This document shows positions 1 through 46,486 of a stretch of 46,486 nt of DNA, piece by piece. A program made the translations under genes and the position numbers. The notes under the pieces were generated by a model. The model saw only the letters and a list, made by a program, of their open reading frames with translations. It did no database searches and was not told where the DNA came from. The stretch lies in the IMG/VR virus record IMGVR_UViG_3300010265_000001; one strand, 5' to 3'. This DNA comes from a virus. Within the stretch, counting starts at the first letter, position 1. Each line of letters begins with the position of its first letter.

Positions 1-123
1 CAACTCTGCAAAGGACTACAAAGCATCCGGAGCAGAAGGTGTCGGTGCAGCTCCCAACTCAGGGAACCAAGACGACGAACTCGACGTTGCTCAACAGGTG
101 AGCGCGATCGTGGACGTCTACAA
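1..123. repeat. Terminal direct repeat, identical to 46364-46486 (circular-closure overlap or terminal redundancy)
   Basis: Read directly: caactctgcaaaggactacaaagc...atcgtggacgtctacaa occurs at both window ends. This gives a unit genome of 46363 bp. Confidence 0.95.
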
Positions 124-151
124 CAAAATGAAGAACGGAGGTAGAAAGTAA
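1..151 (+). CDS. 3' end of the prohead protease/scaffold gene that begins at 45315 and continues across the circular junction
   Basis: The frame of the 45315 ORF runs through the overlap and ends ...VDVYNKMKNGGRK with TAA at 149-151. There is a TAATG overlap with the next start. Confidence 0.8.
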   Translation, partial: NSAKDYKASGAEGVGAAPNSGNQDDELDVAQQVSAIVDVYNKMKNGGRK

Positions 152-576
152 TGAGCAGACTCGACGAAAATCTCGGATCCGTGGCCTTCGATAACCTGAT
201 CAACCAGAATACTCCGGAGGCTGACGTATTCAGCGTACCCATGAGAGCCGGCCTCGGCGTCGTAACCCGCGGCACAGTTCTCGCATTGAGTTCAGGTACC
301 GGCGGCGATGCTGCCATGGTAATCCTCGGCACTCAGGCCATAGCGGATGAAACCCTGACAGCCAACTGCATCCTCGCTCAGGATGTCGATACCGGTACAG
401 AGGCCGGCGACCCTGTTACAGCTCTGGCATACAGAACGGGCCACTTCAACCGCAACAAACTCACCGTGAAAACGGGCTATACTCTGACAAAGGTCGACGA
501 GGAGAACCTCCGCAAGGGCGGCATCCTTCTCGATGACGCTGTCACATATAAAGGAGGAATGAAAAATGGCATTTGA
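151..576 (+). CDS. Head decoration protein (lambda gpD-like)
   Basis: 141 aa, sits immediately upstream of the gpE-like capsid gene. The Gly/Ala-rich core (GDAAMVILG...ALAYRTGHF) is typical of the head decoration family. Confidence 0.7.
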   Translation: MSRLDENLGSVAFDNLINQNTPEADVFSVPMRAGLGVVTRGTVLALSSGTGGDAAMVILGTQAIADETLTANCILAQDVDTGTEAGDPVTALAYRTGHFNRNKLTVKTGYTLTKVDEENLRKGGILLDDAVTYKGGMKNGI

Positions 577-1636
577 CATTTACAGCACCCACGCCCTGCT
601 CATGGCAGTGGAACAGCTCGCGCCCCTTCGCACATTCCTGCGCGACAGATATTTTCCAACCAACGACGCGACCGACATCTTCGCGACTGACGACGTGCTC
701 GTTGAGTACAAGGACGGCAGCAAGAAGCTGGCCCCATTCGTATCGCCGAGAAAGGGCGGCGTTACCATCACTCGCGAGGGCTACTACATGGAGAGATACA
801 CCCCTCCATTCATCGCACCCCGCAGAGTGCTCACCATTGACGACCTCAAGAAAAGAGGCTTCGGCGAGGCTCTGTTCAGCAAACTGACACCTCAGCAGCG
901 TGAAAGTGCTCTGCTGCTGAAGGACGCCGACGAAATGAGCGAAATGATCTCCAGACGTGAGGAAGCCATGGCAGCCGAGACCATGCTCAACAACGGCTGC
1001 ATCATGAGACACTACGCTGACGATCTGACCAAGTACGAGGAGAAAGAAATTCGCTTTTATAGCGAAGCAAACAATCCGGCAGTCTATACTCCGGCCATTG
1101 AATGGGATCAGGCTGGCGCTGACATCATTGGAGACATAGCAGCCATGGCCAGACTCCTGACTTCCAGAGGGCTCCCTGCTTCCGAGCTTATCGTGGCTCC
1201 GGACGTTGCCGACACTATCGTCAACAACGAGAAGATCCAAAAGCTCCTCGACATTAAGAACTTCAACCTCGGAACCGTTGACCCGAAAACTCTCCCCGCC
1301 GGTGCCACTCTCGTTGCCGTTCTCAATGTTCACGGCAGAATGATCTCCGTCATCAGCTACGACGAGCAGTATGAGAATGACGACGGACAAATGACCCAGT
1401 ACATCCCGGCTGGAAAGGTAATCCTTACAGCTCCCGGAGCTGGCCGCACACTGTACGGAGCAGTCACTCAGGTCGAACAGTACGATGGACAGTTCCACAC
1501 CTACGCAGCAAGACGTGTTCCGAAGTATCTGGCAAGTGCCGAAGGCAACACCAGAACCTTGACAATTACCAGCTGCCCGTTGCTGATCCCGAACCAGAAG
1601 AACCCATGGATCTCCGCAACGGTTATAAACGGATAA
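566..1636 (+). CDS. Major capsid protein (lambda gpE family)
   Basis: 356 aa. N-terminus MAFDIYSTHALLMAVEQLAPLRTFLRDRYFP and overall length match the Phage_cap_E family. RBS is aaaggagg. Confidence 0.85.
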   Translation: MAFDIYSTHALLMAVEQLAPLRTFLRDRYFPTNDATDIFATDDVLVEYKDGSKKLAPFVSPRKGGVTITREGYYMERYTPPFIAPRRVLTIDDLKKRGFGEALFSKLTPQQRESALLLKDADEMSEMISRREEAMAAETMLNNGCIMRHYADDLTKYEEKEIRFYSEANNPAVYTPAIEWDQAGADIIGDIAAMARLLTSRGLPASELIVAPDVADTIVNNEKIQKLLDIKNFNLGTVDPKTLPAGATLVAVLNVHGRMISVISYDEQYENDDGQMTQYIPAGKVILTAPGAGRTLYGAVTQVEQYDGQFHTYAARRVPKYLASAEGNTRTLTITSCPLLIPNQKNPWISATVING

Positions 1637-1653
1637 GAACAGGAGGGTAACTG

Positions 1654-2106
1654 ATGATCAAGATCATAAAAGGCACCTACGGGTACCGCAAGGGTAACAG
1701 GATAATACCGAAAACCCCAGCGGATGATCCGTTCACAGCTACCCCGGAGCAGGAAGCGCGCCTTGTCAGACTGGGCGTGGCCGTGTATGTAGACGCACCC
1801 GTGGAAGCACCGACCGCGCCTACGCCTAAAGCTCCGGAAGCAGAAACAGGCAGTAAGGACGTCGACGAGCTGCCTGCGTACAATATTGACATGAAGCTCG
1901 ACGAGCTGAAGGAGATCGCCAAAGCCTACGGAGTGGATGCTTCAGATGCTCGCAAGAAGGCCGACGTCATCGCCATGATCGAAGCTGCCAAAGCTGAAAC
2001 TCAGGAAGAAAACGATCAGGACGATGAGGATCCGGAGAATGAAATACCTGAAGCATACGACGACGGCGAGGAACCCCCTTCACTCGACGCAGCTGATCCG
2101 GTGTAA
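1654..2106 (+). CDS. Acidic head-module protein with an HeH/Rho-N-like motif
   Basis: 150 aa. LDELKEIAKAYGVDASDARKKADVIAMIEAAK resembles a Rho N-terminal/SAP-like helix-extended-helix. Acidic C-terminal tail. RBS aggaggg. Confidence 0.5.
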   Translation: MIKIIKGTYGYRKGNRIIPKTPADDPFTATPEQEARLVRLGVAVYVDAPVEAPTAPTPKAPEAETGSKDVDELPAYNIDMKLDELKEIAKAYGVDASDARKKADVIAMIEAAKAETQEENDQDDEDPENEIPEAYDDGEEPPSLDAADPV

Positions 2107-2111
2107 TTATA

Positions 2112-2429
2112 ATGTCCTCATTCAAGGACATGGTGAAAGCAGACCGCGGCATCTTCCTGAACATCGACGAGTTCGGGGAGATGCACAAGGTCGAGGGCAA
2201 AAACATACCGGTCGTCATTGACGACGACAAACTCAGAGAGCGGCAAGGTGGCGCGGAGGTCGGAGTGGCCGAGTCAAGCCTGCTGCTCTTTGCGTATGTC
2301 GAGGATCTTCCTCCTCGCCGGGGAGCCGGCGAGAGTCTCAATGTTGACGGCCGTGAGTATATCGTGAACGACTGGAGCGAGGACATGGGCGTCGCTCAAA
2401 TAGCCCTCGGTCAAAGCCGTACAGTATAG
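2112..2429 (+). CDS. Hypothetical head-tail connector/head-closure protein (call based on position)
   Basis: 105-aa ORF between the capsid and tail genes. No motif recognised. Confidence 0.4.
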   Translation: MSSFKDMVKADRGIFLNIDEFGEMHKVEGKNIPVVIDDDKLRERQGGAEVGVAESSLLLFAYVEDLPPRRGAGESLNVDGREYIVNDWSEDMGVAQIALGQSRTV

Positions 2430-2442
2430 GAGGCGCAGCATT

Positions 2443-3051
2443 ATGACGATCGTGCAAATTATTGACAAGATCACAGCGTGGGCCGATGCGAATATCTGCA
2501 AACAGATTAAGCTCAAGCTCCCAGATGACAACGCAGCAGACTCCTCCTTCGACTACACGGAAACAAACCCGGCGGCCTTTGCGCTTTTTGTTCCAACAAA
2601 AGATAAACTGCCGCCAAAGGTGGCCGCTCCCATCCCTTCCCTCTGCGTTCAGTTCACCGAAGGAACAGATCGGATGACTGAAAACAAGGGCACTCTCAAA
2701 GTGCGCATGAGCTTGTCGGCATGGAACCCGGGAACCCATGGCCCGGAACTATTTCATGCAAACGGTAACGGCTCATACACCCGATATAACACACCGGAAG
2801 CCCGGGCCCTATTTACCCGGCACGGCGAAGGCTGGCGTGACGTCTGGAACTTCGTGGACGCGGCACTGCTGGCGCTCGAAAGTACGGAATACATCGACGG
2901 CCTGCGCATAGTCAAGGAGGACGGCATCAGCTTCGGGCCGTTCATGGAGCAAGATGCGATCTCCGACTGGTACCCTTACTGGTTCGCGTGGATCACCTTC
3001 ACGGTGGAGCGTGGGCTGGCTCGGGTGCCAGAATACAATCAATACCTATAA
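2443..3051 (+). CDS. Hypothetical neck/tail-completion protein (call based on position)
   Basis: 202-aa ORF directly upstream of the sheath gene. RBS aggagg. Confidence 0.4.
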   Translation: MTIVQIIDKITAWADANICKQIKLKLPDDNAADSSFDYTETNPAAFALFVPTKDKLPPKVAAPIPSLCVQFTEGTDRMTENKGTLKVRMSLSAWNPGTHGPELFHANGNGSYTRYNTPEARALFTRHGEGWRDVWNFVDAALLALESTEYIDGLRIVKEDGISFGPFMEQDAISDWYPYWFAWITFTVERGLARVPEYNQYL

Positions 3052-3069
3052 TTCAGAGAGGTGAAGAAC

Positions 3070-4545
3070 ATGGCAAATGAATATTTATACGGCGCGTTCG
3101 GCCACATCGGCGACGATGTCGCACAAAACGCCACGCAGGCCGGCACGGTTCCCGTATATGTCGGTGTAGCGCCTGTCAACCTCGTCAGAGGATATGCGAA
3201 CGCCGGGATCATCAACACCCCGGTGAAGCTGTCCAACATCAACGAGGCCAAGAGGAAGATCGGCTATACAGACAACTGGGCCGGCTTCAGCTTATGCGAG
3301 GCCATTGACGCGCATTTTAACAACACCATCGGAAACGTGGGCCCGATATTCGTGATCAATGTCCTCGATCCGACGACTCACGCAAAAAGCTCACCAACGA
3401 CCAAGCAGCTGACATTCGCCAATAAAATGGCCACCATCGTCAGCGACACGATTATCCTCGACACCTTTGCACTCGATGAAAAGGTCGAGGGTGTGGACTA
3501 CCGCCTGAGCTACGATTATGGAACCAATACCCTGACGATCTTCGACATCGGCGAGACCTCCATGACAACGATCGAGGCATCTTATTCCGAGGTCGACCTT
3601 ACCAAGATCACGAAGGAAACCATCATCGGTGGCATAACCAGCGACGGCGTTGCCTCTGGACTGGCTGCAATCAAATTCCTGTATCCGAACTTCAACGCAG
3701 TGGCCAACCTTATCGCTGCCCCCGGATGGAGCAAGATCCCTGAAGTCTACACTGCCATGGTGGCAGCGTCGCAAAAAATCAACGGGCACTGGGACGCCTT
3801 CGTTCTGGCCGACATACCGATCAAGGACGGCGAGAACAAGGTGGACACCATCGACAAGGCCAAACAATGGAAGAACGACAACAACTACAAGTCCGAAAGG
3901 TCAAAGGTTTACTGGCCTATGGGCGCTAACGGTTCAAAGATCTACCACCTGAGCACCATGGCCGTCGTTGAAATGATGCGTGCAGACTTCAGCCATAAGT
4001 CAATCCCGATGGAGACACCGGGCAATAAACCGATCCCGATCACAAGGCAATACTTCGGCCCTGACTCTCCGAACCAAGGCTTCGACCAGCAGGAGGCCAA
4101 GGAACTGACCAGCAACGGCATCAGCACGGCCATCTACTGGGAAAGCAACTGGAGACTATGGGGAGACCACACGGCGGCTTACACCTACGGCGGCTCCTTC
4201 AACGCTCGCGCTATCTTCGATACGTCCATGAGGATGCTCATGCACATCACGAACTCCTTCCAGCGCGAATGGGGCACCTCCATCGACGAGCCGATGGCTC
4301 TCTCCCTTCAGGAGACTATCCTGAACCGCGAGCAGGAAAAGCTCGAAACCCTTAAAAGCGAGGGCGCTCTGATCGGGAACCCGAAAGTCTACTTTTTAGA
4401 GAGCGAAAACCCGACCAATGACATGATGAACGGCGACTTCCGCTGGGACATCTGCGTCACACCTACGCCGCCTCTCAAGAGCGCGACCGTTTATGTGACA
4501 TATACGGACGAGGGCTTCGCTGCTTACTTTGGAGGTGAACAGTAA
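3070..4545 (+). CDS. Contractile tail sheath protein
   Basis: About 490 aa. N-terminus MANEYLYGAFGHIG...VPVYVGVAP is typical of P2 FI/Mu L-type sheaths and the tube gene follows. ATG 3070 is preferred over GTG 3061 because of RBS spacing. Confidence 0.85.
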   Translation: MANEYLYGAFGHIGDDVAQNATQAGTVPVYVGVAPVNLVRGYANAGIINTPVKLSNINEAKRKIGYTDNWAGFSLCEAIDAHFNNTIGNVGPIFVINVLDPTTHAKSSPTTKQLTFANKMATIVSDTIILDTFALDEKVEGVDYRLSYDYGTNTLTIFDIGETSMTTIEASYSEVDLTKITKETIIGGITSDGVASGLAAIKFLYPNFNAVANLIAAPGWSKIPEVYTAMVAASQKINGHWDAFVLADIPIKDGENKVDTIDKAKQWKNDNNYKSERSKVYWPMGANGSKIYHLSTMAVVEMMRADFSHKSIPMETPGNKPIPITRQYFGPDSPNQGFDQQEAKELTSNGISTAIYWESNWRLWGDHTAAYTYGGSFNARAIFDTSMRMLMHITNSFQREWGTSIDEPMALSLQETILNREQEKLETLKSEGALIGNPKVYFLESENPTNDMMNGDFRWDICVTPTPPLKSATVYVTYTDEGFAAYFGGEQ

Positions 4546-5051
4546 TGCCATGGATGGATATTAAAAGCACAAACATCGCCGACACGGTTTACTCCGACGG
4601 CGTTCTCGTGGCCAAGGACGTGGCCTTCACCCTTCCGGCCATCACACCGTTAGCCGGCGAAGCTCAGGCCATGGGATCCATGGAGGTCATCGCCGTCGGC
4701 CTTATTGAGGCCATGGAGGCAACCATCACAAAGATCGGCACAGATCTCGGCCTCAGCCGCATGATGCGCCTCGAAAAGCAGAACCTCGAGTTCAGGTGGG
4801 TGCACAATGTGAGCTTATCGGATGGCACCAGCAAGCCAGAGGGCTGCAAGGCGTTTATCCGTGGCGTGCCGAAATCCCTGCCGGCCATCGGCGTGGAAAT
4901 CGGATCTAACTCCGAGAACGAGATCGCGTTCGCGGTTACTCGTTACCAGCTATTTGTCGGAGGCACGGAGATCCTGCTCGTGGATAGATTGAGCCAGATC
5001 TTGAGGATCAACGGCGTCGACTATTACAGCAAGATCAACAGTCTATTATAA
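4545..5051 (+). CDS. Tail tube protein (P2 FII-like)
   Basis: 168 aa, TAATG-coupled to the sheath gene. Size and position are typical of a myovirus tube protein. Confidence 0.75.
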   Translation: MPWMDIKSTNIADTVYSDGVLVAKDVAFTLPAITPLAGEAQAMGSMEVIAVGLIEAMEATITKIGTDLGLSRMMRLEKQNLEFRWVHNVSLSDGTSKPEGCKAFIRGVPKSLPAIGVEIGSNSENEIAFAVTRYQLFVGGTEILLVDRLSQILRINGVDYYSKINSLL

Positions 5052-5055
5052 TCTA

Positions 5056-5090
5056 AAGCCCCCGGGAGAAAGCCCTCGGGGGCTTTTTAT
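5056..5090 (+). terminator. Rho-independent terminator after the tube gene
   Basis: The stem agcccccg/cgggggct is followed by tttttat. Confidence 0.75.
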
Positions 5091-5108
5091 TGAAAGGAGT
5101 CAGAACCA

Positions 5109-5525
5109 ATGGAAAGCATCAAACTCAAAAACCCGATCATGATCAACGGCAAGAAGGTCACAGAGCTGACATATGACGCGAACGAAATCACTCCGCAGGC
5201 GTTCGCTGAAGCGGATGCCAGAAAACTGAGAGCATCTGGATCAAAGGGTGGCAACCTGTCCGGGGCCGTGGAGCTCGACTATGGCCTCCACCTCTATCTC
5301 GGCTTCGCTGCCATTCAGGCCGTGAACCCTTCGTATGACATCACTGATCTCGAACGCATCAAAGGCGTGGACGTCATGGAGGTAATGAAGATCGGCCGAA
5401 ATTTTATTTTAAGCTCGGCGGGCAAGTCACAGCAAGACGACTCAGAAGATGCATCAGAGACTATGCCAGAGTCTACCACACCAGCGTCACCGAACTCGAA
5501 AAAAGGCGAGTCATTGACTTCCTAA
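5109..5525 (+). CDS. Tail assembly chaperone (gpG/P2 gpE-like), zero-frame product
   Basis: 138-aa ORF between the tube and tape-measure genes with an acidic C-terminus, which is the canonical position. Confidence 0.75.
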   Translation: MESIKLKNPIMINGKKVTELTYDANEITPQAFAEADARKLRASGSKGGNLSGAVELDYGLHLYLGFAAIQAVNPSYDITDLERIKGVDVMEVMKIGRNFILSSAGKSQQDDSEDASETMPESTTPASPNSKKGESLTS

Positions 5526-5629
5526 TCGACTACGCAGAGGCCGCGGAGGAGCTGGCAGAAGAACAGAAAAGGCGTGAGAAAAACGCCAAACATAAGTACC
5601 AGCCAAGGGCCAAATATAGAGGGAGGTGA
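5109..5629 (+). CDS. Tail assembly chaperone, -1 frameshift product (gpGT/P2 E+E'-like)
   Basis: From the A6G slip site at 5499-5505, the -1 frame stays open for 41 codons (RRVIDFLIDYAEAAEELAEEQKRREKNAK...). It stops at TGA 5627-5629, right at the tape-measure start. Confidence 0.65.
5499..5505 (+). promoter_or_regulatory. Putative -1 programmed ribosomal frameshift slippery site (AAAAAAG)
   Basis: tcg aaa aaa ggc in the zero frame, with a conserved position near the chaperone 3' end. Confidence 0.6.
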
Positions 5630-7920
5630 GCGTATTGGCCAAAAGTAAAACCTTGCAAGCTATTGTCGAGATCGCCGGTACGATCAGCCCCACCCTCGGC
5701 AAGTCTATCGAGGAGGCAACCGGCAAGCTCGAGGGCATCAACGTCAAAGCTCTGGCCGTGGGTGCAGCCGTCGGCGGCATAGCGATCGCCACAGGCAAAG
5801 CAGTCATGGAGGCCGGGCAATACCTCACGGATCTCGGCGGCCGGTTCGATGAAGCAACGGACGCGATCAGGATCGGAACCGGCGCAACCGGTGAAGCGCT
5901 CGACGCTCTCCTGTCCGACTTCGACGAGGTATACAAAAGCGTACCGACGACCATGGAGGACGCCAGCAAGGCCATCGCCGACTACAACACCCGCCTCGGG
6001 CTGACCGGCGAGCCCCTTCAGGAGATCTCAAAGCAGGCCCTCCAAGTCAGCAATATGCTGGGGGATGACCTGAACGGAGTCATCGAGGGATCGTCTCAAG
6101 CCTTCCAAGCATGGAATATCGACGCCGAAAAGATGGGCGAGGCCATGGACTTCGTATTTAAGGCCAGCCAAGCAACAGGCATCGGCTTCACCGAGCTCAT
6201 GCAAAAGGCTCAGCAATTCGCTCCGCAGCTTCAAGAAATGGGCTACAGCTTCGAGGATGCCACTGCTCTGATCGGTCAGATGGAAAAGGCCGGCGTGCAG
6301 ACCGATGAAGTTCTGGCAGCCATGAAAAAGAGCGTCGGGGCTCTTGCAAAAGAGGGCTACTCGGCGAGCGAAGGGCTTCAGCTCTATTATGAAAAAATCA
6401 AGAACGCAGGCAGCGCAGCCGAAGCGACGACCATCGCCAGCGAGATCTTCGGAGCTCGTGCTGGCTCAACGATGGCCGCAGCCATCCGGGACGGAACTCT
6501 TGCGGTCGAGGACTTTACTGCCTCACTCAAAGAGAACAGCGAGACCATATTGGGTGCAGCTGAGGACACGATGGACTTCCCTGAGCGGCTGCAAATGTTC
6601 AAACAGCAGGCAGAAGTCGCGCTCAAACCACTGGCCAACACCATGTTCGACTCCCTCAACAGCCTAATGCCCGTTGTCGCTGAGGCGATGGAGTCACTGG
6701 CCCCGATTATTGAGGAGACCGTGACCGTGCTGCAACCACTTATCACCGAGTTATTCAGCGGCCTGCTGCCTGTACTCAAGAGGCTCCTGCCGATGATCGT
6801 GGATATAGGAGGCAGACTATTGACTACCCTCATTCCCCCGGTCATGAAGTTATTTAATTCAATTATGCCGATCGTGCTGCAACTGCTCGAGGCGCTCATG
6901 CCGATATTGGATGTCATCATCCAGCTGCTCGGGCCGATCCTCGACCTGATCGTCGCGGTGCTCCAGCCTGTACTCGACCTGATAAGTCAGGCCATCGCTC
7001 CGCTGATCCTCGTGCTCTCGCAGCTAATCAACGCGGTACTTCAACCGCTGGGGCCGATCATCGAGTGGATCTCCGGGCTATTCACTGAAGTGCTCGGCAA
7101 CGCCATCGCCGGCATAAAACCGATAATTGACGCGCTGATCACTGTATTCAGCGGCGTGATCGACTTCGTGAAAAACATATTCGCAGGCAACTGGCAGGGC
7201 GCGTGGGATGCAGTCGTCAAGATATTCTCCGGAATATGGGACGGAATGGTGGCCATATTCAAGGCACCAATAAACTGGATCATCGACGGCATCAATATGT
7301 TCCTGAAGGGCCTGAACAAACTCAAGATCCCCGACTGGGTACCGCTCGTCGGCGGTAAAGGCATTAACATCCCGCTGATCCCGAGACTGGCAGCCGGTGG
7401 CTTCACCGATGGCATAAGTATCGCCGGTGAGGCCGGCATGGAGGCAGTAATCTCCTTCCTCCCTCAGTTCAGGAAGGAAAATATTGAATACTGGAAAAAA
7501 GCCGGTGAGCTGCTCGGAGTAATTGACAAAAACCAGCCGATCGTCGTGTCAATAGATGGGCTTCCGGCGTTCGCTTCCGGCGGCTTCACCGATGGAATAA
7601 GCATCGCCGGAGAAGCTGGTACAGAGGCCATTATATCTTTTGACCCGGCACACCGCAAAGAGAATATAGGCTACTGGGCCCAAGCCGGTCAACTTCTCGG
7701 GCTGGACGACTTCTCTCTCGCCGGGCTGACGGAGTCCACAGTCATCATTTACGACTTCTCTGGCTTCCACTACAACCCGCAGATCGAGGCCGATGGAAAC
7801 ACAGACACCAGCGATCTCATGGAAAAACTGAAGCAGCACGAGCTCGAGTTCTTCGACTGGCTCGAGCGCTGGCTGGCCAGAAGGGAGGTCGGAGACTTTG
7901 CGCGTCACGCGATTTATTAA
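5626..7920 (+). CDS. Tail tape measure protein
   Basis: 764 aa, Ala/Gly/Leu-rich and helical, with a hydrophobic central block. Located after the chaperone pair. The start could be GTG 5626 or TTG 5635. Confidence 0.85.
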   Translation: MSVLAKSKTLQAIVEIAGTISPTLGKSIEEATGKLEGINVKALAVGAAVGGIAIATGKAVMEAGQYLTDLGGRFDEATDAIRIGTGATGEALDALLSDFDEVYKSVPTTMEDASKAIADYNTRLGLTGEPLQEISKQALQVSNMLGDDLNGVIEGSSQAFQAWNIDAEKMGEAMDFVFKASQATGIGFTELMQKAQQFAPQLQEMGYSFEDATALIGQMEKAGVQTDEVLAAMKKSVGALAKEGYSASEGLQLYYEKIKNAGSAAEATTIASEIFGARAGSTMAAAIRDGTLAVEDFTASLKENSETILGAAEDTMDFPERLQMFKQQAEVALKPLANTMFDSLNSLMPVVAEAMESLAPIIEETVTVLQPLITELFSGLLPVLKRLLPMIVDIGGRLLTTLIPPVMKLFNSIMPIVLQLLEALMPILDVIIQLLGPILDLIVAVLQPVLDLISQAIAPLILVLSQLINAVLQPLGPIIEWISGLFTEVLGNAIAGIKPIIDALITVFSGVIDFVKNIFAGNWQGAWDAVVKIFSGIWDGMVAIFKAPINWIIDGINMFLKGLNKLKIPDWVPLVGGKGINIPLIPRLAAGGFTDGISIAGEAGMEAVISFLPQFRKENIEYWKKAGELLGVIDKNQPIVVSIDGLPAFASGGFTDGISIAGEAGTEAIISFDPAHRKENIGYWAQAGQLLGLDDFSLAGLTESTVIIYDFSGFHYNPQIEADGNTDTSDLMEKLKQHELEFFDWLERWLARREVGDFARHAIY

Positions 7921-8125
7921 CTATACCACAAGGCGGGGCGACACCTTCGACGCGCTCGCCCTGTCTGTTTATAACGACGAGAAAATGGCGAGCCGCATCA
8001 TCGAATACAACCCAGATTATGCCGACGTCATAATATTCGATGCTGACGTGCCGCTGAGGATCCCTATTTTCGACAGCGTGGAAACGCCCGCCACGCTGCC
8101 GCCATGGAGGCAAAGCACATCATGA
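7898..8125 (+). CDS. Tail protein X (P2 gpX-like, LysM-like fold)
   Basis: 75 aa. YTTRRGDTFDALALSVYNDEKMASRIIEYNP...IPLRIP is LysM-like, as in the Phage_tail_X family. Non-ATG start. Confidence 0.65.
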   Translation: MRVTRFINYTTRRGDTFDALALSVYNDEKMASRIIEYNPDYADVIIFDADVPLRIPIFDSVETPATLPPWRQSTS

Positions 8126-9045
8126 AGCTAATATACGAAGGTGTGGATATATGGCCGAGTGTCTCGGTCAATGCCTGCGTCCATGAAATGAACGCATCCG
8201 GCCGCAGCGACACACTGGTCATACGCTTTAACGACACCAAGGGCCTCTGGAGCAAATGGAACCCGGTCAAGGGCGAAAAGGTCGAGCTCGTTGAGGGCGC
8301 GGCCCGTACCGGGAAAATGTTCGTCTCCGGCATCGAACCGGAGAACGGGCTCTTTACATTGAGAGCGATGTCCATGCCCCTGAGTGGCGAGAACATCAAC
8401 AACAGGTCATGGGAGTCCATCGGCTTCCTGCAACTGGGACAAGACATAGCAAAACGGCACGGCCTCGACTTTGCATACTACGGCGTGAAGGATCAGATTT
8501 ACCCTTACCTATCACAGAACGGCATGACCGACTTCGAGTTCTACCTTCAGAGGTGCCAGCTTGAAGGATGCGGGATGCTTATATTTGACGGGAAGCTGAT
8601 CGTCTACGACGAGCGGTATATTGAAGGACTGGAGCCGACTGCCACGCTGGAGATCGGCGAGGATGGTGTGTTCGAGTATTTTGACAACAGCGCCCTCTCT
8701 TATGGCTCCGCAGAGGTAGTCAGCGGGAAATATAAAGGAACATTCACCGCGCCAAACGGTGGCAACTCCAGCCGAGTGCTAAGGCCGAGGAACCCGATCA
8801 ACTGCACAAGTAACGGCGAGGCCATGAGATACGCTAAGAACCTGCTCAGGGCAGCAAACAAGGAAAGCTACACCGGAACCATCAAAAAGAGCCTCCTGCT
8901 GGGCTATGCTGCGGCCAGCCTAATCAATATCAAGACAGCCAAGGCCAGCACATGGGACGGCCCTGTTTTCATTACCAAAGCCCGCCACGACTACATCAAG
9001 GGAGAGACAAAACTCTTTTTCAGGAAACTATTGGAGGGATATTGA
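8122..9045 (+). CDS. Late control gene D-like tail/baseplate hub protein (P2 gpD-like)
   Basis: About 307 aa, ATGA-coupled to the gpX-like gene. P2-like gene order X-D. Confidence 0.65.
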   Translation: MKLIYEGVDIWPSVSVNACVHEMNASGRSDTLVIRFNDTKGLWSKWNPVKGEKVELVEGAARTGKMFVSGIEPENGLFTLRAMSMPLSGENINNRSWESIGFLQLGQDIAKRHGLDFAYYGVKDQIYPYLSQNGMTDFEFYLQRCQLEGCGMLIFDGKLIVYDERYIEGLEPTATLEIGEDGVFEYFDNSALSYGSAEVVSGKYKGTFTAPNGGNSSRVLRPRNPINCTSNGEAMRYAKNLLRAANKESYTGTIKKSLLLGYAAASLINIKTAKASTWDGPVFITKARHDYIKGETKLFFRKLLEGY

Positions 9046-9425
9046 TGGCAAACATTGAAAAAGGCACGATCCTGACCATTGAAGGCCCTGCCGATAGAAA
9101 TGGAGACTTGACCATGGCCAGAGTGAGCCCGAGCCAAAGCAACAGCCTCGTCTCCCGACCCGTGGTCATACCGTGGTATATGCGCGGTGCTTCCGGAAAC
9201 CTCAAGAAAGGCACCGAGGTCATTTATGTGATATTCGACGACCACACCGGGCAGCTGCTCAGCCGGATGGACGGCGAATGGTTCGGCATACTCCGAGGAG
9301 ACGTCGAGATCAATGGCAGCCTCGCGGTCGGTGGCGACATCGCCACCGGAAGCCTCGACAGCGTCAATGGCCACGTCCATGGCGGCGTTGAACCCGGCAG
9401 CTCGACAACGAGCGGCCCACAGTAA
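9045..9425 (+). CDS. Baseplate spike/assembly protein V-like
   Basis: 126 aa starting MANIEKGTILTIEG, TGATG-coupled. OB-like N-terminus and Gly-rich C-terminus as in P2 V/Mu gp45. Confidence 0.6.
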   Translation: MANIEKGTILTIEGPADRNGDLTMARVSPSQSNSLVSRPVVIPWYMRGASGNLKKGTEVIYVIFDDHTGQLLSRMDGEWFGILRGDVEINGSLAVGGDIATGSLDSVNGHVHGGVEPGSSTTSGPQ

Positions 9426-9439
9426 AGGAGGCGGTTCTA

Positions 9440-10117
9440 TTGGCAGTTATAGCAAAATGGAGGACAAAACAATGGGAGGTAACGCCGAAGAAAGTGCTCA
9501 CACTCACCGGGCTCTCTACCTCCTATGAGTTAAAAGCAGAGACCAACACAGACCTCGAGGACTCTCCAGCAACCAATGAGCGAGGCCGGAAGCTGGTGCC
9601 TCTGTCATTCACCACCGAGCTCAATGCAGCTCTCGGCGTCAATGTCGAGGCAGAGATCAAAGAGTGGGAACAGCTGGTCGGCAAGTCCGACTATTTTTAT
9701 TTGTCCGGCAAGAAGTTCGGGCCAAAGTTCCAGCTCAAGAGGATCGACCTGAGCGACGTGCTGCTGGATGACTTCGGCCGGATGCACCGGGCCAAGCTCG
9801 GCATGACCTTCGAGGAAATCGCAGAAGAAAAAAAGGCCACCGGAACAGGGACGGCCCTGACCGTCGGCCCATCATCAGCAACAAAAGCAGAAGTCAAACC
9901 GACGAACACCGCGCTCCAGAAAGCAAGCAGCACTACCATGAAAGTCGGCAGCAAGGTCAAGATCGTCGGTTCCAACTATGCAACCGGCCAAAAGATCCCC
10001 GGGTGGGTGAAAGACCGCACGCACGTCGTCTCTCAAATCAAGAACGACAGGGCGCTGCTCGGACATCCGGACGGGATCAACAGCTGGGTATATACAAAAG
10101 ACTTATCGCTCGCGTAA
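9440..10117 (+). CDS. Baseplate/tail protein with a C-terminal domain shared with the endolysin (putative cell-wall-binding module)
   Basis: 225 aa, TTG start after aaaggagg. The C-terminal roughly 58 aa (KVGSKVKI...TGQKIPGWVK...) is homologous to the endolysin C-terminus. Confidence 0.6.
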   Translation: MAVIAKWRTKQWEVTPKKVLTLTGLSTSYELKAETNTDLEDSPATNERGRKLVPLSFTTELNAALGVNVEAEIKEWEQLVGKSDYFYLSGKKFGPKFQLKRIDLSDVLLDDFGRMHRAKLGMTFEEIAEEKKATGTGTALTVGPSSATKAEVKPTNTALQKASSTTMKVGSKVKIVGSNYATGQKIPGWVKDRTHVVSQIKNDRALLGHPDGINSWVYTKDLSLA

Positions 10118-10131
10118 AGGAGGAATGCGTA

Positions 10132-10428
10132 TTGAAAGCAAAAGGCAACAGCAGGCCAGAGCTCTGCGCGGCCAACCTGCTGCGAATAGCTCGCGGAGAG
10201 GTTCCATATGAGCGCACCAAAGGGCTGAGCATCGCAAACATCGACTCGCCGGCAACAACCGCCGGAAGTGATGCGGCAGCCGACGCCGCATGGCTCCTCG
10301 AGAACTTTGAGCCGCGCATTGATGTCGACAGCGTGAACATAGGATCCATCGCGACCATCACCGGCGACTTCCTTCTGGACGCAGGCATCACCATCAACCA
10401 TGCAAAGGAGGGAGACGCAAATGCCTGA
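10132..10428 (+). CDS. Baseplate wedge protein W/gp25-like
   Basis: About 98 aa, TTG start after aaaggagg. Position is just upstream of the J-like gene and the size is typical of the GPW_gp25 family. Confidence 0.55.
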   Translation: MKAKGNSRPELCAANLLRIARGEVPYERTKGLSIANIDSPATTAGSDAAADAAWLLENFEPRIDVDSVNIGSIATITGDFLLDAGITINHAKEGDANA

Positions 10429-11770
10429 TCTTAATTTTATAACGACAGACTCGCAGGAAATCCACGCGACGATCATTGGCGAGCTGGAAAACGGCGTGGC
10501 TGAGCCGTTATACCCCGGGGACGAGCGTCGCCTGTTCGGGGAGGCTCTCGTCCCTCTTTTTGTGGCCATGTATAACGCCGTCAATGACGCAGCTCGTCAA
10601 AAAATGCTCAGATATGCCCGGGGCCCTGTCCTCGATGCACTGGGCGAACGCTCCGGCGTAACAAGGCAAGAGCCGGTACCGGCAACCACGACGCTGCGCT
10701 TCTCGATGAACGCGCCAGTCGAGTGGAATGTGATCATCCCAGCCGGCACCAGAGTCACCAATGACAATGTCAGGTACTTCGCGACAGACACCACGGCCGT
10801 CATTATGGCCGGAGCGACTTCCGTGACAGTACAGGCAACCAGTACGGAAGGCGGCACAATATACAACGACATCAAGATCGGCGACATCAACGTCATCGTC
10901 GACCTGATCCCGTATGTGGATAGTGTGGAAAACATAACAACCACCGCCGGGGGCAGCGACGAGGAAAGCGACGACAGTCTCCGGGAAAGGATCCGAAACG
11001 CGCCTTCCAAATTATCGACAGCCGGGCCAGTAAACGCCTACAAATACTGGGCTAAATCCGCAGACCCAACGATCTCCGACGTGGTCGTACAGAACGAAAA
11101 AGAAACCATCTCTCGGATGCTCCCCGTCTCTGCCGGCAAGGCATATAAAGGCGGCAGCAACCTACTGCCCGACACCCTGAAGGTGTATGCATCCGGAAGC
11201 TCTACGCCGGCCGCAGCCGGAACGGACTATACTGCAACATACGAGGACGAGCTGCTCACCATTACGATGAAACCGGGCGGCGCCCTTGAGTCTGCTGAGG
11301 AAATCGGCATCGAAATCGACCGGACAATGGACGGCCGGGTGAAGATCGTGCCGATCTGCTACGGTGGAGTTATACCGAGCCAAGGCATCCTCGACAAGGT
11401 GCTCGCTGCGTGCAGCGCTGACGACGTCAGGCCGCTCACCGACCATGTGATCGTCGAAGCTCCAAGCGTCCACTATTATGACATTGAGCTCAAATACTAC
11501 ACGACGGCCGCGGACGAAAGCAGGGCCATCGAGACCATTGAGGGCCCCGGTGGAGCTATTGACCAGTATATCTACTGGCAAGACTCGGCACTGGATCGCG
11601 ACATCAACCCCGACAAGCTGCGCGCCCTGATCCTCGCCCCTTCATGGGCCAGCGATCTGGTCGGTGCGGTTCGCGTGGACATCATCAAGCCGACATTTAC
11701 AGAACTATCAGAGACGACCGTGGCCAAACACAGCGGATCGCTCGTTGTCTCTCACGAGGTGGTGGTATGA
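10421..11770 (+). CDS. Baseplate J-like protein
   Basis: 449 aa starting MPDLNFITTDSQEI...AEPLYPGDERRLFGEAL, typical of Baseplate_J. RBS aaggaggga. Confidence 0.8.
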   Translation: MPDLNFITTDSQEIHATIIGELENGVAEPLYPGDERRLFGEALVPLFVAMYNAVNDAARQKMLRYARGPVLDALGERSGVTRQEPVPATTTLRFSMNAPVEWNVIIPAGTRVTNDNVRYFATDTTAVIMAGATSVTVQATSTEGGTIYNDIKIGDINVIVDLIPYVDSVENITTTAGGSDEESDDSLRERIRNAPSKLSTAGPVNAYKYWAKSADPTISDVVVQNEKETISRMLPVSAGKAYKGGSNLLPDTLKVYASGSSTPAAAGTDYTATYEDELLTITMKPGGALESAEEIGIEIDRTMDGRVKIVPICYGGVIPSQGILDKVLAACSADDVRPLTDHVIVEAPSVHYYDIELKYYTTAADESRAIETIEGPGGAIDQYIYWQDSALDRDINPDKLRALILAPSWASDLVGAVRVDIIKPTFTELSETTVAKHSGSLVVSHEVVV

Positions 11771-12573
11771 TGCGGCTATCAGATGCAGACATCCGGAAGC
11801 TGATCCCGATATTCATGCGGGATGATGCAGCCGTCGAGGCTCTGGCCAAAGCGGTCAATAAACTAATCACGGAACCCGGCAGCAAGGTCAAGCAGCTGCG
11901 GACATGGGATAAGATCGACGAGCTTGACGATGCGGAACTTGACGAGCTGGCGTGGGAGCTAAATGTCGACTGGTACAGCTCGGCCCTTCCTCTGGATCGA
12001 AAGCGCGAAACGATCAAAGTCTCGGATCTGGTTCACTCAAAGCGCGGTACCAAGCGAGCCGTTGAGCAGCTGGTCAGCGCTTACTTCGGCAGCGGTTACG
12101 TTCAGGAGTGGTTTGATGCAGTGTACCCCTTCGAGGCAGCTCCTTACCACTTCATCGTCCTGACATCAAACAAGGACATGACGGACGAAATATTTCAAGA
12201 GTTCCGCAGGATCGCCACCGAAGCCAAAAGTGCCCGCTCTATACTTGACGGCATTTTCTACTATGAGGAGTGCGGTGCTGTCATCATAGCAGCCAGAACG
12301 GTGGAGCCTACGGTTTTTAATTTTCCTAAGTGCGGGACAAGACACAAGCCCGCATATCTCGGAAAAATCATAGAGAGAGCCGCAGAAGCCAGCCGTGTGA
12401 TAACCAGCACAGCCTTCAACTTCAGTAAGGCCGGCACAACAAAGGCAGGGCTCAACCATAAGCCGGCTGTGATCGGGAAAGTTATGGAAGCCGCAGCTGC
12501 CACCGCTGGCGCATCCATAACGAAGCAGGCGTTCAACTTCATAAAATGCGGCACTCGCAAAACAATGCAGTAA
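11767..12573 (+). CDS. Tail protein I-like (P2 gpI family) with a C-terminal triple repeat
   Basis: 268 aa, ATGATG overlap with the J-like gene. LIPIFMRDD...ELDELAWELNVDWY is typical of phage tail protein I. The C-terminus has 3 FNFxKxGT repeats. Confidence 0.7.
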   Translation: MMRLSDADIRKLIPIFMRDDAAVEALAKAVNKLITEPGSKVKQLRTWDKIDELDDAELDELAWELNVDWYSSALPLDRKRETIKVSDLVHSKRGTKRAVEQLVSAYFGSGYVQEWFDAVYPFEAAPYHFIVLTSNKDMTDEIFQEFRRIATEAKSARSILDGIFYYEECGAVIIAARTVEPTVFNFPKCGTRHKPAYLGKIIERAAEASRVITSTAFNFSKAGTTKAGLNHKPAVIGKVMEAAAATAGASITKQAFNFIKCGTRKTMQ

Positions 12574-12587
12574 AGGAGGCGAAACCA

Positions 12588-12902
12588 GTGGCATTTTACA
12601 CAAGTAATTTTCTGGCCAAGAGGAGAACGTGGTGGATGAAAAACATCCACAAAGTTCAGGCCAAAGTCGGCAGCAACTATGTCGACGGCACCATCCAAAG
12701 GAAAGTCATCGAAGGCAACAACATCGTGATCCATGCTGTTTTTAGCAGCGCAAACGTCGGGGCCCCTGCCACTATTACAGGGATAAGGATCATCGACATC
12801 GACGGCGAGGTGGCAGCTGAACAGCCCGACAATGTCTCGATCGCATCCGGACAGGGTGCAATATTCAAGATAACGCTCCCCATCATAGAGGGCGCGGTGT
12901 AA
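12588..12902 (+). CDS. Hypothetical tail-distal protein
   Basis: 104 aa, GTG start 8 nt after aaaggagg. Confidence 0.45.
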   Translation: MAFYTSNFLAKRRTWWMKNIHKVQAKVGSNYVDGTIQRKVIEGNNIVIHAVFSSANVGAPATITGIRIIDIDGEVAAEQPDNVSIASGQGAIFKITLPIIEGAV

Positions 12903-12916
12903 AGGAGGCGAAATGA

Positions 12917-13324
12917 ATGTATAGAGCGATCAACTGGGTGGATCATGTCGAAGGCGTTCAGGAAGGCACCGACCAAAGCGCTGAAAACTTCAACACCATG
13001 GACGCCGGGATCTTTGAGTCCATCGCACTCAACGGCCTGCTTGCCATGAGAGCAAGGCTGCAGCGTGATGCACAGATCGAGGCCGAGGTCGTGGCTATTG
13101 ATAAGACACTCACCGGCACGTCGGAACATAATGTGGACATACCGGCGACCAAAACAAGGAACCGCACCACCTACAACGTGACGGCCGAAATAACAGGCGC
13201 AACCGGCGGCACTGTCGGGGACATTATCGTCACCACAAAACAGGCCAATGGCTTCAAGGTGAGGTATAGCGGTTCGGCTTCCAGTGTAACGCTGAGACTG
13301 AAGGTTCAAGGAGGTATGATGTAA
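12917..13324 (+). CDS. Hypothetical tail-distal/fibre-associated protein
   Basis: 135 aa, RBS aaaggagg. Confidence 0.5.
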   Translation: MYRAINWVDHVEGVQEGTDQSAENFNTMDAGIFESIALNGLLAMRARLQRDAQIEAEVVAIDKTLTGTSEHNVDIPATKTRNRTTYNVTAEITGATGGTVGDIIVTTKQANGFKVRYSGSASSVTLRLKVQGGMM

Positions 13325-13495
13325 ATGGCTAACGTCATAATCAAGACAGACGAACAAAGGGCCCATGAGGCCATGATCCTGAAAAGCTACGGGGTAAACC
13401 CTGAGAGAGCAACTGCTGAGCAGCGGGAATGCGCAAGAGAAATCTCAAGGCATACCGCTGAAATAAAAAAAGAAATGGAGGCTAACAGAATATGA
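13325..13495 (+). CDS. Small hypothetical protein (56 aa, below the ORF-track cutoff)
   Basis: Translated by hand as MANVIIKTDEQRAHEAMILKSYGVNPERATAEQRECAREISRHTAEIKKEMEANRI. It starts immediately after the upstream stop codon (no gap) and shares an ATGA overlap with the downstream gene. Confidence 0.45.
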   Translation: MANVIIKTDEQRAHEAMILKSYGVNPERATAEQRECAREISRHTAEIKKEMEANRI

Positions 13496-13788
13496 TTATT
13501 AGAGAACAGAACGAAGGCCCGAAAATCCCCTACACGGTGGACGGCAACAGGATCACGTTCGGAGACGACGAGATCACCCTCAACCTCATAAAGTACGAGA
13601 GGGACGAGGCTCAGACTATCGACATATGCAGGGATGACGATAAGATCCTGATCGCTGGCCCTTCAAAGTATTTTGTAGCAAATATCAACATCCCGGCCAG
13701 ACAGTACGAAGATCCGGAGAAAACCATCCCCATCCCCTTCTCGATGGACAACGTCGAGCTCGTTTTGTGGGCTCTTGTGGAGGTGTAA
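13492..13788 (+). CDS. Hypothetical protein upstream of the DGR target
   Basis: 98-aa ORF, translationally coupled. Confidence 0.5.
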   Translation: MIIREQNEGPKIPYTVDGNRITFGDDEITLNLIKYERDEAQTIDICRDDDKILIAGPSKYFVANINIPARQYEDPEKTIPIPFSMDNVELVLWALVEV

Positions 13789-13791
13789 ATC

Positions 13792-14880
13792 ATGGCTATA
13801 ACAAACAGAGACTTTGATGTCGCCGTTCGCCTGCTGAGCGGCGGCACAAATGAAGCGATTTACAACGACGTCGGCCTCCCGTCCATCATGGTGAGGAAGG
13901 ATAAAAAGCAGATCTCCGAAGTCATAGCCGGAGGCAGCGCAAGCACTCACCCGGCCTTTATAGTGGACGGCGTCGAGGTTCCTTCCTTCTACATCAGCAA
14001 GTTCCAAAATGTAGTATATAAAGGCAGAGCCTACTCTCTGCCTATGCAGGATCCCGGAAACTCCATAAACTTCGACAACGCAAAGGCAGCCTGCGAGGCG
14101 AATGGCCCGGGCTTCCACCTTCCGACTATTGCCGAATATGCCTTTATTGCACAGGAGGCAAGGAACCGCGGAACGATGCCGAGGGGCAACAACAACTACG
14201 GCAAAGATCACTCGGCCCCATGGGAAACGGGTATACCGACATATATCGACGGCGAAGGAAGAGTTTGCAGAGTGGCCACAGGTTCCGGCCCAGTCTCATG
14301 GTCAGATAACTGGCAAGAAGATGGCATATGGGACTTGAATGGCAACGTCCACGAGTGGCAAGGTGGATACAGGACGGTCGACGGGGAAATCCAGATCATA
14401 CCCGACAACAATGCAGCCATGCAGATAAACCAAAACCCTGATAGCACGTTCTGGAAGGCAATTATGCCGGACGGTTCACTGGTGGCTCCGGGTACACCCG
14501 GGACACTAAAATGGGACTACTTAAACCCGGTGCCAGTAGGAGGAACGGGAGAGTATGCCTTCAGGCTGAACACGGTAATCGCAAACCCGGCAGACAATGA
14601 GACGGCATATGGATCAGTCTTGTTTCACGCCTTAACAGCAGCCGACGGCGTAAATGTTCCGGAGCTCCTAAAAGTCCTCTGTCTATTCCCTAACGAGCCG
14701 GGCGGCGACTATGGAAACGACAGGCTATATATGAGGAACATCGGAGAGCGGCTCGCGGCTCGTGGCGGCCGCTGGTCCAGCGCGTCGAGCGCTGGTGTGT
14801 TCTGCACGGGCGGCAACGCCCCTCGGTCGCACGTCGGCGCGTACATCGGCTTCCGCTCCGCTTACATTCCGGGGATCTGA
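13792..14880 (+). CDS. DGR target protein 1: FGE/C-type-lectin-fold putative receptor-binding protein with C-terminal VR1
   Basis: 362 aa. The C-terminus ...ERLAARGGRWSSASSAGVFCTGGNAPRSHVGAYIGFRSAYIPGI has the FGE-sulfatase-type CLec signature. Its last roughly 117 nt match the TR. Confidence 0.9.
   Translation: MAITNRDFDVAVRLLSGGTNEAIYNDVGLPSIMVRKDKKQISEVIAGGSASTHPAFIVDGVEVPSFYISKFQNVVYKGRAYSLPMQDPGNSINFDNAKAACEANGPGFHLPTIAEYAFIAQEARNRGTMPRGNNNYGKDHSAPWETGIPTYIDGEGRVCRVATGSGPVSWSDNWQEDGIWDLNGNVHEWQGGYRTVDGEIQIIPDNNAAMQINQNPDSTFWKAIMPDGSLVAPGTPGTLKWDYLNPVPVGGTGEYAFRLNTVIANPADNETAYGSVLFHALTAADGVNVPELLKVLCLFPNEPGGDYGNDRLYMRNIGERLAARGGRWSSASSAGVFCTGGNAPRSHVGAYIGFRSAYIPGI
14746..14862 (+). repeat. 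DGR variable region VR1
   Basis: Hand alignment of 117 nt to TR 15322-15438 gives 16 differences. 14 are at TR adenines and 2 at TR thymines. Confidence 0.9.
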
Positions 14881-14911
14881 GATCTGCCAATCTGAAAATC
14901 TGACAAGGGCG
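14863..14911 (+). promoter_or_regulatory. Conserved 3' flank of VR1 with four phased ATCTG repeats (candidate DGR target-recognition element)
   Basis: tacattccggggATCTGagATCTGccaATCTGaaaATCTGacaaggg aligns with the flank of VR2 (24370-24418) and has the same 7/8/8-nt spacing. The TR has no such flank. Confidence 0.6.
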
Positions 14912-14931
14912 TCCCGCCAAAGGACGCCCTT
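14905..14931 (+). other. GC-rich hairpin downstream of VR1 (DGR-associated stem-loop and/or weak terminator)
   Basis: aagggcgtcc / ggacgccctt forms a perfect 10-bp stem with a 7-nt loop. No strong T-tract follows. Confidence 0.6.
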
Positions 14932-14950
14932 CCATATTTGAGGTGAACAC

Positions 14951-15292
14951 ATGGCCGATTTTATACTACAACAGCGAATAAACCGCATGATCCTGAAATC
15001 GACGCCCCGCATCATGAACATGAAGAAGCCCGAGAAGTTCGTCCTCGGCGCTGCGATCCGGGAAAGCGAATACAAGATCCTGCGGCTTACTATACTCGGG
15101 AACAAGACAAGAGACAGCAAAAGACCGTACCAGATGGAGATCGACGCAGAGCTCGAAGTTCTACGGGCCTATATTGATATAGCAGTCGCACCAGAGGCAC
15201 GGCTTATTTCCACGGGTGTGCATGAGGAATGGTCGAAGGAAATCAACGAGATCGGCCGCCTCCTCGGCAAGTGGATAAAATCCACTAAATAG
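14951..15292 (+). CDS. avd: DGR accessory variability determinant (Avd, four-helix-bundle protein)
   Basis: 113 aa, basic and helical, located between the target gene and the TR as in the BPP-1 mtd-avd-TR-brt layout. Confidence 0.8.
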   Translation: MADFILQQRINRMILKSTPRIMNMKKPEKFVLGAAIRESEYKILRLTILGNKTRDSKRPYQMEIDAELEVLRAYIDIAVAPEARLISTGVHEEWSKEINEIGRLLGKWIKSTK

Positions 15293-15321
15293 CACCTGCG
15301 GGGGATGCGCCGAATAAAATC

Positions 15322-15438
15322 GAGCGGCTCGCGTATCGTGGCGGCAACTGGAACAACACGTCGAACGCTGGTGTGTTCTACATGAACGGCAACAACCCTC
15401 GGTCGAACGTCGGCGCGTACATCGGCTTCCGCTCCGCT
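15322..15438 (+). repeat. DGR template repeat (TR)
   Basis: A non-coding copy of the VRs. It is rich in AAC codons in the VR frame: 8 AAC and 23 adenines by hand count. Confidence 0.9.
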
Positions 15439-15648
15439 CTGGCCTGAATGTTAGAAGCCTGTCGCTCAAGGGCGAAGGACAACGCCAAGGCCAAAGGGGC
15501 GCATCTCCCTACCTCCTGAGTAAACAGGGGGCAAAAGATTAAATTGCCATGAAGGCAGGCGCGCCGGGAGACCGGACTCGGAAGCTACCAACCCAAAAGC
15601 AGCCTCCGGGTATTGCCACGCATGGCGTCAATATTGTGAGGGAGACAG
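15439..15648 (+). ncRNA. DGR RNA spacer region between the TR and the RT (part of the TR-containing template/primer RNA)
   Basis: A 210-nt non-coding gap with several short hairpins. Its position corresponds to the Sp region of characterised DGRs. Confidence 0.55.
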
Positions 15649-16764
15649 ATGGCAAAAATATCAAACATTTACAAGGACATTTACAGCTGGGACAACCTCT
15701 ACAACGCGTACAGAGAGGCAGCTCGCGGCAAATGGTTCAGGGATGACGTGGCGCGCTTTACGGCTCACCTCGATGAAAACCTGATCCAGCTCCAAAACGA
15801 GCTCATGTGGCACACCTACAAGGTCGGCCGGTACCGCGAGTTCTATGTCTACGAGCCTAAAAAGCGCCTGATCATGGCGCTGCAATTCAGGGATCGCGTC
15901 GTGCAGTGGGCTATATACCGGCAAATCAACCACCTATTTGATAAGCAATTCATTTATGACTCTTACGGCTGCCGGGAAGGCAAGGGAACCCACCGAGCAG
16001 CTGACCGCCTTCAATACTGGATGCGGGCAGTCGACAGAAAGCCGAGTGAATGGTATTACCTGAAGCTCGACATCAGCAAATATTTTTACCGTGTAGATCA
16101 CCGGACACTCATGGACATCCTGCGCCGGAAAATTGACGACGAGGATCTCCTCTGGCTGCTCGGTACGATCATTAACTGCGAGCATACGGCCTTCGGCCTG
16201 CCGCTGGGCCTGAGCCCTGACCAATGCGACAAGGCTGACCGACTCATGGAGGTCGGGATGCCGATCGGCAACCTGACGAGCCAACTGTTCGCAAATATCT
16301 ACCTCAACGAGCTCGATCAATTCGCAAAGCACGAGCTCCGGCTCCGTTATTACATCAGGTACATGGATGACGTGATCATCCTGCACCAAGACAAGAAATA
16401 TCTGCACGAGGTAAAGGACAGGATCGAGGTATTCCTCAACGAGGAGCTCAGGCTCCACCTGAACAACAAGACGGCCATCCGGAAAGTGAAGTCCGGGATC
16501 GAGTTCGTTGGCTTCAGGATATTTCCGACGCATCGGAAGTACAAGAAGAAATCCCTGCGCAAACTCATGAGCCGGCTGAAATATGTGGCCAAAGAGTACG
16601 CAGCGGGACGCATGAGTCTCGAGAAGGTCAACGCCACAGTCCAGTCCTATTATGGAGCTATGCAGCACTTCAACAGCTACGGCCTGCGCCGTAAATTGTC
16701 ACAAACGGTGGTGTTCAAGAGAACGACACCAGAAATGGAGGGATCCGACGATGCACAGAACTGA
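15649..16764 (+). CDS. DGR reverse transcriptase
   Basis: 371 aa. It has the YMDD box (YIRYMDDVIIL) and the DGR-type motif PIGNLTSQLFANIYLNELD (SQ in place of the group II intron QG). Confidence 0.92.
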   Translation: MAKISNIYKDIYSWDNLYNAYREAARGKWFRDDVARFTAHLDENLIQLQNELMWHTYKVGRYREFYVYEPKKRLIMALQFRDRVVQWAIYRQINHLFDKQFIYDSYGCREGKGTHRAADRLQYWMRAVDRKPSEWYYLKLDISKYFYRVDHRTLMDILRRKIDDEDLLWLLGTIINCEHTAFGLPLGLSPDQCDKADRLMEVGMPIGNLTSQLFANIYLNELDQFAKHELRLRYYIRYMDDVIILHQDKKYLHEVKDRIEVFLNEELRLHLNNKTAIRKVKSGIEFVGFRIFPTHRKYKKKSLRKLMSRLKYVAKEYAAGRMSLEKVNATVQSYYGAMQHFNSYGLRRKLSQTVVFKRTTPEMEGSDDAQN

Positions 16765-16779
16765 AGGAGGTGGCAGCCT

Positions 16780-17130
16780 ATGGCCGACATAAGCACAGTC
16801 ATCGCGGTCGTGGGCTGCGCTCTATCTCTCGCCGGCTTCTGGATAGGCCGAGCGACAGCTCACAGAACCGAGGGAAAGGAGGCCGGCAGTCTGGCGACTG
16901 ACCTGAAATACATCAAGGAGAGCGTCGAACGTATCGAGACACGCCTGAACGATGACGTCAAGCGTCTCGAGGGCAGGATCGACGAGCTCAGCAACCAGCT
17001 TGTCACTATTGCAGGCACAGCGGCCAAGGGCTACGAGTCCGCAAAGATGGAGCACAACCGGCTCAACGAACACCTCGAAAGAGACCACGGGCAAACCGTT
17101 GTCAGGGCACGAAACTCATTAAACGAGTAA
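16780..17130 (+). CDS. Membrane-anchored coiled-coil protein (lysis-cassette accessory, function unknown)
   Basis: 116 aa with an N-terminal TM helix (ISTVIAVVGCALSLAGFWIG) followed by a coiled coil. Confidence 0.5.
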   Translation: MADISTVIAVVGCALSLAGFWIGRATAHRTEGKEAGSLATDLKYIKESVERIETRLNDDVKRLEGRIDELSNQLVTIAGTAAKGYESAKMEHNRLNEHLERDHGQTVVRARNSLNE

Positions 17131-17146
17131 AAGGAGGGAAACGAGA

Positions 17147-17458
17147 ATGATCGACATTACCCCAGTAATCAACGCGGTGATCGCTATCATCGCAGCGGTG
17201 ATCACGGCTTTTTTGGTGCCGTGGATCAAGAGCAAGACCACGGAGCAGCAGCGCAAAGAGATCGGCGCATGGGTGAAGATCGCAGTCGCAGCAGCCGAGC
17301 AGCTCTATAAGGGTGCGGGCCGTGGCGCAGAGAAAAAGGCTTACGTCATTGAGTTCCTGAAGAAAAACGGCTTCACTGTCGACACAGAGGCCATCGACGC
17401 CATGATCGAAGCAGCCGTCCAGCAGCTCAACAGCGAGATCGGCCTTATTATCGAATAA
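17147..17458 (+). CDS. Holin, LL-H family-like
   Basis: 103 aa. An N-terminal TM (VINAVIAIIAAVITAFLVPWI) is followed by a helical tail, KKAYVIEFLKKNGFTVDTEAIDAMIEAAV, typical of Holin_LLH. Confidence 0.7.
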   Translation: MIDITPVINAVIAIIAAVITAFLVPWIKSKTTEQQRKEIGAWVKIAVAAAEQLYKGAGRGAEKKAYVIEFLKKNGFTVDTEAIDAMIEAAVQQLNSEIGLIIE

Positions 17459-17472
17459 CGGAGGCGAACAGC

Positions 17473-17781
17473 ATGAGCAGGAAGCGTAAAAGCTCAAGAA
17501 AAAAGAAGATCGAGTTCTCCAAGGTCATATTCGTCGGCATATCTACGGTCACCATATCGGTGGCCGTTTTTGCTTGCGTTATGATCTGGAGAACCGGTGA
17601 TCTCTCCCCTCTGGCCTACCTGATCCCCTCTGTCTTTGCAGAGCTGGCGACAGCCACCGGCTTCTATTACCGGAAGGCACAGAAGGAAAATGAGATCAAG
17701 CTGCCCCAGTATTTAGCAGGACAGCAAGAAGATCCAGAAGCTACGACTGGAGAACTCCAGAACGAAACCTTCAGCGGATAG
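17473..17781 (+). CDS. Small two-TM membrane protein (second holin or antiholin candidate)
   Basis: 102 aa with a basic N-terminus and two hydrophobic helices, located between the holin and the endolysin. Confidence 0.5.
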   Translation: MSRKRKSSRKKKIEFSKVIFVGISTVTISVAVFACVMIWRTGDLSPLAYLIPSVFAELATATGFYYRKAQKENEIKLPQYLAGQQEDPEATTGELQNETFSG

Positions 17782-17793
17782 GAGGAAAACGTC

Positions 17794-19368
17794 ATGAAAA
17801 TATGTATTGACCCCGGGCACGGGCAGTATGGGAACCCGGGCGTGACAAAACCATACTACGAAGGGACGCAAATGTTCAAACTCGCCCAGCTGCAAAAGGC
17901 TGAGCTTGAGAAGTACGAGAACACAACCGTCGTCATCACCAGAAAGAAGATCACAGACGATCCAAGCCTCGCAGCAAGGGGCCAGATGGCCGCTGGCTTC
18001 GATCTGTTCCTGAGTGACCACAGCAACGCACCCGGAGACGGTGCCGCAAATTATAACGCCATCACCGGGACGACCGTGCTGGACTCAGTAACAAGACCCA
18101 ATAAGACGCTGGCCACCGCCCTCGGCGAAACCGTGGCCAAGGTCATGGGCCACCACTTCAGGGGCATCACATACAAGAAAAACGACTCCGGAACCGACTG
18201 GTATGGAGTCTTGAGAAGTGCCATAGCAGCAGGCTGCAAGAGCGCGCTCCTGATCGAGCACGGCTTCCACACCAACCCAAAGGACTGCGGCTTTTTGCTT
18301 CAGGATGCAAACCTTGAGAAATTGGCAAAGGCTGAGGTAGACGTCATCGCTGCGCACTATGGCCTAAAACTCAAAGGATCCACAAAGCAGCCAGAGGCTC
18401 CGACAGCTGGCAGTCATCCGATCGTGGGAAAGGCTACGGCCACCGCAGCACAGGCCAAGACATGGGCCAAGAACAACGGAGCGACCTCTTTATTCATTGA
18501 GCTGGCCGACACCTTCTGGAGGATCGCACAGGCCGCCGGCGTCAATCCGGTCGTCGCATATGCACAGAGCGCCAAAGAAACCGGGTACGGACATTTCAAG
18601 GGCGTGCTGGATGCCAGCTTTATGAACCCATGCGGCCTCAAGACAACGGCCGGCGGTGCGAACAATGACCCGAACGCTCACAAGCGCTTCAGTTCATGGG
18701 AGGAAGGCATCACCGCACAGGTCGATCACCTCGCACTATACGCAGGGGCTCCGGGCTATCCTAAAGCAGGAACTCCGGATCCTCGTCATTTCCCATACCT
18801 GAAGGGTACAGCTCCAACCGTGGAGCAACTCGGAGGCAAATGGGCCCCGGCTTCTACCTATGGCACCGACATCGTGGCCATGATGGCCAAGCTGGAAGCA
18901 ACCAAGGCAGCGACAGCTCCGGAGCCTGCTGTCATGTACTACGTCCAGACCGGCGCATATTCCAACAAGACCAACGCCGACGCACAATATCACAAGGTTA
19001 AGGCTGCCGGCTTCGATGCCATCATCAAGCAGTCGGGCAATCTTTACAGAGTGCAGGTCGGAGCCTTCAGCGTGAAGGCAAACGCCGACGCCTATGCTGC
19101 CAAGCTGAAAGCGGCCGGCTTCGACACATATGTCACAACAACCGGCGGCACTCAGGTGGCTGCTGGATCCGCGCCGGCACCGGCCAAGAAGATCGAGGTC
19201 GGCAGCAAGGTCAAGATCAAGAACAGTGCCACCAATTACAGTACCGGCCAGAAGATCCCCGACTGGGTGAAGGCCAATACCTACACCGTGCAGCAGCTCG
19301 GAACAGGCAAGGCCCTCCTGAAGGAGATCGTCAGCTGGGTGAATACTTCAGACCTGACGCTCGTCTAA
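17794..19368 (+). CDS. Multidomain endolysin: N-acetylmuramoyl-L-alanine amidase, glucosaminidase-like domain, two SPOR repeats and a C-terminal binding domain
   Basis: MKICIDPGHG (Amidase_3 start), YAQSAKETGYGHF (glucosaminidase-like), YYVQTGAYSNKTNAD.../YRVQVGAFSVKANAD (SPOR), and a C-terminus homologous to 9941-10114. Confidence 0.85.
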   Translation: MKICIDPGHGQYGNPGVTKPYYEGTQMFKLAQLQKAELEKYENTTVVITRKKITDDPSLAARGQMAAGFDLFLSDHSNAPGDGAANYNAITGTTVLDSVTRPNKTLATALGETVAKVMGHHFRGITYKKNDSGTDWYGVLRSAIAAGCKSALLIEHGFHTNPKDCGFLLQDANLEKLAKAEVDVIAAHYGLKLKGSTKQPEAPTAGSHPIVGKATATAAQAKTWAKNNGATSLFIELADTFWRIAQAAGVNPVVAYAQSAKETGYGHFKGVLDASFMNPCGLKTTAGGANNDPNAHKRFSSWEEGITAQVDHLALYAGAPGYPKAGTPDPRHFPYLKGTAPTVEQLGGKWAPASTYGTDIVAMMAKLEATKAATAPEPAVMYYVQTGAYSNKTNADAQYHKVKAAGFDAIIKQSGNLYRVQVGAFSVKANADAYAAKLKAAGFDTYVTTTGGTQVAAGSAPAPAKKIEVGSKVKIKNSATNYSTGQKIPDWVKANTYTVQQLGTGKALLKEIVSWVNTSDLTLV

Positions 19369-19382
19369 TAACAACACAGAAA

Positions 19383-19422
19383 AACCCGCTCTCCGGATGT
19401 CCTCCGAAGGGCGGGCTTTTTA
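19383..19422. terminator. Bidirectional terminator between the convergent endolysin and integrase genes
   Basis: aaaacccgc...gcgggcttttt forms an extended imperfect dyad, A-rich on one side and T-rich on the other. Confidence 0.7.
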
Positions 19423-19435
19423 TATCGCGCCAACT

Positions 19436-21001
19436 CTATGCTGCCGGCAGCTTCATAACTAACACGAACACTGACTCCAAGACATAGATCTGCGTGTTCG
19501 AGTACGCGTTCTTTGGTGGAGCAAAGGACGCCAAAGTCGAACACTCTGGAGCCCCAGATTTATCGCAGTTTTCAACGATCGACCTCGTGACTGTACTCTG
19601 CGGCCCGGTGTAATTATATGCGATCCTGATCTCGTCATCGTACAGGTAGACAGCATTGACAAAAGCGTCGATGACTGTCCTCTGGTAGTCCTCGTCTGTA
19701 TAGTCACCGCCCCGGAACTTCTCAAGCCAGAAAATGACCTGATCCCTCTCGATGCGCGGCTTCTTTATTTGCTCTCTGGATATTCCAACAATGAGATCAT
19801 CCCTCTGAGCTTCCAACTCCATGAGTCTCTCCTTCGTGGTCGGAGTGATGATCCCCTGCTCGATGGCTGCCATAATATTCCGGATGGCCCTCTCTGTCTC
19901 TTTAAGCTGTTGCTCCATAGCATAGAGGACGGTATTCGTCAGCTCGCGCTCCTGAAGGGCCATAACAGCGTCGGCGATCTTCTCGATGACGTCATCCTGA
20001 AGAACCTGCTGCACAGTCTCGCGGACAACCAGCTCCTCGATCCACTTCTTTTTTACCGCCTTCTTATCGCATACGCGGCGGCGCTTGTTATTATTGCATT
20101 TATAGTAATAGTATACCGTGCCATGCCTGCCGGTGCCGCTCTCTCCGATCATGTTACCGCCACACCTGCCGCAGAACAGCTTCGTCGTCAGCAGGTAGTC
20201 CACTTCAGTCCGGGCCATGGCCGGGGCTTTTTTTGTTTTCTCTATCATGGCTTGAACCTCCTCAAAGAGCGCCCGGTCAATAATAGCAGGCACACCGCCC
20301 TCGATGCGGATGTCGCGGTATTGATAGACGCCGATATACTTCTCATTTCTAAGCATTTTCCTGAGACTGTTCTTGTTGAATGGATTGCCTCTGGAAGTCT
20401 TGAGCCCTCTCTCGTTCATTAAGTTTATGATCTGCGTGACATTCATGCCGCTGGCATAAAGCTCGAAAATCTCCTTGACGATCGGAGCGGTGGCGGGATC
20501 TATCTCGAAGCGCTGATCAGCTCCGACTCTATAACCGAGGGCTATGCCGCCGCCGTTCACTTTACACTTGAGAGCATTATCCTCCAGTCCTCCGATGATG
20601 TCCTGCCTCAAGTTCTCGGAATAATATTCAGCATACCCCTCAAGCATTGACTCGAGGAGGATGCCTTCAGGGCCGTCCGGGATCGTCTCCTTTGCATAGA
20701 CAACCCGGACGCCGTTCTTTTTAAGTCTCGCCTTATACATGGCCGCATCGTATCGGTTACGAGCGAACCTGTTCACCTTATAGGTGATCACAACCTGAAA
20801 CTTCCCCTTTGCGCTGTCTCTGATCATGCGCTGGAAGTCTGGCCTCTTGTCTGTCTTTCCAGTGAGAGCTCTGTCACAGTATTCCCCGATGACAAGCATC
20901 CCATTGCGCTCGGCAAACTCGTGGCACTCGCGCAGCTGTACCTCGATCGACTCCTCGCGCTGATTATGTGATGAATAACGTGCATATATGACAGCCTTCA
21001 C
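19436..21001 (-). CDS. int: Large serine recombinase (phage integrase)
   Basis: 521 aa. Resolvase-type N-terminus MKAVIYARYSS with the catalytic Ser context, a recombinase domain, and a zinc ribbon CGRCGG...YYYKC. GTG start after aaaggaggtg. Confidence 0.9.
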   Translation of the reverse strand: MKAVIYARYSSHNQREESIEVQLRECHEFAERNGMLVIGEYCDRALTGKTDKRPDFQRMIRDSAKGKFQVVITYKVNRFARNRYDAAMYKARLKKNGVRVVYAKETIPDGPEGILLESMLEGYAEYYSENLRQDIIGGLEDNALKCKVNGGGIALGYRVGADQRFEIDPATAPIVKEIFELYASGMNVTQIINLMNERGLKTSRGNPFNKNSLRKMLRNEKYIGVYQYRDIRIEGGVPAIIDRALFEEVQAMIEKTKKAPAMARTEVDYLLTTKLFCGRCGGNMIGESGTGRHGTVYYYYKCNNNKRRRVCDKKAVKKKWIEELVVRETVQQVLQDDVIEKIADAVMALQERELTNTVLYAMEQQLKETERAIRNIMAAIEQGIITPTTKERLMELEAQRDDLIVGISREQIKKPRIERDQVIFWLEKFRGGDYTDEDYQRTVIDAFVNAVYLYDDEIRIAYNYTGPQSTVTRSIVENCDKSGAPECSTLASFAPPKNAYSNTQIYVLESVFVLVMKLPAA

Positions 21002-21014
21002 GGTGCCACCTCCT

Positions 21015-21470
21015 TTACTTCTTTATTGGCAGTTTTTGAGCATCCCAAAACCAACCGAGGGCGATGGTTATTATGTCAGCGATCCAGCCTATGCCGAACA
21101 CACCAGCGGAAAGCGCCCACAGTAGTCCAGTTCCTTTTTTACCTACATAGAACCGATGGACGCCGAAATAACCGAGGAATATGCAGAGCAGCAGCGTGAC
21201 CGTCTTGCTTTTTGGCGACACGGCTGCCGGATCCCTCTCTATGTATTGATCAGACATATGGCCATCGTCTCCGGATGTCTGCCGGGAGCTGCTGGATGAT
21301 GAATAAGAAATACCAGATCCCGGGATGCCGACGGTCGTCGTCCTTCTCCCGGTGGTGCTGATCGTGTGCTTCAACCCTCTCGGGCCGAATGATACACTTG
21401 CGCTCTTTGCGTTAAGATTAAGCCTAACGCCGGGTAAAATCTTCATGCTTTTTCTGAACCTGAAACCCAT
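21015..21470 (-). CDS. DUF4236-like plus TM2-domain membrane protein (lysogeny-operon cargo)
   Basis: MGFRFRKSMKILPGVRLNLN (DUF4236-like N-terminus) and C-terminal LLLCIFLGYFGVHRFYVGK...GIGWIADI (TM2 domain). The start was chosen at the Met preceded by ggaaaggag. Confidence 0.65.
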   Translation of the reverse strand: MGFRFRKSMKILPGVRLNLNAKSASVSFGPRGLKHTISTTGRRTTTVGIPGSGISYSSSSSSRQTSGDDGHMSDQYIERDPAAVSPKSKTVTLLLCIFLGYFGVHRFYVGKKGTGLLWALSAGVFGIGWIADIITIALGWFWDAQKLPIKK

Positions 21471-21554
21471 ATTTTGATACACTCCTTTCCCTCCCATGCG
21501 GGAGGCTTTTTTATTTTGAAGAACCGGGCGGCTTGCATGTGAAATCATAATAAA

Positions 21555-21920
21555 TTATATTACCGACTCGTTTTTTGACGCCCCTTTATAAGCAAGGAGA
21601 ACGGCCTTAGCGGCTGCCCTTCCTTCGGGCATCGCATCACGCCATAACCTTATAAGCTCCGACTCCTCGGCCGATAAACCGGCAATACGAGCGGGCACTT
21701 CCTCTATTTTTTGAACAACGGGCCTGCCATATAGCTCCTCGACAGTCACACCAAAGTATTCAGCTATCGCCAGAACCTTATCCACACCAATCCGCATTTC
21801 GTCGACATTCCCGTTGATGATGCTGTCCATCGTTGAATAGCTGATCCCGATGGATGACGCCAACGTGCCCAGCTTCATGCCGCGCTCGTTAAGCAGTTTT
21901 TTTACGTTTTCTTTGAACAT
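21555..21920 (-). CDS. CI-like repressor (XRE-family HTH)
   Basis: MFKENVKKLLNERGMKLGTLASSIGISYSTMDSIING is an HTH_3-type motif. The gene is divergent from the Cro-like gene. RBS aaggaggtg. Confidence 0.8.
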   Translation of the reverse strand: MFKENVKKLLNERGMKLGTLASSIGISYSTMDSIINGNVDEMRIGVDKVLAIAEYFGVTVEELYGRPVVQKIEEVPARIAGLSAEESELIRLWRDAMPEGRAAAKAVLLAYKGASKNESVI

Positions 21921-21943
21921 TCCAGCACCTCCTTGCTTGTTCA

Positions 21944-21972
21944 ATTTTAACATTAAGCGAGCTCTTATTCAA
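21944..21972 (-). promoter_or_regulatory. Leftward (repressor) promoter candidate
   Basis: On the minus strand: TTGAAT, 17 nt, TAAAAT. Confidence 0.5.
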
Positions 21973-21979
21973 GAATTAT

Positions 21980-21995
21980 TTCCGATATATCGGAA
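21980..21995. promoter_or_regulatory. Operator O1, perfect 16-bp palindrome TTCCGATATATCGGAA
   Basis: Read directly. It is one of three related sites in the repressor/cro intergenic region. Confidence 0.75.
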
Positions 21996-22012
21996 TTAAT
22001 TCAAAAAAGAGC

Positions 22013-22041
22013 TTGTTTTTTTTCCGACATATCGTTATAAT
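22013..22041 (+). promoter_or_regulatory. Rightward early promoter candidate
   Basis: TTGTTT, 17 nt, TATAAT. The spacer and -10 overlap operator O2. Confidence 0.55.
22022..22037. promoter_or_regulatory. Operator O2 (TTCCGACATATCGTTA, right half degenerate)
   Basis: Matches the O1/O3 consensus in 13 of 16 positions and overlaps the -10 of the rightward promoter. Confidence 0.6.
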
Positions 22042-22051
22042 TTTAGATAAG

Positions 22052-22067
22052 TTCCGATGTATCGGAA
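22052..22067. promoter_or_regulatory. Operator O3 (TTCCGATGTATCGGAA)
   Basis: Near-perfect palindrome lying between the rightward promoter and the Cro-like RBS. Confidence 0.7.
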
Positions 22068-22095
22068 GAATAAAAACCAAGAAAGGAGTAAGAAA

Positions 22096-22332
22096 ATGGC
22101 ATATCCTAATTTGATCGCTGAGATGAAACGTCAAGGTATTACACCAAAAGCCATCGCGGAGGTGGTGAACAAATCACCCGACACGATCAACAACTGGCTC
22201 AAAGGAAAGGGCGAGTTCCCGATCGGCAAAGCCTTCGCAGTGCAAGAGAAGTTTTTCCCCACTCTCCCGATCTCTTACTTATTCAGCCAGAAGCCCATCA
22301 CCCCGCCGGTCACTGAGAAGCCGGCAGTCTAA
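22096..22332 (+). CDS. Cro-like/early HTH regulator
   Basis: 78 aa. MAYPNLIAEMKRQGITPKAIAEVVNKSPDTINNWLKGK is an HTH. It is the first gene of the rightward operon. RBS aaaggag. Confidence 0.7.
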   Translation: MAYPNLIAEMKRQGITPKAIAEVVNKSPDTINNWLKGKGEFPIGKAFAVQEKFFPTLPISYLFSQKPITPPVTEKPAV

Positions 22333-22354
22333 AAAACACGAAAGGAGCAAACCC

Positions 22355-23080
22355 ATGAAAAAGCAGTTTTTCATCAATGAAACACCAGTCAGCCGCGTGA
22401 CCTTCCAATGGACTGTCTGGAGTGAAAAAGGCGACGGCGGCAACTGGCTGGAGACCGAGGAACTCACACCTCGCAAACTCAAGAACCGCATGGCCAACGG
22501 CGTGAAGTATGAGGACATCAGGATCGCGACCATCGGCTTCGAGCCGGTCGATTATGTCGAGTTTTCTGCTGACTTCAAGGACGACGGGGCCCACTTATAC
22601 ACCAACGAGCTGACATCTGAGCAGATCCAAGCAGCTGAGAACGAGTACACCCAATGGGAAAAGGAATACGAGGCAAAGAGAACCAAAGAGGCCGAGCTGC
22701 TGGCCACCGTGACCGAGGAGCTTCCGGACATGGATCAGGATCAGAGCAGGGCCCTCGCCTCTGCCATGGCATCCATTGAACCGGACGCAGATCCCGAGTG
22801 GGCGAAAGAGTTCATCGCCTCAATGAAGCGTGCAGCTGAGATACTGGCCGAGATCTTTCGGAAGGTGATCGAGACAGTCAAGCAGCTCACCGAGTCGCTG
22901 GCCAAAACATTCATGCAAAACAAGGACAAGTTCATGGATGCGGCTATGCTCGCAGCTTCTCATCCTCCGAAGTGGTGGCACCTTTACAAACACGCCAAGA
23001 AGGCCCGAGTCCGCAAGAAGTACAGGCGCAAACTCATGGACAATCTGCTGGCAACCTTACAGGCTGCCGGGGCAATATGA
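22355..23080 (+). CDS. Hypothetical early protein
   Basis: 241-aa ORF, RBS aaaggag. Acidic centre, basic C-terminus, no motif recognised. Confidence 0.5.
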   Translation: MKKQFFINETPVSRVTFQWTVWSEKGDGGNWLETEELTPRKLKNRMANGVKYEDIRIATIGFEPVDYVEFSADFKDDGAHLYTNELTSEQIQAAENEYTQWEKEYEAKRTKEAELLATVTEELPDMDQDQSRALASAMASIEPDADPEWAKEFIASMKRAAEILAEIFRKVIETVKQLTESLAKTFMQNKDKFMDAAMLAASHPPKWWHLYKHAKKARVRKKYRRKLMDNLLATLQAAGAI

Positions 23081-23271
23081 AGGCCCGATGCGTGGGATGC
23101 GGAAAGACGTGGAACGTGAGCATCTTCGCGCGGATACCAAAAACCGGCTATATATGCCCCCACTGCTATTCAAAGCGAAAGGAGGCGCAACGATGCACCA
23201 ATACATATGCGAGCACTGCAACGCACACCTCGATCCGGGCGAGCGCTGCGACTGCCAAAAAGTCGAGATAA
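23078..23271 (+). CDS. Small zinc-ribbon protein (CxxC...CxxC)
   Basis: MKARCVGCGKTWNVSIFARIPKTGYICPHCYSKRK..., ATGA-coupled to the previous gene. Its 3' part overlaps the next ORF, so the true end is uncertain. Confidence 0.4.
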
Positions 23272-23417
23272 TACCAGACAAGATCCCGGAAACCGTAACC
23301 GATAGACTGGCCCGCCCGCTGATCGACATCGTGGCCAAAGCGTTCGAGGATCCGAAAGTCGTCAAGGAGTACGGACGCTGGAAAAAGGAGCGCCAAGAAA
23401 AACTTGCGGCCCACTGA
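23193..23417 (+). CDS. Small Cys-rich protein (CxxC...CxC)
   Basis: MHQYICEHCNAHLDPGERCDCQK... RBS aaaggagg lies 6 nt upstream. Confidence 0.55.
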   Translation: MHQYICEHCNAHLDPGERCDCQKVEIIPDKIPETVTDRLARPLIDIVAKAFEDPKVVKEYGRWKKERQEKLAAH

Positions 23418-23445
23418 GCCGCAAATACGAAAGGAGCAAAAAATT

Positions 23446-24435
23446 ATGAAAAACGAACTTATTTTTGACAATGCTGGAATACCGAGCATCATGGTCACAA
23501 TCCCGAAATTCAAGCTCTCGGAGGTAATCGACGGAGCGCCCGACATCACTCACCCTGCCTTCATCGTGAACGGCAAAGAAGTCGACGAAATCAGTATTTC
23601 CAAGTATCAGAACGTTGTCATCAATGGCAAAGCGTACAGCCTACCGCTTCAGGAGCCTGCCGTGAACATCGACTTCGACAACGCGATCTCAGTCTGCGAA
23701 GCCAAGGGCCCGGGCTGGCACCTTATGACGAACGCCGAATGGGCTGCGATCGCTCTCTGGAGCAAGAAGAACGGCACCCTTCCTCACGGAAATACCAGCT
23801 GCGGCAAATACCACGCAGACAACTCAGAACGCGGGATCCTGTTCGATAACGTCAGGACACTCACCGGCAGCGGGCCAAAGACATGGACACACGACCACAC
23901 CGAGCTCGGCATCCACGACCTGAACGGCAACATTCTCGAATGGGTTGGCGGCGTTCGCTGGGTAGACGGCGAGCTCCAGATCATCCCGGACAACAATGCC
24001 GCAGCAGGGGCAGATCAGACAGCTGAGAGCAAGGACTGGACGCCAGTCATGACACCGGACGGATCCGTCAAGTACAAAGTAACAGAGGATGCCATCACAT
24101 TGACCACCGAGCAGCCCGAGCAATACTGGGACGGCTTCAGGTTTAACGACCTTCAGAGCGAGATCGAAGCGCCTGACATCGTGAAGGCACTGGCTCTTTA
24201 TCCGGCAGACGACGAACAGGTCGACGGATATTTCTGGCTCGATACCGAAGGGGAGCGGCTCGCGTCTCGTGGCGGCGCCTGGTACGGCACGTCGAACGCT
24301 GGTGTGTTCTGCATGGGCGGCGACTACCCTCGGTCGTACGTCCACACGTACATCGGCTTCCGCTCCGCTTATATTCGTCCTTCTGCAATCTGTCAATCTG
24401 ACAATCTGGACAAGGATGGTGGCCGCGATGAATAG
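23446..24435 (+). CDS. DGR target protein 2: paralogue of 13792-14880 with C-terminal VR2, located in the early region
   Basis: 329 aa, alignable to target 1 over its full length (IPSIMV, THPAFIV, KAYSLP, FDNA..CEA.GPG.HL, NGN..EW.GG.R.VDGE.QIIPDNNAA). The C-terminus ERLASRGGAWYGTSNAGVFCMGGDYPRSYVHTYIGFRSAYI matches the TR. ATG 23446 follows aaaggag. Confidence 0.88.
   Translation: MKNELIFDNAGIPSIMVTIPKFKLSEVIDGAPDITHPAFIVNGKEVDEISISKYQNVVINGKAYSLPLQEPAVNIDFDNAISVCEAKGPGWHLMTNAEWAAIALWSKKNGTLPHGNTSCGKYHADNSERGILFDNVRTLTGSGPKTWTHDHTELGIHDLNGNILEWVGGVRWVDGELQIIPDNNAAAGADQTAESKDWTPVMTPDGSVKYKVTEDAITLTTEQPEQYWDGFRFNDLQSEIEAPDIVKALALYPADDEQVDGYFWLDTEGERLASRGGAWYGTSNAGVFCMGGDYPRSYVHTYIGFRSAYIRPSAICQSDNLDKDGGRDE
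24253..24369 (+). repeat. DGR variable region VR2 (remote, about 8.8 kb downstream of the TR)
   Basis: Hand alignment of 117 nt to the TR gives 15 differences. 12 are at TR adenines and 3 at TR guanines (24343-24346). Confidence 0.85.
24370..24418 (+). promoter_or_regulatory. Conserved 3' flank of VR2 with phased (A/T)TCTG repeats, here inside coding sequence
   Basis: tatattcgtccTTCTGcaATCTGtcaATCTGacaATCTGgacaagga. The spacing (7/8/8) and terminal acaagg match the VR1 flank. Confidence 0.6.
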
Positions 24436-25165
24436 TCTGAAATCATTATTTGAAAACCACAAGGCCCTCGTCCTGTTCGACTGCGAAACCAGCGGTCTCG
24501 ATCCGGACAAGCATCAGAGCATTGAGCTGGCGGCCATACGCATCGAGGAGACACCTCGGGGAGCTCTCCGGATCGCCGACCAGATGGACACCTTCATCAA
24601 ACTGCCGGACGGTGAGAAACTCCCACCTGACATCGTGGAGCTGACGGGGATCACTGACGCGAAGCTGCTGAGCGAGGGTGTAAACACTCACAAGGCAGCC
24701 AAGACCTTCGCCAGAATGTTCTCGGGCACCGGGGCCGTGCTCATGGTGGCCCACAACGCACAGTTCGACATCCAATTCGTGAGCGCGCTGCTGCGCAAAG
24801 AACAGCAGACCATCAGCGTGCCAGTCAATAAGCTCGACACCCTGACCGTATACAAAGACCGCAGGCCATACCCTCACAAGCTGGCCAATGCGATCATCGC
24901 CTACAACCTGACCGACAAGGTGCAGAACAGCCACCGGGCCATCGACGACGTGCTTGCCATGTTCGAGGTTATGAAGGCCATGGCCGAGGAACGCGATGAT
25001 CTGGCAACATACATAAACCTGTTCGGCTATAACCCCAAGCATGGAGTGAGCGGTCGCAGGATCCCGGGCATCCGGTACGAGGCACAGAACTTCAACAACA
25101 TTATGACAAGGCCCGAGCAGACACTTCCGGCAAGGGTGGCAGCCAAGGGGGCGTTCAGGCGATGA
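24428..25165 (+). CDS. DnaQ-like 3'-5' exonuclease (DEDDh)
   Basis: Exo motifs LFDCETSGLD, VAHNAQFDIQF and HRAIDDVLAM. The start overlaps the stop of target 2 by 8 nt. Confidence 0.85.
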   Translation: MNSLKSLFENHKALVLFDCETSGLDPDKHQSIELAAIRIEETPRGALRIADQMDTFIKLPDGEKLPPDIVELTGITDAKLLSEGVNTHKAAKTFARMFSGTGAVLMVAHNAQFDIQFVSALLRKEQQTISVPVNKLDTLTVYKDRRPYPHKLANAIIAYNLTDKVQNSHRAIDDVLAMFEVMKAMAEERDDLATYINLFGYNPKHGVSGRRIPGIRYEAQNFNNIMTRPEQTLPARVAAKGAFRR

Positions 25166-25455
25166 CGACAAGCCCACCCATCACCATCGAAAGCGCTGAA
25201 CTCAGGAGCAAAGTCGAGAAAAGCCTCGGAAAAATACCGGACGAGCTCTGGAACAGGGCAGAAAAATATGCCCGCCACAAGCTGGACAGCTATCGGAAAC
25301 GCTGGCCCGATGTCGACCACTTCGACAACACCTACCTCGTGTTATTGACCGAGGACACCGTAAAAGAAACCGCCTTCTCGGACTACACGATCGCCGCCAG
25401 TACGATGATCATGGAAGCCCGGGAGGAAACAAAGAAAGGAGCAAAAACACAATGA
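25162..25455 (+). CDS. Hypothetical protein
   Basis: 97-aa ORF coupled on both sides. Confidence 0.5.
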   Translation: MTTSPPITIESAELRSKVEKSLGKIPDELWNRAEKYARHKLDSYRKRWPDVDHFDNTYLVLLTEDTVKETAFSDYTIAASTMIMEAREETKKGAKTQ

Positions 25456-26537
25456 AAACAGGAAGAACCCTTCAAGAACTGGCCATCGAGCTGGATCGCC
25501 AGCTCAAAGCAAAGCGTGATTATTTAGTGGACACGCCCGCCCTACGTCTGACACCCAGCAAAGAGGACGGCCACCTCATGCTTGACGTAAACTTCGGGCA
25601 AGGTTCCAGCGGGCTCACCGAGATCCAGAGGTTAAACGTCAACGACATCGCCCACAGACAGATCGGGCAACACCTCGGCATCCCGGCCCGCTATTATGAC
25701 AAGATGCGCACCGACTTCCCTGAGCTGCTGGCCGCAAACGTGAACGGCTGGTTTGAGAGAACACCCTCTCAGAGGATGCTCAGAACACTGGACGGAACGG
25801 CCCGCGCCTTCCTCTCCAATAAGTACCGCAGGATCGACAATTACGAGGTCGCTCAGACCGTCCTCCCTGTCATCGCAGAAATGGACGGGGCCGTCGTGGA
25901 GAGCTGCGAGCTCACTGACTCCCGGATGTATCTCAAAGTCGTGAACCAGAGGATCACCGCAGAGGTTAAGAAGGGCGACATAGTTCAGGCCGGCATCGTG
26001 ATCACCAACTCAGAAACCGGACAAGGCAGCGTAAGCGTCAGCCCTCTGATCTATCGACTGGTATGCAGCAACGGCATGATCGCAGCAGACAACAGTCTCA
26101 GGAAGTACCACGTCGGCCGCACGAATGAAGTCGGCGACAATTTCGAGATCTTCAGGGACGAGACCATCGAAGCAGACGACCGGGCCTTCCTCATGAAGAT
26201 CGAGGACACAGTTCGCGCAGCTGTCGACCAGACAAAGTTCAACGCCATCGTCGCAAAGATGCGCGAGGCTGCTGAGATCAAGATGGAGACCAACCTCGTA
26301 CCGCAGGTCGTTGAATTATCGGCCAAGGAGTTCGGCCTGACTCAAGAGGAGAGCAACGGCGTCCTCGGGCACCTAATCCAAGGCGGCGACCTCTCACTCT
26401 ACGGACTGGCCAATGCTGTCACCCGTCACAGTCAGGACGTTAAGAGCTACGACAGGGCCACCGAGCTGGAGGCTGCTGGCTGGAGCATTTTGAACATGAG
26501 CCCCTCTCTCTGGAGGCAGCTCAATACAGCGAGGTGA
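25452..26537 (+). CDS. DUF932-like phage/plasmid protein
   Basis: 361 aa. The overall pattern (RMLRTLDG.ARAFLSNKYRRIDNYEV..., ITNSETGQGSVSV) recalls the DUF932 family. Confidence 0.55.
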   Translation: MKTGRTLQELAIELDRQLKAKRDYLVDTPALRLTPSKEDGHLMLDVNFGQGSSGLTEIQRLNVNDIAHRQIGQHLGIPARYYDKMRTDFPELLAANVNGWFERTPSQRMLRTLDGTARAFLSNKYRRIDNYEVAQTVLPVIAEMDGAVVESCELTDSRMYLKVVNQRITAEVKKGDIVQAGIVITNSETGQGSVSVSPLIYRLVCSNGMIAADNSLRKYHVGRTNEVGDNFEIFRDETIEADDRAFLMKIEDTVRAAVDQTKFNAIVAKMREAAEIKMETNLVPQVVELSAKEFGLTQEESNGVLGHLIQGGDLSLYGLANAVTRHSQDVKSYDRATELEAAGWSILNMSPSLWRQLNTAR

Positions 26538-26541
26538 TGAA

Positions 26542-27255
26542 ATGTATCAGGCAACGAGAAGGAGCTGCCAGCTCGCACCTGACAGCTCCCGGAGATCATC
26601 AGAACCGCTCAAAGCAATACCAATGACCTCCTCCATTATAGCACGCAGACGCAAAAAGCTGAAGATGCGCAGGCGTGCCGCAGCCATCATCATGATCCTA
26701 CTGGTCGTGTGGGTGGCGTGGAGCATTAAGACCATCAGCGACCGGACGCAGACCGCCGAACAACCGCCGGTCGACCTGCCGACAACCACAGAACAGCCAA
26801 CGGCAGCGCCGGCAATATCCATGGAGCCAGCAGTCATTCCGATCGCAATACCAGCACCAGAGAAGCCTCCGAGGTACGAGCTGACAGCTGAGGAGCGCGA
26901 CATCATCGAGAGAGTGGTCACTGCTGAAGCCGCTGGCGAACCGTTCGCCGGTCAGGTCGCAGTCGCCCAGTGCATCCTCAACGCTTGCGAGAAGGATGGC
27001 ATCAGGCCGCTCGAAGTTCTCACAAAGTACAAGTACGCCACGAGCAGGCCCGATCCTGAAGGTACGGTACCGGAGGCCGTGGCCGCCGTATTCGATGACG
27101 GCTGGTATGTAACGACAGAACCGATCCTCTACTTCTACGCGCCGGATCGGACAAAAAGCGACTGGCACGAGTCTCAGGACTTCGTGATTGAGATAAACGG
27201 GCACCGCTTTTTTGCTGAAAAACCAAATCAAGAAAGGAGCAACCCCAATGAATGA
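26542..27255 (+). CDS. Membrane-anchored SleB-like cell-wall hydrolase (Hydrolase_2)
   Basis: N-terminal TM AAAIIMILLVVWVAW. The C-terminus ERDIIERVVTAEAAGEPFAGQVAVAQCILNA...ILYFY is typical of the SleB/CwlJ domain. The true start may be Met at 26623. Confidence 0.7.
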   Translation: MYQATRRSCQLAPDSSRRSSEPLKAIPMTSSIIARRRKKLKMRRRAAAIIMILLVVWVAWSIKTISDRTQTAEQPPVDLPTTTEQPTAAPAISMEPAVIPIAIPAPEKPPRYELTAEERDIIERVVTAEAAGEPFAGQVAVAQCILNACEKDGIRPLEVLTKYKYATSRPDPEGTVPEAVAAVFDDGWYVTTEPILYFYAPDRTKSDWHESQDFVIEINGHRFFAEKPNQERSNPNE

Positions 27256-27583
27256 AAATACTCAGAAATCCGTGATCCAGATATTAACCGAGACGCTCGC
27301 AGAAATGAGCACCAGAGCCCTCAACGCTGAGGCTGAGGTCGAAAGACTGAAGGCTGACGACAACAACTGGTACCGCCACTGGCAGACCAAAGACGCCGAG
27401 GTCAAGAAGCTCACCGCTGAGCTGAACGAGCTCAAGAGCAAGTTCCACGATCTCATGAATGAGCGCAACGACCTCAATGACGCATATGACGCATTGAAAC
27501 ATAAAGCAGCGCCGGCAGTCGATGAAAAGACGCTGGAGGAGCTCAGAACCAAATTAAGCAAGGAGGATAAGAGTCATGAGTGA
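27248..27583 (+). CDS. Coiled-coil protein, function unknown
   Basis: 111 aa, RBS aaaggag. Confidence 0.5.
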   Translation: MNENTQKSVIQILTETLAEMSTRALNAEAEVERLKADDNNWYRHWQTKDAEVKKLTAELNELKSKFHDLMNERNDLNDAYDALKHKAAPAVDEKTLEELRTKLSKEDKSHE

Positions 27584-28241
27584 TAAGACCATCGCCGCCA
27601 TCGCGGCAGAAATAGAGCAAAAACAGCCAGTACAGGCACAGGCAAACGAGGCCGCGGCTCCGGAAGCTGCTGTCGAAATGTACCCGATCACCCTCGAGGA
27701 GCTGGAGAACATTGAACTCCCCGGAGACCTCCCGGCTGACGCTCAACCGGAGCGCAAGGAGTTCATGATCACAGACGACAGATGCGCCGACTGGGCCGTC
27801 CGCAAGATCAAAGAGGAAAAGCAGGAATATGACCGCATCCGGGAGCTCGGTGAGCAGCAGATCGCTGAAATTCAGGAGAAAATCGACCGGGCCAAGAGAC
27901 GCTTCGAGCAGAACACCGGCTTCCTGACCAGCAAGCTGGCACAGTATTTCAACACCGTGCCGCATAAAAAGACCAAGACCCGCGAGACATACCGCCTCCT
28001 CTCTGGCAACCTCGTCCTTAAACTGGGAGGAGTCAAGGCCACACTGGACGACGAGAAGCTGGTGGCATGGCTGAAGGACAACGGGTACACCGACTTCGTG
28101 AAGGTCGAGGAAAAGCCAACGTGGGGAGAGCTCAAGAAAAAGCTCAACCTCGAGCCCGGGCTGGTCACAATGGCCGAAACCGGCGAGATCGTGGAAGGCA
28201 TCACCGTCGTGCAGCAGCCTGACACGTTCGTCGTCGACTAA
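27576..28241 (+). CDS. gam: Gam-like host-nuclease inhibitor (Mu Gam family)
   Basis: 221 aa. FMITDDRCADWAVRKIKEEKQEYDRI...AEIQEKID plus its position upstream of ERF fits the Firmicutes-phage Gam family pattern. Confidence 0.65.
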   Translation: MSDKTIAAIAAEIEQKQPVQAQANEAAAPEAAVEMYPITLEELENIELPGDLPADAQPERKEFMITDDRCADWAVRKIKEEKQEYDRIRELGEQQIAEIQEKIDRAKRRFEQNTGFLTSKLAQYFNTVPHKKTKTRETYRLLSGNLVLKLGGVKATLDDEKLVAWLKDNGYTDFVKVEEKPTWGELKKKLNLEPGLVTMAETGEIVEGITVVQQPDTFVVD

Positions 28242-28256
28242 GGAAGGAGGATCGAC

Positions 28257-29126
28257 ATGGCTGACACTACCAAAAAGACTGCCGGCACAACTACGGCGGC
28301 TGCTAAGGAACAGAGCAAGACCCCAGCAGCACCACAGACCAGCGAGATCCCTCATGAGGCCATGAGCCTCCAACAGAAGATCGTCGAGCTGCGGAAAGCC
28401 TGCCCGAAGATCATCAAGCAGAAATACAGCGACGGCGTCGATTATAAATTCGCCAAGATCTACGACGTATGGGAGGCCATCACCCCCGTGATGAACGAGG
28501 TCGGCGTCAACTTCGACGTCGTGGCCGAGGTTCCCAGCAAGAAGGACGAGCTCGGCAACGCTGTCTATTACACGACCATCATGGCCAAGACCAAGTACGG
28601 GGAGCGCCTCATGTTCCTCTATGAGGCCGACCTGACTGTCAAATGGACGAACGTCGACGATCCGGACGACACCGAAACCGTCACCCTCCACGCCATAGGC
28701 TGGAACGATGACCCGGCCAAGGCCAAGGGAAGCGCGTGGACTTATTGCCTGAAGTATTACCTGTTCGAGAAGTTCAGCATTGACCAAGGCGAGGATGATC
28801 CGGACGCCAACGGCTTCAACAGCACCGGAACGCCACAGAATACGCCGCAGGGCGCGAAAACCGGAAACAGACAACCAAACACCCGACCACCGCAGCAAAA
28901 CGCGCCACAGGGCAACACAGGCGCTCAAAAACCGCTAAGCGATAAGCAGCTCGAGAGGATGTACCTCAAGGGCGAGGCTGCCGGCATAAGCAGGGAGCTC
29001 GTCAACAAGCGCATCGCTGAGAAGTATCACAAGCAGAACCCCGCGCTCATGAGTCGGGCCGAATATGACGAGGTATGCGCTGCCCTCGATAAAGCAGCCG
29101 CAGAAGGAGGAACAGCTCATGAATGA
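28257..29126 (+). CDS. erf: ERF-family single-strand annealing recombinase
   Basis: 289 aa. LQQKIVELRKACPKIIKQKYSDGVDYKFAKIYDVWEAITPVMNEVGV is typical of ERF. The C-terminal half is Gln/Pro-rich. Confidence 0.75.
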   Translation: MADTTKKTAGTTTAAAKEQSKTPAAPQTSEIPHEAMSLQQKIVELRKACPKIIKQKYSDGVDYKFAKIYDVWEAITPVMNEVGVNFDVVAEVPSKKDELGNAVYYTTIMAKTKYGERLMFLYEADLTVKWTNVDDPDDTETVTLHAIGWNDDPAKAKGSAWTYCLKYYLFEKFSIDQGEDDPDANGFNSTGTPQNTPQGAKTGNRQPNTRPPQQNAPQGNTGAQKPLSDKQLERMYLKGEAAGISRELVNKRIAEKYHKQNPALMSRAEYDEVCAALDKAAAEGGTAHE

Positions 29127-29514
29127 TGTTAAACTGCTCGGCCGACTGGCCGCAGATCCAGAACTCAGATACACAACCAGCGGCATCCCTGTCGCAACCT
29201 TCGATCTGGCAGTAAACCGCCCGACAAGCGACGGGCATAAGGCCGTCGACTTTTTGCCGATTGTCGCATGGAGGTACCGGGCCGAGTTCGCGGCCAACTA
29301 CCTCACAAAGGGCCGCCAGATCGTTGTTGATGGGACGCTGAGGACAAGAAAATGGCAGGACAACGACGGCAAAAACCACAAGAGCATCGAGATCGTGGCC
29401 GAAAACATTTACTTCGCAGACAGTAACAGAGGCGACTCACACGCCTCCTCCTCTCCATCGGTTCCGGATGGCTTCGAGGAGGTTCAGGACTCCGATGACG
29501 ACCTGCCGTTCTAA
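29119..29514 (+). CDS. ssb: Single-stranded DNA-binding protein
   Basis: MNDVKLLGRLAADPELRYTTSG (OB fold) and the acidic tail DSDDDLPF. Confidence 0.92.
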   Translation: MNDVKLLGRLAADPELRYTTSGIPVATFDLAVNRPTSDGHKAVDFLPIVAWRYRAEFAANYLTKGRQIVVDGTLRTRKWQDNDGKNHKSIEIVAENIYFADSNRGDSHASSSPSVPDGFEEVQDSDDDLPF

Positions 29515-29517
29515 CAC

Positions 29518-29561
29518 GACCGCCGGACGACCACTGGACGACCGCCGGGCAACCGGAGAAC
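29518..29561. repeat. Iteron cluster A: four 11-bp-phased units (gaccgccggac, gaccactggac, gaccgccgggc, aaccggagaac)
   Basis: Read directly in the intergenic gap between ssb and the replication gene. Confidence 0.7.
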
Positions 29562-29589
29562 GACCAAGCACAGAAAGGAGGATCAGGTC

Positions 29590-30477
29590 ATGGCATGGCT
29601 CCAAGTTCATCAAACGCTCAAAGATCACCGCAAACTTTTAGAGGCTGCCGACATACTCGAAGTTACACCGCCCCACATGATGGGGATCCTGATCTCCTTC
29701 TGGCTATGGGCGCTGGATAATGCTCCGAGCGGAACCCTCGGAGGCATATCCTCCCGAATAATCGCCAGAGCTGCACAGTGGGAAGGCGATCCGGATCGAC
29801 TGGTGGAAGCCCTGACGGCCTCGAAATGGCTGGACAAGGGTGAGAACGGCCTCGAGATCCATGACTGGTATGAGTACGCAGGCAAGCTAATCGACCAGAG
29901 GATCGCTGAGAGAGAAAGATCCAAGAGACGCCGCTCCGCTCAAAGTTCGACCGCCGGACGACCGCCGGACGACCGCCGGACGACCGCCGGACAGTCTGCC
30001 GACGACCAACAAACAGCCGCAGGCAGAGTAGACCAGAGTAGACCAGAGTATACAAGAGAAGAAGATATAGACCCCCTACCCCCTAAAGGGGAGAAGCAGC
30101 AGCCCGTCCCCTTCGAGAAAATCATGCAGCTATACAACGAGATATGCGTGAGCTTCCCGAAAGTGCTCAACATAGAAGGCCAAAGACGCAAGGCCGTTGC
30201 TGCACGCTGGAAAACATACAAGGATCTCGAAGCCTTCGAGACCTTATTCCGAAAAACCGAGGCCAGCAGCTTCCTGAAAGGTCACAACGACCGGAACTGG
30301 ATGGCCGACTTCGACTGGATAACCAAGCCGACCAACATGACCAAGGTGCTGGAAGGCAAATACGACGACAAAGGAGGAGATCAGAGTGGAGTCAATCGCC
30401 AACATACTGGCAGGGACAATGCAGCCCCGCAGCTCTCGGGCTTCCATATCGCAGGAGACGACGAAACCGACGAATGA
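29590..30477 (+). CDS. Replication initiator/replisome-organiser-like protein
   Basis: 295 aa. It carries internal iterons and sits upstream of the DnaC-like loader. The C-terminus FEKIMQLYNEIC..FPKV......RKAVAARW resembles the conserved phage C-terminal replication domain. Confidence 0.6.
   Translation: MAWLQVHQTLKDHRKLLEAADILEVTPPHMMGILISFWLWALDNAPSGTLGGISSRIIARAAQWEGDPDRLVEALTASKWLDKGENGLEIHDWYEYAGKLIDQRIAERERSKRRRSAQSSTAGRPPDDRRTTAGQSADDQQTAAGRVDQSRPEYTREEDIDPLPPKGEKQQPVPFEKIMQLYNEICVSFPKVLNIEGQRRKAVAARWKTYKDLEAFETLFRKTEASSFLKGHNDRNWMADFDWITKPTNMTKVLEGKYDDKGGDQSGVNRQHTGRDNAAPQLSGFHIAGDDETDE
29949..29992. repeat. Iteron cluster B: four perfect tandem copies of GACCGCCGGAC (11 bp) inside the replication gene
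   Basis: Read directly. The 11-bp period forces the repeat through all three frames (STAGRPPDDRRTTAGQ). Confidence 0.85.
30024..30053. repeat. Three tandem 10-bp repeats (cagagtagac x2, cagagtatac)
   Basis: Read directly, 31 nt downstream of iteron cluster B. Confidence 0.8.
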
Positions 30478-31366
30478 CGAGGAGCCGAAGCTGCTGGACA
30501 CTGTCGTATATAGCAACGATCCCGAGGTGGCAGCACTCGGAGCTCCTGATCCGGTGCCCTGCGAGTTCTGCGGGGCCCCGCGATACACCAAAGGAATGAG
30601 ACTTCAGGGCCGGATCTTCTGGATGCCTTACGGCCCGGAGCCGTGCACTTGCCCGGAGGCCGTGAAAGAACAGGCGGCCAAGAAGGCCGCAGCTGAGGAA
30701 GCCGAACGGCAGCGCCAACAGGCTGAAGCCGATCGAAGGATGCAGGAACGCGTCAAGAAGATCATCGGCGAAAGTGGGATCAATGCCCGCTTCCTCCGGA
30801 GGACATTCGACACCTTTGAGATCACAAAAGAAAACGCCAAGGCCGCCAAGGTGGCCAAGGCATACGCTGACAACTTCGACACGAAGCTCCCCGGGCCTAA
30901 CAACCCGGATCCCGGACGGAACGGCCTATTTATTACCGGGCCAAAAGGAACCGGCAAGACTCACCTCGCGGCAGCCATAGCCAACCAGCTCATGAACCAA
31001 GGCACAGCCGTGATATGTATGACCATGATCGACCTGCTGGAGCGCATCAAGAGGACATACGAGAAAAACGCAGACAGCGAGAGCACAGTCCTCAACCTAT
31101 ACAAGCAGGTGCCGCTCCTGATCATCGACGACATGGGAAAGGAACCGGCCACCGAATGGGGGATCTCAAAGATTTACGCCATCATCAACGGACGGTATGA
31201 AGGCTATATGCCGACCATCGTCACAACAAACTACGACGACCAGCAGCTCGTCAAGCGTCTGACTCCTCCCGGCGGGGACGACATCACGGCCGACGCAACC
31301 ATCGACAGGCTCCGCGAAATGTGTCACGCGCTCCCGATGACGGGCCAGAGCTGGCGCTCACGATAA
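30386..31366 (+). CDS. DnaC/IstB-like AAA+ helicase loader
   Basis: Walker A GPKGTGKTH, Walker B LLIIDDMG, and TTNY. GTG start after aaaggagg. Confidence 0.85.
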   Translation: MESIANILAGTMQPRSSRASISQETTKPTNDEEPKLLDTVVYSNDPEVAALGAPDPVPCEFCGAPRYTKGMRLQGRIFWMPYGPEPCTCPEAVKEQAAKKAAAEEAERQRQQAEADRRMQERVKKIIGESGINARFLRRTFDTFEITKENAKAAKVAKAYADNFDTKLPGPNNPDPGRNGLFITGPKGTGKTHLAAAIANQLMNQGTAVICMTMIDLLERIKRTYEKNADSESTVLNLYKQVPLLIIDDMGKEPATEWGISKIYAIINGRYEGYMPTIVTTNYDDQQLVKRLTPPGGDDITADATIDRLREMCHALPMTGQSWRSR

Positions 31367-31377
31367 GGAGGGAAATC

Positions 31378-32301
31378 ATGCCAAAGATTGAGTACGTCAG
31401 CAAGAACTTCGGAGCTGACAGGCTGGCGCTAATCGATAAGATCAACGAAGTCATCGCAGACTATTCAGCGCAAGGCTTCAGCCTGACACTCAGACAGGTA
31501 TATTACCAGATGGTCGCCCGGGCCATCATTCCGAACAACGAACGATCATACAAGAACCTCGGCAACCTGATCAGCGATGCACGACTCGCCGGCCTTATTG
31601 ACTGGAACGCCATCGAGGACAGGACGAGGAGCCTGCGCGGGAACTCTCACTGGACAACGCCGGGCAGCATCATCGACTCAGCTGCCTACTCTTACCACCT
31701 TGACCACTGGCAAGGCCAAAGGAATTATGTCGAGGTATGGGTGGAAAAGGATGCCCTCGTCGGCATCGTCGGCCAGATATGCAGCAGGCTCGACGTCAAT
31801 TATTTTTCCTGCCGCGGATATGTGAGTCAGTCGGAAATGTGGGGAGCTGCCAGAAGGCTGAGAAGGAGACAAGAACAGGGCCAGCAGGTCATCCTCCTCC
31901 ACCTCGGAGATCATGACCCCAGCGGCAAGGATATGAGCCGGGACATTGTTGAAAGGCTCTTAACCTTCGAGACTTACAACGTCGAGTTCCACCGCATCGC
32001 CCTCAATATGGATCAGATTGAGAAATACAATCCGCCACCGAACCCGACAAAGCTCACCGACAGCAGGGCCACCGGGTACATCGAACAATATGGCCATGAG
32101 TGCTGGGAGCTCGACGCTCTGGAACCGCAGGTCATCACCAACCTGATCGACAAGCACGTCAGGAAGTACAGAGACGACAAGTTATACAAGGCCGTGATCA
32201 AGCAGGAGCAAGAAGAAAAGGCCATGCTCGAGGATCTGGCCGCAAACTGGACAAGCATCGCGGCCAACTGGGACGAAATCAAGGCCACATACTGCGATTA
32301 A
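31378..32301 (+). CDS. Stand-alone TopoVI-A/Spo11-like protein (winged-helix 5Y-CAP plus Toprim)
   Basis: 307 aa. LTLRQVYYQMV is a candidate catalytic-Tyr motif. VEVWVEKDAL supplies the Toprim Glu and LHLGDHDPSG a DxD. No B-subunit gene is nearby. Confidence 0.55.
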   Translation: MPKIEYVSKNFGADRLALIDKINEVIADYSAQGFSLTLRQVYYQMVARAIIPNNERSYKNLGNLISDARLAGLIDWNAIEDRTRSLRGNSHWTTPGSIIDSAAYSYHLDHWQGQRNYVEVWVEKDALVGIVGQICSRLDVNYFSCRGYVSQSEMWGAARRLRRRQEQGQQVILLHLGDHDPSGKDMSRDIVERLLTFETYNVEFHRIALNMDQIEKYNPPPNPTKLTDSRATGYIEQYGHECWELDALEPQVITNLIDKHVRKYRDDKLYKAVIKQEQEEKAMLEDLAANWTSIAANWDEIKATYCD

Positions 32302-32321
32302 CCCACAAAGGAGGTAATACG

Positions 32322-32669
32322 TTGAAAAAGCTCGTTTATATATGCAGCCCTCTCCGCGGGGATATAGAGCGGAACATCATCAAAGCGCAGGGCTACTGCC
32401 GCGAGGCCGTTGAGCTCGGAGTAATACCCATCGCCCCTCATGTCTATTTTACCCAGTTCTTAAATGACCTTATACCAGAGGAACGCAAGATCGGCATGGA
32501 GCTCGGCATTGAGCTCCTGAAGAAATGCGACGGGGTGTGGGTGTACGGCATCCAGAACCCGAGCGAAGGCATGAAGGCCGAGATCGAGCTGGCCAAAGAG
32601 CTCGGGATCCCTGTCAGGGATGCGGCCGAAGTTTACCAAAGCCCTCCAGAGAGGAGGCCGACACGATGA
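32322..32669 (+). CDS. Nucleoside 2-deoxyribosyltransferase-like (DUF4406-like) protein
   Basis: 115 aa. KKLVYICSPLRGD...CDGVWVYG...SEGMKAEIELAKELGIPV fits a Rossmann-like NDT-fold pattern. TTG start after aaaggagg. Confidence 0.45.
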   Translation: MKKLVYICSPLRGDIERNIIKAQGYCREAVELGVIPIAPHVYFTQFLNDLIPEERKIGMELGIELLKKCDGVWVYGIQNPSEGMKAEIELAKELGIPVRDAAEVYQSPPERRPTR

Positions 32670-33385
32670 ACAGAGACCCACGCAAGAACGCTGAAAGCTA
32701 TGCAGACCCGACGGCATACGAGGCAGTCAGGAACGTGCAGCGCCAGATCAGAGGCAAGCAGTCCAAGATCACCGGCGAGCACTTCGAGAATATGATCTCC
32801 GGAGCCTGCTCCTTCTACTACGACCGGAACCTTGCCAACATTGAAAAGACACCGGAGCCGATGAAGGTGCTCAAGCCGATGCCAAAGCAGCCCGGCAAGT
32901 TTATCGCCTGCTTCACAAAAGCAGCGCAGCCAGACTACAAGGGCACTATCCAAGGAGGCCGGGCCATCGTATTCGAGGCCAAACACACAGACGACGACAA
33001 GATCGAGCGCAAGAGACTGACCGACGAGCAGATGGAAGGACTGGAGAAGCATCACAAGCTCGGAGCCATCGCCTTCGTGCTCGTGTCCTTCGGCCTCCAG
33101 AGCTTCTACCGGATCCCGTGGCCGGTATGGCGGGACATGAAAGAACTCTACGGTAGACAATACCTGAAGCCAGACGAGATCGCCTGCTATAAGATACCGG
33201 CACCCGGCGGCGTGATCAAGCTGCTGGACGGAATCATTGACGCCAAGCAAAAGGCAGCGCCCGAAACGCCTCGGGCAATATACACCAGCAGCGACTCGGA
33301 TCGCTGCGTAATATGCGGCACCTACGTCCCGGAAGGACGTCAGGTATGCCCTGTTTGTGAGAAAGGAGATCAGGATCATGAATAA
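32666..33385 (+). CDS. recU: RecU-like Holliday junction resolvase with a C-terminal zinc ribbon
   Basis: PDYKGTIQGGRAIVFEAKHT (RecU catalytic core pattern) and C-terminal CVICG...CPVC. Confidence 0.65.
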   Translation: MNRDPRKNAESYADPTAYEAVRNVQRQIRGKQSKITGEHFENMISGACSFYYDRNLANIEKTPEPMKVLKPMPKQPGKFIACFTKAAQPDYKGTIQGGRAIVFEAKHTDDDKIERKRLTDEQMEGLEKHHKLGAIAFVLVSFGLQSFYRIPWPVWRDMKELYGRQYLKPDEIACYKIPAPGGVIKLLDGIIDAKQKAAPETPRAIYTSSDSDRCVICGTYVPEGRQVCPVCEKGDQDHE

Positions 33386-34049
33386 CGCTTTACTGAGCAG
33401 CAAGAACCTCGACTGGTGCACACCGCAGGACTTTTTCAACGAGCTGGACGCCGAGTTCCACTTCACACTCGACGCAGCTGCGACAGATAAGTCGGCAAAG
33501 TGCTCGAAATATTTCACCCCTGAGACCGATGGCCTCAAATCCTCATGGGGGGGGGAGATCGTATTCTGTAACCCGCCATATGGCCGCCAGATAGGCGACT
33601 GGGTGCGCAAGGCATACGAGGAAGGCCAGAAACCAGACACCACCGTCGTCCTGCTTATACCAGCAAGGACAGACACGACATACTTCCACGACTACATATA
33701 CGGCAAGGCAGAGATCCGGTTCCTGAAGGGCCGTCTGAAGTTCACGGACGAGGACGGCAACGCAAAGGACGCCGCTCCCTTCCCTTCTCTCCTCGCTATA
33801 TTCAGAGGCCCGCGAGGAACGTCTGGACAGGCAGGTATCAAGGAGCTGATCACCGGCATCCTTGAAGGCAAAGAGCTGACGGCCAACGAGCTCACGGAGC
33901 AGCTGCGCACCATGGGCCACAACTATGACCGGGGAACGGTCAGCCCTTGCCTCACCAAGCTCAAGGCCGCCGGCATTATTAAGACGGCCGGAAAAAGGCC
34001 ATGCACAAAGACCGGAAAAATGGCAGTCGTATGGACGGCAGCCAGCTGA
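33378..34049 (+). CDS. Phage N6-adenine DNA methyltransferase (Dam-type, NPPY) fused to a C-terminal winged-helix domain
   Basis: LDWCTPQDFFNELDAEFHFTLDAAA...IVFCNPPYG. The C-terminal 65 aa are homologous to the next ORF. Confidence 0.8.
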   Translation: MNNALLSSKNLDWCTPQDFFNELDAEFHFTLDAAATDKSAKCSKYFTPETDGLKSSWGGEIVFCNPPYGRQIGDWVRKAYEEGQKPDTTVVLLIPARTDTTYFHDYIYGKAEIRFLKGRLKFTDEDGNAKDAAPFPSLLAIFRGPRGTSGQAGIKELITGILEGKELTANELTEQLRTMGHNYDRGTVSPCLTKLKAAGIIKTAGKRPCTKTGKMAVVWTAAS

Positions 34050-34066
34050 AGAAAGGAGAATGATCA

Positions 34067-34363
34067 ATGAATACCAACACAATGGAAACAAGGCGCGAAA
34101 GCTACGAAGCTATAAAACCAAAGAGAACCGACCGCAGGAACCTGATCCTCGAGATCCTCGGCTCCAGACAAATGACGGCCAGCGAGATAACTGAGGAGCT
34201 GCTGGCCAAGGGCTACATCAAATACTATGATCGCAACTTCGTGGCCCCTCGCCTCACCGAGCTGAAGGAGGCCGGCATCGTTGAAACCGTCGGGAAAAGG
34301 CTCTGCAAGCGCACCAACAAGAACGTCGCCGTGTGGGCCAGAAGGGAGCAGCCATGCAGGTAA
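34067..34363 (+). CDS. Stand-alone winged-helix DNA-binding protein (paralogue of the methyltransferase C-terminus)
   Basis: MTASEITEELLAKGY...VAPRLTELKEAGIVETVGKRLCKRTNKNVAVW aligns with LTANELTEQLRTMGH...VSPCLTKLKAAGIIKTAGKRPCTKTGKMAVVW. Confidence 0.65.
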   Translation: MNTNTMETRRESYEAIKPKRTDRRNLILEILGSRQMTASEITEELLAKGYIKYYDRNFVAPRLTELKEAGIVETVGKRLCKRTNKNVAVWARREQPCR

Positions 34364-35124
34364 CAAGTTCGGATATTAAAAAGGCGCTGGCCAAGAAGCA
34401 CGGGAACCGTGAGTTCTTTATAACTGAGTGCAAGAACGGGCCAACCGGGACGGGACTGCTGCAATTCGATGGGCTCGCTATCTATAAGAGCTGGGCCCAT
34501 CCCAACATCGTCGGCTATGAGATAAAGGTCAGCCGCAGCGACTTCCTCCGGGATGCAAAATACTCCAGATACCTGCCATACTGCCACGAGTTCTACTTCG
34601 TAACACCGACCGGAATGGTGCAGCGTCAGGAAGTCGAGGAAAGCATCGGGCTCATATGGTACAACCCGGCAACCGGCAGCTTGACCACCAAGAAAAAGGC
34701 CATCCACCGAAACATTGAGATCAACGCCGATATGCTCCTTTATATCATCATGAACAGGCTCGACAGCGACCGCCTACCTTTCCACTCTACTCAGGCTGAA
34801 TACTGGAAGGACTGGCTGAACAATAAGATCAGCAACCGGGAGCTCGGCTGGCAAGTCAAGAGCAAACTGTTCGACCAGATCCGGGAGCTCGAACAGGAAA
34901 ATCGGAGGTTAAAGGACGCAAAAGAGGAGCTCGACGAATACAACAAGATCCTCAAGGTCATGAAAAAGCACGGCCTCAACACATGGTACAACGTGGCCGA
35001 GTCGCTCGACACGGCACTCTCTCGTCCTTATCCGGCAGAGCTCGACACCGTTCTCAATCAGCTTCAGACCGCCATCAAGGAGATCGACAAGCTGAAGGCA
35101 AAGAGCCCGGAGGTTCCAGAGTAA
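34354..35124 (+). CDS. PD-(D/E)XK nuclease-like protein (MmcB-like) with a C-terminal coiled coil
   Basis: FDGLAIYKSWAHPNIVGYEIKVSRSDFLRD is a D...E-x-K pattern seen in the MmcB-like family. Confidence 0.5.
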   Translation: MQVTSSDIKKALAKKHGNREFFITECKNGPTGTGLLQFDGLAIYKSWAHPNIVGYEIKVSRSDFLRDAKYSRYLPYCHEFYFVTPTGMVQRQEVEESIGLIWYNPATGSLTTKKKAIHRNIEINADMLLYIIMNRLDSDRLPFHSTQAEYWKDWLNNKISNRELGWQVKSKLFDQIRELEQENRRLKDAKEELDEYNKILKVMKKHGLNTWYNVAESLDTALSRPYPAELDTVLNQLQTAIKEIDKLKAKSPEVPE

Positions 35125-35459
35125 TGGCAAGCGGGTGCATTTTGGCCACCTGCCCGGTGTGCGGCGAGCTCATATGGGAGGACGACAGCTTCGAGATCGT
35201 GGAGCTGCCGGCAACCATGAACGGCAAGCGTGAGGACTTCGTGCATGACAGATGCCGGGAACTCATAAACAGAGACCGCGAGGCGGTGGCCATCATCCTC
35301 GACAAGGAGGAACAATTCAAGGAAACGCTCAGGACTAAGGACGAGCTGATCATATACCTGAAAGAAGAAAACAAACGGCTCAGGGAGCGCCTGAAATATC
35401 TGACGACTCCCCGGATCGTACCAAACCAAGACAAGGAGGATCAAGATCATGAGCAATAA
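35124..35459 (+). CDS. Small zinc-finger/coiled-coil protein
   Basis: MASGCILATCPVCGELIWED...HDRC followed by a coiled coil. TAATG coupling. Confidence 0.5.
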   Translation: MASGCILATCPVCGELIWEDDSFEIVELPATMNGKREDFVHDRCRELINRDREAVAIILDKEEQFKETLRTKDELIIYLKEENKRLRERLKYLTTPRIVPNQDKEDQDHEQ

Positions 35460-35688
35460 CAAGAAAAACAACAGAGCCGAGGGCGTCGGCTTCCTCGGCC
35501 TGCTCGCACTCTTATTCATCACCCTGAAGCTCACCGGCTTCATCGACTGGAGCTGGTGGTGGGTGCTCTCTCCTCTCTGGATACCGACGTCCATCGCTCT
35601 GCTGATCTTCGTGGTGATGCTGATCGGCGTCGTGATCACAGCGGTGGTCAAAGCAAGCAAACAAACAGACGGGAGGGAAAAGAAATGA
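35449..35688 (+). CDS. Small two-TM membrane protein
   Basis: 79 aa with two hydrophobic helices (FLGLLALLFITL, LWIPTSIALLIFVVMLIGVVI). Confidence 0.5.
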   Translation: MSNNKKNNRAEGVGFLGLLALLFITLKLTGFIDWSWWWVLSPLWIPTSIALLIFVVMLIGVVITAVVKASKQTDGREKK

Positions 35689-36479
35689 ACAAGACAAGGA
35701 TCGAATGGACTGACTACACATGGAACCCAGTGACCGGATGCCTGCATGGCTGCCCATACTGCTACGCCAGAAAAGTGGCCAACCGCTTCGGGATGGATTT
35801 CGCGCCGGGACTCGACGAGGTGGATGGCTGCAAGTATGACAGCCATGAAGGTATAGACACGATGCTTGAGCTGAACGCTCCGTTCTATAAAGGAGGCAAG
35901 AAACAGCCATACCCGATGGCCTTCCTGCCGACGTTTTTCAGGTACAAACTCGAGGAACCAACAAAGAGAAAGAAGCCAGCCACGATCTTCGTGTGCAGCA
36001 TGGCCGATCTGTTCGGAGAATGGGTACCAGATAAATGGATCCTCGAGGTATTCGACGCCTGCAAGGCAGCACCATGGCACAATTACCTATTCCTCACAAA
36101 GAACCCGCAACGATACTGCAAACTCGCAGACGCTGGAAAGCTGCCAGAGCTCGACAACTTCTGGTACGGCTCCACAATAACAAAGCCCGGCGAGTGTATG
36201 TTTGCCGGGAGTATTCACTGGAACACCTTCCTCAGCATCGAGCCACTACTCGAACCGCTGGACGTCGGGATCGGCAGCTTCGGAGGTGCCAAGTGGATCA
36301 TTATCGGAGCAGAAACCGGAAACCGCGCCGGAAAGGTCAAACCTGAGCGCGCGTGGATCGAAAGCATCGTCAAGGCTGCAAGACTGACACAAGCGGCCGT
36401 TCTTATGAAGGACAGCCTGATCCCGATCGTCGGCGAGGAGAACATGATCCGGGAGTTCCCTGAAGCTCTCAAAATATAA
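35685..36479 (+). CDS. Phage Gp37/Gp68-family protein (DUF5131)
   Basis: N-terminus MNKTRIEWTDYTWNPVTGCLHGCPYCYA is the hallmark of this family. Confidence 0.8.
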   Translation: MNKTRIEWTDYTWNPVTGCLHGCPYCYARKVANRFGMDFAPGLDEVDGCKYDSHEGIDTMLELNAPFYKGGKKQPYPMAFLPTFFRYKLEEPTKRKKPATIFVCSMADLFGEWVPDKWILEVFDACKAAPWHNYLFLTKNPQRYCKLADAGKLPELDNFWYGSTITKPGECMFAGSIHWNTFLSIEPLLEPLDVGIGSFGGAKWIIIGAETGNRAGKVKPERAWIESIVKAARLTQAAVLMKDSLIPIVGEENMIREFPEALKI

Positions 36480-36497
36480 GAACAGGAGGTCAAAATC

Positions 36498-36764
36498 ATG
36501 AATATAAGCAAGATCATGAGAGACATAGCAGTGATGCAGATTATCAATGTCTACGAGGCAATAAAAGGCCCGGCATCAGAGGAACTTATTAATGCTCTCA
36601 AAAAAGCATCAGCCTCCGAACTTACGGAAGCAGCGAGTTATTTGCCGGCAATAATTCAAACGGCCATACTGAACCAAGCATGGCAAGATTATGAAAGAGA
36701 AAAGGAAAAGCAAAGCGAACCATCTACTCATATGGCAATTATTAAAAAAATGTTTGAGAACTAA
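36498..36764 (+). CDS. Hypothetical protein
   Basis: 88-aa ORF, RBS caggagg. Confidence 0.45.
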   Translation: MNISKIMRDIAVMQIINVYEAIKGPASEELINALKKASASELTEAASYLPAIIQTAILNQAWQDYEREKEKQSEPSTHMAIIKKMFEN

Positions 36765-36776
36765 GGAGGCGTAACG

Positions 36777-37505
36777 ATGAAATTATCACTATTTTCAATA
36801 ATCGGCGGCACGTTCTACCAGTTCAGCGACGTGCCAATCACAGAGGAAACTCTCAGACAGTTCGAGGAGGAGGTTGGCAACAAAGTGACCGAAAGACTCA
36901 GCAGCATAGCCCCTATCCTCACCTCACTGATAAAGATCACGCCCGAGCTCGTGGTCAGTGATGAACACAACGGCGACGTCATGGTGAAGGACATCATCCT
37001 CGAAACCAAGGATCTGGCAGCTGCGTCCGCTGCTTCGGTGGTCACAATGGCAGGAGACGACACAAAAAAGCTGGAACAGTCCGAAGGCTGCTATCACTGC
37101 AAAGACGGATTTTTTCGGGATATACTCGGAAACCCTTGCTGGTATGACTTCTGTCCGTCATGTGGCCGAAAACTCGACAGAGACGCGGCACTCATAGATC
37201 CGGCCGTGTTCATAACAAGGCATGAGGCCCTTCAGCTCGTAAACAACGAGCGCAACCGTCAGGACGCGAAATGGGGAGAACAAAACCACGCGCCTCAATA
37301 CTGGACAGGGATCCTCGGTGAGGAATATGGCGAATATTGCCAAGCAGTCAACGAGACGGTATTCTTCAACGGCGAGGAAGCTCGGAAGCTGGGCGGCTAT
37401 GACAACATGATGAAGGAGCTCACCCATGTGGCAGCCGTGGCCGTCGGGGCCATGGAGGCACTCATGAGAGCAAAGATTCAGGAAGGCGGTGAAAACGATG
37501 CGTAA
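36777..37505 (+). CDS. Protein with a central zinc ribbon and a C-terminal MazG-like NTP pyrophosphohydrolase domain
   Basis: CYHCKDG...CPSCG, then NNERNRQDAKWGEQNH...WTGILGEEYGEYCQAV, which fits the MazG-type EExGE pattern. Confidence 0.55.
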   Translation: MKLSLFSIIGGTFYQFSDVPITEETLRQFEEEVGNKVTERLSSIAPILTSLIKITPELVVSDEHNGDVMVKDIILETKDLAAASAASVVTMAGDDTKKLEQSEGCYHCKDGFFRDILGNPCWYDFCPSCGRKLDRDAALIDPAVFITRHEALQLVNNERNRQDAKWGEQNHAPQYWTGILGEEYGEYCQAVNETVFFNGEEARKLGGYDNMMKELTHVAAVAVGAMEALMRAKIQEGGENDA

Positions 37506-37821
37506 ATTAACACCGGAACAGGCACTAATCAGGAGAGTCAGGAAGCACCGCGAAATATGTAAGGCCCTGAACGACACATATGCAAAGAAGAACGCCGACT
37601 ACGGCAACGCCTTCGGCGACACCTTCCAAGAGCTCGGCATCGTCTCGGCAGTGACAAGGATCATAGATAAAACCAACCGCCTGAAATCGCTATGCAGGCC
37701 CGGAGCTGATCAGAAGGTCAACGACGAAAGCATCCGGGACACCCTTCTGGATCTGGCCAACTATGCGATCATGACGGTGATGGAAATGGACGCTCAGGGA
37801 GGTGACGGATCCAATGGCTAA
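37489..37821 (+). CDS. DUF1599-like protein (nucleotide-modification-associated domain, from memory)
   Basis: LNDTYAKKNADYGNAFGDTF...IIDKTNRLKSL...DTLLDLANYAIM matches my recollection of DUF1599. The start may be ATG 37498. Confidence 0.5.
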   Translation: MKTMRKLTPEQALIRRVRKHREICKALNDTYAKKNADYGNAFGDTFQELGIVSAVTRIIDKTNRLKSLCRPGADQKVNDESIRDTLLDLANYAIMTVMEMDAQGGDGSNG

Positions 37822-39205
37822 GAAGAAACCAAAGCCGGACGCAGATGCTCCGGAGCTCTTTGACTACCAAACAACCGCAGAGCCCAAAGCGTGGGCCGAC
37901 GGGATCCCGGTATTCTGCGCCCATGACGCCATCGTCAAGACCTCGGAGCTCAAGCCGAACCCGAAGAACCCAAACCAGCACCCTCCTGAACAGGTGAAAC
38001 TCCTCGGGGCTATTATCCGGGGCCAAGGATGGCGCGGGCCGATCACCGTCAGCACTCGCAGCGGCCTGATCGTCAGAGGACACGGCCGACTAATGGCTGC
38101 GCAGCTGGAGGATCTGGCTGAGGTTCCGGTCGATTATCAGAATTACGCAAACGAGGCCGAAGAAATGGCCGACCTCGTGGCCGACAACAGGATCGCGGAG
38201 CTCAGCGACCCCGACACCAAGATGCTGGCCGAGGTATTCGCAGACATAGACACCGGAGAGATCCCCTTCATGCTCTCCGGATATACCGAGGAGGAATATG
38301 GCAACATCGTCAGCGCCCTCTCTGAGGCCATCCATGCGAAAGAGCTCGAGGATCCGGATGCCGTCATCGAACCACCGGCCGAACCGGTCACTCAATACGG
38401 AGACCTCTGGATCCTCGGACGCCATCGAGTCCTCTGTGGAAACTGCACGGAGCAAAAAGACAGGGATCTGCTGCTCAATGGTGCGACACCGGAGATCCTT
38501 CTCACTGACCCGCCCTACTGCTCAGGAGGAAGCAAGGAGAGCGACAAGAGCAACGGCAGCATCGGAACCGTGAGAAAAGGCGAACCCGTACCGATGATCG
38601 CCAACGACATCCTCAGCACCCGAGGCTATCAGAACTTGATCCGGAACGCCCTCACAAACATCCCCTGCCTCTTTGCTTATATCTTCACAGACTGGAGAAT
38701 GTGGGTGTATTTATTCGACCTCGTGGAGGCCAGCGGCTTCGGAGTCAAGCAGATGCTCGTCTGGAATAAAGGTACGCCGGGCATGGGCGTCGGTTGGAGA
38801 TCACAGCATGAGCTCATAATGTACGCAGCGCGAGGCGAGAGCAAATTTGACGGCCACAAAGGTTACAGCAACGTCCTCGAGTGCTCCAGATCGGGCAACG
38901 AGTTCCACCCGACTCAGAAACCGGTCGAGCTGATCGGCATGATAATCGACAACACGCTATGGGCTAAAGGAGTATATGACCCCTTCGGAGGCTCCGGCAC
39001 GACACTGATCGCCTGCGAGCAATATGATCAGACCTGCTACACCATGGAGCTGACGCCGGCCTTCACCGACGTGATCGTCAAGCGCTACATAAGAGCAACA
39101 GGAAAACAGAACGTCAAATGCATCAGAAACGGGCAAGAGCTTCCTCGTGAGGCCATAGAGAGAATATTCGAGCCCGGTGACATAGGAGGAGGTGAAAGGG
39201 AGTGA
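37814..39205 (+). CDS. ParB-like nuclease domain fused to an N4/N6 DNA methyltransferase
   Basis: N-terminal ParB-N-like region (LKPNPKNPNQHP...GPITV...IVRGHGRL). MTase motifs LLTDPPY and HPTQKPVEL. Confidence 0.8.
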   Translation: MAKKKPKPDADAPELFDYQTTAEPKAWADGIPVFCAHDAIVKTSELKPNPKNPNQHPPEQVKLLGAIIRGQGWRGPITVSTRSGLIVRGHGRLMAAQLEDLAEVPVDYQNYANEAEEMADLVADNRIAELSDPDTKMLAEVFADIDTGEIPFMLSGYTEEEYGNIVSALSEAIHAKELEDPDAVIEPPAEPVTQYGDLWILGRHRVLCGNCTEQKDRDLLLNGATPEILLTDPPYCSGGSKESDKSNGSIGTVRKGEPVPMIANDILSTRGYQNLIRNALTNIPCLFAYIFTDWRMWVYLFDLVEASGFGVKQMLVWNKGTPGMGVGWRSQHELIMYAARGESKFDGHKGYSNVLECSRSGNEFHPTQKPVELIGMIIDNTLWAKGVYDPFGGSGTTLIACEQYDQTCYTMELTPAFTDVIVKRYIRATGKQNVKCIRNGQELPREAIERIFEPGDIGGGERE

Positions 39206-39217
39206 TGCCCTGAACAA

Positions 39218-39760
39218 ATGACGAGAACACAGCCGCAAACCATCAAGGAAAGATTAAAGGAGTACACGGCCATGCTCCGGGAGATCGACAACCAGATCGA
39301 GCGCCTCGAACGTATGGAGGCGACCATGACCTCCCCTTCTGGCCCAAACCTCACAGGGATGCCGAGAGCAAGCGGAAACACCAGCGACCGCGTCGCCATT
39401 CAAGTGGCCCGCAAAATAGAGCTTGAGGAGACTATCAAAAAAGCCATCGAGGAAGAACGCAAGGAGCGCGAGGCCATTGAGATCATGGTGCAGCAAATAA
39501 AGAAACCGGACGAGCGCGCCGTCATTCGCCTCCGCTACTTCGACCGGGCAGAGTGGCCGGAAATATGCAAGATCCTGTTCGGTGAGTCTGAGGACTTTGA
39601 CGTCAACACTGACAACTATATGCGCAAGACATTCAGGATCCACGGTACGGCCTTAATTAGCCTCGCTGAGGTGGCTGGAGAAAGCTCAAAGGGTAAACCT
39701 ATACCAGAGCCGAGAAACACGCCAGAAAAGGCACACAGCGCCTCAAAACGGACAAAATGA
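39218..39760 (+). CDS. Late-gene transcriptional regulator (sigma-70 region-4-like, ArpU/RinA/DUF1492-type)
   Basis: GMPRASGNTSDRVA...DERAVIRLRYFD...WPEICKIL is a sigma r4-like HTH. Positioned just upstream of the packaging genes. Confidence 0.6.
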   Translation: MTRTQPQTIKERLKEYTAMLREIDNQIERLERMEATMTSPSGPNLTGMPRASGNTSDRVAIQVARKIELEETIKKAIEEERKEREAIEIMVQQIKKPDERAVIRLRYFDRAEWPEICKILFGESEDFDVNTDNYMRKTFRIHGTALISLAEVAGESSKGKPIPEPRNTPEKAHSASKRTK

Positions 39761-39846
39761 GAGGAAACCGTATAAAATGGCATTGAAATATATGGCGAAC
39801 GATGTTACGGTATATCGTGAAGAAATCCGGAGAGCGTACGGAGAGC

Positions 39847-39868
39847 GACCGCCGGTCGACCGCCAAAC
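39847..39868. repeat. Two further iteron-like 11-bp units (gaccgccggtc, gaccgccaaac)
   Basis: Same core and phasing as the clusters at 29518 and 29949. Lies in non-coding DNA before a terminator. Confidence 0.55.
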
Positions 39869-39884
39869 GTCCAAAGGATAACCG

Positions 39885-39920
39885 AAAAACGTCAGGGAAT
39901 ACAACTCCCCGGCGTTTTTT
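39885..39920 (+). terminator. Rho-independent terminator between the early/late-regulator region and the packaging genes
   Basis: Stem acgtcaggg/ccccggcgt with one mismatch, followed by tttttt. Confidence 0.65.
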
Positions 39921-39944
39921 ATTTGCCCAAAAGGAGGGATCGTC

Positions 39945-40586
39945 ATGGCATCCAAAACCAGCGGATCCATGAACATCAGACTCAAGGGATATGCCAACCT
40001 CGTGAAAGAGCTCCACAAGATCAACAAGGACAGCGAGACGGTAATCAAGCGAACGACGAGCGACTTCAAAAGCCGAGCTCCTGCATGGGTGGCAGCTGCC
40101 GTCAGTCAGACCTACGGGATCAAGAAGTCGGAGATCACCAAGGCCAAGACATCGGCCAAGCCCGTCGGCAAGATCGTCGTCGCCGGCTTAATGGTCGACA
40201 ACGTGCAGCTCACATTCTCCGGCCGAGTCCTGACGCCGACACACTTCAACATGAAGCCAAAGTCCAGACCGAAATCGACAAAGGACGAAACCGGGAAAAC
40301 TATCAGGAGGGCCAAGAGCTATACAGTCACGGCCGAGATCTTCAGGGGCCAACGCAAGGCGCTCGGTTCCAACGTGTTCCTCGGCACCAACAAAGGAACG
40401 GCCGACATCCCATTCCAAAGGGTGGGCCAAAGCCGCACACCGATCAAAGCCGTCAAGACGCTGAGCATCCCGCAGATGATCACCAACGAGGACGTCGCTG
40501 CTCAAATCCAAAAGAACATCGACGAGGGCCTCACCAAGAGGCTGGAGCACCACATCAAACAAGCCATGGCCAAGCAAGGCAAATAG
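39945..40586 (+). CDS. Minor tail protein Z-like (tail completion), encoded away from the tail module
   Basis: 213 aa. The N-terminus MNIRLKGYANLVKELHKI, a basic centre and ...IPFQRVGQSRTPIKAVKTLSIPQM resemble the lambda gpZ pattern. RBS aaaggaggg. Confidence 0.45.
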   Translation: MASKTSGSMNIRLKGYANLVKELHKINKDSETVIKRTTSDFKSRAPAWVAAAVSQTYGIKKSEITKAKTSAKPVGKIVVAGLMVDNVQLTFSGRVLTPTHFNMKPKSRPKSTKDETGKTIRRAKSYTVTAEIFRGQRKALGSNVFLGTNKGTADIPFQRVGQSRTPIKAVKTLSIPQMITNEDVAAQIQKNIDEGLTKRLEHHIKQAMAKQGK

Positions 40587-40847
40587 GAGCCACACAAAAG
40601 CTCCAGAATGGCATCAGACGCACGATAACCGACCAAGCCGACCAAATATATCGTCCAAGCCCAAAAGGAACGAATACAGGCCAAAATAAACGCACAGGGA
40701 ACGATCAGACGCGCAACCAAATGCGCAAGGTACTTCCGCTGATCCTTTTTCGCCTGCGGTGCTGGCGAGCCCGGGAATCGTGTAGTCAAGGAAAAATTTT
40801 TTCAGGGCGTTTCGTTACGCAAAATCGGCAGGAAAGGAGTGAACGCC
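40587..40847. other. 260-bp non-coding region upstream of the Nu1-like terS, candidate cos/packaging-recognition region
   Basis: The longest intergenic gap among the structural and packaging genes. Contains direct repeats (ccgaccaa x2) and short dyads (gcgcaaccaaatgcgc). The lambda-type terminase implies cos packaging. Confidence 0.35.
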
Positions 40848-41432
40848 ATGCCGGAAAGTGAAGGAAGCAGAACGCCGATAAATGCGCAGAAAGCCGACGT
40901 TATTGCCAAGCTGTTCGGCGTGTCAGTTCGCCGGGTGCAGCAGCTCACACAGGAGGGCATCATCAACACCATCCGCGTCGGTAATGCGAACAGGTACGAC
41001 CTGCTCCCTACTATTCAGAAATATATCAGATACCTCCAAGACAAAGCCAACGGCCGGGAAGCTAAAAAGGACGACGGTTCCGAAAGTCGGAAGCTGAAGG
41101 CTGAAGCTGACCTGAAGGAAAGCAAGGCAAAAATGGCCGAGCTTGAGCTCAAGGAGCTGGAGGGCAAAATGCACCGCAGCGAGGACGTCGAAGCGATGAC
41201 CATGGATCTGGTATATACGATCCGGAGTATGATCATGGCCCTGCCCGGGCGTCTCGCTGTTGACGCTGCCAACACAACAACAGCCGCGGAGGCTTCGGAG
41301 CTTATCAAGAAGGAATGCCACCACATCCTCAACGAGCTCGCGAACTACCGATACGATCCCGAGGCATACAAACGGCGGGTAAGGGATCGCCAAGGCTGGA
41401 GAGAGCTGGAGGACGATGACCCGAGCGACTAA
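40848..41432 (+). CDS. terS: Terminase small subunit (Nu1-like)
   Basis: N-terminal HTH INAQKADVIAKLFGVSVRRVQQLTQEGII as in Nu1, followed by a coiled coil. Overlaps the terL start. Confidence 0.75.
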   Translation: MPESEGSRTPINAQKADVIAKLFGVSVRRVQQLTQEGIINTIRVGNANRYDLLPTIQKYIRYLQDKANGREAKKDDGSESRKLKAEADLKESKAKMAELELKELEGKMHRSEDVEAMTMDLVYTIRSMIMALPGRLAVDAANTTTAAEASELIKKECHHILNELANYRYDPEAYKRRVRDRQGWRELEDDDPSD

Positions 41433-43314
41433 GCGGGAGATCGAGAGGCTCAACGCTGCTATCTCGGGAGCGGTAAAGAACTTCGCACCACCCGAGAGCC
41501 TCACCGTGGCAGAATGGGCCGACAGGAACCGCCGCCTCTCACCCGAGAACTCGGCAGAGGCAGGGCCGTGGAGAACCTCAAGAACCCCATATCTGAAGGA
41601 ACCGATGGAAGCCTTCAATGATCCGAAGGTGCACAAGATCGTTATGGTTGCAGCGTCGCAGGTCGGAAAGTCTGAGCTCATACTGAACATCATCGGCTAC
41701 ATCATAGACCAAGACCCCGGGAGCATCCTATTCGTCCAACCTACCCTTGAGGATGCCCGGAAGTTCAGCCGCCTCCGTATCGCTCCCATGATCCGAGACA
41801 GCAAGCCTCTGAAGGCAAAAGTCTCAGACGTAAAGACAAGAGACAGCGGCAACACGATCCTCCAGAAAGCCTTCCCCGGTGGTATGCTGACGATCACCGG
41901 CTCGAACAGCGCCTCAGCTCTGGCATCAACTCCGGCCCGTTACATACTGGGCGACGAGCGCGACCGCTGGGCCATTAGTGCCGGCACCGAGGGAGATCCG
42001 TGGTCACTGGCTGAGGCCAGACAGGCCACATTCTACAACGCCAAGGCTGTCGAGGTCAGCACGCCGACCATTAAAGGCTCCAGCAATATCGAGGCGTCGT
42101 TTTATCTCGGTACGCAGGAGCGCTGGTGCCATCAGTGCCCTGAGTGTGGCGAATGGCACAATATTGTATTCGATAATATCAAATTCGACTTTAAGGTCGT
42201 TAAAGTACACAACCGCAAGACCTACAAGGTGACAAGCGTCAACTGGGCCTGCCCTTCATGCGGCTGCCTATCCTCTGAGGAGGTCATGCGGAAACAACCG
42301 GCGCGCTGGATTGCCGAGAACCCGGGAGCATATGAGAACGGGATCCGGTCATTCTGGCTCAATGCTTTCTCAAGCCCGTGGATGCCATGGGAGAAAATCG
42401 TCCGGAGGTTCCTCGAGGCCAAGCATGACCCCGAGAAGCTGAAGGTCGTATACAATACCCTGCTCGGTGAACTATGGGAAGATCGTGGCGACATCGAGGA
42501 CGAGGACACCATGCTGGCCCGTCGCGAGGAGTACGATGCGGAGCTGCCAGATGGAGTCCTCGTTCTCACCTGCGGCGTCGATACTCAGGACAATCGTCTC
42601 GAGTATGAGGTCGTCGGTCATGGCCATTATGGTGAAACGTGGGGCATAAAAAAGGGCTACATCATGGGAAAGCCGGACACGCCGGAAGTATGGCAGCGGC
42701 TTGACGATGTCATCGACCACGTTTATAAGTTCAAGAACGGGCGCGGCCTGAAGATCTCCATCACCTGCGTCGACTCAGGTGGTCACTATACTCAGGAAGT
42801 TTACAAGGCGTGCCGGGAGCGGCAGGCAAAACGTGTATTCGCCATCAAAGGAAAAGGCGGCGACGGGATCCCATATGTGAGCCCGCCGACAAAGGTGCCT
42901 ATCAAAGACAACAAGAGGATTTATTGCTGGCTTTACACGATCGGCGTCGACTCTGGAAAAGAGTCGATCATGAGCTCCCTCAAGGTTCAGGAAAAGGGCC
43001 CGAAGTATTGCCACTTCCCTCGTGGTGAGGATCGCGGGTATGACAGCAACTACTTCAATGGGCTACTCTCCGAGAAGCTCGTCCTCACTCACACCAAAAG
43101 AGGCAGCAAGTGGATGTGGGAGAAGCTGCCGGGCCATACCCGGAACGAGGCCCTCGACTGCCGCAACTATGCCATGGCCGGCCTGAAGATCATCGACCCG
43201 GACATGGACGCCGTCGAGCGGCGACTCAAAGGACTGGCCGAGCCGCAAAAACTGAAACCGGTGCAGCAGCCAAGACCACCGCGCAAAAAGCGCGATATTT
43301 TTGACGACTGGTAA
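41416..43314 (+). CDS. terL: Terminase large subunit (lambda GpA family)
   Basis: 632 aa. LTVAEWADRNRRLSPENSAEAGPWRTSRTPYLKEPMEAFNDP...VMVAASQVGKSE is the hallmark N-terminus with Walker A of the GpA family. Confidence 0.9.
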   Translation: MTRATKREIERLNAAISGAVKNFAPPESLTVAEWADRNRRLSPENSAEAGPWRTSRTPYLKEPMEAFNDPKVHKIVMVAASQVGKSELILNIIGYIIDQDPGSILFVQPTLEDARKFSRLRIAPMIRDSKPLKAKVSDVKTRDSGNTILQKAFPGGMLTITGSNSASALASTPARYILGDERDRWAISAGTEGDPWSLAEARQATFYNAKAVEVSTPTIKGSSNIEASFYLGTQERWCHQCPECGEWHNIVFDNIKFDFKVVKVHNRKTYKVTSVNWACPSCGCLSSEEVMRKQPARWIAENPGAYENGIRSFWLNAFSSPWMPWEKIVRRFLEAKHDPEKLKVVYNTLLGELWEDRGDIEDEDTMLARREEYDAELPDGVLVLTCGVDTQDNRLEYEVVGHGHYGETWGIKKGYIMGKPDTPEVWQRLDDVIDHVYKFKNGRGLKISITCVDSGGHYTQEVYKACRERQAKRVFAIKGKGGDGIPYVSPPTKVPIKDNKRIYCWLYTIGVDSGKESIMSSLKVQEKGPKYCHFPRGEDRGYDSNYFNGLLSEKLVLTHTKRGSKWMWEKLPGHTRNEALDCRNYAMAGLKIIDPDMDAVERRLKGLAEPQKLKPVQQPRPPRKKRDIFDDW

Positions 43315-43334
43315 CAGTCAAGGAGGTGACGACA

Positions 43335-43598
43335 ATGCGAACCAAGGAAGCCATCACCGCCGACCTGACGAGTGCAAGGGAAAGGCTAACCCTCTACCTG
43401 AAACGCGAAGCGGAAATGCTCAGCGGCGGCGTCCAAAGCTATGGCATCGGATCCAGAAACCTGACGAGGTACAACACCGACCTCGCAGCGATCCGGGACA
43501 CTATCAAAGAATTAAAACAAGAAATCGCAGAGCTCGAGGCAGAACTCGCCGGCGGCAAACCACGCCGAGCAGTCGGCGTCGTTCCCAGAGACTGGTAA
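43335..43598 (+). CDS. gpW-like head-tail joining protein
   Basis: 87 aa between terL and the portal gene, as in lambda. ...YGIGSRNLTRYNLAAIRDTIKEL pattern. ATG sits 8 nt after aaggaggtg. Confidence 0.7.
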   Translation: MRTKEAITADLTSARERLTLYLKREAEMLSGGVQSYGIGSRNLTRYNTDLAAIRDTIKELKQEIAELEAELAGGKPRRAVGVVPRDW

Positions 43599-43687
43599 AA
43601 CTGGTTAAACGCCCTCCCCGGGGCTTTAACATATAGCGGGGCCGGGAGAGTTTTGCTCCTTTCTCTCCCTTCCCTGCTCAAATATTT

Positions 43688-45322
43688 TTGAAGGAGGTGA
43701 GCACCATCGAACAAATAGCAAAGCCAAACGCAAAAGCGGCAGCTCGGCCAATAAATAAGGGCTACGGGGAAGCTGGTGCCAGCTGGCAAAGGAAATCGCT
43801 CAAAGGTTTTAACGCGCCAAGCGGCAGCCCTCACGAGGACATCGACCAGAACAACTTCACCCTCCGGCAGCGAGCTCGTATGCTTTATATGGCCGCACCG
43901 ATCGCAACCAGCGCCATCAATACCAACCGCACAAATGTCATCGGCATCGGCCTGAAACCGAAAAGCAGGATCGACCGCGAACGACTGGGACTATCTCCTG
44001 AAGAAGCAGAGGCATGGCAGAAAAAGACCGAGGCTGAATTTGCTCTATGGGCTACGCGCAAGCACGCCTGCGATGCCACCGGCATCAATGACTTCTATGC
44101 CATGCAGCAGCTCGCACTTGTTTCGTGGCTGACCAGTGGCGACGTCTTTGCGTTATTCAAGCAATACCCCGTCACCCCACTCGAACCGTATAGCCTGCGG
44201 ATCCACCTCATTGAGGCCGATCGTGTGGCCACTCCGGACTATGCCGGAGCCATGGGCCCGATCAACACGTTCGGCAAGACCAAGGACGGGAACCGAATAT
44301 ATGACGGCGTTGAGGTAGACAAAGACGGCAGGATCGTGGCCTATCATATCCGGAACACATACCCCCTCCAGTATAGCTCAGAGCCTACCGAGTGGAAGCG
44401 CGTGCTGGCATATGGAGAGCTGACAGGACTGCCGAACATCGTGCATGTCATGAGTTCAGAGCGCCCGGATCAATATCGTGGCGTCAGTTATCTCGCGCAG
44501 GTGATTGAACCTCTGCTACAACTCAGGAGGTATACAGAGAGCGAACTGACGGCGGCAGTCGTCGAGAGCTTTTTTACTGCCTTCATAAAAACAGAGTCAA
44601 ACCCGGCAGATATGCCGTTCAATGAGGTCGGCGGCGATACAGAGGAAGTATCAACGGATCCCAATGAGTACGAAATGGGCCCGGGCCAGATCAACATCAT
44701 GAAACCGGGCGAGGATGTCACCTTTGCAGATCCTAAGAGACCGTCCAGCGGCTTCGATGCCTTCACCCGTGCTATATGCGAGCAAGTGGGCGCAGCTCTG
44801 GAAATACCGGCCGACCTATTACTCAAGGCGTTCAATGCAAGCTACTCGGCAAGCAGGGCCGCACTGCTGGAAGCATGGAAGGCGTTCAAGATGCGCCGCG
44901 AATGGTTCGCGAATGACTTCTGCCGCCCCATCTACGAGGTATGGATGGCCGAAGCGGTGGCCCGTGGCCGAATAATTGCCCCCGGCTTTTTCTCTGATCC
45001 GGGGATCCGTGCTGCATGGCTCGGATGCGAATGGATCGGCCCAAGCCAAGGACAGCTCGATCCGGTCAAGGAAATCACGGCCGAGATCCTCGCAGTCGGC
45101 GAAGGCTTCACAACTCGAGAACAGTCAACCATCAGGCTCAACGGCGGCCAATGGGAGGCAAACATCGAGCAGCTCGCACGAGAAAACGCCAAACTCGCGG
45201 AGGCGAATGGCATCATGGAAGGCGGTGGCACACAGCTCACCAACGCCGTCAAAGCCGTAATACTCGAAGCGATAAAGGAAGGTGATGACAATGGAAAAAA
45301 GAAAAACGCTCCGGATGATTAA
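43688..45322 (+). CDS. Portal protein (lambda gpB family)
   Basis: About 540 aa. The pattern ...NFTLRQRARMLYMAAPIATSAINT..., its position and its size fit Phage_portal_2. The start codon is uncertain (see findings). Confidence 0.85.
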   Translation: MKEVSTIEQIAKPNAKAAARPINKGYGEAGASWQRKSLKGFNAPSGSPHEDIDQNNFTLRQRARMLYMAAPIATSAINTNRTNVIGIGLKPKSRIDRERLGLSPEEAEAWQKKTEAEFALWATRKHACDATGINDFYAMQQLALVSWLTSGDVFALFKQYPVTPLEPYSLRIHLIEADRVATPDYAGAMGPINTFGKTKDGNRIYDGVEVDKDGRIVAYHIRNTYPLQYSSEPTEWKRVLAYGELTGLPNIVHVMSSERPDQYRGVSYLAQVIEPLLQLRRYTESELTAAVVESFFTAFIKTESNPADMPFNEVGGDTEEVSTDPNEYEMGPGQINIMKPGEDVTFADPKRPSSGFDAFTRAICEQVGAALEIPADLLLKAFNASYSASRAALLEAWKAFKMRREWFANDFCRPIYEVWMAEAVARGRIIAPGFFSDPGIRAAWLGCEWIGPSQGQLDPVKEITAEILAVGEGFTTREQSTIRLNGGQWEANIEQLARENAKLAEANGIMEGGGTQLTNAVKAVILEAIKEGDDNGKKKNAPDD

Positions 45323-46486
45323 CGGAGCACAGGCGGCCCCGGCTACCGCGCCAAAGTTCTGGAATATCGCGTCCGTGTCCGACGACGAGGGCGAGATCAC
45401 CCTTTACGGCGAAATAATGAGCAGCCAGCCGACAGACTGGTGGACTGGTGAACCACTGCCCGGACTGTATATCACCCCCGAGGGCTTCCTTGAAGATCTG
45501 GAAGTCGTCAAGGGGAAAAGCAAGATCACCATCAAGCTCAACAGTGTGGGCGGCGATCTTTACACCGGCATCGCAATTCACAACGCCATCAAGGGCCTCA
45601 CAGGAACCAAGAAGGTCATCGTCGAGGGCATCGCGGCCAGCGCTGCCAGCGTTATTATGTGCAGCGGCGACGAGGTGGCGGTATATCCCGGCAGCCTTGT
45701 GATGATCCACGGAGTCAGCGGCCTGTTTTATGATTATTACAACATAACCGAGCTCAAGCAGATCATCAAGGGCTTCGACGCAGCTGAAAGGGCCATCGCT
45801 GAGATTTACTCAGCAAAGACCGGCACCGACGTGGAAACCCTTCGTTCCATGATGACAAAGGAGACATGGATGACGGGCAAAGAAGCGATCGAGAAGGGCT
45901 TCGCCGACACATTACTGGAAGGCTCAGGCCCTCAAATGGTCATGAGTGCAGACAAGACCGTACTGCTTGTCAATGGCATAAAGCACAACATCAAAGGGCT
46001 GCACAATATTCCCGGAAATATCCCGGTAAAAAGCATTTCATCCGCAGCGCCTAAAGGCTCCGCGGCTGGAATAGAAAAACCAAAATCCAATGAAGGAGGC
46101 AAGAAAACCATGACACTCGAAGAATTAAGACAGCAGCATCCTGAGCTCGTCGCTCAAATTGAAGCGGCCGCAAGGGAAGCAGCTACAGCCGAGGCCATCG
46201 CAGCCGAAAGAGCTCGCATTAAGGAAATCGAGAGCATCGAGGCAGCGGTCGGCGATCCCCAGCTCGTGGCTGAGGCCAAATATGGCGAGAAGCCTTGCAC
46301 AGCAGCAGAGCTCTCCCTGAAGGCTTTACAGAAGCAGGCCCAGCTCGGCAAACAGCACCTTGACAACTCTGCAAAGGACTACAAAGCATCCGGAGCAGAA
46401 GGTGTCGGTGCAGCTCCCAACTCAGGGAACCAAGACGACGAACTCGACGTTGCTCAACAGGTGAGCGCGATCGTGGACGTCTACAA
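45315..46486 (+). CDS. ClpP-like prohead protease fused to a scaffold domain (gpC-like). Runs off the window end and finishes at 149-151.
   Basis: Translated by hand: MINGAQAAPATAPKFWNIASV...LNSVGGDLYTGIAIHNAI...GIAASAASVIMCSG...VMIHG, a ClpP-type Ser/His context. A coiled-coil C-terminus follows. It is missing from the ORF track because there is no stop inside the window. Confidence 0.8.
   Translation, partial: MINGAQAAPATAPKFWNIASVSDDEGEITLYGEIMSSQPTDWWTGEPLPGLYITPEGFLEDLEVVKGKSKITIKLNSVGGDLYTGIAIHNAIKGLTGTKKVIVEGIAASAASVIMCSGDEVAVYPGSLVMIHGVSGLFYDYYNITELKQIIKGFDAAERAIAEIYSAKTGTDVETLRSMMTKETWMTGKEAIEKGFADTLLEGSGPQMVMSADKTVLLVNGIKHNIKGLHNIPGNIPVKSISSAAPKGSAAGIEKPKSNEGGKKTMTLEELRQQHPELVAQIEAAAREAATAEAIAAERARIKEIESIEAAVGDPQLVAEAKYGEKPCTAAELSLKALQKQAQLGKQHLDNSAKDYKASGAEGVGAAPNSGNQDDELDVAQQVSAIVDVY
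46364..46486. repeat. Terminal direct repeat, identical to 1-123
   Basis: See the first feature. Confidence 0.95.

Follow-up and report, generated by a model that had tools for sequence, protein, structure and literature searches.

A two-target diversity-generating retroelement in a contractile-tailed phage, with a phased CTG array after each variable repeat

The window, a stretch of 46,486 nucleotides of viral DNA (IMG/VR record IMGVR_UViG_3300010265_000001), very probably carries a canonical and functional diversity-generating retroelement (DGR) in a temperate phage with a contractile tail, a distant relative of Faecalibacterium phage Lagaffe. Target gene 1, avd, the template repeat (TR), the spacer and the reverse transcriptase (RT) gene follow one another in this order, all on the + strand, and a second target is encoded in the early operon. 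DGRs of this family have been catalogued in very large numbers, so the element itself is ordinary; its two-target layout has already been published for Lagaffe and the element is a further example of a well-known system. Its value is its clarity, with a strikingly regular recipient-side array beside each rewritten site.

Organization of the element

A first-pass annotation of the sequence had placed a complete DGR at 13792-16764, and we found each of the proposed parts where it had been located, all on the same strand. Its variable repeat, VR1, was borne out; a second one (VR2, 24253-24369) is left out of it, although the label 'VR1' hints that another had been noticed. The annotation had also assigned the phage a contractile tail, in agreement with the sheath, tape measure and gpJ/gpI genes that we identified; the integrase here is a large serine recombinase. 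The ORFs of the DGR are all intact, and none of the catalytic motifs is missing. The features are as follows.

13792..14880, + strand: target gene 1, encoding a TaqVP-type C-type-lectin/FGE-fold variable protein of 362 aa, at the distal end of the tail module
14746..14862, + strand: VR1, encoding residues 319-357 of 362 in target 1
14831..14862, + strand: G+C-rich 3' end of VR1, with no mismatch to the TR; IMH/IMH*-like common part
14875..14902, + strand: phased array after VR1, four (A/G)ATCTG units with a 7-8 nt period, mostly in the 3' UTR
14905..14931, + strand: candidate GC-rich hairpin/cruciform, 10-bp stem and 7-nt loop CGCCAAA
14951..15292, + strand: avd, accessory variability determinant, 113 aa, with NCBIfam, Pfam and PHROG matches
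15322..15438, + strand: TR, 117 nt, with 23 A and 8 AAC codons in the VR frame
15439..15648, + strand: DGR RNA spacer, 210 nt, with a covarying P1 helix and an invariant AAAGGG
15649..16764, + strand: DGR reverse transcriptase, 371 aa, with IGNLTSQ and YMDD
23446..24435, + strand: target gene 2, in the early operon, encoding a 329-aa paralogue with 44% identity to target 1
24253..24369, + strand: VR2, the remote variable repeat, with 15 mismatches to the TR
24381..24408, + strand: phased array after VR2, TTCTG and then three ATCTG units, inside the coding sequence and with no hairpin after it

Adenine-directed differences between the template and variable repeats

A repeat search recovered VR1 and the TR as an ungapped 117-nt pair with 86% identity. 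The two differ at 16 positions, 14 of which are TR adenines and two TR thymines (15334 T>G and 15383 T>C). The mismatches in the computed alignment are thus adenine-biased, as the first-pass reading of a DGR demands (hypergeometric p=1.8e-10, given 23 A in 117 nt), and its hand counts of 23 adenines and eight AAC codons in the TR proved correct on recount. Each of the 23 TR adenines occupies codon position 1 or 2, and adenine mutagenesis of the TR frame cannot reach a stop codon; up to 15 codons can be recoded, a capacity of ~10^13.5 protein variants. No TR/VR mismatch lies beyond TR index 84, and the G+C-rich 3' block is invariant across the relatives compared. VR2 has the same bias, with 12 of its 15 mismatches at TR adenines (p=5.9e-8); the remaining three are at TR G positions where close relatives have an adenine in the TR. 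In nearly all of ~150 related loci, the mismatches of the TR/VR pairs are almost exclusively of the A type.

The TR of the window has 23 adenines compared with 27 in close relatives, four having been lost. Substitutions among the TRs of close relatives are themselves enriched at adenines (21 of 55, against an expected 21%; p=0.003), with unbiased controls. We do not claim TR self-mutagenesis from this enrichment, as relaxed selection at TR adenines, with the scaffold encoded by the non-A sites, is a simpler account; gene conversion from VR to TR or mosaic assembly could also be its source.

Recent activity of the element

Differences confined to the VRs among assembled sequences support recent DGR activity. 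A public 5.6-kb contig (L002) matches window positions 13433-19060 (5,628 nt) except for 17 differences, every one of them in VR1: 12 at current TR-A sites, three at ancestral TR-A sites and two at T. A relative with 93% identity (L173) differs from the window at 19 positions of VR2, all 19 being current or ancestral TR-A sites, and at none of the 90 non-A sites; the flanking gene is 11% diverged. The sample behind the contig may be that of the window or a related one, and hypervariable regions can be assembled as mosaics in metagenomes.

The adenines missing from the TR (27 reduced to 23), the retention in VR2 of bases from an older TR and the lack of read-level activity of Lagaffe_CP in culture (PMC11792537) would also fit a fossil DGR, in which the parts are still recognizable, homing has been lost and the TR/VR differences are relics. 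We regard such a fossil as very unlikely, given the intact ORFs and catalytic motifs and the identity of L002 and the window over 5.6 kb save for the changes within VR1. VR1 of the window also carries the new TR bases G, G, G and T at TR indices 90, 91, 93 and 96, so information passed between the TR and VR1 after the TR had changed.

Avd and the reverse transcriptase

The gene described in the first-pass annotation as Avd-like and 113 aa long has that length, and its product is identified as Avd by NCBIfam NF033474 (DivGenRetAVD; 82.3 bits against an equivalog cut-off of 80), by Pfam bAvd PF22296 (71.2 bits against a cut-off of 40) and by a PHROG named 'Avd protein of DGR'. The YMDD and LTSQLFAN motifs reported for the RT are present in its translation, and IGNLTSQ fits the (I/V/L)GxxxSQ signature of RT domain 4 in DGR RTs (PMC3521204). 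Compared with solved structures, the RT scored best with the 328-aa RT chain of 8ub7 (175.7 bits), the best group II RT scoring 81.7 bits. From its 328-aa length, we take the 8ub7 chain to be the Bordetella phage DGR RT; a literature search for the entry code retrieved no paper confirming its identity. The RT is 36% identical to that of Bordetella phage BIP-1 over 78% of its length (E 2e-46), matches the RTs of other DGR phages as well, and has hits to Pfam RVT_1 (86 bits) and phrog_1423 (E 2.9e-151). The signature motif and the match scores support placing it with the DGR RTs.

The best-named NCBIfam match of the RT is a group II intron RT/maturase (133 bits), and such genes frequently bear the label 'retron-type' in GenBank, as would be expected of an RT from another retroelement (group II intron, retron or defence RT) lying beside a coincidental repeat pair. 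The NCBIfam match is misleading, as that collection has no DGR RT model, and 133 bits is far under the cut-off of 300 for the group II model TIGR04416. The retron St85 model reached 44 bits against a cut-off of 235, Drt2-5 and AbiA were likewise far below theirs, and an Rfam scan of 13500-25000 at E<=1, covering the known intron and retron RNAs, matched no group II intron or retron RNA and no other family. With the SQ motif, the Avd gene, the adenine-specific repeats and the 8ub7 match all indicating a DGR, we give an origin from another retroelement practically no credence. The expectation that the RT would fall outside the group II intron and retron clades is therefore upheld by the scores with solved structures and by NCBIfam scores below the cut-offs.

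The two target proteins

Target 1 matched Pfam FGE-sulfatase at 19.8 bits, below the gathering score of 23.3, and for that reason its fold assignment needed a PDB search and a structure model. Its sequence matched 5vf4 (TaqVP) at E 7e-59 and phrog_2889 at E 3.5e-120. The AF2 model has a pLDDT of 91 and TaqVP as its best Foldseek match (TM 0.89), followed by TvpA, EgtB/FGE and Mtd; the C-type-lectin/FGE fold suggested by the first-pass annotation for the gene ending in VR1 thus agrees with the structure model. Target 2 matched target 1 in BLASTP (E 2e-89) and Pfam FGE-sulfatase above the cut-off (32.4 bits), and its final codons overlap the start of an exonuclease gene at 24428. In Tepidibacillus prophage L083, no VR2 was found within 10 kb of the RT, indicating that the second target is not universal, even in close relatives.

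The position and homology of target 1 make it a plausible receptor-binding protein. As the first-pass annotation had noted, no long fibre gene follows the gpI-like gene, there being no ORF of more than 135 aa before the target. That the second target is encoded outside the structural module makes the receptor-binding reading less straightforward. The DGR could be real and its diversified proteins not bind host receptors, target 1 being, for example, an accessory adhesin for environmental or mucus ligands and target 2 a non-virion early protein. This would suit target 2, which lacks the first ~19 residues of target 1 and lies in the early operon, overlapping the DnaQ-like exonuclease gene near DUF932, Gam and Erf genes; TaqVP, moreover, is a monomer of unknown ligand, and Hoc-like decoration proteins are diversified by other phage DGRs. 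We nevertheless think it rather unlikely, as target 1 comes after gpJ/gpI and four small ORFs, in the fibre slot of P2-like phages, and the homologous slot of ACA2 and VP58.5 (gpJ, gpI, fibre-attachment protein and DGR target) is annotated as antireceptor. The fold of target 1 is also common to Mtd, a proven receptor-binding protein.

Phased arrays on the recipient side

Since the TR and the VRs are the same up to the end of their homology, a recipient-specific signal must lie downstream of it. Each VR of the window is followed there by a phased array, whose general form is about four WAA(A/T)CTG units every 7-8 nt, beginning ~12 nt past the end of TR/VR homology. Within the window the phased pattern occurs only after VR1 and VR2 (0 expected by chance), and the stop codon of target 1 falls within the first unit of the VR1 array. 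Among 114 non-redundant relatives, 90 have the array after their VRs and none has it after the TR (0/114) or on the antisense strand (0/114); it occurred in 0.6% of random 70-mers. The array is common to proximal and remote VRs, in relatives down to ~30% RT identity. We found no description of a phased array in the searchable DGR literature.

We tentatively propose, with somewhat less than even confidence, that the array is a sequence-specific IMH core that marks the recipient DNA across a large DGR branch and is recognized either by the RT-Avd-RNA-cDNA complex or a host factor. The branch may include Bacillota prophages, VHML-like vibriophages and Mushu-/nd4-type elements, with the array reduced in BPP-1; the array here looks like an expanded form of the 21-bp element of the BPP-1 IMH. 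The link to homing is drawn from sequence, and the array might instead have nothing to do with target recognition, being a signal of the 3' UTR, of translation or of transcription, or a consequence of conserved C-terminal coding. The stop codon in its first unit after VR1 and the sequence past the VR2 array, which also serves the following gene as its ribosome-binding site, would be in keeping with such a role. This too we hold to be rather unlikely, considering that the array follows proximal and remote VRs alike, coding or non-coding, that its period of 7-8 nt is not a multiple of three, and that it is absent after TRs and on the antisense strand and rare in random 70-mers. In BIP-1, furthermore, the five IMH/IMH* mismatches that set the direction of homing destroy the second CCTGA unit in the TR (PMC3240598).

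The array as an RNA-guided site was considered and set aside. Inspection by eye in relatives revealed nothing consistent, either in complementarity of the array to the spacer or the TR 3' end or in covariation of the array type (TCTG/ACTG) with the TR-end TCTG or the spacer hairpin.

The candidate hairpin after VR1 has a DNA fold of -13.9 kcal/mol (z -2.2) and its arms covary among relatives; downstream of VR2 there is no hairpin (fold z = 0.03). The hairpins of more distant relatives include GRNA loops. Enlarging the 4-nt GRNA loop of BPP-1 nearly abolished homing (PMC3240598), and an inverted repeat was present in only 34% of the DGRs surveyed (PMC5758913). The 7-nt loop at VR1 and the missing hairpin at VR2 count against the canonical reading, as do the two non-adenine differences of VR1. 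We rejected a plain terminator for the VR1 hairpin, where a terminator scan made no call and no T-run follows; a T-run does follow the hairpin in some relatives, so a dual role is possible.

According to PMC12875486 (2026), the route of the mutagenised cDNA to and into the VR is still not fully understood. A simple, conserved and mutable motif would offer a direct experimental handle on this step, and the array could help in finding remote DGR targets by computation and in designing engineered ones.

Spacer RNA and proposed mechanism

The spacer is 210 nt long (15439-15648), as first annotated. Its P1 helix pairs 15440-15445 with 15488-15493 and covaries; RNAalifold on 14 relatives gave 27 pairs, 10 of them with compensatory double changes. 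The AAAGGG at 15493-15498 (Sp55-60) is invariant among relatives. The lack of an Rfam match is uninformative on the spacer, because Rfam apparently has no DGR RNA family. Priming from Sp A56 is documented for BPP-1 (PMC6182149), and position Sp56 of the BIP-1 spacer is an A, within GGTCA; by analogy, A15493 is the predicted priming adenosine. A15493 pairs with U15440, so synthesis would start at about C15439, which would be the exact end of TR/VR homology.

By homology to BPP-1, the avd-TR-spacer transcript would fold into a conserved structure, and the RT-Avd complex would prime cDNA from the 2'-OH of a spacer adenosine, the putative A15493. The RT would copy the TR faithfully except opposite adenines, and the mutagenised cDNA would replace VR1 in the tail module and, less often, VR2 in the early-operon paralogue. 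On the ligand-binding face of the TaqVP-type C-type-lectin fold, each replacement could recode as many as 15 codons. The recipient would be told apart from the donor TR by the sequence after the shared G+C-rich end, which on the recipient side may be the roughly four phased WAA(A/T)CTG units, with the GC hairpin added at VR1 only.

Comparison with known systems

TaqVP of Thermus aquaticus (PDB 5VF4) resembles target 1 in full-length homology (36-37% identity) and in having its VR at the extreme C-terminus. It differs in being chromosomal and monomeric, with an unknown ligand, whereas target 1 is encoded in a phage tail module.

The prototype BPP-1/BIP-1 system (mtd-avd-TR-brt) shares with the element its part order, its adenine mutagenesis and a G+C-rich common end, after which come, as candidates here, a recipient-specific element and a GC hairpin; it is also alike in the priming adenosine, ~55-56 nt past the TR and paired just 3' of the initiation site, which for the element is a prediction. 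The IMH-specific element of BPP-1 is 21 bp long, with ~2-3 irregular CTG-type units and partial homology to IMH*, whereas the recipient-specific part here is a regular four-unit array without a TR counterpart. The hairpin loop here is 7 nt and not GRNA, the target is TaqVP-like and not an Mtd trimer, and there is a second, remote target.

The likeness to Faecalibacterium phage FP_Lagaffe (Lagaffevirus), for which two VRs and DGR activity have been published (Cornuault 2018, PMC5883640; PMC11792537), extends to the gene order, which in both is sheath, tape measure, gpJ, gpI, small ORFs, Mtd-like target, Avd, TR, RT and lysis genes. In each of the two phages, the gene of a second FGE-fold target immediately precedes an exonuclease gene, with Gam, Erf and SSB genes after it, and in both a phased CTG array follows each of the two VRs, with a hairpin at the proximal VR and none at the remote one. 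The RTs, however, are only 60% identical, nucleotide identity is 70.7% over 22% of a 7.8-kb query, and Lagaffe has an IS30-type transposase in place of the large serine recombinase. The window finds its nearest genome matches in a Clostridiales MAG and a Tepidibacillus chromosome and not in Faecalibacterium. A related prophage of Tepidibacillus marianensis LSZ-M11000 has a tail module and a DGR like those of the window. Judged on the 7.8-kb query, the phage looks like a member of a genus other than Lagaffevirus, with a synteny that is common to both.

Repeat pair and cassette proteins

A repeat search recovered the same 117-nt repeat pair as the first-pass annotation, with 23 adenines in the RT-adjacent copy, the template repeat (TR), and nine in the other, the variable repeat VR1. 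The adenine bias proposed there was upheld in the computed alignment, where 14 of the 16 TR/VR1 mismatches fall at TR adenines (hypergeometric p 1.8e-10); the other two lie at TR thymines (15334, 15383) that each adjoin adenines. Read in the frame of ORF 13792-14880 (target 1), TR contains eight AAC codons and holds all 23 adenines at codon positions 1 or 2; adenine mutagenesis can create no stop codon and gives access to about 10^13.5 protein variants. The earlier account was right in its hand counts of adenines and AAC codons, in the spacer length of 210 nt and in the motifs of the RT.

Repeats and second target gene in the window
14746-14862 and 15322-15438, + strand: VR1 and TR, direct repeat of 117 nt, ungapped
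24253-24369: VR2, in register with TR, 15 mismatches, 12 of them at adenines
23446-24435: target 2, 329 aa with VR2 at its end, a 44% identical paralogue of target 1

The 113-aa ORF described as Avd-like scored above the cut-off of the NCBIfam equivalog for DGR Avd (82.3 against 80) and also passed that of Pfam bAvd. Among solved structures, the RT best matched the 328-aa RT of entry 8ub7 (175.7 bits), compared to 81.7 bits for the best group II RT. Judging by its length, entry 8ub7 is probably the DGR RT of Bordetella phage, although a paper search did not confirm this. The RT of Bordetella phage BIP-1 matched the window RT directly (36% identity), every NCBIfam group II, retron and Drt model scored far under cut-off, and Rfam found no intron or retron RNA. 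The RT also contains IGNLTSQ, fitting the signature (I/V/L)GxxxSQ, which has been reported as for the most part both necessary and sufficient for association with a DGR (PMC3521204). By these matches it falls with DGR enzymes rather than with those of group II introns or retrons. Target 1 is homologous over its full length to the variable protein of the Thermus aquaticus DGR, TaqVP (5VF4, identity confirmed; PDB sequence search, E 7e-59). Its AF2 model, of high confidence (pLDDT 91, pTM 0.92), superposes on TaqVP with a TM of 0.89, and the next structural matches were TvpA, EgtB/FGE enzymes and Mtd, so the predicted structure agrees with the C-type-lectin/FGE fold first suggested.

A second target and recent activity

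The 3' end of TR was found again at 24340-24369, within VR2. The gene for target 2 belongs to the early operon; its final codons run into the beginning of a DnaQ-like exonuclease gene, after which come DUF932, Gam and Erf genes. Three VR2 mismatches lie at TR G positions where close relatives carry adenines (GTCAACACGAACATC compared to GTCGGCGCGTACATC in the window), and are explained by evolution of TR.

The public viral contig L002 (5,628 nt) is identical to window 13433-19060 except at 17 positions, all inside VR1, that correspond to 12 current TR adenines, three ancestral TR adenines and two TR thymines. In L173, a related locus about 93% identical to the window, every one of the 19 VR2 differences falls where TR has, or ancestrally had, an adenine; the other 90 VR2 sites are unchanged, even though the remainder of the gene is 11% diverged. 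VR1 and VR2 are therefore both real targets, and the identification as a canonical, recently active DGR is correct. The derived TR bases (G, G, G, T) are present in the window VR1 but absent from the L002 VR1 and from the window VR2, indicating that VR1 exchanged information with TR after TR changed and that VR2 has not.

TR itself differs among near-identical relatives at adenine positions only (window 15380, 15412, 15413, 15415 and 15418; TR indices 58, 90, 91, 93 and 96), also in the clusters around loci L011 and L054; the TR of the window and L002 has lost four adenines (27 to 23). Pooled over the close clusters, adenines took 21 of the 55 derived substitutions in TR against 21% expected (p=0.003), and flanking controls were unbiased. 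Relaxed selection at TR adenines, gene conversion from VR to TR, leaky self-homing and mosaic assembly may each account for this pattern.

Phage context

The structural genes run from major capsid protein through tail sheath and tape measure to gpJ-like and gpI-like baseplate proteins, and four small ORFs separate the gpI-like gene from the DGR. An XhlA-like protein, a holin and a multidomain endolysin lie downstream, followed by a divergent large serine recombinase and HTH repressor and then the early genes. This gene content is that of a temperate phage with a contractile tail, bearing out the earlier myovirus call. The reported absence of a long fibre gene also holds, since no ORF between gpI and target 1 exceeds 135 aa. 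The endolysin (17794-19368) has one Amidase_3 and one glucosaminidase domain together with two SPOR domains, and the upstream proteins are XhlA-like (sub-cut-off) and a Holin_LLH holin. Past its Tail_P2_I domain, the gpI-like protein (11644-12573) has in its C-terminal ~80 aa three FNF-x-K-x-GT...KPA copies ~35 residues apart, where the DGR target or the small proteins encoded downstream might dock.

Closest among genomes are a Clostridiales MAG, with an RT identity of 98%, and a chromosome of Tepidibacillus marianensis, with 94% for the RT and 89% nucleotide identity across the tail module; this places the host somewhere in Bacillota, not necessarily in Faecalibacterium. Two closely related loci of this Bacillota-type phage DGR lie on contigs binned as 'Candidatus Nanoarchaeia' (L084, JAQUYS010000047.1; RT 91%) and Alphaproteobacteria (L137), probably through binning contamination rather than as true hosts.

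The nearest cultured relative, Faecalibacterium phage FP_Lagaffe, shares the layout, including the second target beside the exonuclease; its DGR, two VRs and activity are already in print. The architecture is thus one already published for a related phage, and the interest of the DGR itself is modest. The window encodes its large serine recombinase at 19436-21001 (- strand), whereas the syntenic Lagaffe has an IS30-type transposase; these phages are otherwise collinear, and the lysogeny module has been exchanged. In the P2-like phages ACA2 and VP58.5, gpJ, gpI and a fibre-attachment protein precede a DGR target annotated as antireceptor, and by analogy this position supports, short of proof, a receptor-binding role for target 1.

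DGR RNA and hairpin

The spacer is conserved across relatives with 60-98% RT identity, and RNAalifold gave 27 pairs, 10 showing compensatory double changes. A long-range helix (15440-15445/15488-15493) ends at an invariant AAAGGG (Sp55-60). For BPP-1, the 2'-OH of Sp A56 serves as the primer of cDNA synthesis, which begins at TR 117, and TR U118 pairs with Sp A56 (PMC6182149). This A lies within GGTCA in BIP-1, resembling the GGTCA/GGCCA found here. By analogy, A15493 would act as primer and synthesis would start at about C15439, one base past the last TR/VR-homologous base, which would explain the 3' homology boundary.

Cassette-proximal VRs carry, past the array described below, a GC hairpin with covarying arms. 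Its loop is GATA, GGTA, GGCA, GACA or GAAA in most relatives, fitting the GRNA rule (Guo et al.). A 4-nt GRNA loop was shown to be critical in BPP-1, but the window subclade (window 14905-14931; L001 VR1; L083, a Tepidibacillus prophage; L084) has a loop of 7-8 nt, C..CCAA(A), and the element appears active despite it. In this single case VR1, which has the hairpin, appears to have been rewritten more recently than VR2, fitting reports that the stem-loop boosts homing without being strictly required.

A phased array as a proposed recipient mark

Over the final 32 nt TR and VR do not differ, so whatever tells them apart must lie downstream, as Wu et al. foresaw for DGRs of this type. Three to five phased ATCTG units follow VR1, VR2 and both Lagaffe VRs, and none follows TR in either phage; the window contains the pattern nowhere other than after its two VRs. 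In a non-redundant set of 114 VR-downstream sequences, drawn from relatives whose RT identities span 41-100%, 90 carried three or more phased CTG units in the sense orientation (mode four), compared to none of 114 TR-downstream sequences, none of 114 antisense strands and 0.6% of random 70-mers. The unit is W-A-A-(A/T)-CTG-A with a spacing of 7-8 nt, and the first CTG lies ~12 nt beyond the homology end; the base preceding CTG is T, A, or G/C depending on the clade, and some arrays are mixed. Arrays are found in 3' UTRs and within coding sequence with a period that is not a multiple of three, which makes them a signal at the nucleic-acid level. The last unit after VR2 and the ACAAGGA that comes next sit within the C-terminal extension of target 2 (24404-24435), a stretch that also seems to be the RBS source for the exonuclease gene (start 24428, overlapping the target 2 stop codon); three functions apparently share these ~30 nt.

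More distant DGRs with the array include BalMu-1, VP58.5, ACA2 (TTG variant), Mushu and nd4; it was absent from Hankyphage, a crAss-like phage and a Shewanella phage. The DGR papers searched gave no description of the periodicity of this array, although absence there is no proof of novelty. The VR-specific phased array is the single feature that deserves specialist follow-up. In BIP-1, the 21-bp element of the IMH, the recipient-side sequence, is TCTGTGAC CACCTGAT TCTTGAG followed by the GAAA hairpin, and the five mismatches between IMH and its TR-side counterpart IMH* abolish the second CCTGA in TR; on these grounds, the array is best read as the IMH-specific element already known, in an expanded and regular version.

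Follow-up and report, generated by a model that had tools for sequence, protein, structure and literature searches.

How the cDNA of a diversity-generating retroelement (DGR) finds and replaces its VR is still called incompletely understood (PMC12875486, 2026), and the finding of the VR together with the sparing of the TR is the chief problem of mutagenic retrohoming that awaits a solution. Target signals have so far been defined in one phage, BPP-1, where they comprise (GC)14, a 21-bp IMH segment and a hairpin; the 21-bp segment, lying 3' of (GC)14, determines homing directionality (PMC3240598). The DNA analysed here (the window; 46,486 nucleotides from a virus, IMG/VR record IMGVR_UViG_3300010265_000001) raises the question of what marks a VR as the place to be rewritten, as both of its VRs run directly into a common set of short phased repeats which does not follow the TR. 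A preliminary description had taken these repeats for a cis-acting, IMH-type element, and the comparative data assembled here support that interpretation, with the homing role remaining an inference. We assign a probability of roughly 0.72 to the reading in which the phased repeats belong to the DGR target site and act there in cis, as a VR-specific signal which distinguishes VR from TR and fixes the start of homing. This role is inferred from position and comparison, without experimental evidence. The array is probably part of the signal directing where new mutations are written.

Two phased arrays in one DGR cassette

The cassette meets the criteria of a DGR, having an RT beside the TR, an adenine-biased TR/VR pair, an Avd gene, and targets of the CLec fold with a C-terminal VR (Table 1). 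Its RT is 60% identical to that of Faecalibacterium phage Lagaffe and is kin to other annotated phage DGR RTs. Target gene 1 comes after baseplate and tail genes, and target gene 2 sits in the early/replication module; the FGE-sulfatase domain is present in both, over the Pfam cut-off in target 2 and under it in target 1. VR1 varies at TR-A positions between phages with 98–100% identical RT, and the three VR2 mismatches which do not fall on adenines of the TR lie at positions where the TRs of relatives have A.

Table 1. Features of the DGR region and their positions in the window.
Feature	Position	Strand	Remarks
DGR target gene 1	13792..14880	+	ORF list; C-type-lectin / FGE-sulfatase fold; weak match to Pfam PF03781
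VR1	14743..14862	+	16 mismatches vs TR, 14 at TR adenines
VR1 phased array	14869..14902	+	CTG cores 14877-79, 14884-86, 14892-94, 14900-02 (ATCTG x4)
GC-rich hairpin directly 3' of VR1 array	14905..14931	+	DNA fold and hairpin scan
Avd accessory protein (bAvd-like)	14951..15292	+	Pfam PF22296, E = 1.2e-19
Template repeat (TR)	15319..15438	+	VR homology stops at 15438
TR-side spacer	15439..15648	+	starts with CTG and nested stem-loops; kept in relatives
DGR reverse transcriptase	15649..16764	+	Pfam RVT_1, E = 3.9e-24
DGR target gene 2 (remote)	23404..24435	+	target 1 paralogue, 44% aa identity; stop TAG 24433-24435
VR2	24250..24369	+	15 mismatches vs TR, 12 at adenines
VR2 phased array	24375..24408	+	CTG cores 24383-85, 24390-92, 24398-24400, 24406-08 (TTCTG + ATCTG x3)
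DnaQ/RNase T-like exonuclease gene	24428..25165	+	Pfam RNase_T; PHROG 192; context only

Homology between the TR and the VRs stops at ...TTCCGCTCCGCT (14862 in VR1, 24369 in VR2, 15438 in the TR), after which the two targets continue with a sequence that they have in common and that is confined to the VR side, exactly as had been described. VR1 closes with 15 GC-rich nt, GGCTTCCGCTCCGCT (14848-14862), which recur without change in the TR and in VR2 and stand where an IMH has its (GC)14. Since this GC-rich end is the same in TR and VR, discrimination between them must lie downstream. A similar point was made in a survey of DGRs, for the many with identical IMH and IMH*, in which "recognition would have to extend downstream" (PMC5758913).

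The 3' flank of VR1 reads TACATTCCGGGG ATCTG AG ATCTG CCA ATCTG AAA ATCTG ACAAGGG, with ATCTG starting at 14875, 14882, 14890 and 14898, and that of VR2 reads TATATTCGTCC TTCTG CA ATCTG TCA ATCTG ACA ATCTG GACAAGGA, with units starting at 24381, 24388, 24396 and 24404. The flank of the TR, CTGGCCTGAATGTTAGAAGCC..., is unrelated to both and has no phased repeat, nor were phased repeats found elsewhere in the TR-side spacer (15439..15648). The four phased repeats 3' of both VRs, their absence from the TR and their spacing of 7, 8 and 8 nt were therefore all reproduced, in sequence and in coordinates. This four-unit part (14875-14902 and 24381-24408) is preceded by a degenerate extra unit placed 8 nt 5' of the first CTG (CCG at 14869-14871 in VR1, TCG at 24375-24377 in VR2), with which the unit spacing becomes 8, 7, 8, 8 in both arrays. 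A search of the whole window for further ATCTG arrays, proposed together with the preliminary description, returned the VR1 and VR2 clusters only: the pattern ATCTGN3ATCTGN3ATCTG occurs at these two sites against an expectation of 0.00 (100 shuffles), and neither strand of the window has a further cluster of three or more ATCTG or CAGAT within 40 nt. In agreement with the ORF list and with the earlier account, the VR1 array lies chiefly beyond the stop codon of target gene 1 (TGA 14878-14880, which falls within the first ATCTG), and the VR2 array is translated throughout (..SAICQSDNLD..). The start of the exonuclease gene (ATG 24416 or 24428) is found directly beyond the VR2 array, and we do not claim it as part of the element. 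The anatomy of the element at both targets can be regarded as established.

Conservation of the array among related DGRs

To judge the element beyond the window, we compared 68 non-redundant VR flanks and 68 TR flanks of DGRs with related RTs (41–100% identity). At least three phased CTGs were present in 48/68 VR flanks and 0/68 TR flanks, the frequency among random windows being 0.5%, and 44 of the 48 arrays had at least four units. The CTG spacing was 7 nt in 95 cases and 8 nt in 61. Conservation of the phasing in aligned VR 3' flanks, which had been named beforehand as a way of checking the element, was thus confirmed, and its VR specificity is demonstrated by the same comparison. It should be kept in mind that the surveyed loci are phylogenetically related and that these counts are not independent events. 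The survey also corrects the preliminary description in one respect: the repeats are phased as described, but ATCTG is not the conserved unit. The core is CTG, or more broadly YTG, and relatives carry it in different flavours (ATCTG, AACTG, TTG), with spacers diverged and CTG retained. In the degenerate unit, 85% of the arrays have G at position -6 and 91% have Y at position -7 (relative to the first CTG), and this N-Y-G unit stems from three different C-terminal peptide contexts.

The general layout is a GC-rich end as in the TR, a linker of 7–17 nt with the codons for the final residues of the target protein, the N-Y-G unit, four A-W-CTG units and, after 0–4 nt, usually a GC hairpin; the array within this layout is about 34 nt long, with an overall unit spacing of 8, 7, 7/8, 8. 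Such a grammar is simple and can be mutated in its core, unit number and spacing. The association with VR ends is close to exclusive. In 2.3 Mb of related loci we counted 118 arrays of four CTGs; 115 of them stand right after a VR end (106 after a detected VR end, and 9, on contigs that are truncated, after a VR-like end of the CLec type), and the other three are unrelated. With 115/118 arrays in such a position, the array is a near-specific tag for DGR targets, which could serve for finding remote or orphan targets and for orienting VR against TR automatically.

The breadth of the phenomenon across phyla is likewise observed directly. In over 100 DGRs from phages and prophages of Bacillota, phased repeats follow the VRs and not the TRs, and they occur also in P2-like phages that infect Vibrio, Pseudoalteromonas and Aeromonas; four YTG units with a GRNA-loop hairpin are present in VHML, VP58.5, ACA1, phiARM81mr and BalMu-1. 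The phased A-W-CTG array would then supply the downstream signal for a large DGR clade, comprising Bacillota phages and P2-like phages of Gammaproteobacteria, if its inferred homing role is correct. No array is present in Hankyphage, archaeal virus vir525 or Pseudomonas phage SC_8, and ANMV-1 is also without one. The RT of Hankyphage, when used in a scan, matched only RTs at least 83% identical to it, so it counts as one independent array-less lineage. For crAss-like cr55_1, self-BLAST of 11 kb revealed no TR/VR pair. A full-text search of the DGR literature, which did not cover subscription-only papers such as Doulatov 2004, found no prior description of phased repeats after VRs.

The conservation acts on DNA and not on protein, as had been proposed from the different coding status of the two arrays of the window. 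The stop codon precedes all or most of the array in 45/48 of the non-redundant cases. In the translated ones, Ser is TCT in 8/8 cases and Leu is CTG in 4/4, the four-fold degenerate sites within TCTG are invariant, and the codon positions in the spacers vary. Because most arrays lack translation and the synonymous sites in TCTG are frozen, we reject a protein-level explanation.

Relation to the BPP-1 target signals and to the hairpin

The best reading of the array is that it is the counterpart of the 21-bp IMH element of BPP-1 and that array and hairpin are recognised jointly on the sense strand, although the reading of single-stranded DNA is inferred. Like the BPP-1 IMH, the array is VR-specific and lies 3' of a GC-rich stretch common to TR and VR and 5' of a hairpin. 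A GC-rich start identical in TR and VR, which is one criterion for an IMH, is met by the last 15 nt in the TR, VR1 and VR2. A further one, a second segment of about 21 bp homologous to the IMH* of the TR, is not met, as the flanks are unrelated after ...CCGCT; IMH and IMH* of BPP-1 are about 76% identical, whereas between the array and the TR flank no homology is left. That the array sets the direction of homing, as the BPP-1 element does, is inferred, with only indirect support from its VR-exclusive distribution. In comparison to the BPP-1 segment the array is also about twice as long (approximately 34 nt), has 4–5 regularly phased units and is mostly non-coding. On the other hand, the BPP-1 21-bp segment itself reads T-CTG-N7-C-CTG-N4-C-TTG. 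Three of the five positions at which IMH and IMH* differ belong to the middle unit and its 3' neighbour (CCTGA -> TCACC), where the CTG is gone from the TR. The array suggests a role for the five discriminating bases of the BPP-1 IMH. Moreover, a two-unit version, YTG-N4-YTG, stands just 5' of the hairpin in 45/48 VRs and 0/48 TRs of the BPP-1 clade. These units are within coding sequence (..DHLxL..), and a protein constraint there cannot be excluded. A description of an IMH as a phased repeat was not found in the DGR literature examined.

The preliminary description had set the array apart from the GC-rich IMH and hairpin of BPP-1. This contrast was overstated, as VR1 has the classical GC hairpin, unmentioned there, directly after its array and the BPP-1 IMH has CTG units. 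The stem of the VR1 hairpin is formed by GGGCGTCC (14907-14914) and GGACGCCC (14922-14929), with 8 bp extendable to 10 bp, and it begins 43–45 nt past the end of TR homology, the array filling the interval. The loop consists of 7 nt (CGCCAAA), unlike the GRNA tetraloop. In BPP-1, a hairpin/cruciform downstream of the VR is experimentally required, with a 4-nt sense-strand GRNA loop (PMC3240598), and the distance between VR and hairpin, 4–34 bp, was termed "quite flexible" (Guo et al. 2011, PMC3240598). By these measures the VR1 hairpin has the required GC stem of 7–10 bp and lacks both the GRNA loop and the 4–34 bp distance; it would escape the location rule of myDGR, because its stem starts 43–45 nt past the VR.

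A hairpin was detected after 44/48 of the non-redundant related arrays, with GC-rich stems of 7–11 bp and a gap of 0–4 nt from the array in 40/44; the loop fits GRNA in 28/44 (GATA 17, GGCA 3, GACA 3, GGTA 2, GAAA 2, GGAA 1). Guo et al. made no mention of repeats between VR and hairpin, though VHML, shown in their Figure 5 (PMC3240598), has four YTG units there. In contrast to their description, the distance between hairpin and array is here fixed and that between array and VR variable (7–17 nt), so that the array explains the supposedly flexible VR-to-hairpin distance. DNA folding gave no hairpin after the VR2 array. VR2 is nevertheless diversified, since it differs at TR-A positions between the window and its homologue in L365, and a target without hairpin is in this case an active one.

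Possible readers of the array and competing explanations

The way in which such a signal might work can be outlined only as a proposal. The sense strand would be single-stranded as the lagging-strand template or during transcription, and its A-rich, unstructured array with the hairpin could then offer an oligomeric protein a place to dock. The likeliest reader would be the RT-Avd particle of the DGR itself: the 5' end of the cDNA stays covalently tied to the DGR RNA, and pairing of the cDNA with the GC-rich VR end would place RT-Avd beside the array.

That Avd specifically reads the array is a tentative suggestion, inferred without binding data. The same caution, for the same lack of binding data, applies to the more detailed possibility that five YTG units and the hairpin are where the Avd pentamer docks when the sense strand of the target is single-stranded, with each T-G held in one inter-protomer crevice. 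The RT-Avd-RNA-cDNA particle would in that case be handed from the TR RNA to the VR DNA, which would bring the 5' end of the cDNA onto the GC-rich VR end. Were it true, the array would be the code, so far missing, by which DGR retrohoming recognises its target, and the BPP-1 IMH a shortened version of it. In the published structure, all five protomers of the Avd pentamer contact the Sp 3-33 stem-loop, and the flipped-out U3, G4 and U7 occupy inter-protomer crevices (bioRxiv 10.1101/2023.10.23.563531). The array is like this "grapple" at the 5' end of the spacer RNA in several respects: a tetraloop stem-loop lies just 3' of the repeat (the TR there, the VR here), unpaired U/T and G bases precede it, the TR flank in the clade of the window mostly starts with CTG and a stem, and five phased units would fit five protomers. 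However, the grapple is a donor-side RNA and was shown experimentally, whereas the array is recipient DNA with extended repeats, to which binding of Avd is pure inference. DNA docking would also need a hand-off or a second Avd, because the crevices in the published RNP are already filled by spacer RNA. A bAvd is present in the array-bearing ACA1, phiARM81mr, BalMu-1 and window, and none was found in the array-less Hankyphage, vir525 and ANMV-1; the link between Avd and array is weakened by the array-less SC_8, which has a bAvd-like gene.

Arrangements of this kind have known parallels. The sites of TRAP (GAG/UAG x11) and HutP (UAG-N4 x3) have invariant cores, variable spacers of fixed length and a period of 5–7 nt, with one subunit bound per repeat. 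The array resembles them in its invariant short cores, its variable spacers of fixed length and its unstructured strand, but TRAP and HutP sites are RNA attenuators without a link to retroelements, and no homology is implied. Circoviruses, geminiviruses and rolling-circle replicons carry iterons beside the origin hairpin, and HUH Rep nucleases bind these iterons in duplex form. There, too, about four short direct repeats directly flank a hairpin with a conserved loop and position a protein acting at or near it; the DGR cassette, unlike these systems, has no nuclease. Should the homing role be borne out, the array would be a compact candidate cassette for retargeting DGRs in Gram-positive hosts.

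A cis-acting target element could also be read by a replication or recombination factor (primase, Erf-like annealing protein, SSB), or act via DNA mechanics, the effect being to make or prolong ssDNA, or to provide a nick or primer end, beside the VR. We regard this as unlikely, though it has several points on its side. CTG is the start triplet of E. coli DnaG, genes for an Erf-like SSAP and a DnaQ-like exonuclease are present in the phage, and Pseudomonas phage SC_8 carries bAvd without an array. The sense strand is, furthermore, complementary to the cDNA, and editing favours the orientation in which this strand serves as the lagging-strand template (PMC12875486). Annealing proteins and SSB, however, are not known as sequence-specific. 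The preference of DnaG differs between Bacillota (CTA/TTA) and Gammaproteobacteria (CTG), while the CTG/TTG core of the array is alike in both and so does not track it. In E. coli, changed dosage or recruitment of DnaG left BPP-1 DGR editing unaltered (PMC12875486), and we retain a CTG start site of the host primase only as a low-probability rival. The tight coupling of the array to the DGR-specific GRNA hairpin and its near-exclusive association with VR ends favour a reader dedicated to the DGR.

An element of gene expression, such as part of a terminator, a site of RNA processing or stability, or a translational control or coupling signal for the next gene (avd; exonuclease), seems improbable to us. 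Both arrays of the window do lie 10–50 nt 5' of the next start codon, the array abuts the next RBS in several IMG/VR loci, and T-rich tails follow the hairpins of some relatives. Yet the downstream genes vary (avd, exonuclease, others) while the upstream partner is always a VR end, and the TR, which is also located upstream of an operon gene, has no array (0/68). An intrinsic terminator can be rejected: no T-run follows the VR1 hairpin, whose tail is TTCCATATTT, VR2 has no hairpin, and the terminator scan made no call at either. The Rfam 15 scan of the whole window gave 0 matches at gathering score, and the GRNA/GNNA loops (GATA, GGTA, GACA) fit the sense-strand DNA loop of BPP-1 better than an RNA GNRA loop (PMC3240598). 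Even less credible is a sequence without function of its own, kept as a residue of gene duplication, by lineage inheritance or by selection on the C-terminal peptide. Its appeal rests on the paralogy of the two targets (44% aa identity), on the flank identity of about 70% in the window, which is not above that of other parts of both genes, and on the recognisable peptide S-x-I/L-C-x-S-D/E-x-L-D encoded by arrays of the VR2 type. The comparative data already contradict it: the CTG phase is kept despite changed spacers, flavour and peptide, down to RT identities of about 41% and in two phyla, in arrays that are mostly untranslated or invariant at the four-fold sites of TCTG, and never after a TR. 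The recurrence of the repeats after VRs of DGRs with related RTs, in Bacillota and in P2-like phages of Gammaproteobacteria, disposes of the duplication residue that had been named as a possible refutation.

Guide pairing of the array with the DGR RNA was also considered and rejected, as RNAduplex against the TR plus 200 nt in 48 loci gave a mean z of -0.13 relative to shuffled arrays, with 1/48 below -2. As to the first triplet of the TR spacer, ACA1 and VHML combine a CTTG spacer with TTG units, and most Bacillota loci combine CTG with CTG; this covariation, suggestive in a few lineages, is broken by loci with a CTA or CAC spacer start and CTG arrays, and it was not used as evidence. The period of 7–8 nt is only an indirect argument for single-strand reading. 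The array strand itself is slightly less self-structured than its shuffles.

Phased repeats behind the VRs of the window and of related DGRs

The window is the complete genome of a temperate, myovirus-like phage whose DGR has the canonical layout (see the table). Re-examination of both VR flanks found the sequences and coordinates recorded in the preliminary description to be exact. Homology of the VRs to the TR ends at ...CCGCTCCGCT, past which the TR runs on into unrelated sequence; the array is absent from it as had been claimed. Behind VR1 and VR2 alike four units follow at the reported spacing of 7, 8 and 8 nt, and the coding status was also read correctly: the target 1 stop codon lies inside the first repeat, and target 2 translates the entire array. 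A search of the window for other arrays gave no further occurrence of ATCTGN3ATCTGN3ATCTG besides these two (expectation 0.00) and no further ATCTG or CAGAT cluster. The VR1 array is followed by a hairpin with an atypical 7-nt loop; in the VR2 3' flank no significant structure, and hence no hairpin, was found. Since further VR-linked arrays without a hairpin, each directly followed by the next gene's ribosome-binding site and start codon, were seen in IMG/VR loci (L095, L137, L168, L173, L403, L409, L413, L423), hairpin-less targets are a recurrent minority class and not peculiar to VR2 of the window.

Coordinates of features in the window
Feature	Position	Remark
Direct terminal repeat	1-123 = 46364-46486	exact, 123 nt
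Tape-measure gene	5626-7920	
Internal direct repeat	7394-7517 and 7577-7700	124 nt, 70% identity
Target 1	13792-14880	carries VR1
VR1	14743-14862	in target 1
VR1 array, unit starts	14875, 14882, 14890, 14898	ATCTG x4
Target 1 stop codon	14878-14880	TGA
VR1 hairpin stem	14907-14914 / 14922-14929	
bAvd	14951-15292	
TR	15319-15438	
TR 3' spacer	15439-15520 (part next to the TR)	
RT	15649-16764	
Target 2 with the exonuclease gene behind it	23404-25165	
Target 2	23404-24435	remote paralogue of target 1; carries VR2
VR2	24250-24369	in target 2
VR2 array, unit starts	24381, 24388, 24396, 24404	TTCTG + ATCTG x3
11-nt repeat clusters	26738-26800, 29516-29567, 29936-30031, 39823-39896	ACGACCGCCGG and variants
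Erf-like ssDNA-annealing protein	28257-29126	
Replication initiator	29590-30477	

The comparison set comprised 80 IMG/VR and 80 bacterial-genome loci with RTs 41-100% identical to that of the window and hosts in the Bacillota (e.g., Clostridia, Lachnospiraceae, Tepidibacillus, Faecalibacterium). TR/VR pairs were found by self-BLAST, an adenine-specific mismatch bias being required, and 50-nt windows were scored; VR flanks counted as non-redundant if they differed at more than 8 of 50 nt. Phased NNCTG repeats stand behind nearly every VR and behind no TR: at least three phased CTGs were present in 48 and at least four in 44 of the 68 VR flanks, neither in any of 68 TR flanks, and in 0.5% and 0.1%, respectively, of 20,000 random windows from the same loci. 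The distance between CTGs was 7 in 95 cases and 8 in 61, while 14 cases of 14-16 represent arrays in which one middle unit is degenerate. The phasing is thus conserved in the alignment of related VR flanks that the preliminary description had proposed, and these flanks, from loci with related RTs, contradict the possibility it had left open, that the similarity is a residue of gene duplication.

In the reverse test, both strands of all 161 loci (2.3 Mb) were searched for four CTGs at 7-8 nt spacing. A detected VR end precedes 106 of the 118 arrays found; 9, on contigs without enough length to include a TR, lie behind a VR-like end of CLec type (..TTCCGCNCCGCT), and only 3, one of them a simple tandem repeat, are unrelated to a VR. 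An exact-pattern scan of IMG/VR (ATCTGN3ATCTGN3ATCTG) gave at least 119 stretches. Among the matches listed, a strict regular expression places at least 21 behind a CLec-type VR-like end and inspection by eye about 5 more, the others being satellites or instances of a coding motif that recurs (D-Y-L-N-I-C-A-S-A). The latter, GAC TAT CTG AAC ATC TGT GCA TCT GC (L082, L089, L106, L110, L112-L114 and others), resembles a motif conserved in a phage replication ATPase or helicase and forms a class of false positives in searches for arrays.

Anatomy of the composite element and its constraint

The layout is stereotyped: a GC-rich segment shared with the TR is followed by a 7-17 nt linker encoding the last target residues and then by the units, four in 42 of 48 arrays, five in 2 and three in 4. 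They follow the consensus A-(A/T)-CTG, are separated by A-rich spacers and in most cases succeed one another at 7, then 7 or 8, then 8 nt. A degenerate fifth unit, N-Y-G, lies 8 nt upstream of the first CTG; across 42 arrays, position -6 is G in 85% and position -7 is Y in 91%. The unit takes the forms ATG, CCG and TTG in three C-terminal peptide contexts (..FYE*, ..IPGI*, ..FVNL*). The GC-rich stem of 7-11 bp starts 0-4 nt after the last CTG in 40 of 44 cases. Given this gap and the variable linker, the array is locked to the hairpin, and it is the array-to-VR distance that varies. The 4-nt loops of related arrays, GATA (17), GGCA, GACA, GGTA, GAAA and GGAA, match the GRNA sense-strand loop of the known DGR hairpin/cruciform (Guo et al., PMC3240598).

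As had been proposed for the two flanks of the window, conservation is at the level of DNA rather than protein. The stop codon precedes the first CTG in 14 of 48 arrays, lies inside the array in 31 and beyond it in only 3. When four translated arrays (VR2 of the window, L365, L366 and the remote VR of L033) were aligned with VR1, the invariant columns past the VR were in essence the four TCTG blocks. In translated arrays serine is always TCT (8/8) and leucine always CTG (4/4), and codon positions within the spacers vary (TGT/TGC, GAC/GAA/GAT, GCA/GGA). The unit flavour drifts among lineages with the phase retained, from ATCTG in close relatives to AACTG, CACTG and AGCTG in more distant ones and TTG in Megasphaera. 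In the Megasphaera MAG (L249, ~1709-1760) the phased TTGs (GATTTGACCCTTGATACTTGTGTTTTGCAGG) are followed by a GGTA-loop hairpin.

The array in other DGRs and in target recognition

The same array and hairpin design extends well beyond the Bacillota clade: to Bacillus phage BalMu-1 (TTG, CTG, CTG, CTG; spacing 7, 7, 8; loop GGTA), Vibrio phages VHML and VP58.5 (TTG, CTG, CTG, TTG; 8, 7, 8; GGTA), Pseudoalteromonas phage ACA1 (TTG x4; 8, 7, 7; GATA) and Aeromonas phage phiARM81mr (TTG x4; 7, 7, 7; GATA). In the BPP-1 clade the design is shortened to ..CTGTGAcCAC-CTG-N4-(C)TTG-AnTAr-hairpin, which 45 of 48 non-identical VRs and 0 of 48 TRs carry. The 21-bp IMH segment of BPP-1 (TCTGTGACCACCTGATTCTTG) carries CTG at its start, CTG in the middle and TTG at its end; three of its five mismatches with IMH* (TCTGTGCCCATCACCTTCTTG) convert CCTGA to TCACC, so the middle unit is missing from the TR. 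In this clade the units lie in coding sequence, so that a constraint from the protein cannot be told apart. Not every DGR has the array: it is absent in Hankyphage, archaeal virus vir525 and Pseudomonas phage SC_8. The archaeal virus ANMV-1 has a different repeat, AGCCG in a 7-nt phase: its VR (L284, ~4647-4675) is followed by GTAGCCG TAAGCCG AAAAGCAGG, three AGCNG units without a hairpin, which, judged from sequence, may be such a phased array behind a VR in an independent version.

While the DGR, IMH and hairpin are already known, we found no description of the phased array of 4-5 YTG units, the constant register it keeps with the hairpin, its almost exclusive tie to VR ends or the array-based reinterpretation of the BPP-1 IMH in the literature searched, although open-access coverage was incomplete and prior notice is possible. 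Guo et al. termed the VR-hairpin distance flexible (PMC3240598), and the myDGR server seeks hairpins only 4-34 bp from the VR, a rule which would miss the VR1 hairpin of the window.

The data directly show an array that is VR-specific, constrained as DNA, ancient and physically coupled to the hairpin, which is needed experimentally for efficient homing in BPP-1 (PMC3240598). By position it stands where BPP-1 has the element that makes homing directional; its own role in homing is inferred. As TR and VR of the window's clade have identical GC-rich ends, discrimination between them must lie downstream, and recognition extending downstream was anticipated by Wu et al. (PMC5758913). Among phages whose RTs are 98-100% identical, VR1 varies where the TR has adenine. 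VR2, which lacks a hairpin, is not the same in the window and in L365 but differs at adenine positions, thus an array-bearing target without a hairpin still undergoes diversification.

Paralogy or peptide selection is contradicted by the VR-only distribution in related DGRs, the stereotyped anatomy and the nucleic-acid constraint, and guide pairing of the array with the DGR RNA was rejected (mean z = -0.13). A terminator or expression element is not supported in the window, and exclusive linkage to VRs ahead of differing downstream genes is hard to reconcile with it. Recognition by primase, as start sites, or by other replication factors is not excluded; however, the core does not vary with host phylum, and perturbation of DnaG in E. 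coli had no effect (PMC12875486).

For target recognition, the array is inferred to be read on the sense strand in single-stranded form, the strand to which the cDNA is complementary, since the 7-8 nt period is not the DNA helical repeat, the A-rich array is slightly less self-structured than shuffles and the hairpin loop is strand-specific. Editing is favoured when the sense strand is the lagging-strand template (PMC12875486). The most attractive reader, hypothetically, is Avd, whose binding is inferred. In the spacer RNA, U3, G4 and U7 are flipped out into inter-protomer crevices of Avd, the same residues of different protomers touching them, and of 278 DGRs with Avd, 207 have similar stem-loops (bioRxiv 10.1101/2023.10.23.563531). 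The BPP-1 spacer begins C-A-U-G-G-C-U; TR flanks of the window's clade mostly begin with CTG and a stem. The cDNA, covalently held to the spacer, would pair with the GC-rich VR end and, through this joint, place RT-Avd exactly beside the array, where five phased T-G-containing units and a hairpin would suit the Avd pentamer. Among the few cassettes compared, bAvd is present in four with arrays and in the array-less SC_8, and was not detected beside three other array-less ones. The array makes the open question of DGR target recognition directly testable.

Further observations on the TR and the phage genome

The TR 3' spacer is structurally conserved in the window and in TR flanks of L001-L280 (CTG, an outer stem around a tetraloop hairpin, CAAAGGGG..CTCCC), matching the position of the 'Avd-binding stem-loop' of BPP-1. 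It starts with CTTG in ACA1 and VHML, lineages whose VR arrays have TTG units. Within the TR (15412-15418), the window and L001 have G at four positions where the close relatives L002-L006 and L061 have A (..GTCGGCGCGTAC.. vs AA.A..A), which explains the three non-adenine mismatches of VR2. On this comparison of sequences the window TR has lost four mutable adenines, through either drift or past overwriting of the TR.

The terminal repeat indicates a complete genome of ~46.36 kb, circularly closed or terminally redundant, with genes for tail sheath, baseplate proteins, a serine integrase, an Erf-like annealing protein and a replication initiator. Target 2 is located outside the tail module, in the early/replication region, an unusual home for a receptor-binding-type CLec target; a DnaQ/RNase T-like exonuclease gene is directly downstream and the Erf-like gene ~4 kb away. 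In L365 and L366 its homologues are likewise arranged with a translated array. The 11-nt repeats are probably origin iterons, because the clusters in which they are densest border on or extend into the replication-initiator gene. The internal direct repeat lies within the tape-measure gene.

Follow-up and report, generated by a model that had tools for sequence, protein, structure and literature searches.

The DGR cassette and its remote target

The viral DNA analysed here (IMG/VR record IMGVR_UViG_3300010265_000001; 46,486 nt, hereafter the window) carries a DGR cassette in the order target 1 (T1), Avd, TR and reverse transcriptase (RT), together with a second target gene, T2, which is positioned away from it (Table 1). 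Baseplate genes lie upstream of T1, which matches the DGR variable protein TaqVP (5VF4) end to end (E 7e-59) and carries at its N-terminus the extension that is typical of targets next to a cassette. T2 is found 6.7 kb past the RT gene, with the lysis and lysogeny genes in the interval; the Cro-like gene lies upstream of it, and the genes for Gam, Erf, SSB and a replication initiator lie downstream.

Table 1. Positions of the cassette, the two targets and the early-region features in the window.
Feature	Position	Strand	Description
T1	13792-14880	+	Cassette-adjacent DGR variable protein, 362 aa; phrog_2889; end of baseplate/tail module
VR1	14746-14862	+	In T1; 16 mismatches to TR, 14 at adenines
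VR1 3' cis elements	14875-14931	+	ATCTG x4 (14875, 14882, 14890, 14898), 7-8 nt spacing, then hairpin
Avd accessory protein	14951-15292	+	phrog_3206, 6e-29; PF22296 bAvd on identical public copies
TR	15322-15438	+	Only TR in the window; 117-nt core with 23 adenines
DGR reverse transcriptase	15649-16764	+	phrog_1423, 2.9e-151; RVT_1 on public copies
Lysis-lysogeny switch	21555-22332		Divergent promoter-like sites between CI-like and Cro-like genes
CI-like HTH repressor	21555-21953	-	Divergent to Cro-like gene
Cro-like HTH gene	22057-22332	+	Start of rightward early operon
Two small Cys-rich, zinc-ribbon-like ORFs	23077-23271 and 23193-23417	+	79-nt overlap
T2	23446-24435	+	Predicted 329-aa TaqVP-like C-type-lectin (FGE subtype) variable protein, soluble, short N-terminus
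VR2	24253-24369	+	In T2; 15 mismatches to TR, 12 at adenines
Non-adenine mismatch cluster in VR2	24343-24346	+	Positions 24343, 24344, 24346
VR2 3' cis element	24381-24408	+	(A/T)TCTG x4 (24381, 24388, 24396, 24404), 7-8 nt spacing
DEDDh (DnaQ-like) 3'-5' exonuclease	24428-25165	+	RNase_T, Pfam 1.2e-21

VR1, TR and VR2 form a direct-repeat family of three (14743-14869, 15319-15445 and 24250-24376, respectively) with common exact stretches of up to 32 nt, and a 27-nt core pattern occurs in exactly these three copies, against none expected by chance. Comparison over the 117-nt core confirmed two claims of a preliminary description of this DNA, namely that VR2 matches the same TR, with 12 of its 15 differences at TR adenines, and that VR1 and VR2 carry different alleles. 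In both VR reading frames, every TR adenine occupies the first or second codon position. VR2 lies on the same strand as the TR and begins 8931 nt downstream of it, in keeping with the remote location already described. The single TR of this phage genuinely serves two targets, the second of which, T2, is not adjacent to it.

The same description had taken T2 for a full-length paralogue of T1 without the approximately 17 extra N-terminal residues of the tail-module copy, and both statements hold: residues 3-310 align with the 362-aa T1 at 44% identity (E 2e-89), and T2 lacks 17 N-terminal residues as well as a 23-residue internal segment. The same 329-aa ORF appears in public gene calls on sister contigs. 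T2 has a Pfam FGE-sulfatase match (9.5e-08), its VR end is matched by phrog_5302 (‘tail protein’), and the closest solved structure by sequence is TaqVP (5VF4, E 1e-48); its fold is predicted to be a single domain of the C-type-lectin/FGE type, with VR2 at the C-terminal end. TaqVP, a monomeric, single-domain protein of a Thermus aquaticus prophage DGR (PMC6328139), has the FGE-subtype C-type-lectin fold that is predicted for T2 and, like T2, a C-terminal VR, but it is cassette-adjacent, as is its end-to-end match T1. Its first ~22 residues and ~34 residues from an insert within the protein are absent from T2. T2 has none of the N-terminal domains that serve oligomerisation or attachment in Mtd-like receptor-binding proteins (beta-prism, beta-sandwich) and is missing even the N-terminal segment of T1-type proteins. 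Neither a signal peptide nor a membrane segment was detected in T2 (largest 19-residue Kyte-Doolittle mean, 1.03), which makes the surface role suggested earlier unlikely. PADLOC and NCBIfam searches returned no matches for T2 or the small upstream ORFs.

The immediate neighbourhood of T2 is as first described, and the remaining features of that description were likewise present at the coordinates given. Both small ORFs that precede it are Cys-rich (CxxC...CxxC in ORF 23077-23271, phrog_6107; CxxC...CxC in ORF 23193-23417), and a homologue of ORF 23077-23271 is located upstream of the T2-type gene of a relative, L003. The DnaQ-like exonuclease gene starts before the T2 stop codon, giving an 8-nt overlap (ATGAATAG), and T2 is separated from its neighbours by overlaps or gaps of 4-28 nt. 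Scanning for promoters and terminators gave none that could convincingly be assigned to T2 alone; the top promoter-like sites fall in the 5' end of its ORF and look like chance matches. The reported placement among early genes is supported, with T2 in the operon that begins at the Cro-like gene, and operon packing and synteny suggest that T2 is co-transcribed early.

The suggestion that T2 represents a new kind of observation did not survive comparison with the Faecalibacterium phage Lagaffe (FP_Lagaffe, NC_047911), in which the same synteny is present (gp40-gp41). The Lagaffe genome (Cornuault 2018, PMC5883640) has the same plan of tail, target 1-Avd-TR-RT, lysis, lysogeny and early genes, and Gulyaeva 2024 (PMC11792537) already reports a second VR and variation at both VRs across cognate genomes. 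Like T2, gp40 is of the FGE type and overlaps by 8 nt the 3'-5' exonuclease gene that immediately follows it, with Gam, Erf and SSB coming next; its VR2 matches the same TR, and it belongs to the same paralogue clade. It differs from T2 in being only 48% identical and in having a conserved 107-residue extension after the VR, no counterpart of which was found anywhere in the window. Non-adjacent targets within one prophage have also been catalogued by Wu et al. 2018 (PMC5758913), where, in the available text, prophage DGRs with one TR, an adjacent target and a second target within 50 kb resemble the window, and the mutation pattern may differ between the two targets of one TR; unlike here, that text describes no dedicated paralogue lineage with a fixed early-region position. 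The multi-target DGRs of Treponema and Legionella are comparable multi-target cases. The T2 gene of the window is a new case of an already known two-target layout, which is real and widespread.

The early-region lineage and the role of its product

Neighbour-joining analysis separated 15 early-context genes from 48 Avd/RT-adjacent genes (bootstrap 100/100), with T2 inside a clade that excludes every Avd/RT-adjacent target. To judge from this tree, the T2 clade is an old, monophyletic paralogue lineage; a recent duplication of T2 in this phage was ruled out, since the split is old. Members of the clade always lie apart from Avd-TR-RT, either among early recombination or replication genes or within Mu early regions, and three contexts were observed: exonuclease-Gam-Erf-SSB, AAA/RecT/MBL and Mu A-B-Gam...Mor. 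As early placement is conserved across the whole clade, it is not an accident of this genome. In the survey of synteny in related phages that the preliminary description proposed, the link to the exonuclease proved not to be general, other clade members having RecT/AAA genes as neighbours or lying in Mu early regions. The distance from the initial Met to a G.PS.MV motif is 10 aa in the scored clade members versus 25-30 aa in most cassette-adjacent genes, and 20-107 extra residues are tolerated directly after the VR. A megablast search of positions 19000-30000 against annotated phages gave no close relatives and a single 438-nt match.

T2 is absent from three related genomes (L172, L173 and L176), in which the zinc-ribbon gene is joined to the exonuclease gene, and the latter uses the ribosome-binding site that serves T2 in the window. 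The L173 contig, which has no T2, retains T1-Avd-TR-RT. The loss in the variants without T2 extends to the lysogeny module and two further genes, so that these variants represent one deleted lineage rather than a clean knockout; as natural variants of such a lineage, they suggest that T2 is dispensable.

With a confidence that stops a little short of even, we propose that T2 is produced early as a free, variable binder that, unlike T1, has no place on the baseplate. The main alternative, possible though less probable, is that T2 is a structural receptor-binding protein, i.e., an alternative or additional virion tip protein encoded outside the tail module that doubles the receptor repertoire. 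T2 is homologous over its full length to T1 and to prophage variable proteins, and the two targets share the set of variable positions because they are written from the same TR; T2 could accordingly recognise ligands of the same class as T1 does and be carried on the virion, as Gulyaeva 2024 suggests for Lagaffe. The ‘tail protein’ label of phrog_5302 points the same way, as does the literature on Lagaffe, in whose available text the target pair is read as doubled host-range tools (PMC5883640, PMC11792537), with no comment there on early position, short N-terminus or dispensability. Several observations speak against a structural role: the clade has remained outside the structural genes in early modules of three unrelated types, while its cassette-adjacent paralogues stay at the tail end; the N-terminal segment that cassette-adjacent targets conserve is missing from its scored members; and additional residues are tolerated directly after the VR. 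In addition, related genomes that have lost T2 keep T1, and the turnover of VR2 appears slower than that of VR1 (see below). Mtd of Bordetella phage BPP-1 illustrates the difference: like T2, it has a C-terminal VR in a C-type-lectin fold that is rewritten from the TR by RT and Avd, but it is carried on tail fibres, is cassette-adjacent and has a GAAA hairpin, whereas T2 is single-domain, is located in the early operon, outside the tail module and remote from the cassette, and has no hairpin.

A non-virion, hypervariable cytoplasmic binder of the first minutes after infection or induction appears unlikely as the role of the T2 clade. It would be compatible with the early position in three module types, the missing N-terminal segment, the dispensability of T2 and the lack of a signal peptide.

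Diversification of the remote variable region

The preliminary description had held that an invariant VR2 would mark a dead relic, and VR2 is in fact variable, with nine distinct alleles among close relatives. Two of these relatives (L169 and L170) have scaffolds that are 99% identical (8/807 differences), yet show 17 and 14 VR2 differences, which fall at TR-adenine or ancestral-adenine sites. Between the window and another relative, L002, the first 90 nt of VR2 contain no difference at non-A sites, at a gene-wide dS of 0.53, and the dN/dS of the T2 scaffold is 0.07-0.08. These values indicate that T2 is under purifying selection and selectively maintained, and since near-identical phages carry quite different VR2 alleles, VR2 can be regarded as live. 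In all 11 phages with both targets (ten plus Saumur), the remote VR matches the same TR; the VR2-TR differences lie almost only at adenines in 10 of the 11, and L003 also has several at non-adenine positions.

Sister contigs of the same strain, found by exact-protein look-ups of neighbour genes, allowed the two VRs to be compared over short times, with turnover read from assembly consensus, which can hide within-sample variants. Apart from 20 positions in VR1, one same-strain assembly is identical to the window: contig ERZ27245369 has no mismatch across the 6.7 kb that surround T2, and its 20 mismatches across 3.3 kb at the cassette lie without exception in VR1. VR2 is identical in five other same-strain assemblies, and the only hit of a metagenome DNA scan with the VR2 3' flank was a 1.3-kb contig that belongs to this strain and carries the identical allele. 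From one fully informative same-strain pair and four VR2-only contigs, VR2 turnover appears to be slower than that of VR1.

Past the shared ...CCGCT, both VRs read TAYATTC followed by four (A/T)TCTG motifs, a continuation that is missing from the TR; the motifs of VR2 lie inside the T2 ORF and encode ...ICQSDNLD. Across the flanks compared, NCTG motifs average 3.5 per 60 nt beside VRs versus 0.37 in 73 TR flanks, and their spacing beside VRs is 7-8 nt in 221 of 275 intervals. This correlation suggests that the NCTG array may act as a recipient mark, and the BPP-1 IMH (TCTG..CCTG..TCTTG) is similar in being VR-specific and spaced at ~8 nt. The motifs of VR1 are followed by a GC-rich 10-bp hairpin (stem 14905-14914/14922-14931; fold -13.9 kcal/mol, z -2.2), whereas no stable fold was found downstream of VR2 (z 0.03). 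A GC-rich hairpin occurs in 34% of DGRs only, according to the available text of Wu et al. 2018 (PMC5758913). Homing in BPP-1 is enhanced by the stem-loop but does not strictly depend on it (PMC12875486).

The position of T2 on the replication side might instead serve retrohoming efficiency, through proximity to an origin, co-orientation with the fork and an exonuclease that handles cDNA, and would then be uninformative about the role of the protein. A reconstituted BPP-1 DGR does edit origin-near, replication-co-directional targets better, the DnaQ-family ExoI modulates DGR activity (PMC12875486), and T2 is translationally coupled to the DEDDh exonuclease. We nevertheless consider this improbable, given that in this strain the turnover of VR2 appears slower than that of VR1, that the exonuclease is missing from the RecT-type and Mu-type contexts, and that GC skew gave no signal of an origin or of replication direction.

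That VR2 is a dead relic, a decaying duplicate no longer diversified, is largely refuted and very improbable. The identity of VR2 among same-strain assemblies and the lack of a downstream hairpin would fit such decay, but they are set against a constrained scaffold, adenine-site differences at 14-17 VR2 positions between 99%-identical scaffolds, non-A VR positions that stay homogenised although dS is 0.5, and a stem-loop that BPP-1 homing does not strictly need. Three VR2 mismatches lie at non-adenine positions of the present TR, and all three sites are adenine in the TRs of seven of seven relatives. The 3' patch of the TR (15412-15420) reads GGCGCGTAC in the window and AACACGAAC in the seven relatives, four adenines having been lost from the TR of this strain; VR2 retains a 3' patch older than this strain-specific change, and VR1 of the window matches the new TR there. 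By this comparison, the mismatches at 24343-24346 go back to an ancestral TR that was richer in adenine.

The reading that the TR-like 3' end of T2 is upheld not by retrohoming but by gene conversion or ordinary homologous recombination among VR1, TR and VR2 was rejected as equally improbable: the long exact stretches common to the three repeats would allow it, and the A-to-N changes that the TR of this strain seems to have gained need some non-canonical transfer, but recombination would carry VR1 alleles into VR2, and the alleles are unrelated within each phage, with differences confined to (ancestral) TR adenines in the window lineage and lying almost entirely at adenine sites in nearly all two-target phages.

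A proposed model and its meaning

Overall, the explanation we hold to be probable is that T2 is a maintained second DGR target from an old paralogue lineage of early operons. By analogy with the BPP-1 paradigm, from which the retrohoming chemistry of this phage is inferred, RT and Avd would be made from the cassette 8.9 kb upstream of T2, and TR RNA would be copied by RT/Avd into adenine-mutagenised cDNA that replaces either the adjacent VR1 or, in trans, VR2. VR2 may be recognised by two features, the 3' stretch common to TR and VR2 (TACATCGGCTTCCGCTCCGCT) and the four (A/T)TCTG motifs, spaced at 7-8 nt, absent from the TR and placed at the position of the BPP-1 IMH. VR2 has no downstream GC hairpin and appears to be rewritten less often than VR1. 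The product is predicted to be soluble and single-domain, a TaqVP-like binder of the C-type-lectin type whose surface is hypervariable. It belongs to a lineage kept in the early operons of many temperate Bacillota phages, and it probably represents an accessory cassette rather than an essential gene.

To our knowledge, nearly all understanding of phage DGRs comes from receptor binders at the tail tip. Here, a whole lineage of DGR targets is shown to have been long retained in early operons, without the N-terminal segment of the tail-end copies, apparently with slower rewriting and in a losable form. It offers a concrete, testable case of DGR diversification with a possible non-structural purpose. 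The system also provides natural experiments on DGR mechanism, as one TR serves targets with and without a hairpin, the recipients carry a repeated NCTG array, and a TR has itself lost adenines. If T2 is an ordinary second tip protein, it would be a well-documented example of the known two-target layout; if the cytoplasmic-binder reading is true, it would extend the use of DGRs beyond receptor recognition, e.g., to the neutralisation of variable host targets in defence or takeover.

Genomic setting and ancestry of the second target

The window is a complete, circularly permuted genome of a temperate myovirus, in which the remote target gene T2 sits, closely packed, in the operon headed by the Cro-like gene, with gene overlaps of 4-8 nt or gaps of 4-28 nt. 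A scan of the window found neither a promoter nor a terminator belonging to T2, which together with this packing suggests early co-transcription. The start codon of a DEDDh exonuclease lies 8 nt ahead of the T2 stop codon, and the two small Cys-rich ORFs upstream share 79 nt, read in different frames. Of these two, public gene calls include only the second; the first matches phrog_6107 across residues 1-38 and, in L003, another two-target phage, has a homologue 5' of the T2-type gene. The preliminary description was thus right to place T2 among early genes, between two zinc-ribbon ORFs and an overlapping DnaQ-like exonuclease, and its other factual statements also proved correct. In addition, the stop codon of the second zinc-ribbon ORF falls, just 5' of T2, within an inverted repeat whose stem is 8-11 bp long; this repeat scores as an intrinsic terminator, with a T-run, on the minus strand and has no U-tract on the plus strand.

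Features of the viral genome, in map order
Feature	Coordinates	Strand or position
Major head	566-1636	
Sheath	3061-4545	
Tape measure	5626-7920	
Baseplate	10400-12573	followed by T1, Avd, TR, RT
T1	13792-14880	
VR1	14746-14862	
(A/T)TCTG array of VR1	14875-14902	
TR	15322-15438	
Endolysin	17794-19368	after three small membrane proteins
Serine integrase, TM2 protein, CI-like repressor		minus
Long operon, Cro-like gene to replication genes		plus
241-aa gene	22355-23080	
First Cys-rich ORF	23077-23271	
Second Cys-rich ORF	23193-23417	
Inverted repeat	23402-23426	
T2	23446-24435	
VR2	24253-24369	
(A/T)TCTG array of VR2	24381-24408	
Terminase	41416-43314	after replication genes
Portal	43688-45322	after terminase

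VR1, TR and VR2 form one repeat family of three copies, and a 27-nt core pattern matches these alone in the window, where chance would yield none. Over the 117-nt core, VR2 differs from TR at 15 positions, 12 of them at TR adenines as previously described, and VR1 at 16, of which adenines account for 14; all TR adenines occupy codon position 1 or 2. T2 aligns with T1 over its whole length (44% identity, E 2e-89), in agreement with its description as a full-length paralogue, and lacks a 23-residue internal segment as well as 17 N-terminal residues, the number estimated earlier. Its closest solved structure (E 1e-48) is TaqVP (5VF4), described as a monomeric single-domain C-type-lectin variable protein from a Thermus prophage DGR (PMC6328139), which T1 also matches end to end (E 7e-59).

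Surveying the genomes in IMG/VR and GTDB recovered about 160 loci. Targets adjacent to Avd/RT mostly carry 25-30 residues ahead of the G.PS.MV motif, including a conserved ...FDxxKLAVEA..GGKN... segment, and T2-like genes carry 10 in every scorable member. A neighbour-joining scaffold tree (77 sequences, 270 columns) placed the 15 T2-context genes and the 48 cassette-adjacent genes on opposite sides of a split without exception (bootstrap 100/100), and none of the latter fell inside the early clade; identity is 57% inside each group and 44% between them. The T1/T2 duplication is therefore old. A recent duplication within the window phage is ruled out by this split.

Early-clade genes occur in several contexts. 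The exonuclease type (target-exonuclease-Gam-Erf-SSB) comprises the window, L083, a Tepidibacillus marianensis prophage (L084, 37 kb from its cassette, L102), phage Lagaffe and eight Lachnospiraceae, Ruminococcaceae or Anaerofilum prophages. The RecT type (L003/L007, L004, L088) reads AAA ATPase-target-RecT-MBL-replication genes, and in the Mu type (L005/L006, L085, L086, L090, L009) transposase A, a B-like ATPase and Gam are followed by the target, before Mor or lysis genes. In Clostridium phage Saumur, a PAPS-reductase-like gene and a replication initiator flank the target. Of the synteny that the preliminary description had proposed surveying, the early position is kept across the clade; the exonuclease neighbour is missing from the other contexts.

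Several further arrangements were observed among these loci. Lagaffe-type early targets (L001 32713-33057, L092, L093, L094, L098, L099, L103, L108, L113) continue past the VR into a helical extension of some 107-125 residues, conserved among them at 36-46% identity, which reaches as far as the overlapping exonuclease start and has no counterpart within the window. Five actinobacterial MAG loci (L111, L120, L130, L146 and L149, from Microbacterium, Protaetiibacter and Leucobacter) hold two homologous targets in tandem, in contrast to the split layout of the window. In L101 (JAQUYS010000047), a 6.9-kb contig labelled as a Candidatus Nanoarchaeia archaeon MAG, Avd and RT are respectively 94% and 91% identical to those of the window's Bacillota phage; this is probably phage sequence binned in error, not an archaeal DGR. 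The ends of L002 (IMGVR_UViG_3300034520_000087, 8296 nt), which starts just past TR and stops just past VR2, fit assembly breaks at DGR repeats; metagenome assembly readily breaks two-target phages into pieces.

Variation and turnover of VR2

The T2 scaffold gave dN/dS of 0.08 against L002 and 0.07 against L084 (dS 0.5-0.6), indicative of a gene under selection, and over this divergence the 14 differences within the first 90 nt of VR2 all fall at adenine sites. Population contigs from other samples, found by exact-protein look-ups of neighbouring genes, carry nine VR2 alleles in all: those of L169 and L170 (T2 scaffold 99% identical) are unrelated, with 17 and 14 differences per 117 nt, and L168 (95%) and L174 (93%) hold further distinct ones. 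The remote VR matches the same TR in all 11 phages carrying both target kinds, with differences almost only at adenines in 10; in the eleventh, L003, VR2 departs from TR at several non-adenine sites and seems partly degenerate. Together with the adenine-variation signal reported at both VRs of Lagaffe (PMC11792537), these data show VR2 to be a live target, and the invariant relic allowed for earlier is not supported.

The three non-adenine differences of VR2 (24343, 24344 and 24346) correspond to TR positions 15412, 15413 and 15415. The TR patch 15412-15420 reads AACACGAAC in all seven relatives with an identical Avd (L178, L179, L180, L182, L183, L184, L185) and in L101, AGCACGAAC in the Tepidibacillus prophage, and GGCGCGTAC in the window and the same-strain assembly L181 only; the TR of the window strain has thus lost four adenines (27 to 23), each via an A-to-N change. 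With the ancestral TR as reference, all VR2 differences fall at adenines, and VR2 alleles of close relatives vary at its adenine positions only, including six in the 3' patch. Because homing proceeds from the 3' end, the patch would be exchanged in any rewrite, and the window VR2 allele therefore predates the TR change. The window VR1 has the new TR sequence in the patch and postdates the change; VR2 and the VR1 of L181 do not match it. TR itself seems to have taken up mutagenised cDNA or to have undergone conversion from a VR.

The same-strain contig ERZ27245369 k141_140187 shows no mismatch to the window over 6738 nt around T2, and 20 over 3342 nt around the cassette, all inside VR1; four more contigs of the strain have an identical VR2. 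Taken with the ages of VR1 and VR2 relative to the TR change, these contigs point to at least one VR1 rewrite while VR2 stayed fixed, and VR2 turnover appears slower than that of VR1, judged from one fully informative pair and assembly consensus sequences. A 10-bp GC hairpin lies 3' of VR1 and none 3' of VR2. As the BPP-1 stem-loop is described as strongly boosting homing efficiency, yet not strictly required (PMC3240598, PMC12875486), the absence of such a hairpin is a plausible cause of the slower turnover.

Past the common ...GGCTTCCGCTCCGCT, VR1 and VR2 both run on into TAYATTC and four (A/T)TCTG motifs at 7-8 nt spacing, quite unlike the TR continuation. Among 126 distinct VR flanks gathered across the fetched loci, NCTG motifs average 3.5 per 60 nt in 74 cassette-adjacent and 19 early-clade flanks, with 7- or 8-nt spacing in 221 of 275 intervals, against 0.37 in 73 TR flanks, none of which holds an array. 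Arrays of 3-5 motifs, mostly (A)ATCTG, follow the VR in about 90 flanks (L001-L162), and the Saumur motif is AACTG. The VR1 array sits beyond the stop codon; that of VR2 is within the ORF and encodes ...ICQSDNLD, hence the odd acidic tail of T2. Because it resembles the BPP-1 IMH (TCTG..CCTG..TCTTG, similarly spaced, ahead of a GAAA hairpin), the NCTG array is probably the IMH of this clade, and the available portions of the DGR literature contained no description of its repeated nature.

Dispensability and possible roles of T2

In contigs from three samples (L172, L173 and L176: JGI 3300010340, ERZ778036 NODE_716 and ERZ27257420), the Zn-ribbon gene (98% nt identity) is followed immediately by the exonuclease (97%). 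The junction, ...GAAAGGAGCAAA joined to CTCATG, is equivalent to window 23437/24428, and the ribosome-binding site of T2 in the window is that of the exonuclease in these variants. L173 still carries T1-Avd-TR-RT. T2 is therefore a discrete, dispensable accessory cassette. The integrase/TM2/CI module, DUF932 and the 241-aa gene are likewise absent from these relatives of roughly 37.7 kb, which represent a single deletion lineage and no clean T2 knockout; they may be streamlined derivatives with an obligately lytic life cycle.

The T2 protein has neither a signal peptide nor a membrane segment, and defence and naming libraries gave no match to it. Tentatively, and at a little under an even chance, we read T2 as a free early binder outside the virion, since T2-type genes keep their early position long-term in three module types, lack the N-terminal segment in scorable members, tolerate 20-107 extra residues immediately 3' of the VR and, in this phage, are dispensable with slower VR turnover. 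The full-length homology of T1 and T2 and their single template would also suit an auxiliary virion binder, as suggested in print for Lagaffe; we consider this possible but rather doubtful. One further idea, that proximity to replication genes and coupling to a DnaQ-family exonuclease serve homing efficiency, in parallel with the described ExoI and origin effects on DGRs (PMC12875486), sits poorly with VR2 being slower than VR1 and with clade contexts that have no exonuclease.

The two-target layout itself is already known, and T2 adds another case: a 2018 survey listed non-adjacent targets within a single prophage (PMC5758913), later work took up phage DGRs with two targets (PMC10743442), and the second VR of Lagaffe, whose target shares the clade and synteny of T2, was reported in 2024 (PMC11792537). 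The available portions of the DGR literature, including these articles and Roux 2021, contained no mention of the early position, the clade or the short N-terminus. Useful new details are that the early placement is conserved, that an NCTG array marks recipients specifically, that the TR is depleted of adenines and that variants without T2 exist. A complete prophage closely related to the window phage (T2 89%, Avd 98%, RT 94% and integrase 87-97% identical) resides in a cultured isolate, Tepidibacillus marianensis LSZ-M11000, at about 1.64-1.69 Mb on chromosome NZ_CP149939. The 55% G+C of the window seems high for Tepidibacillus. This prophage could serve as an experimental system and hints at the host.
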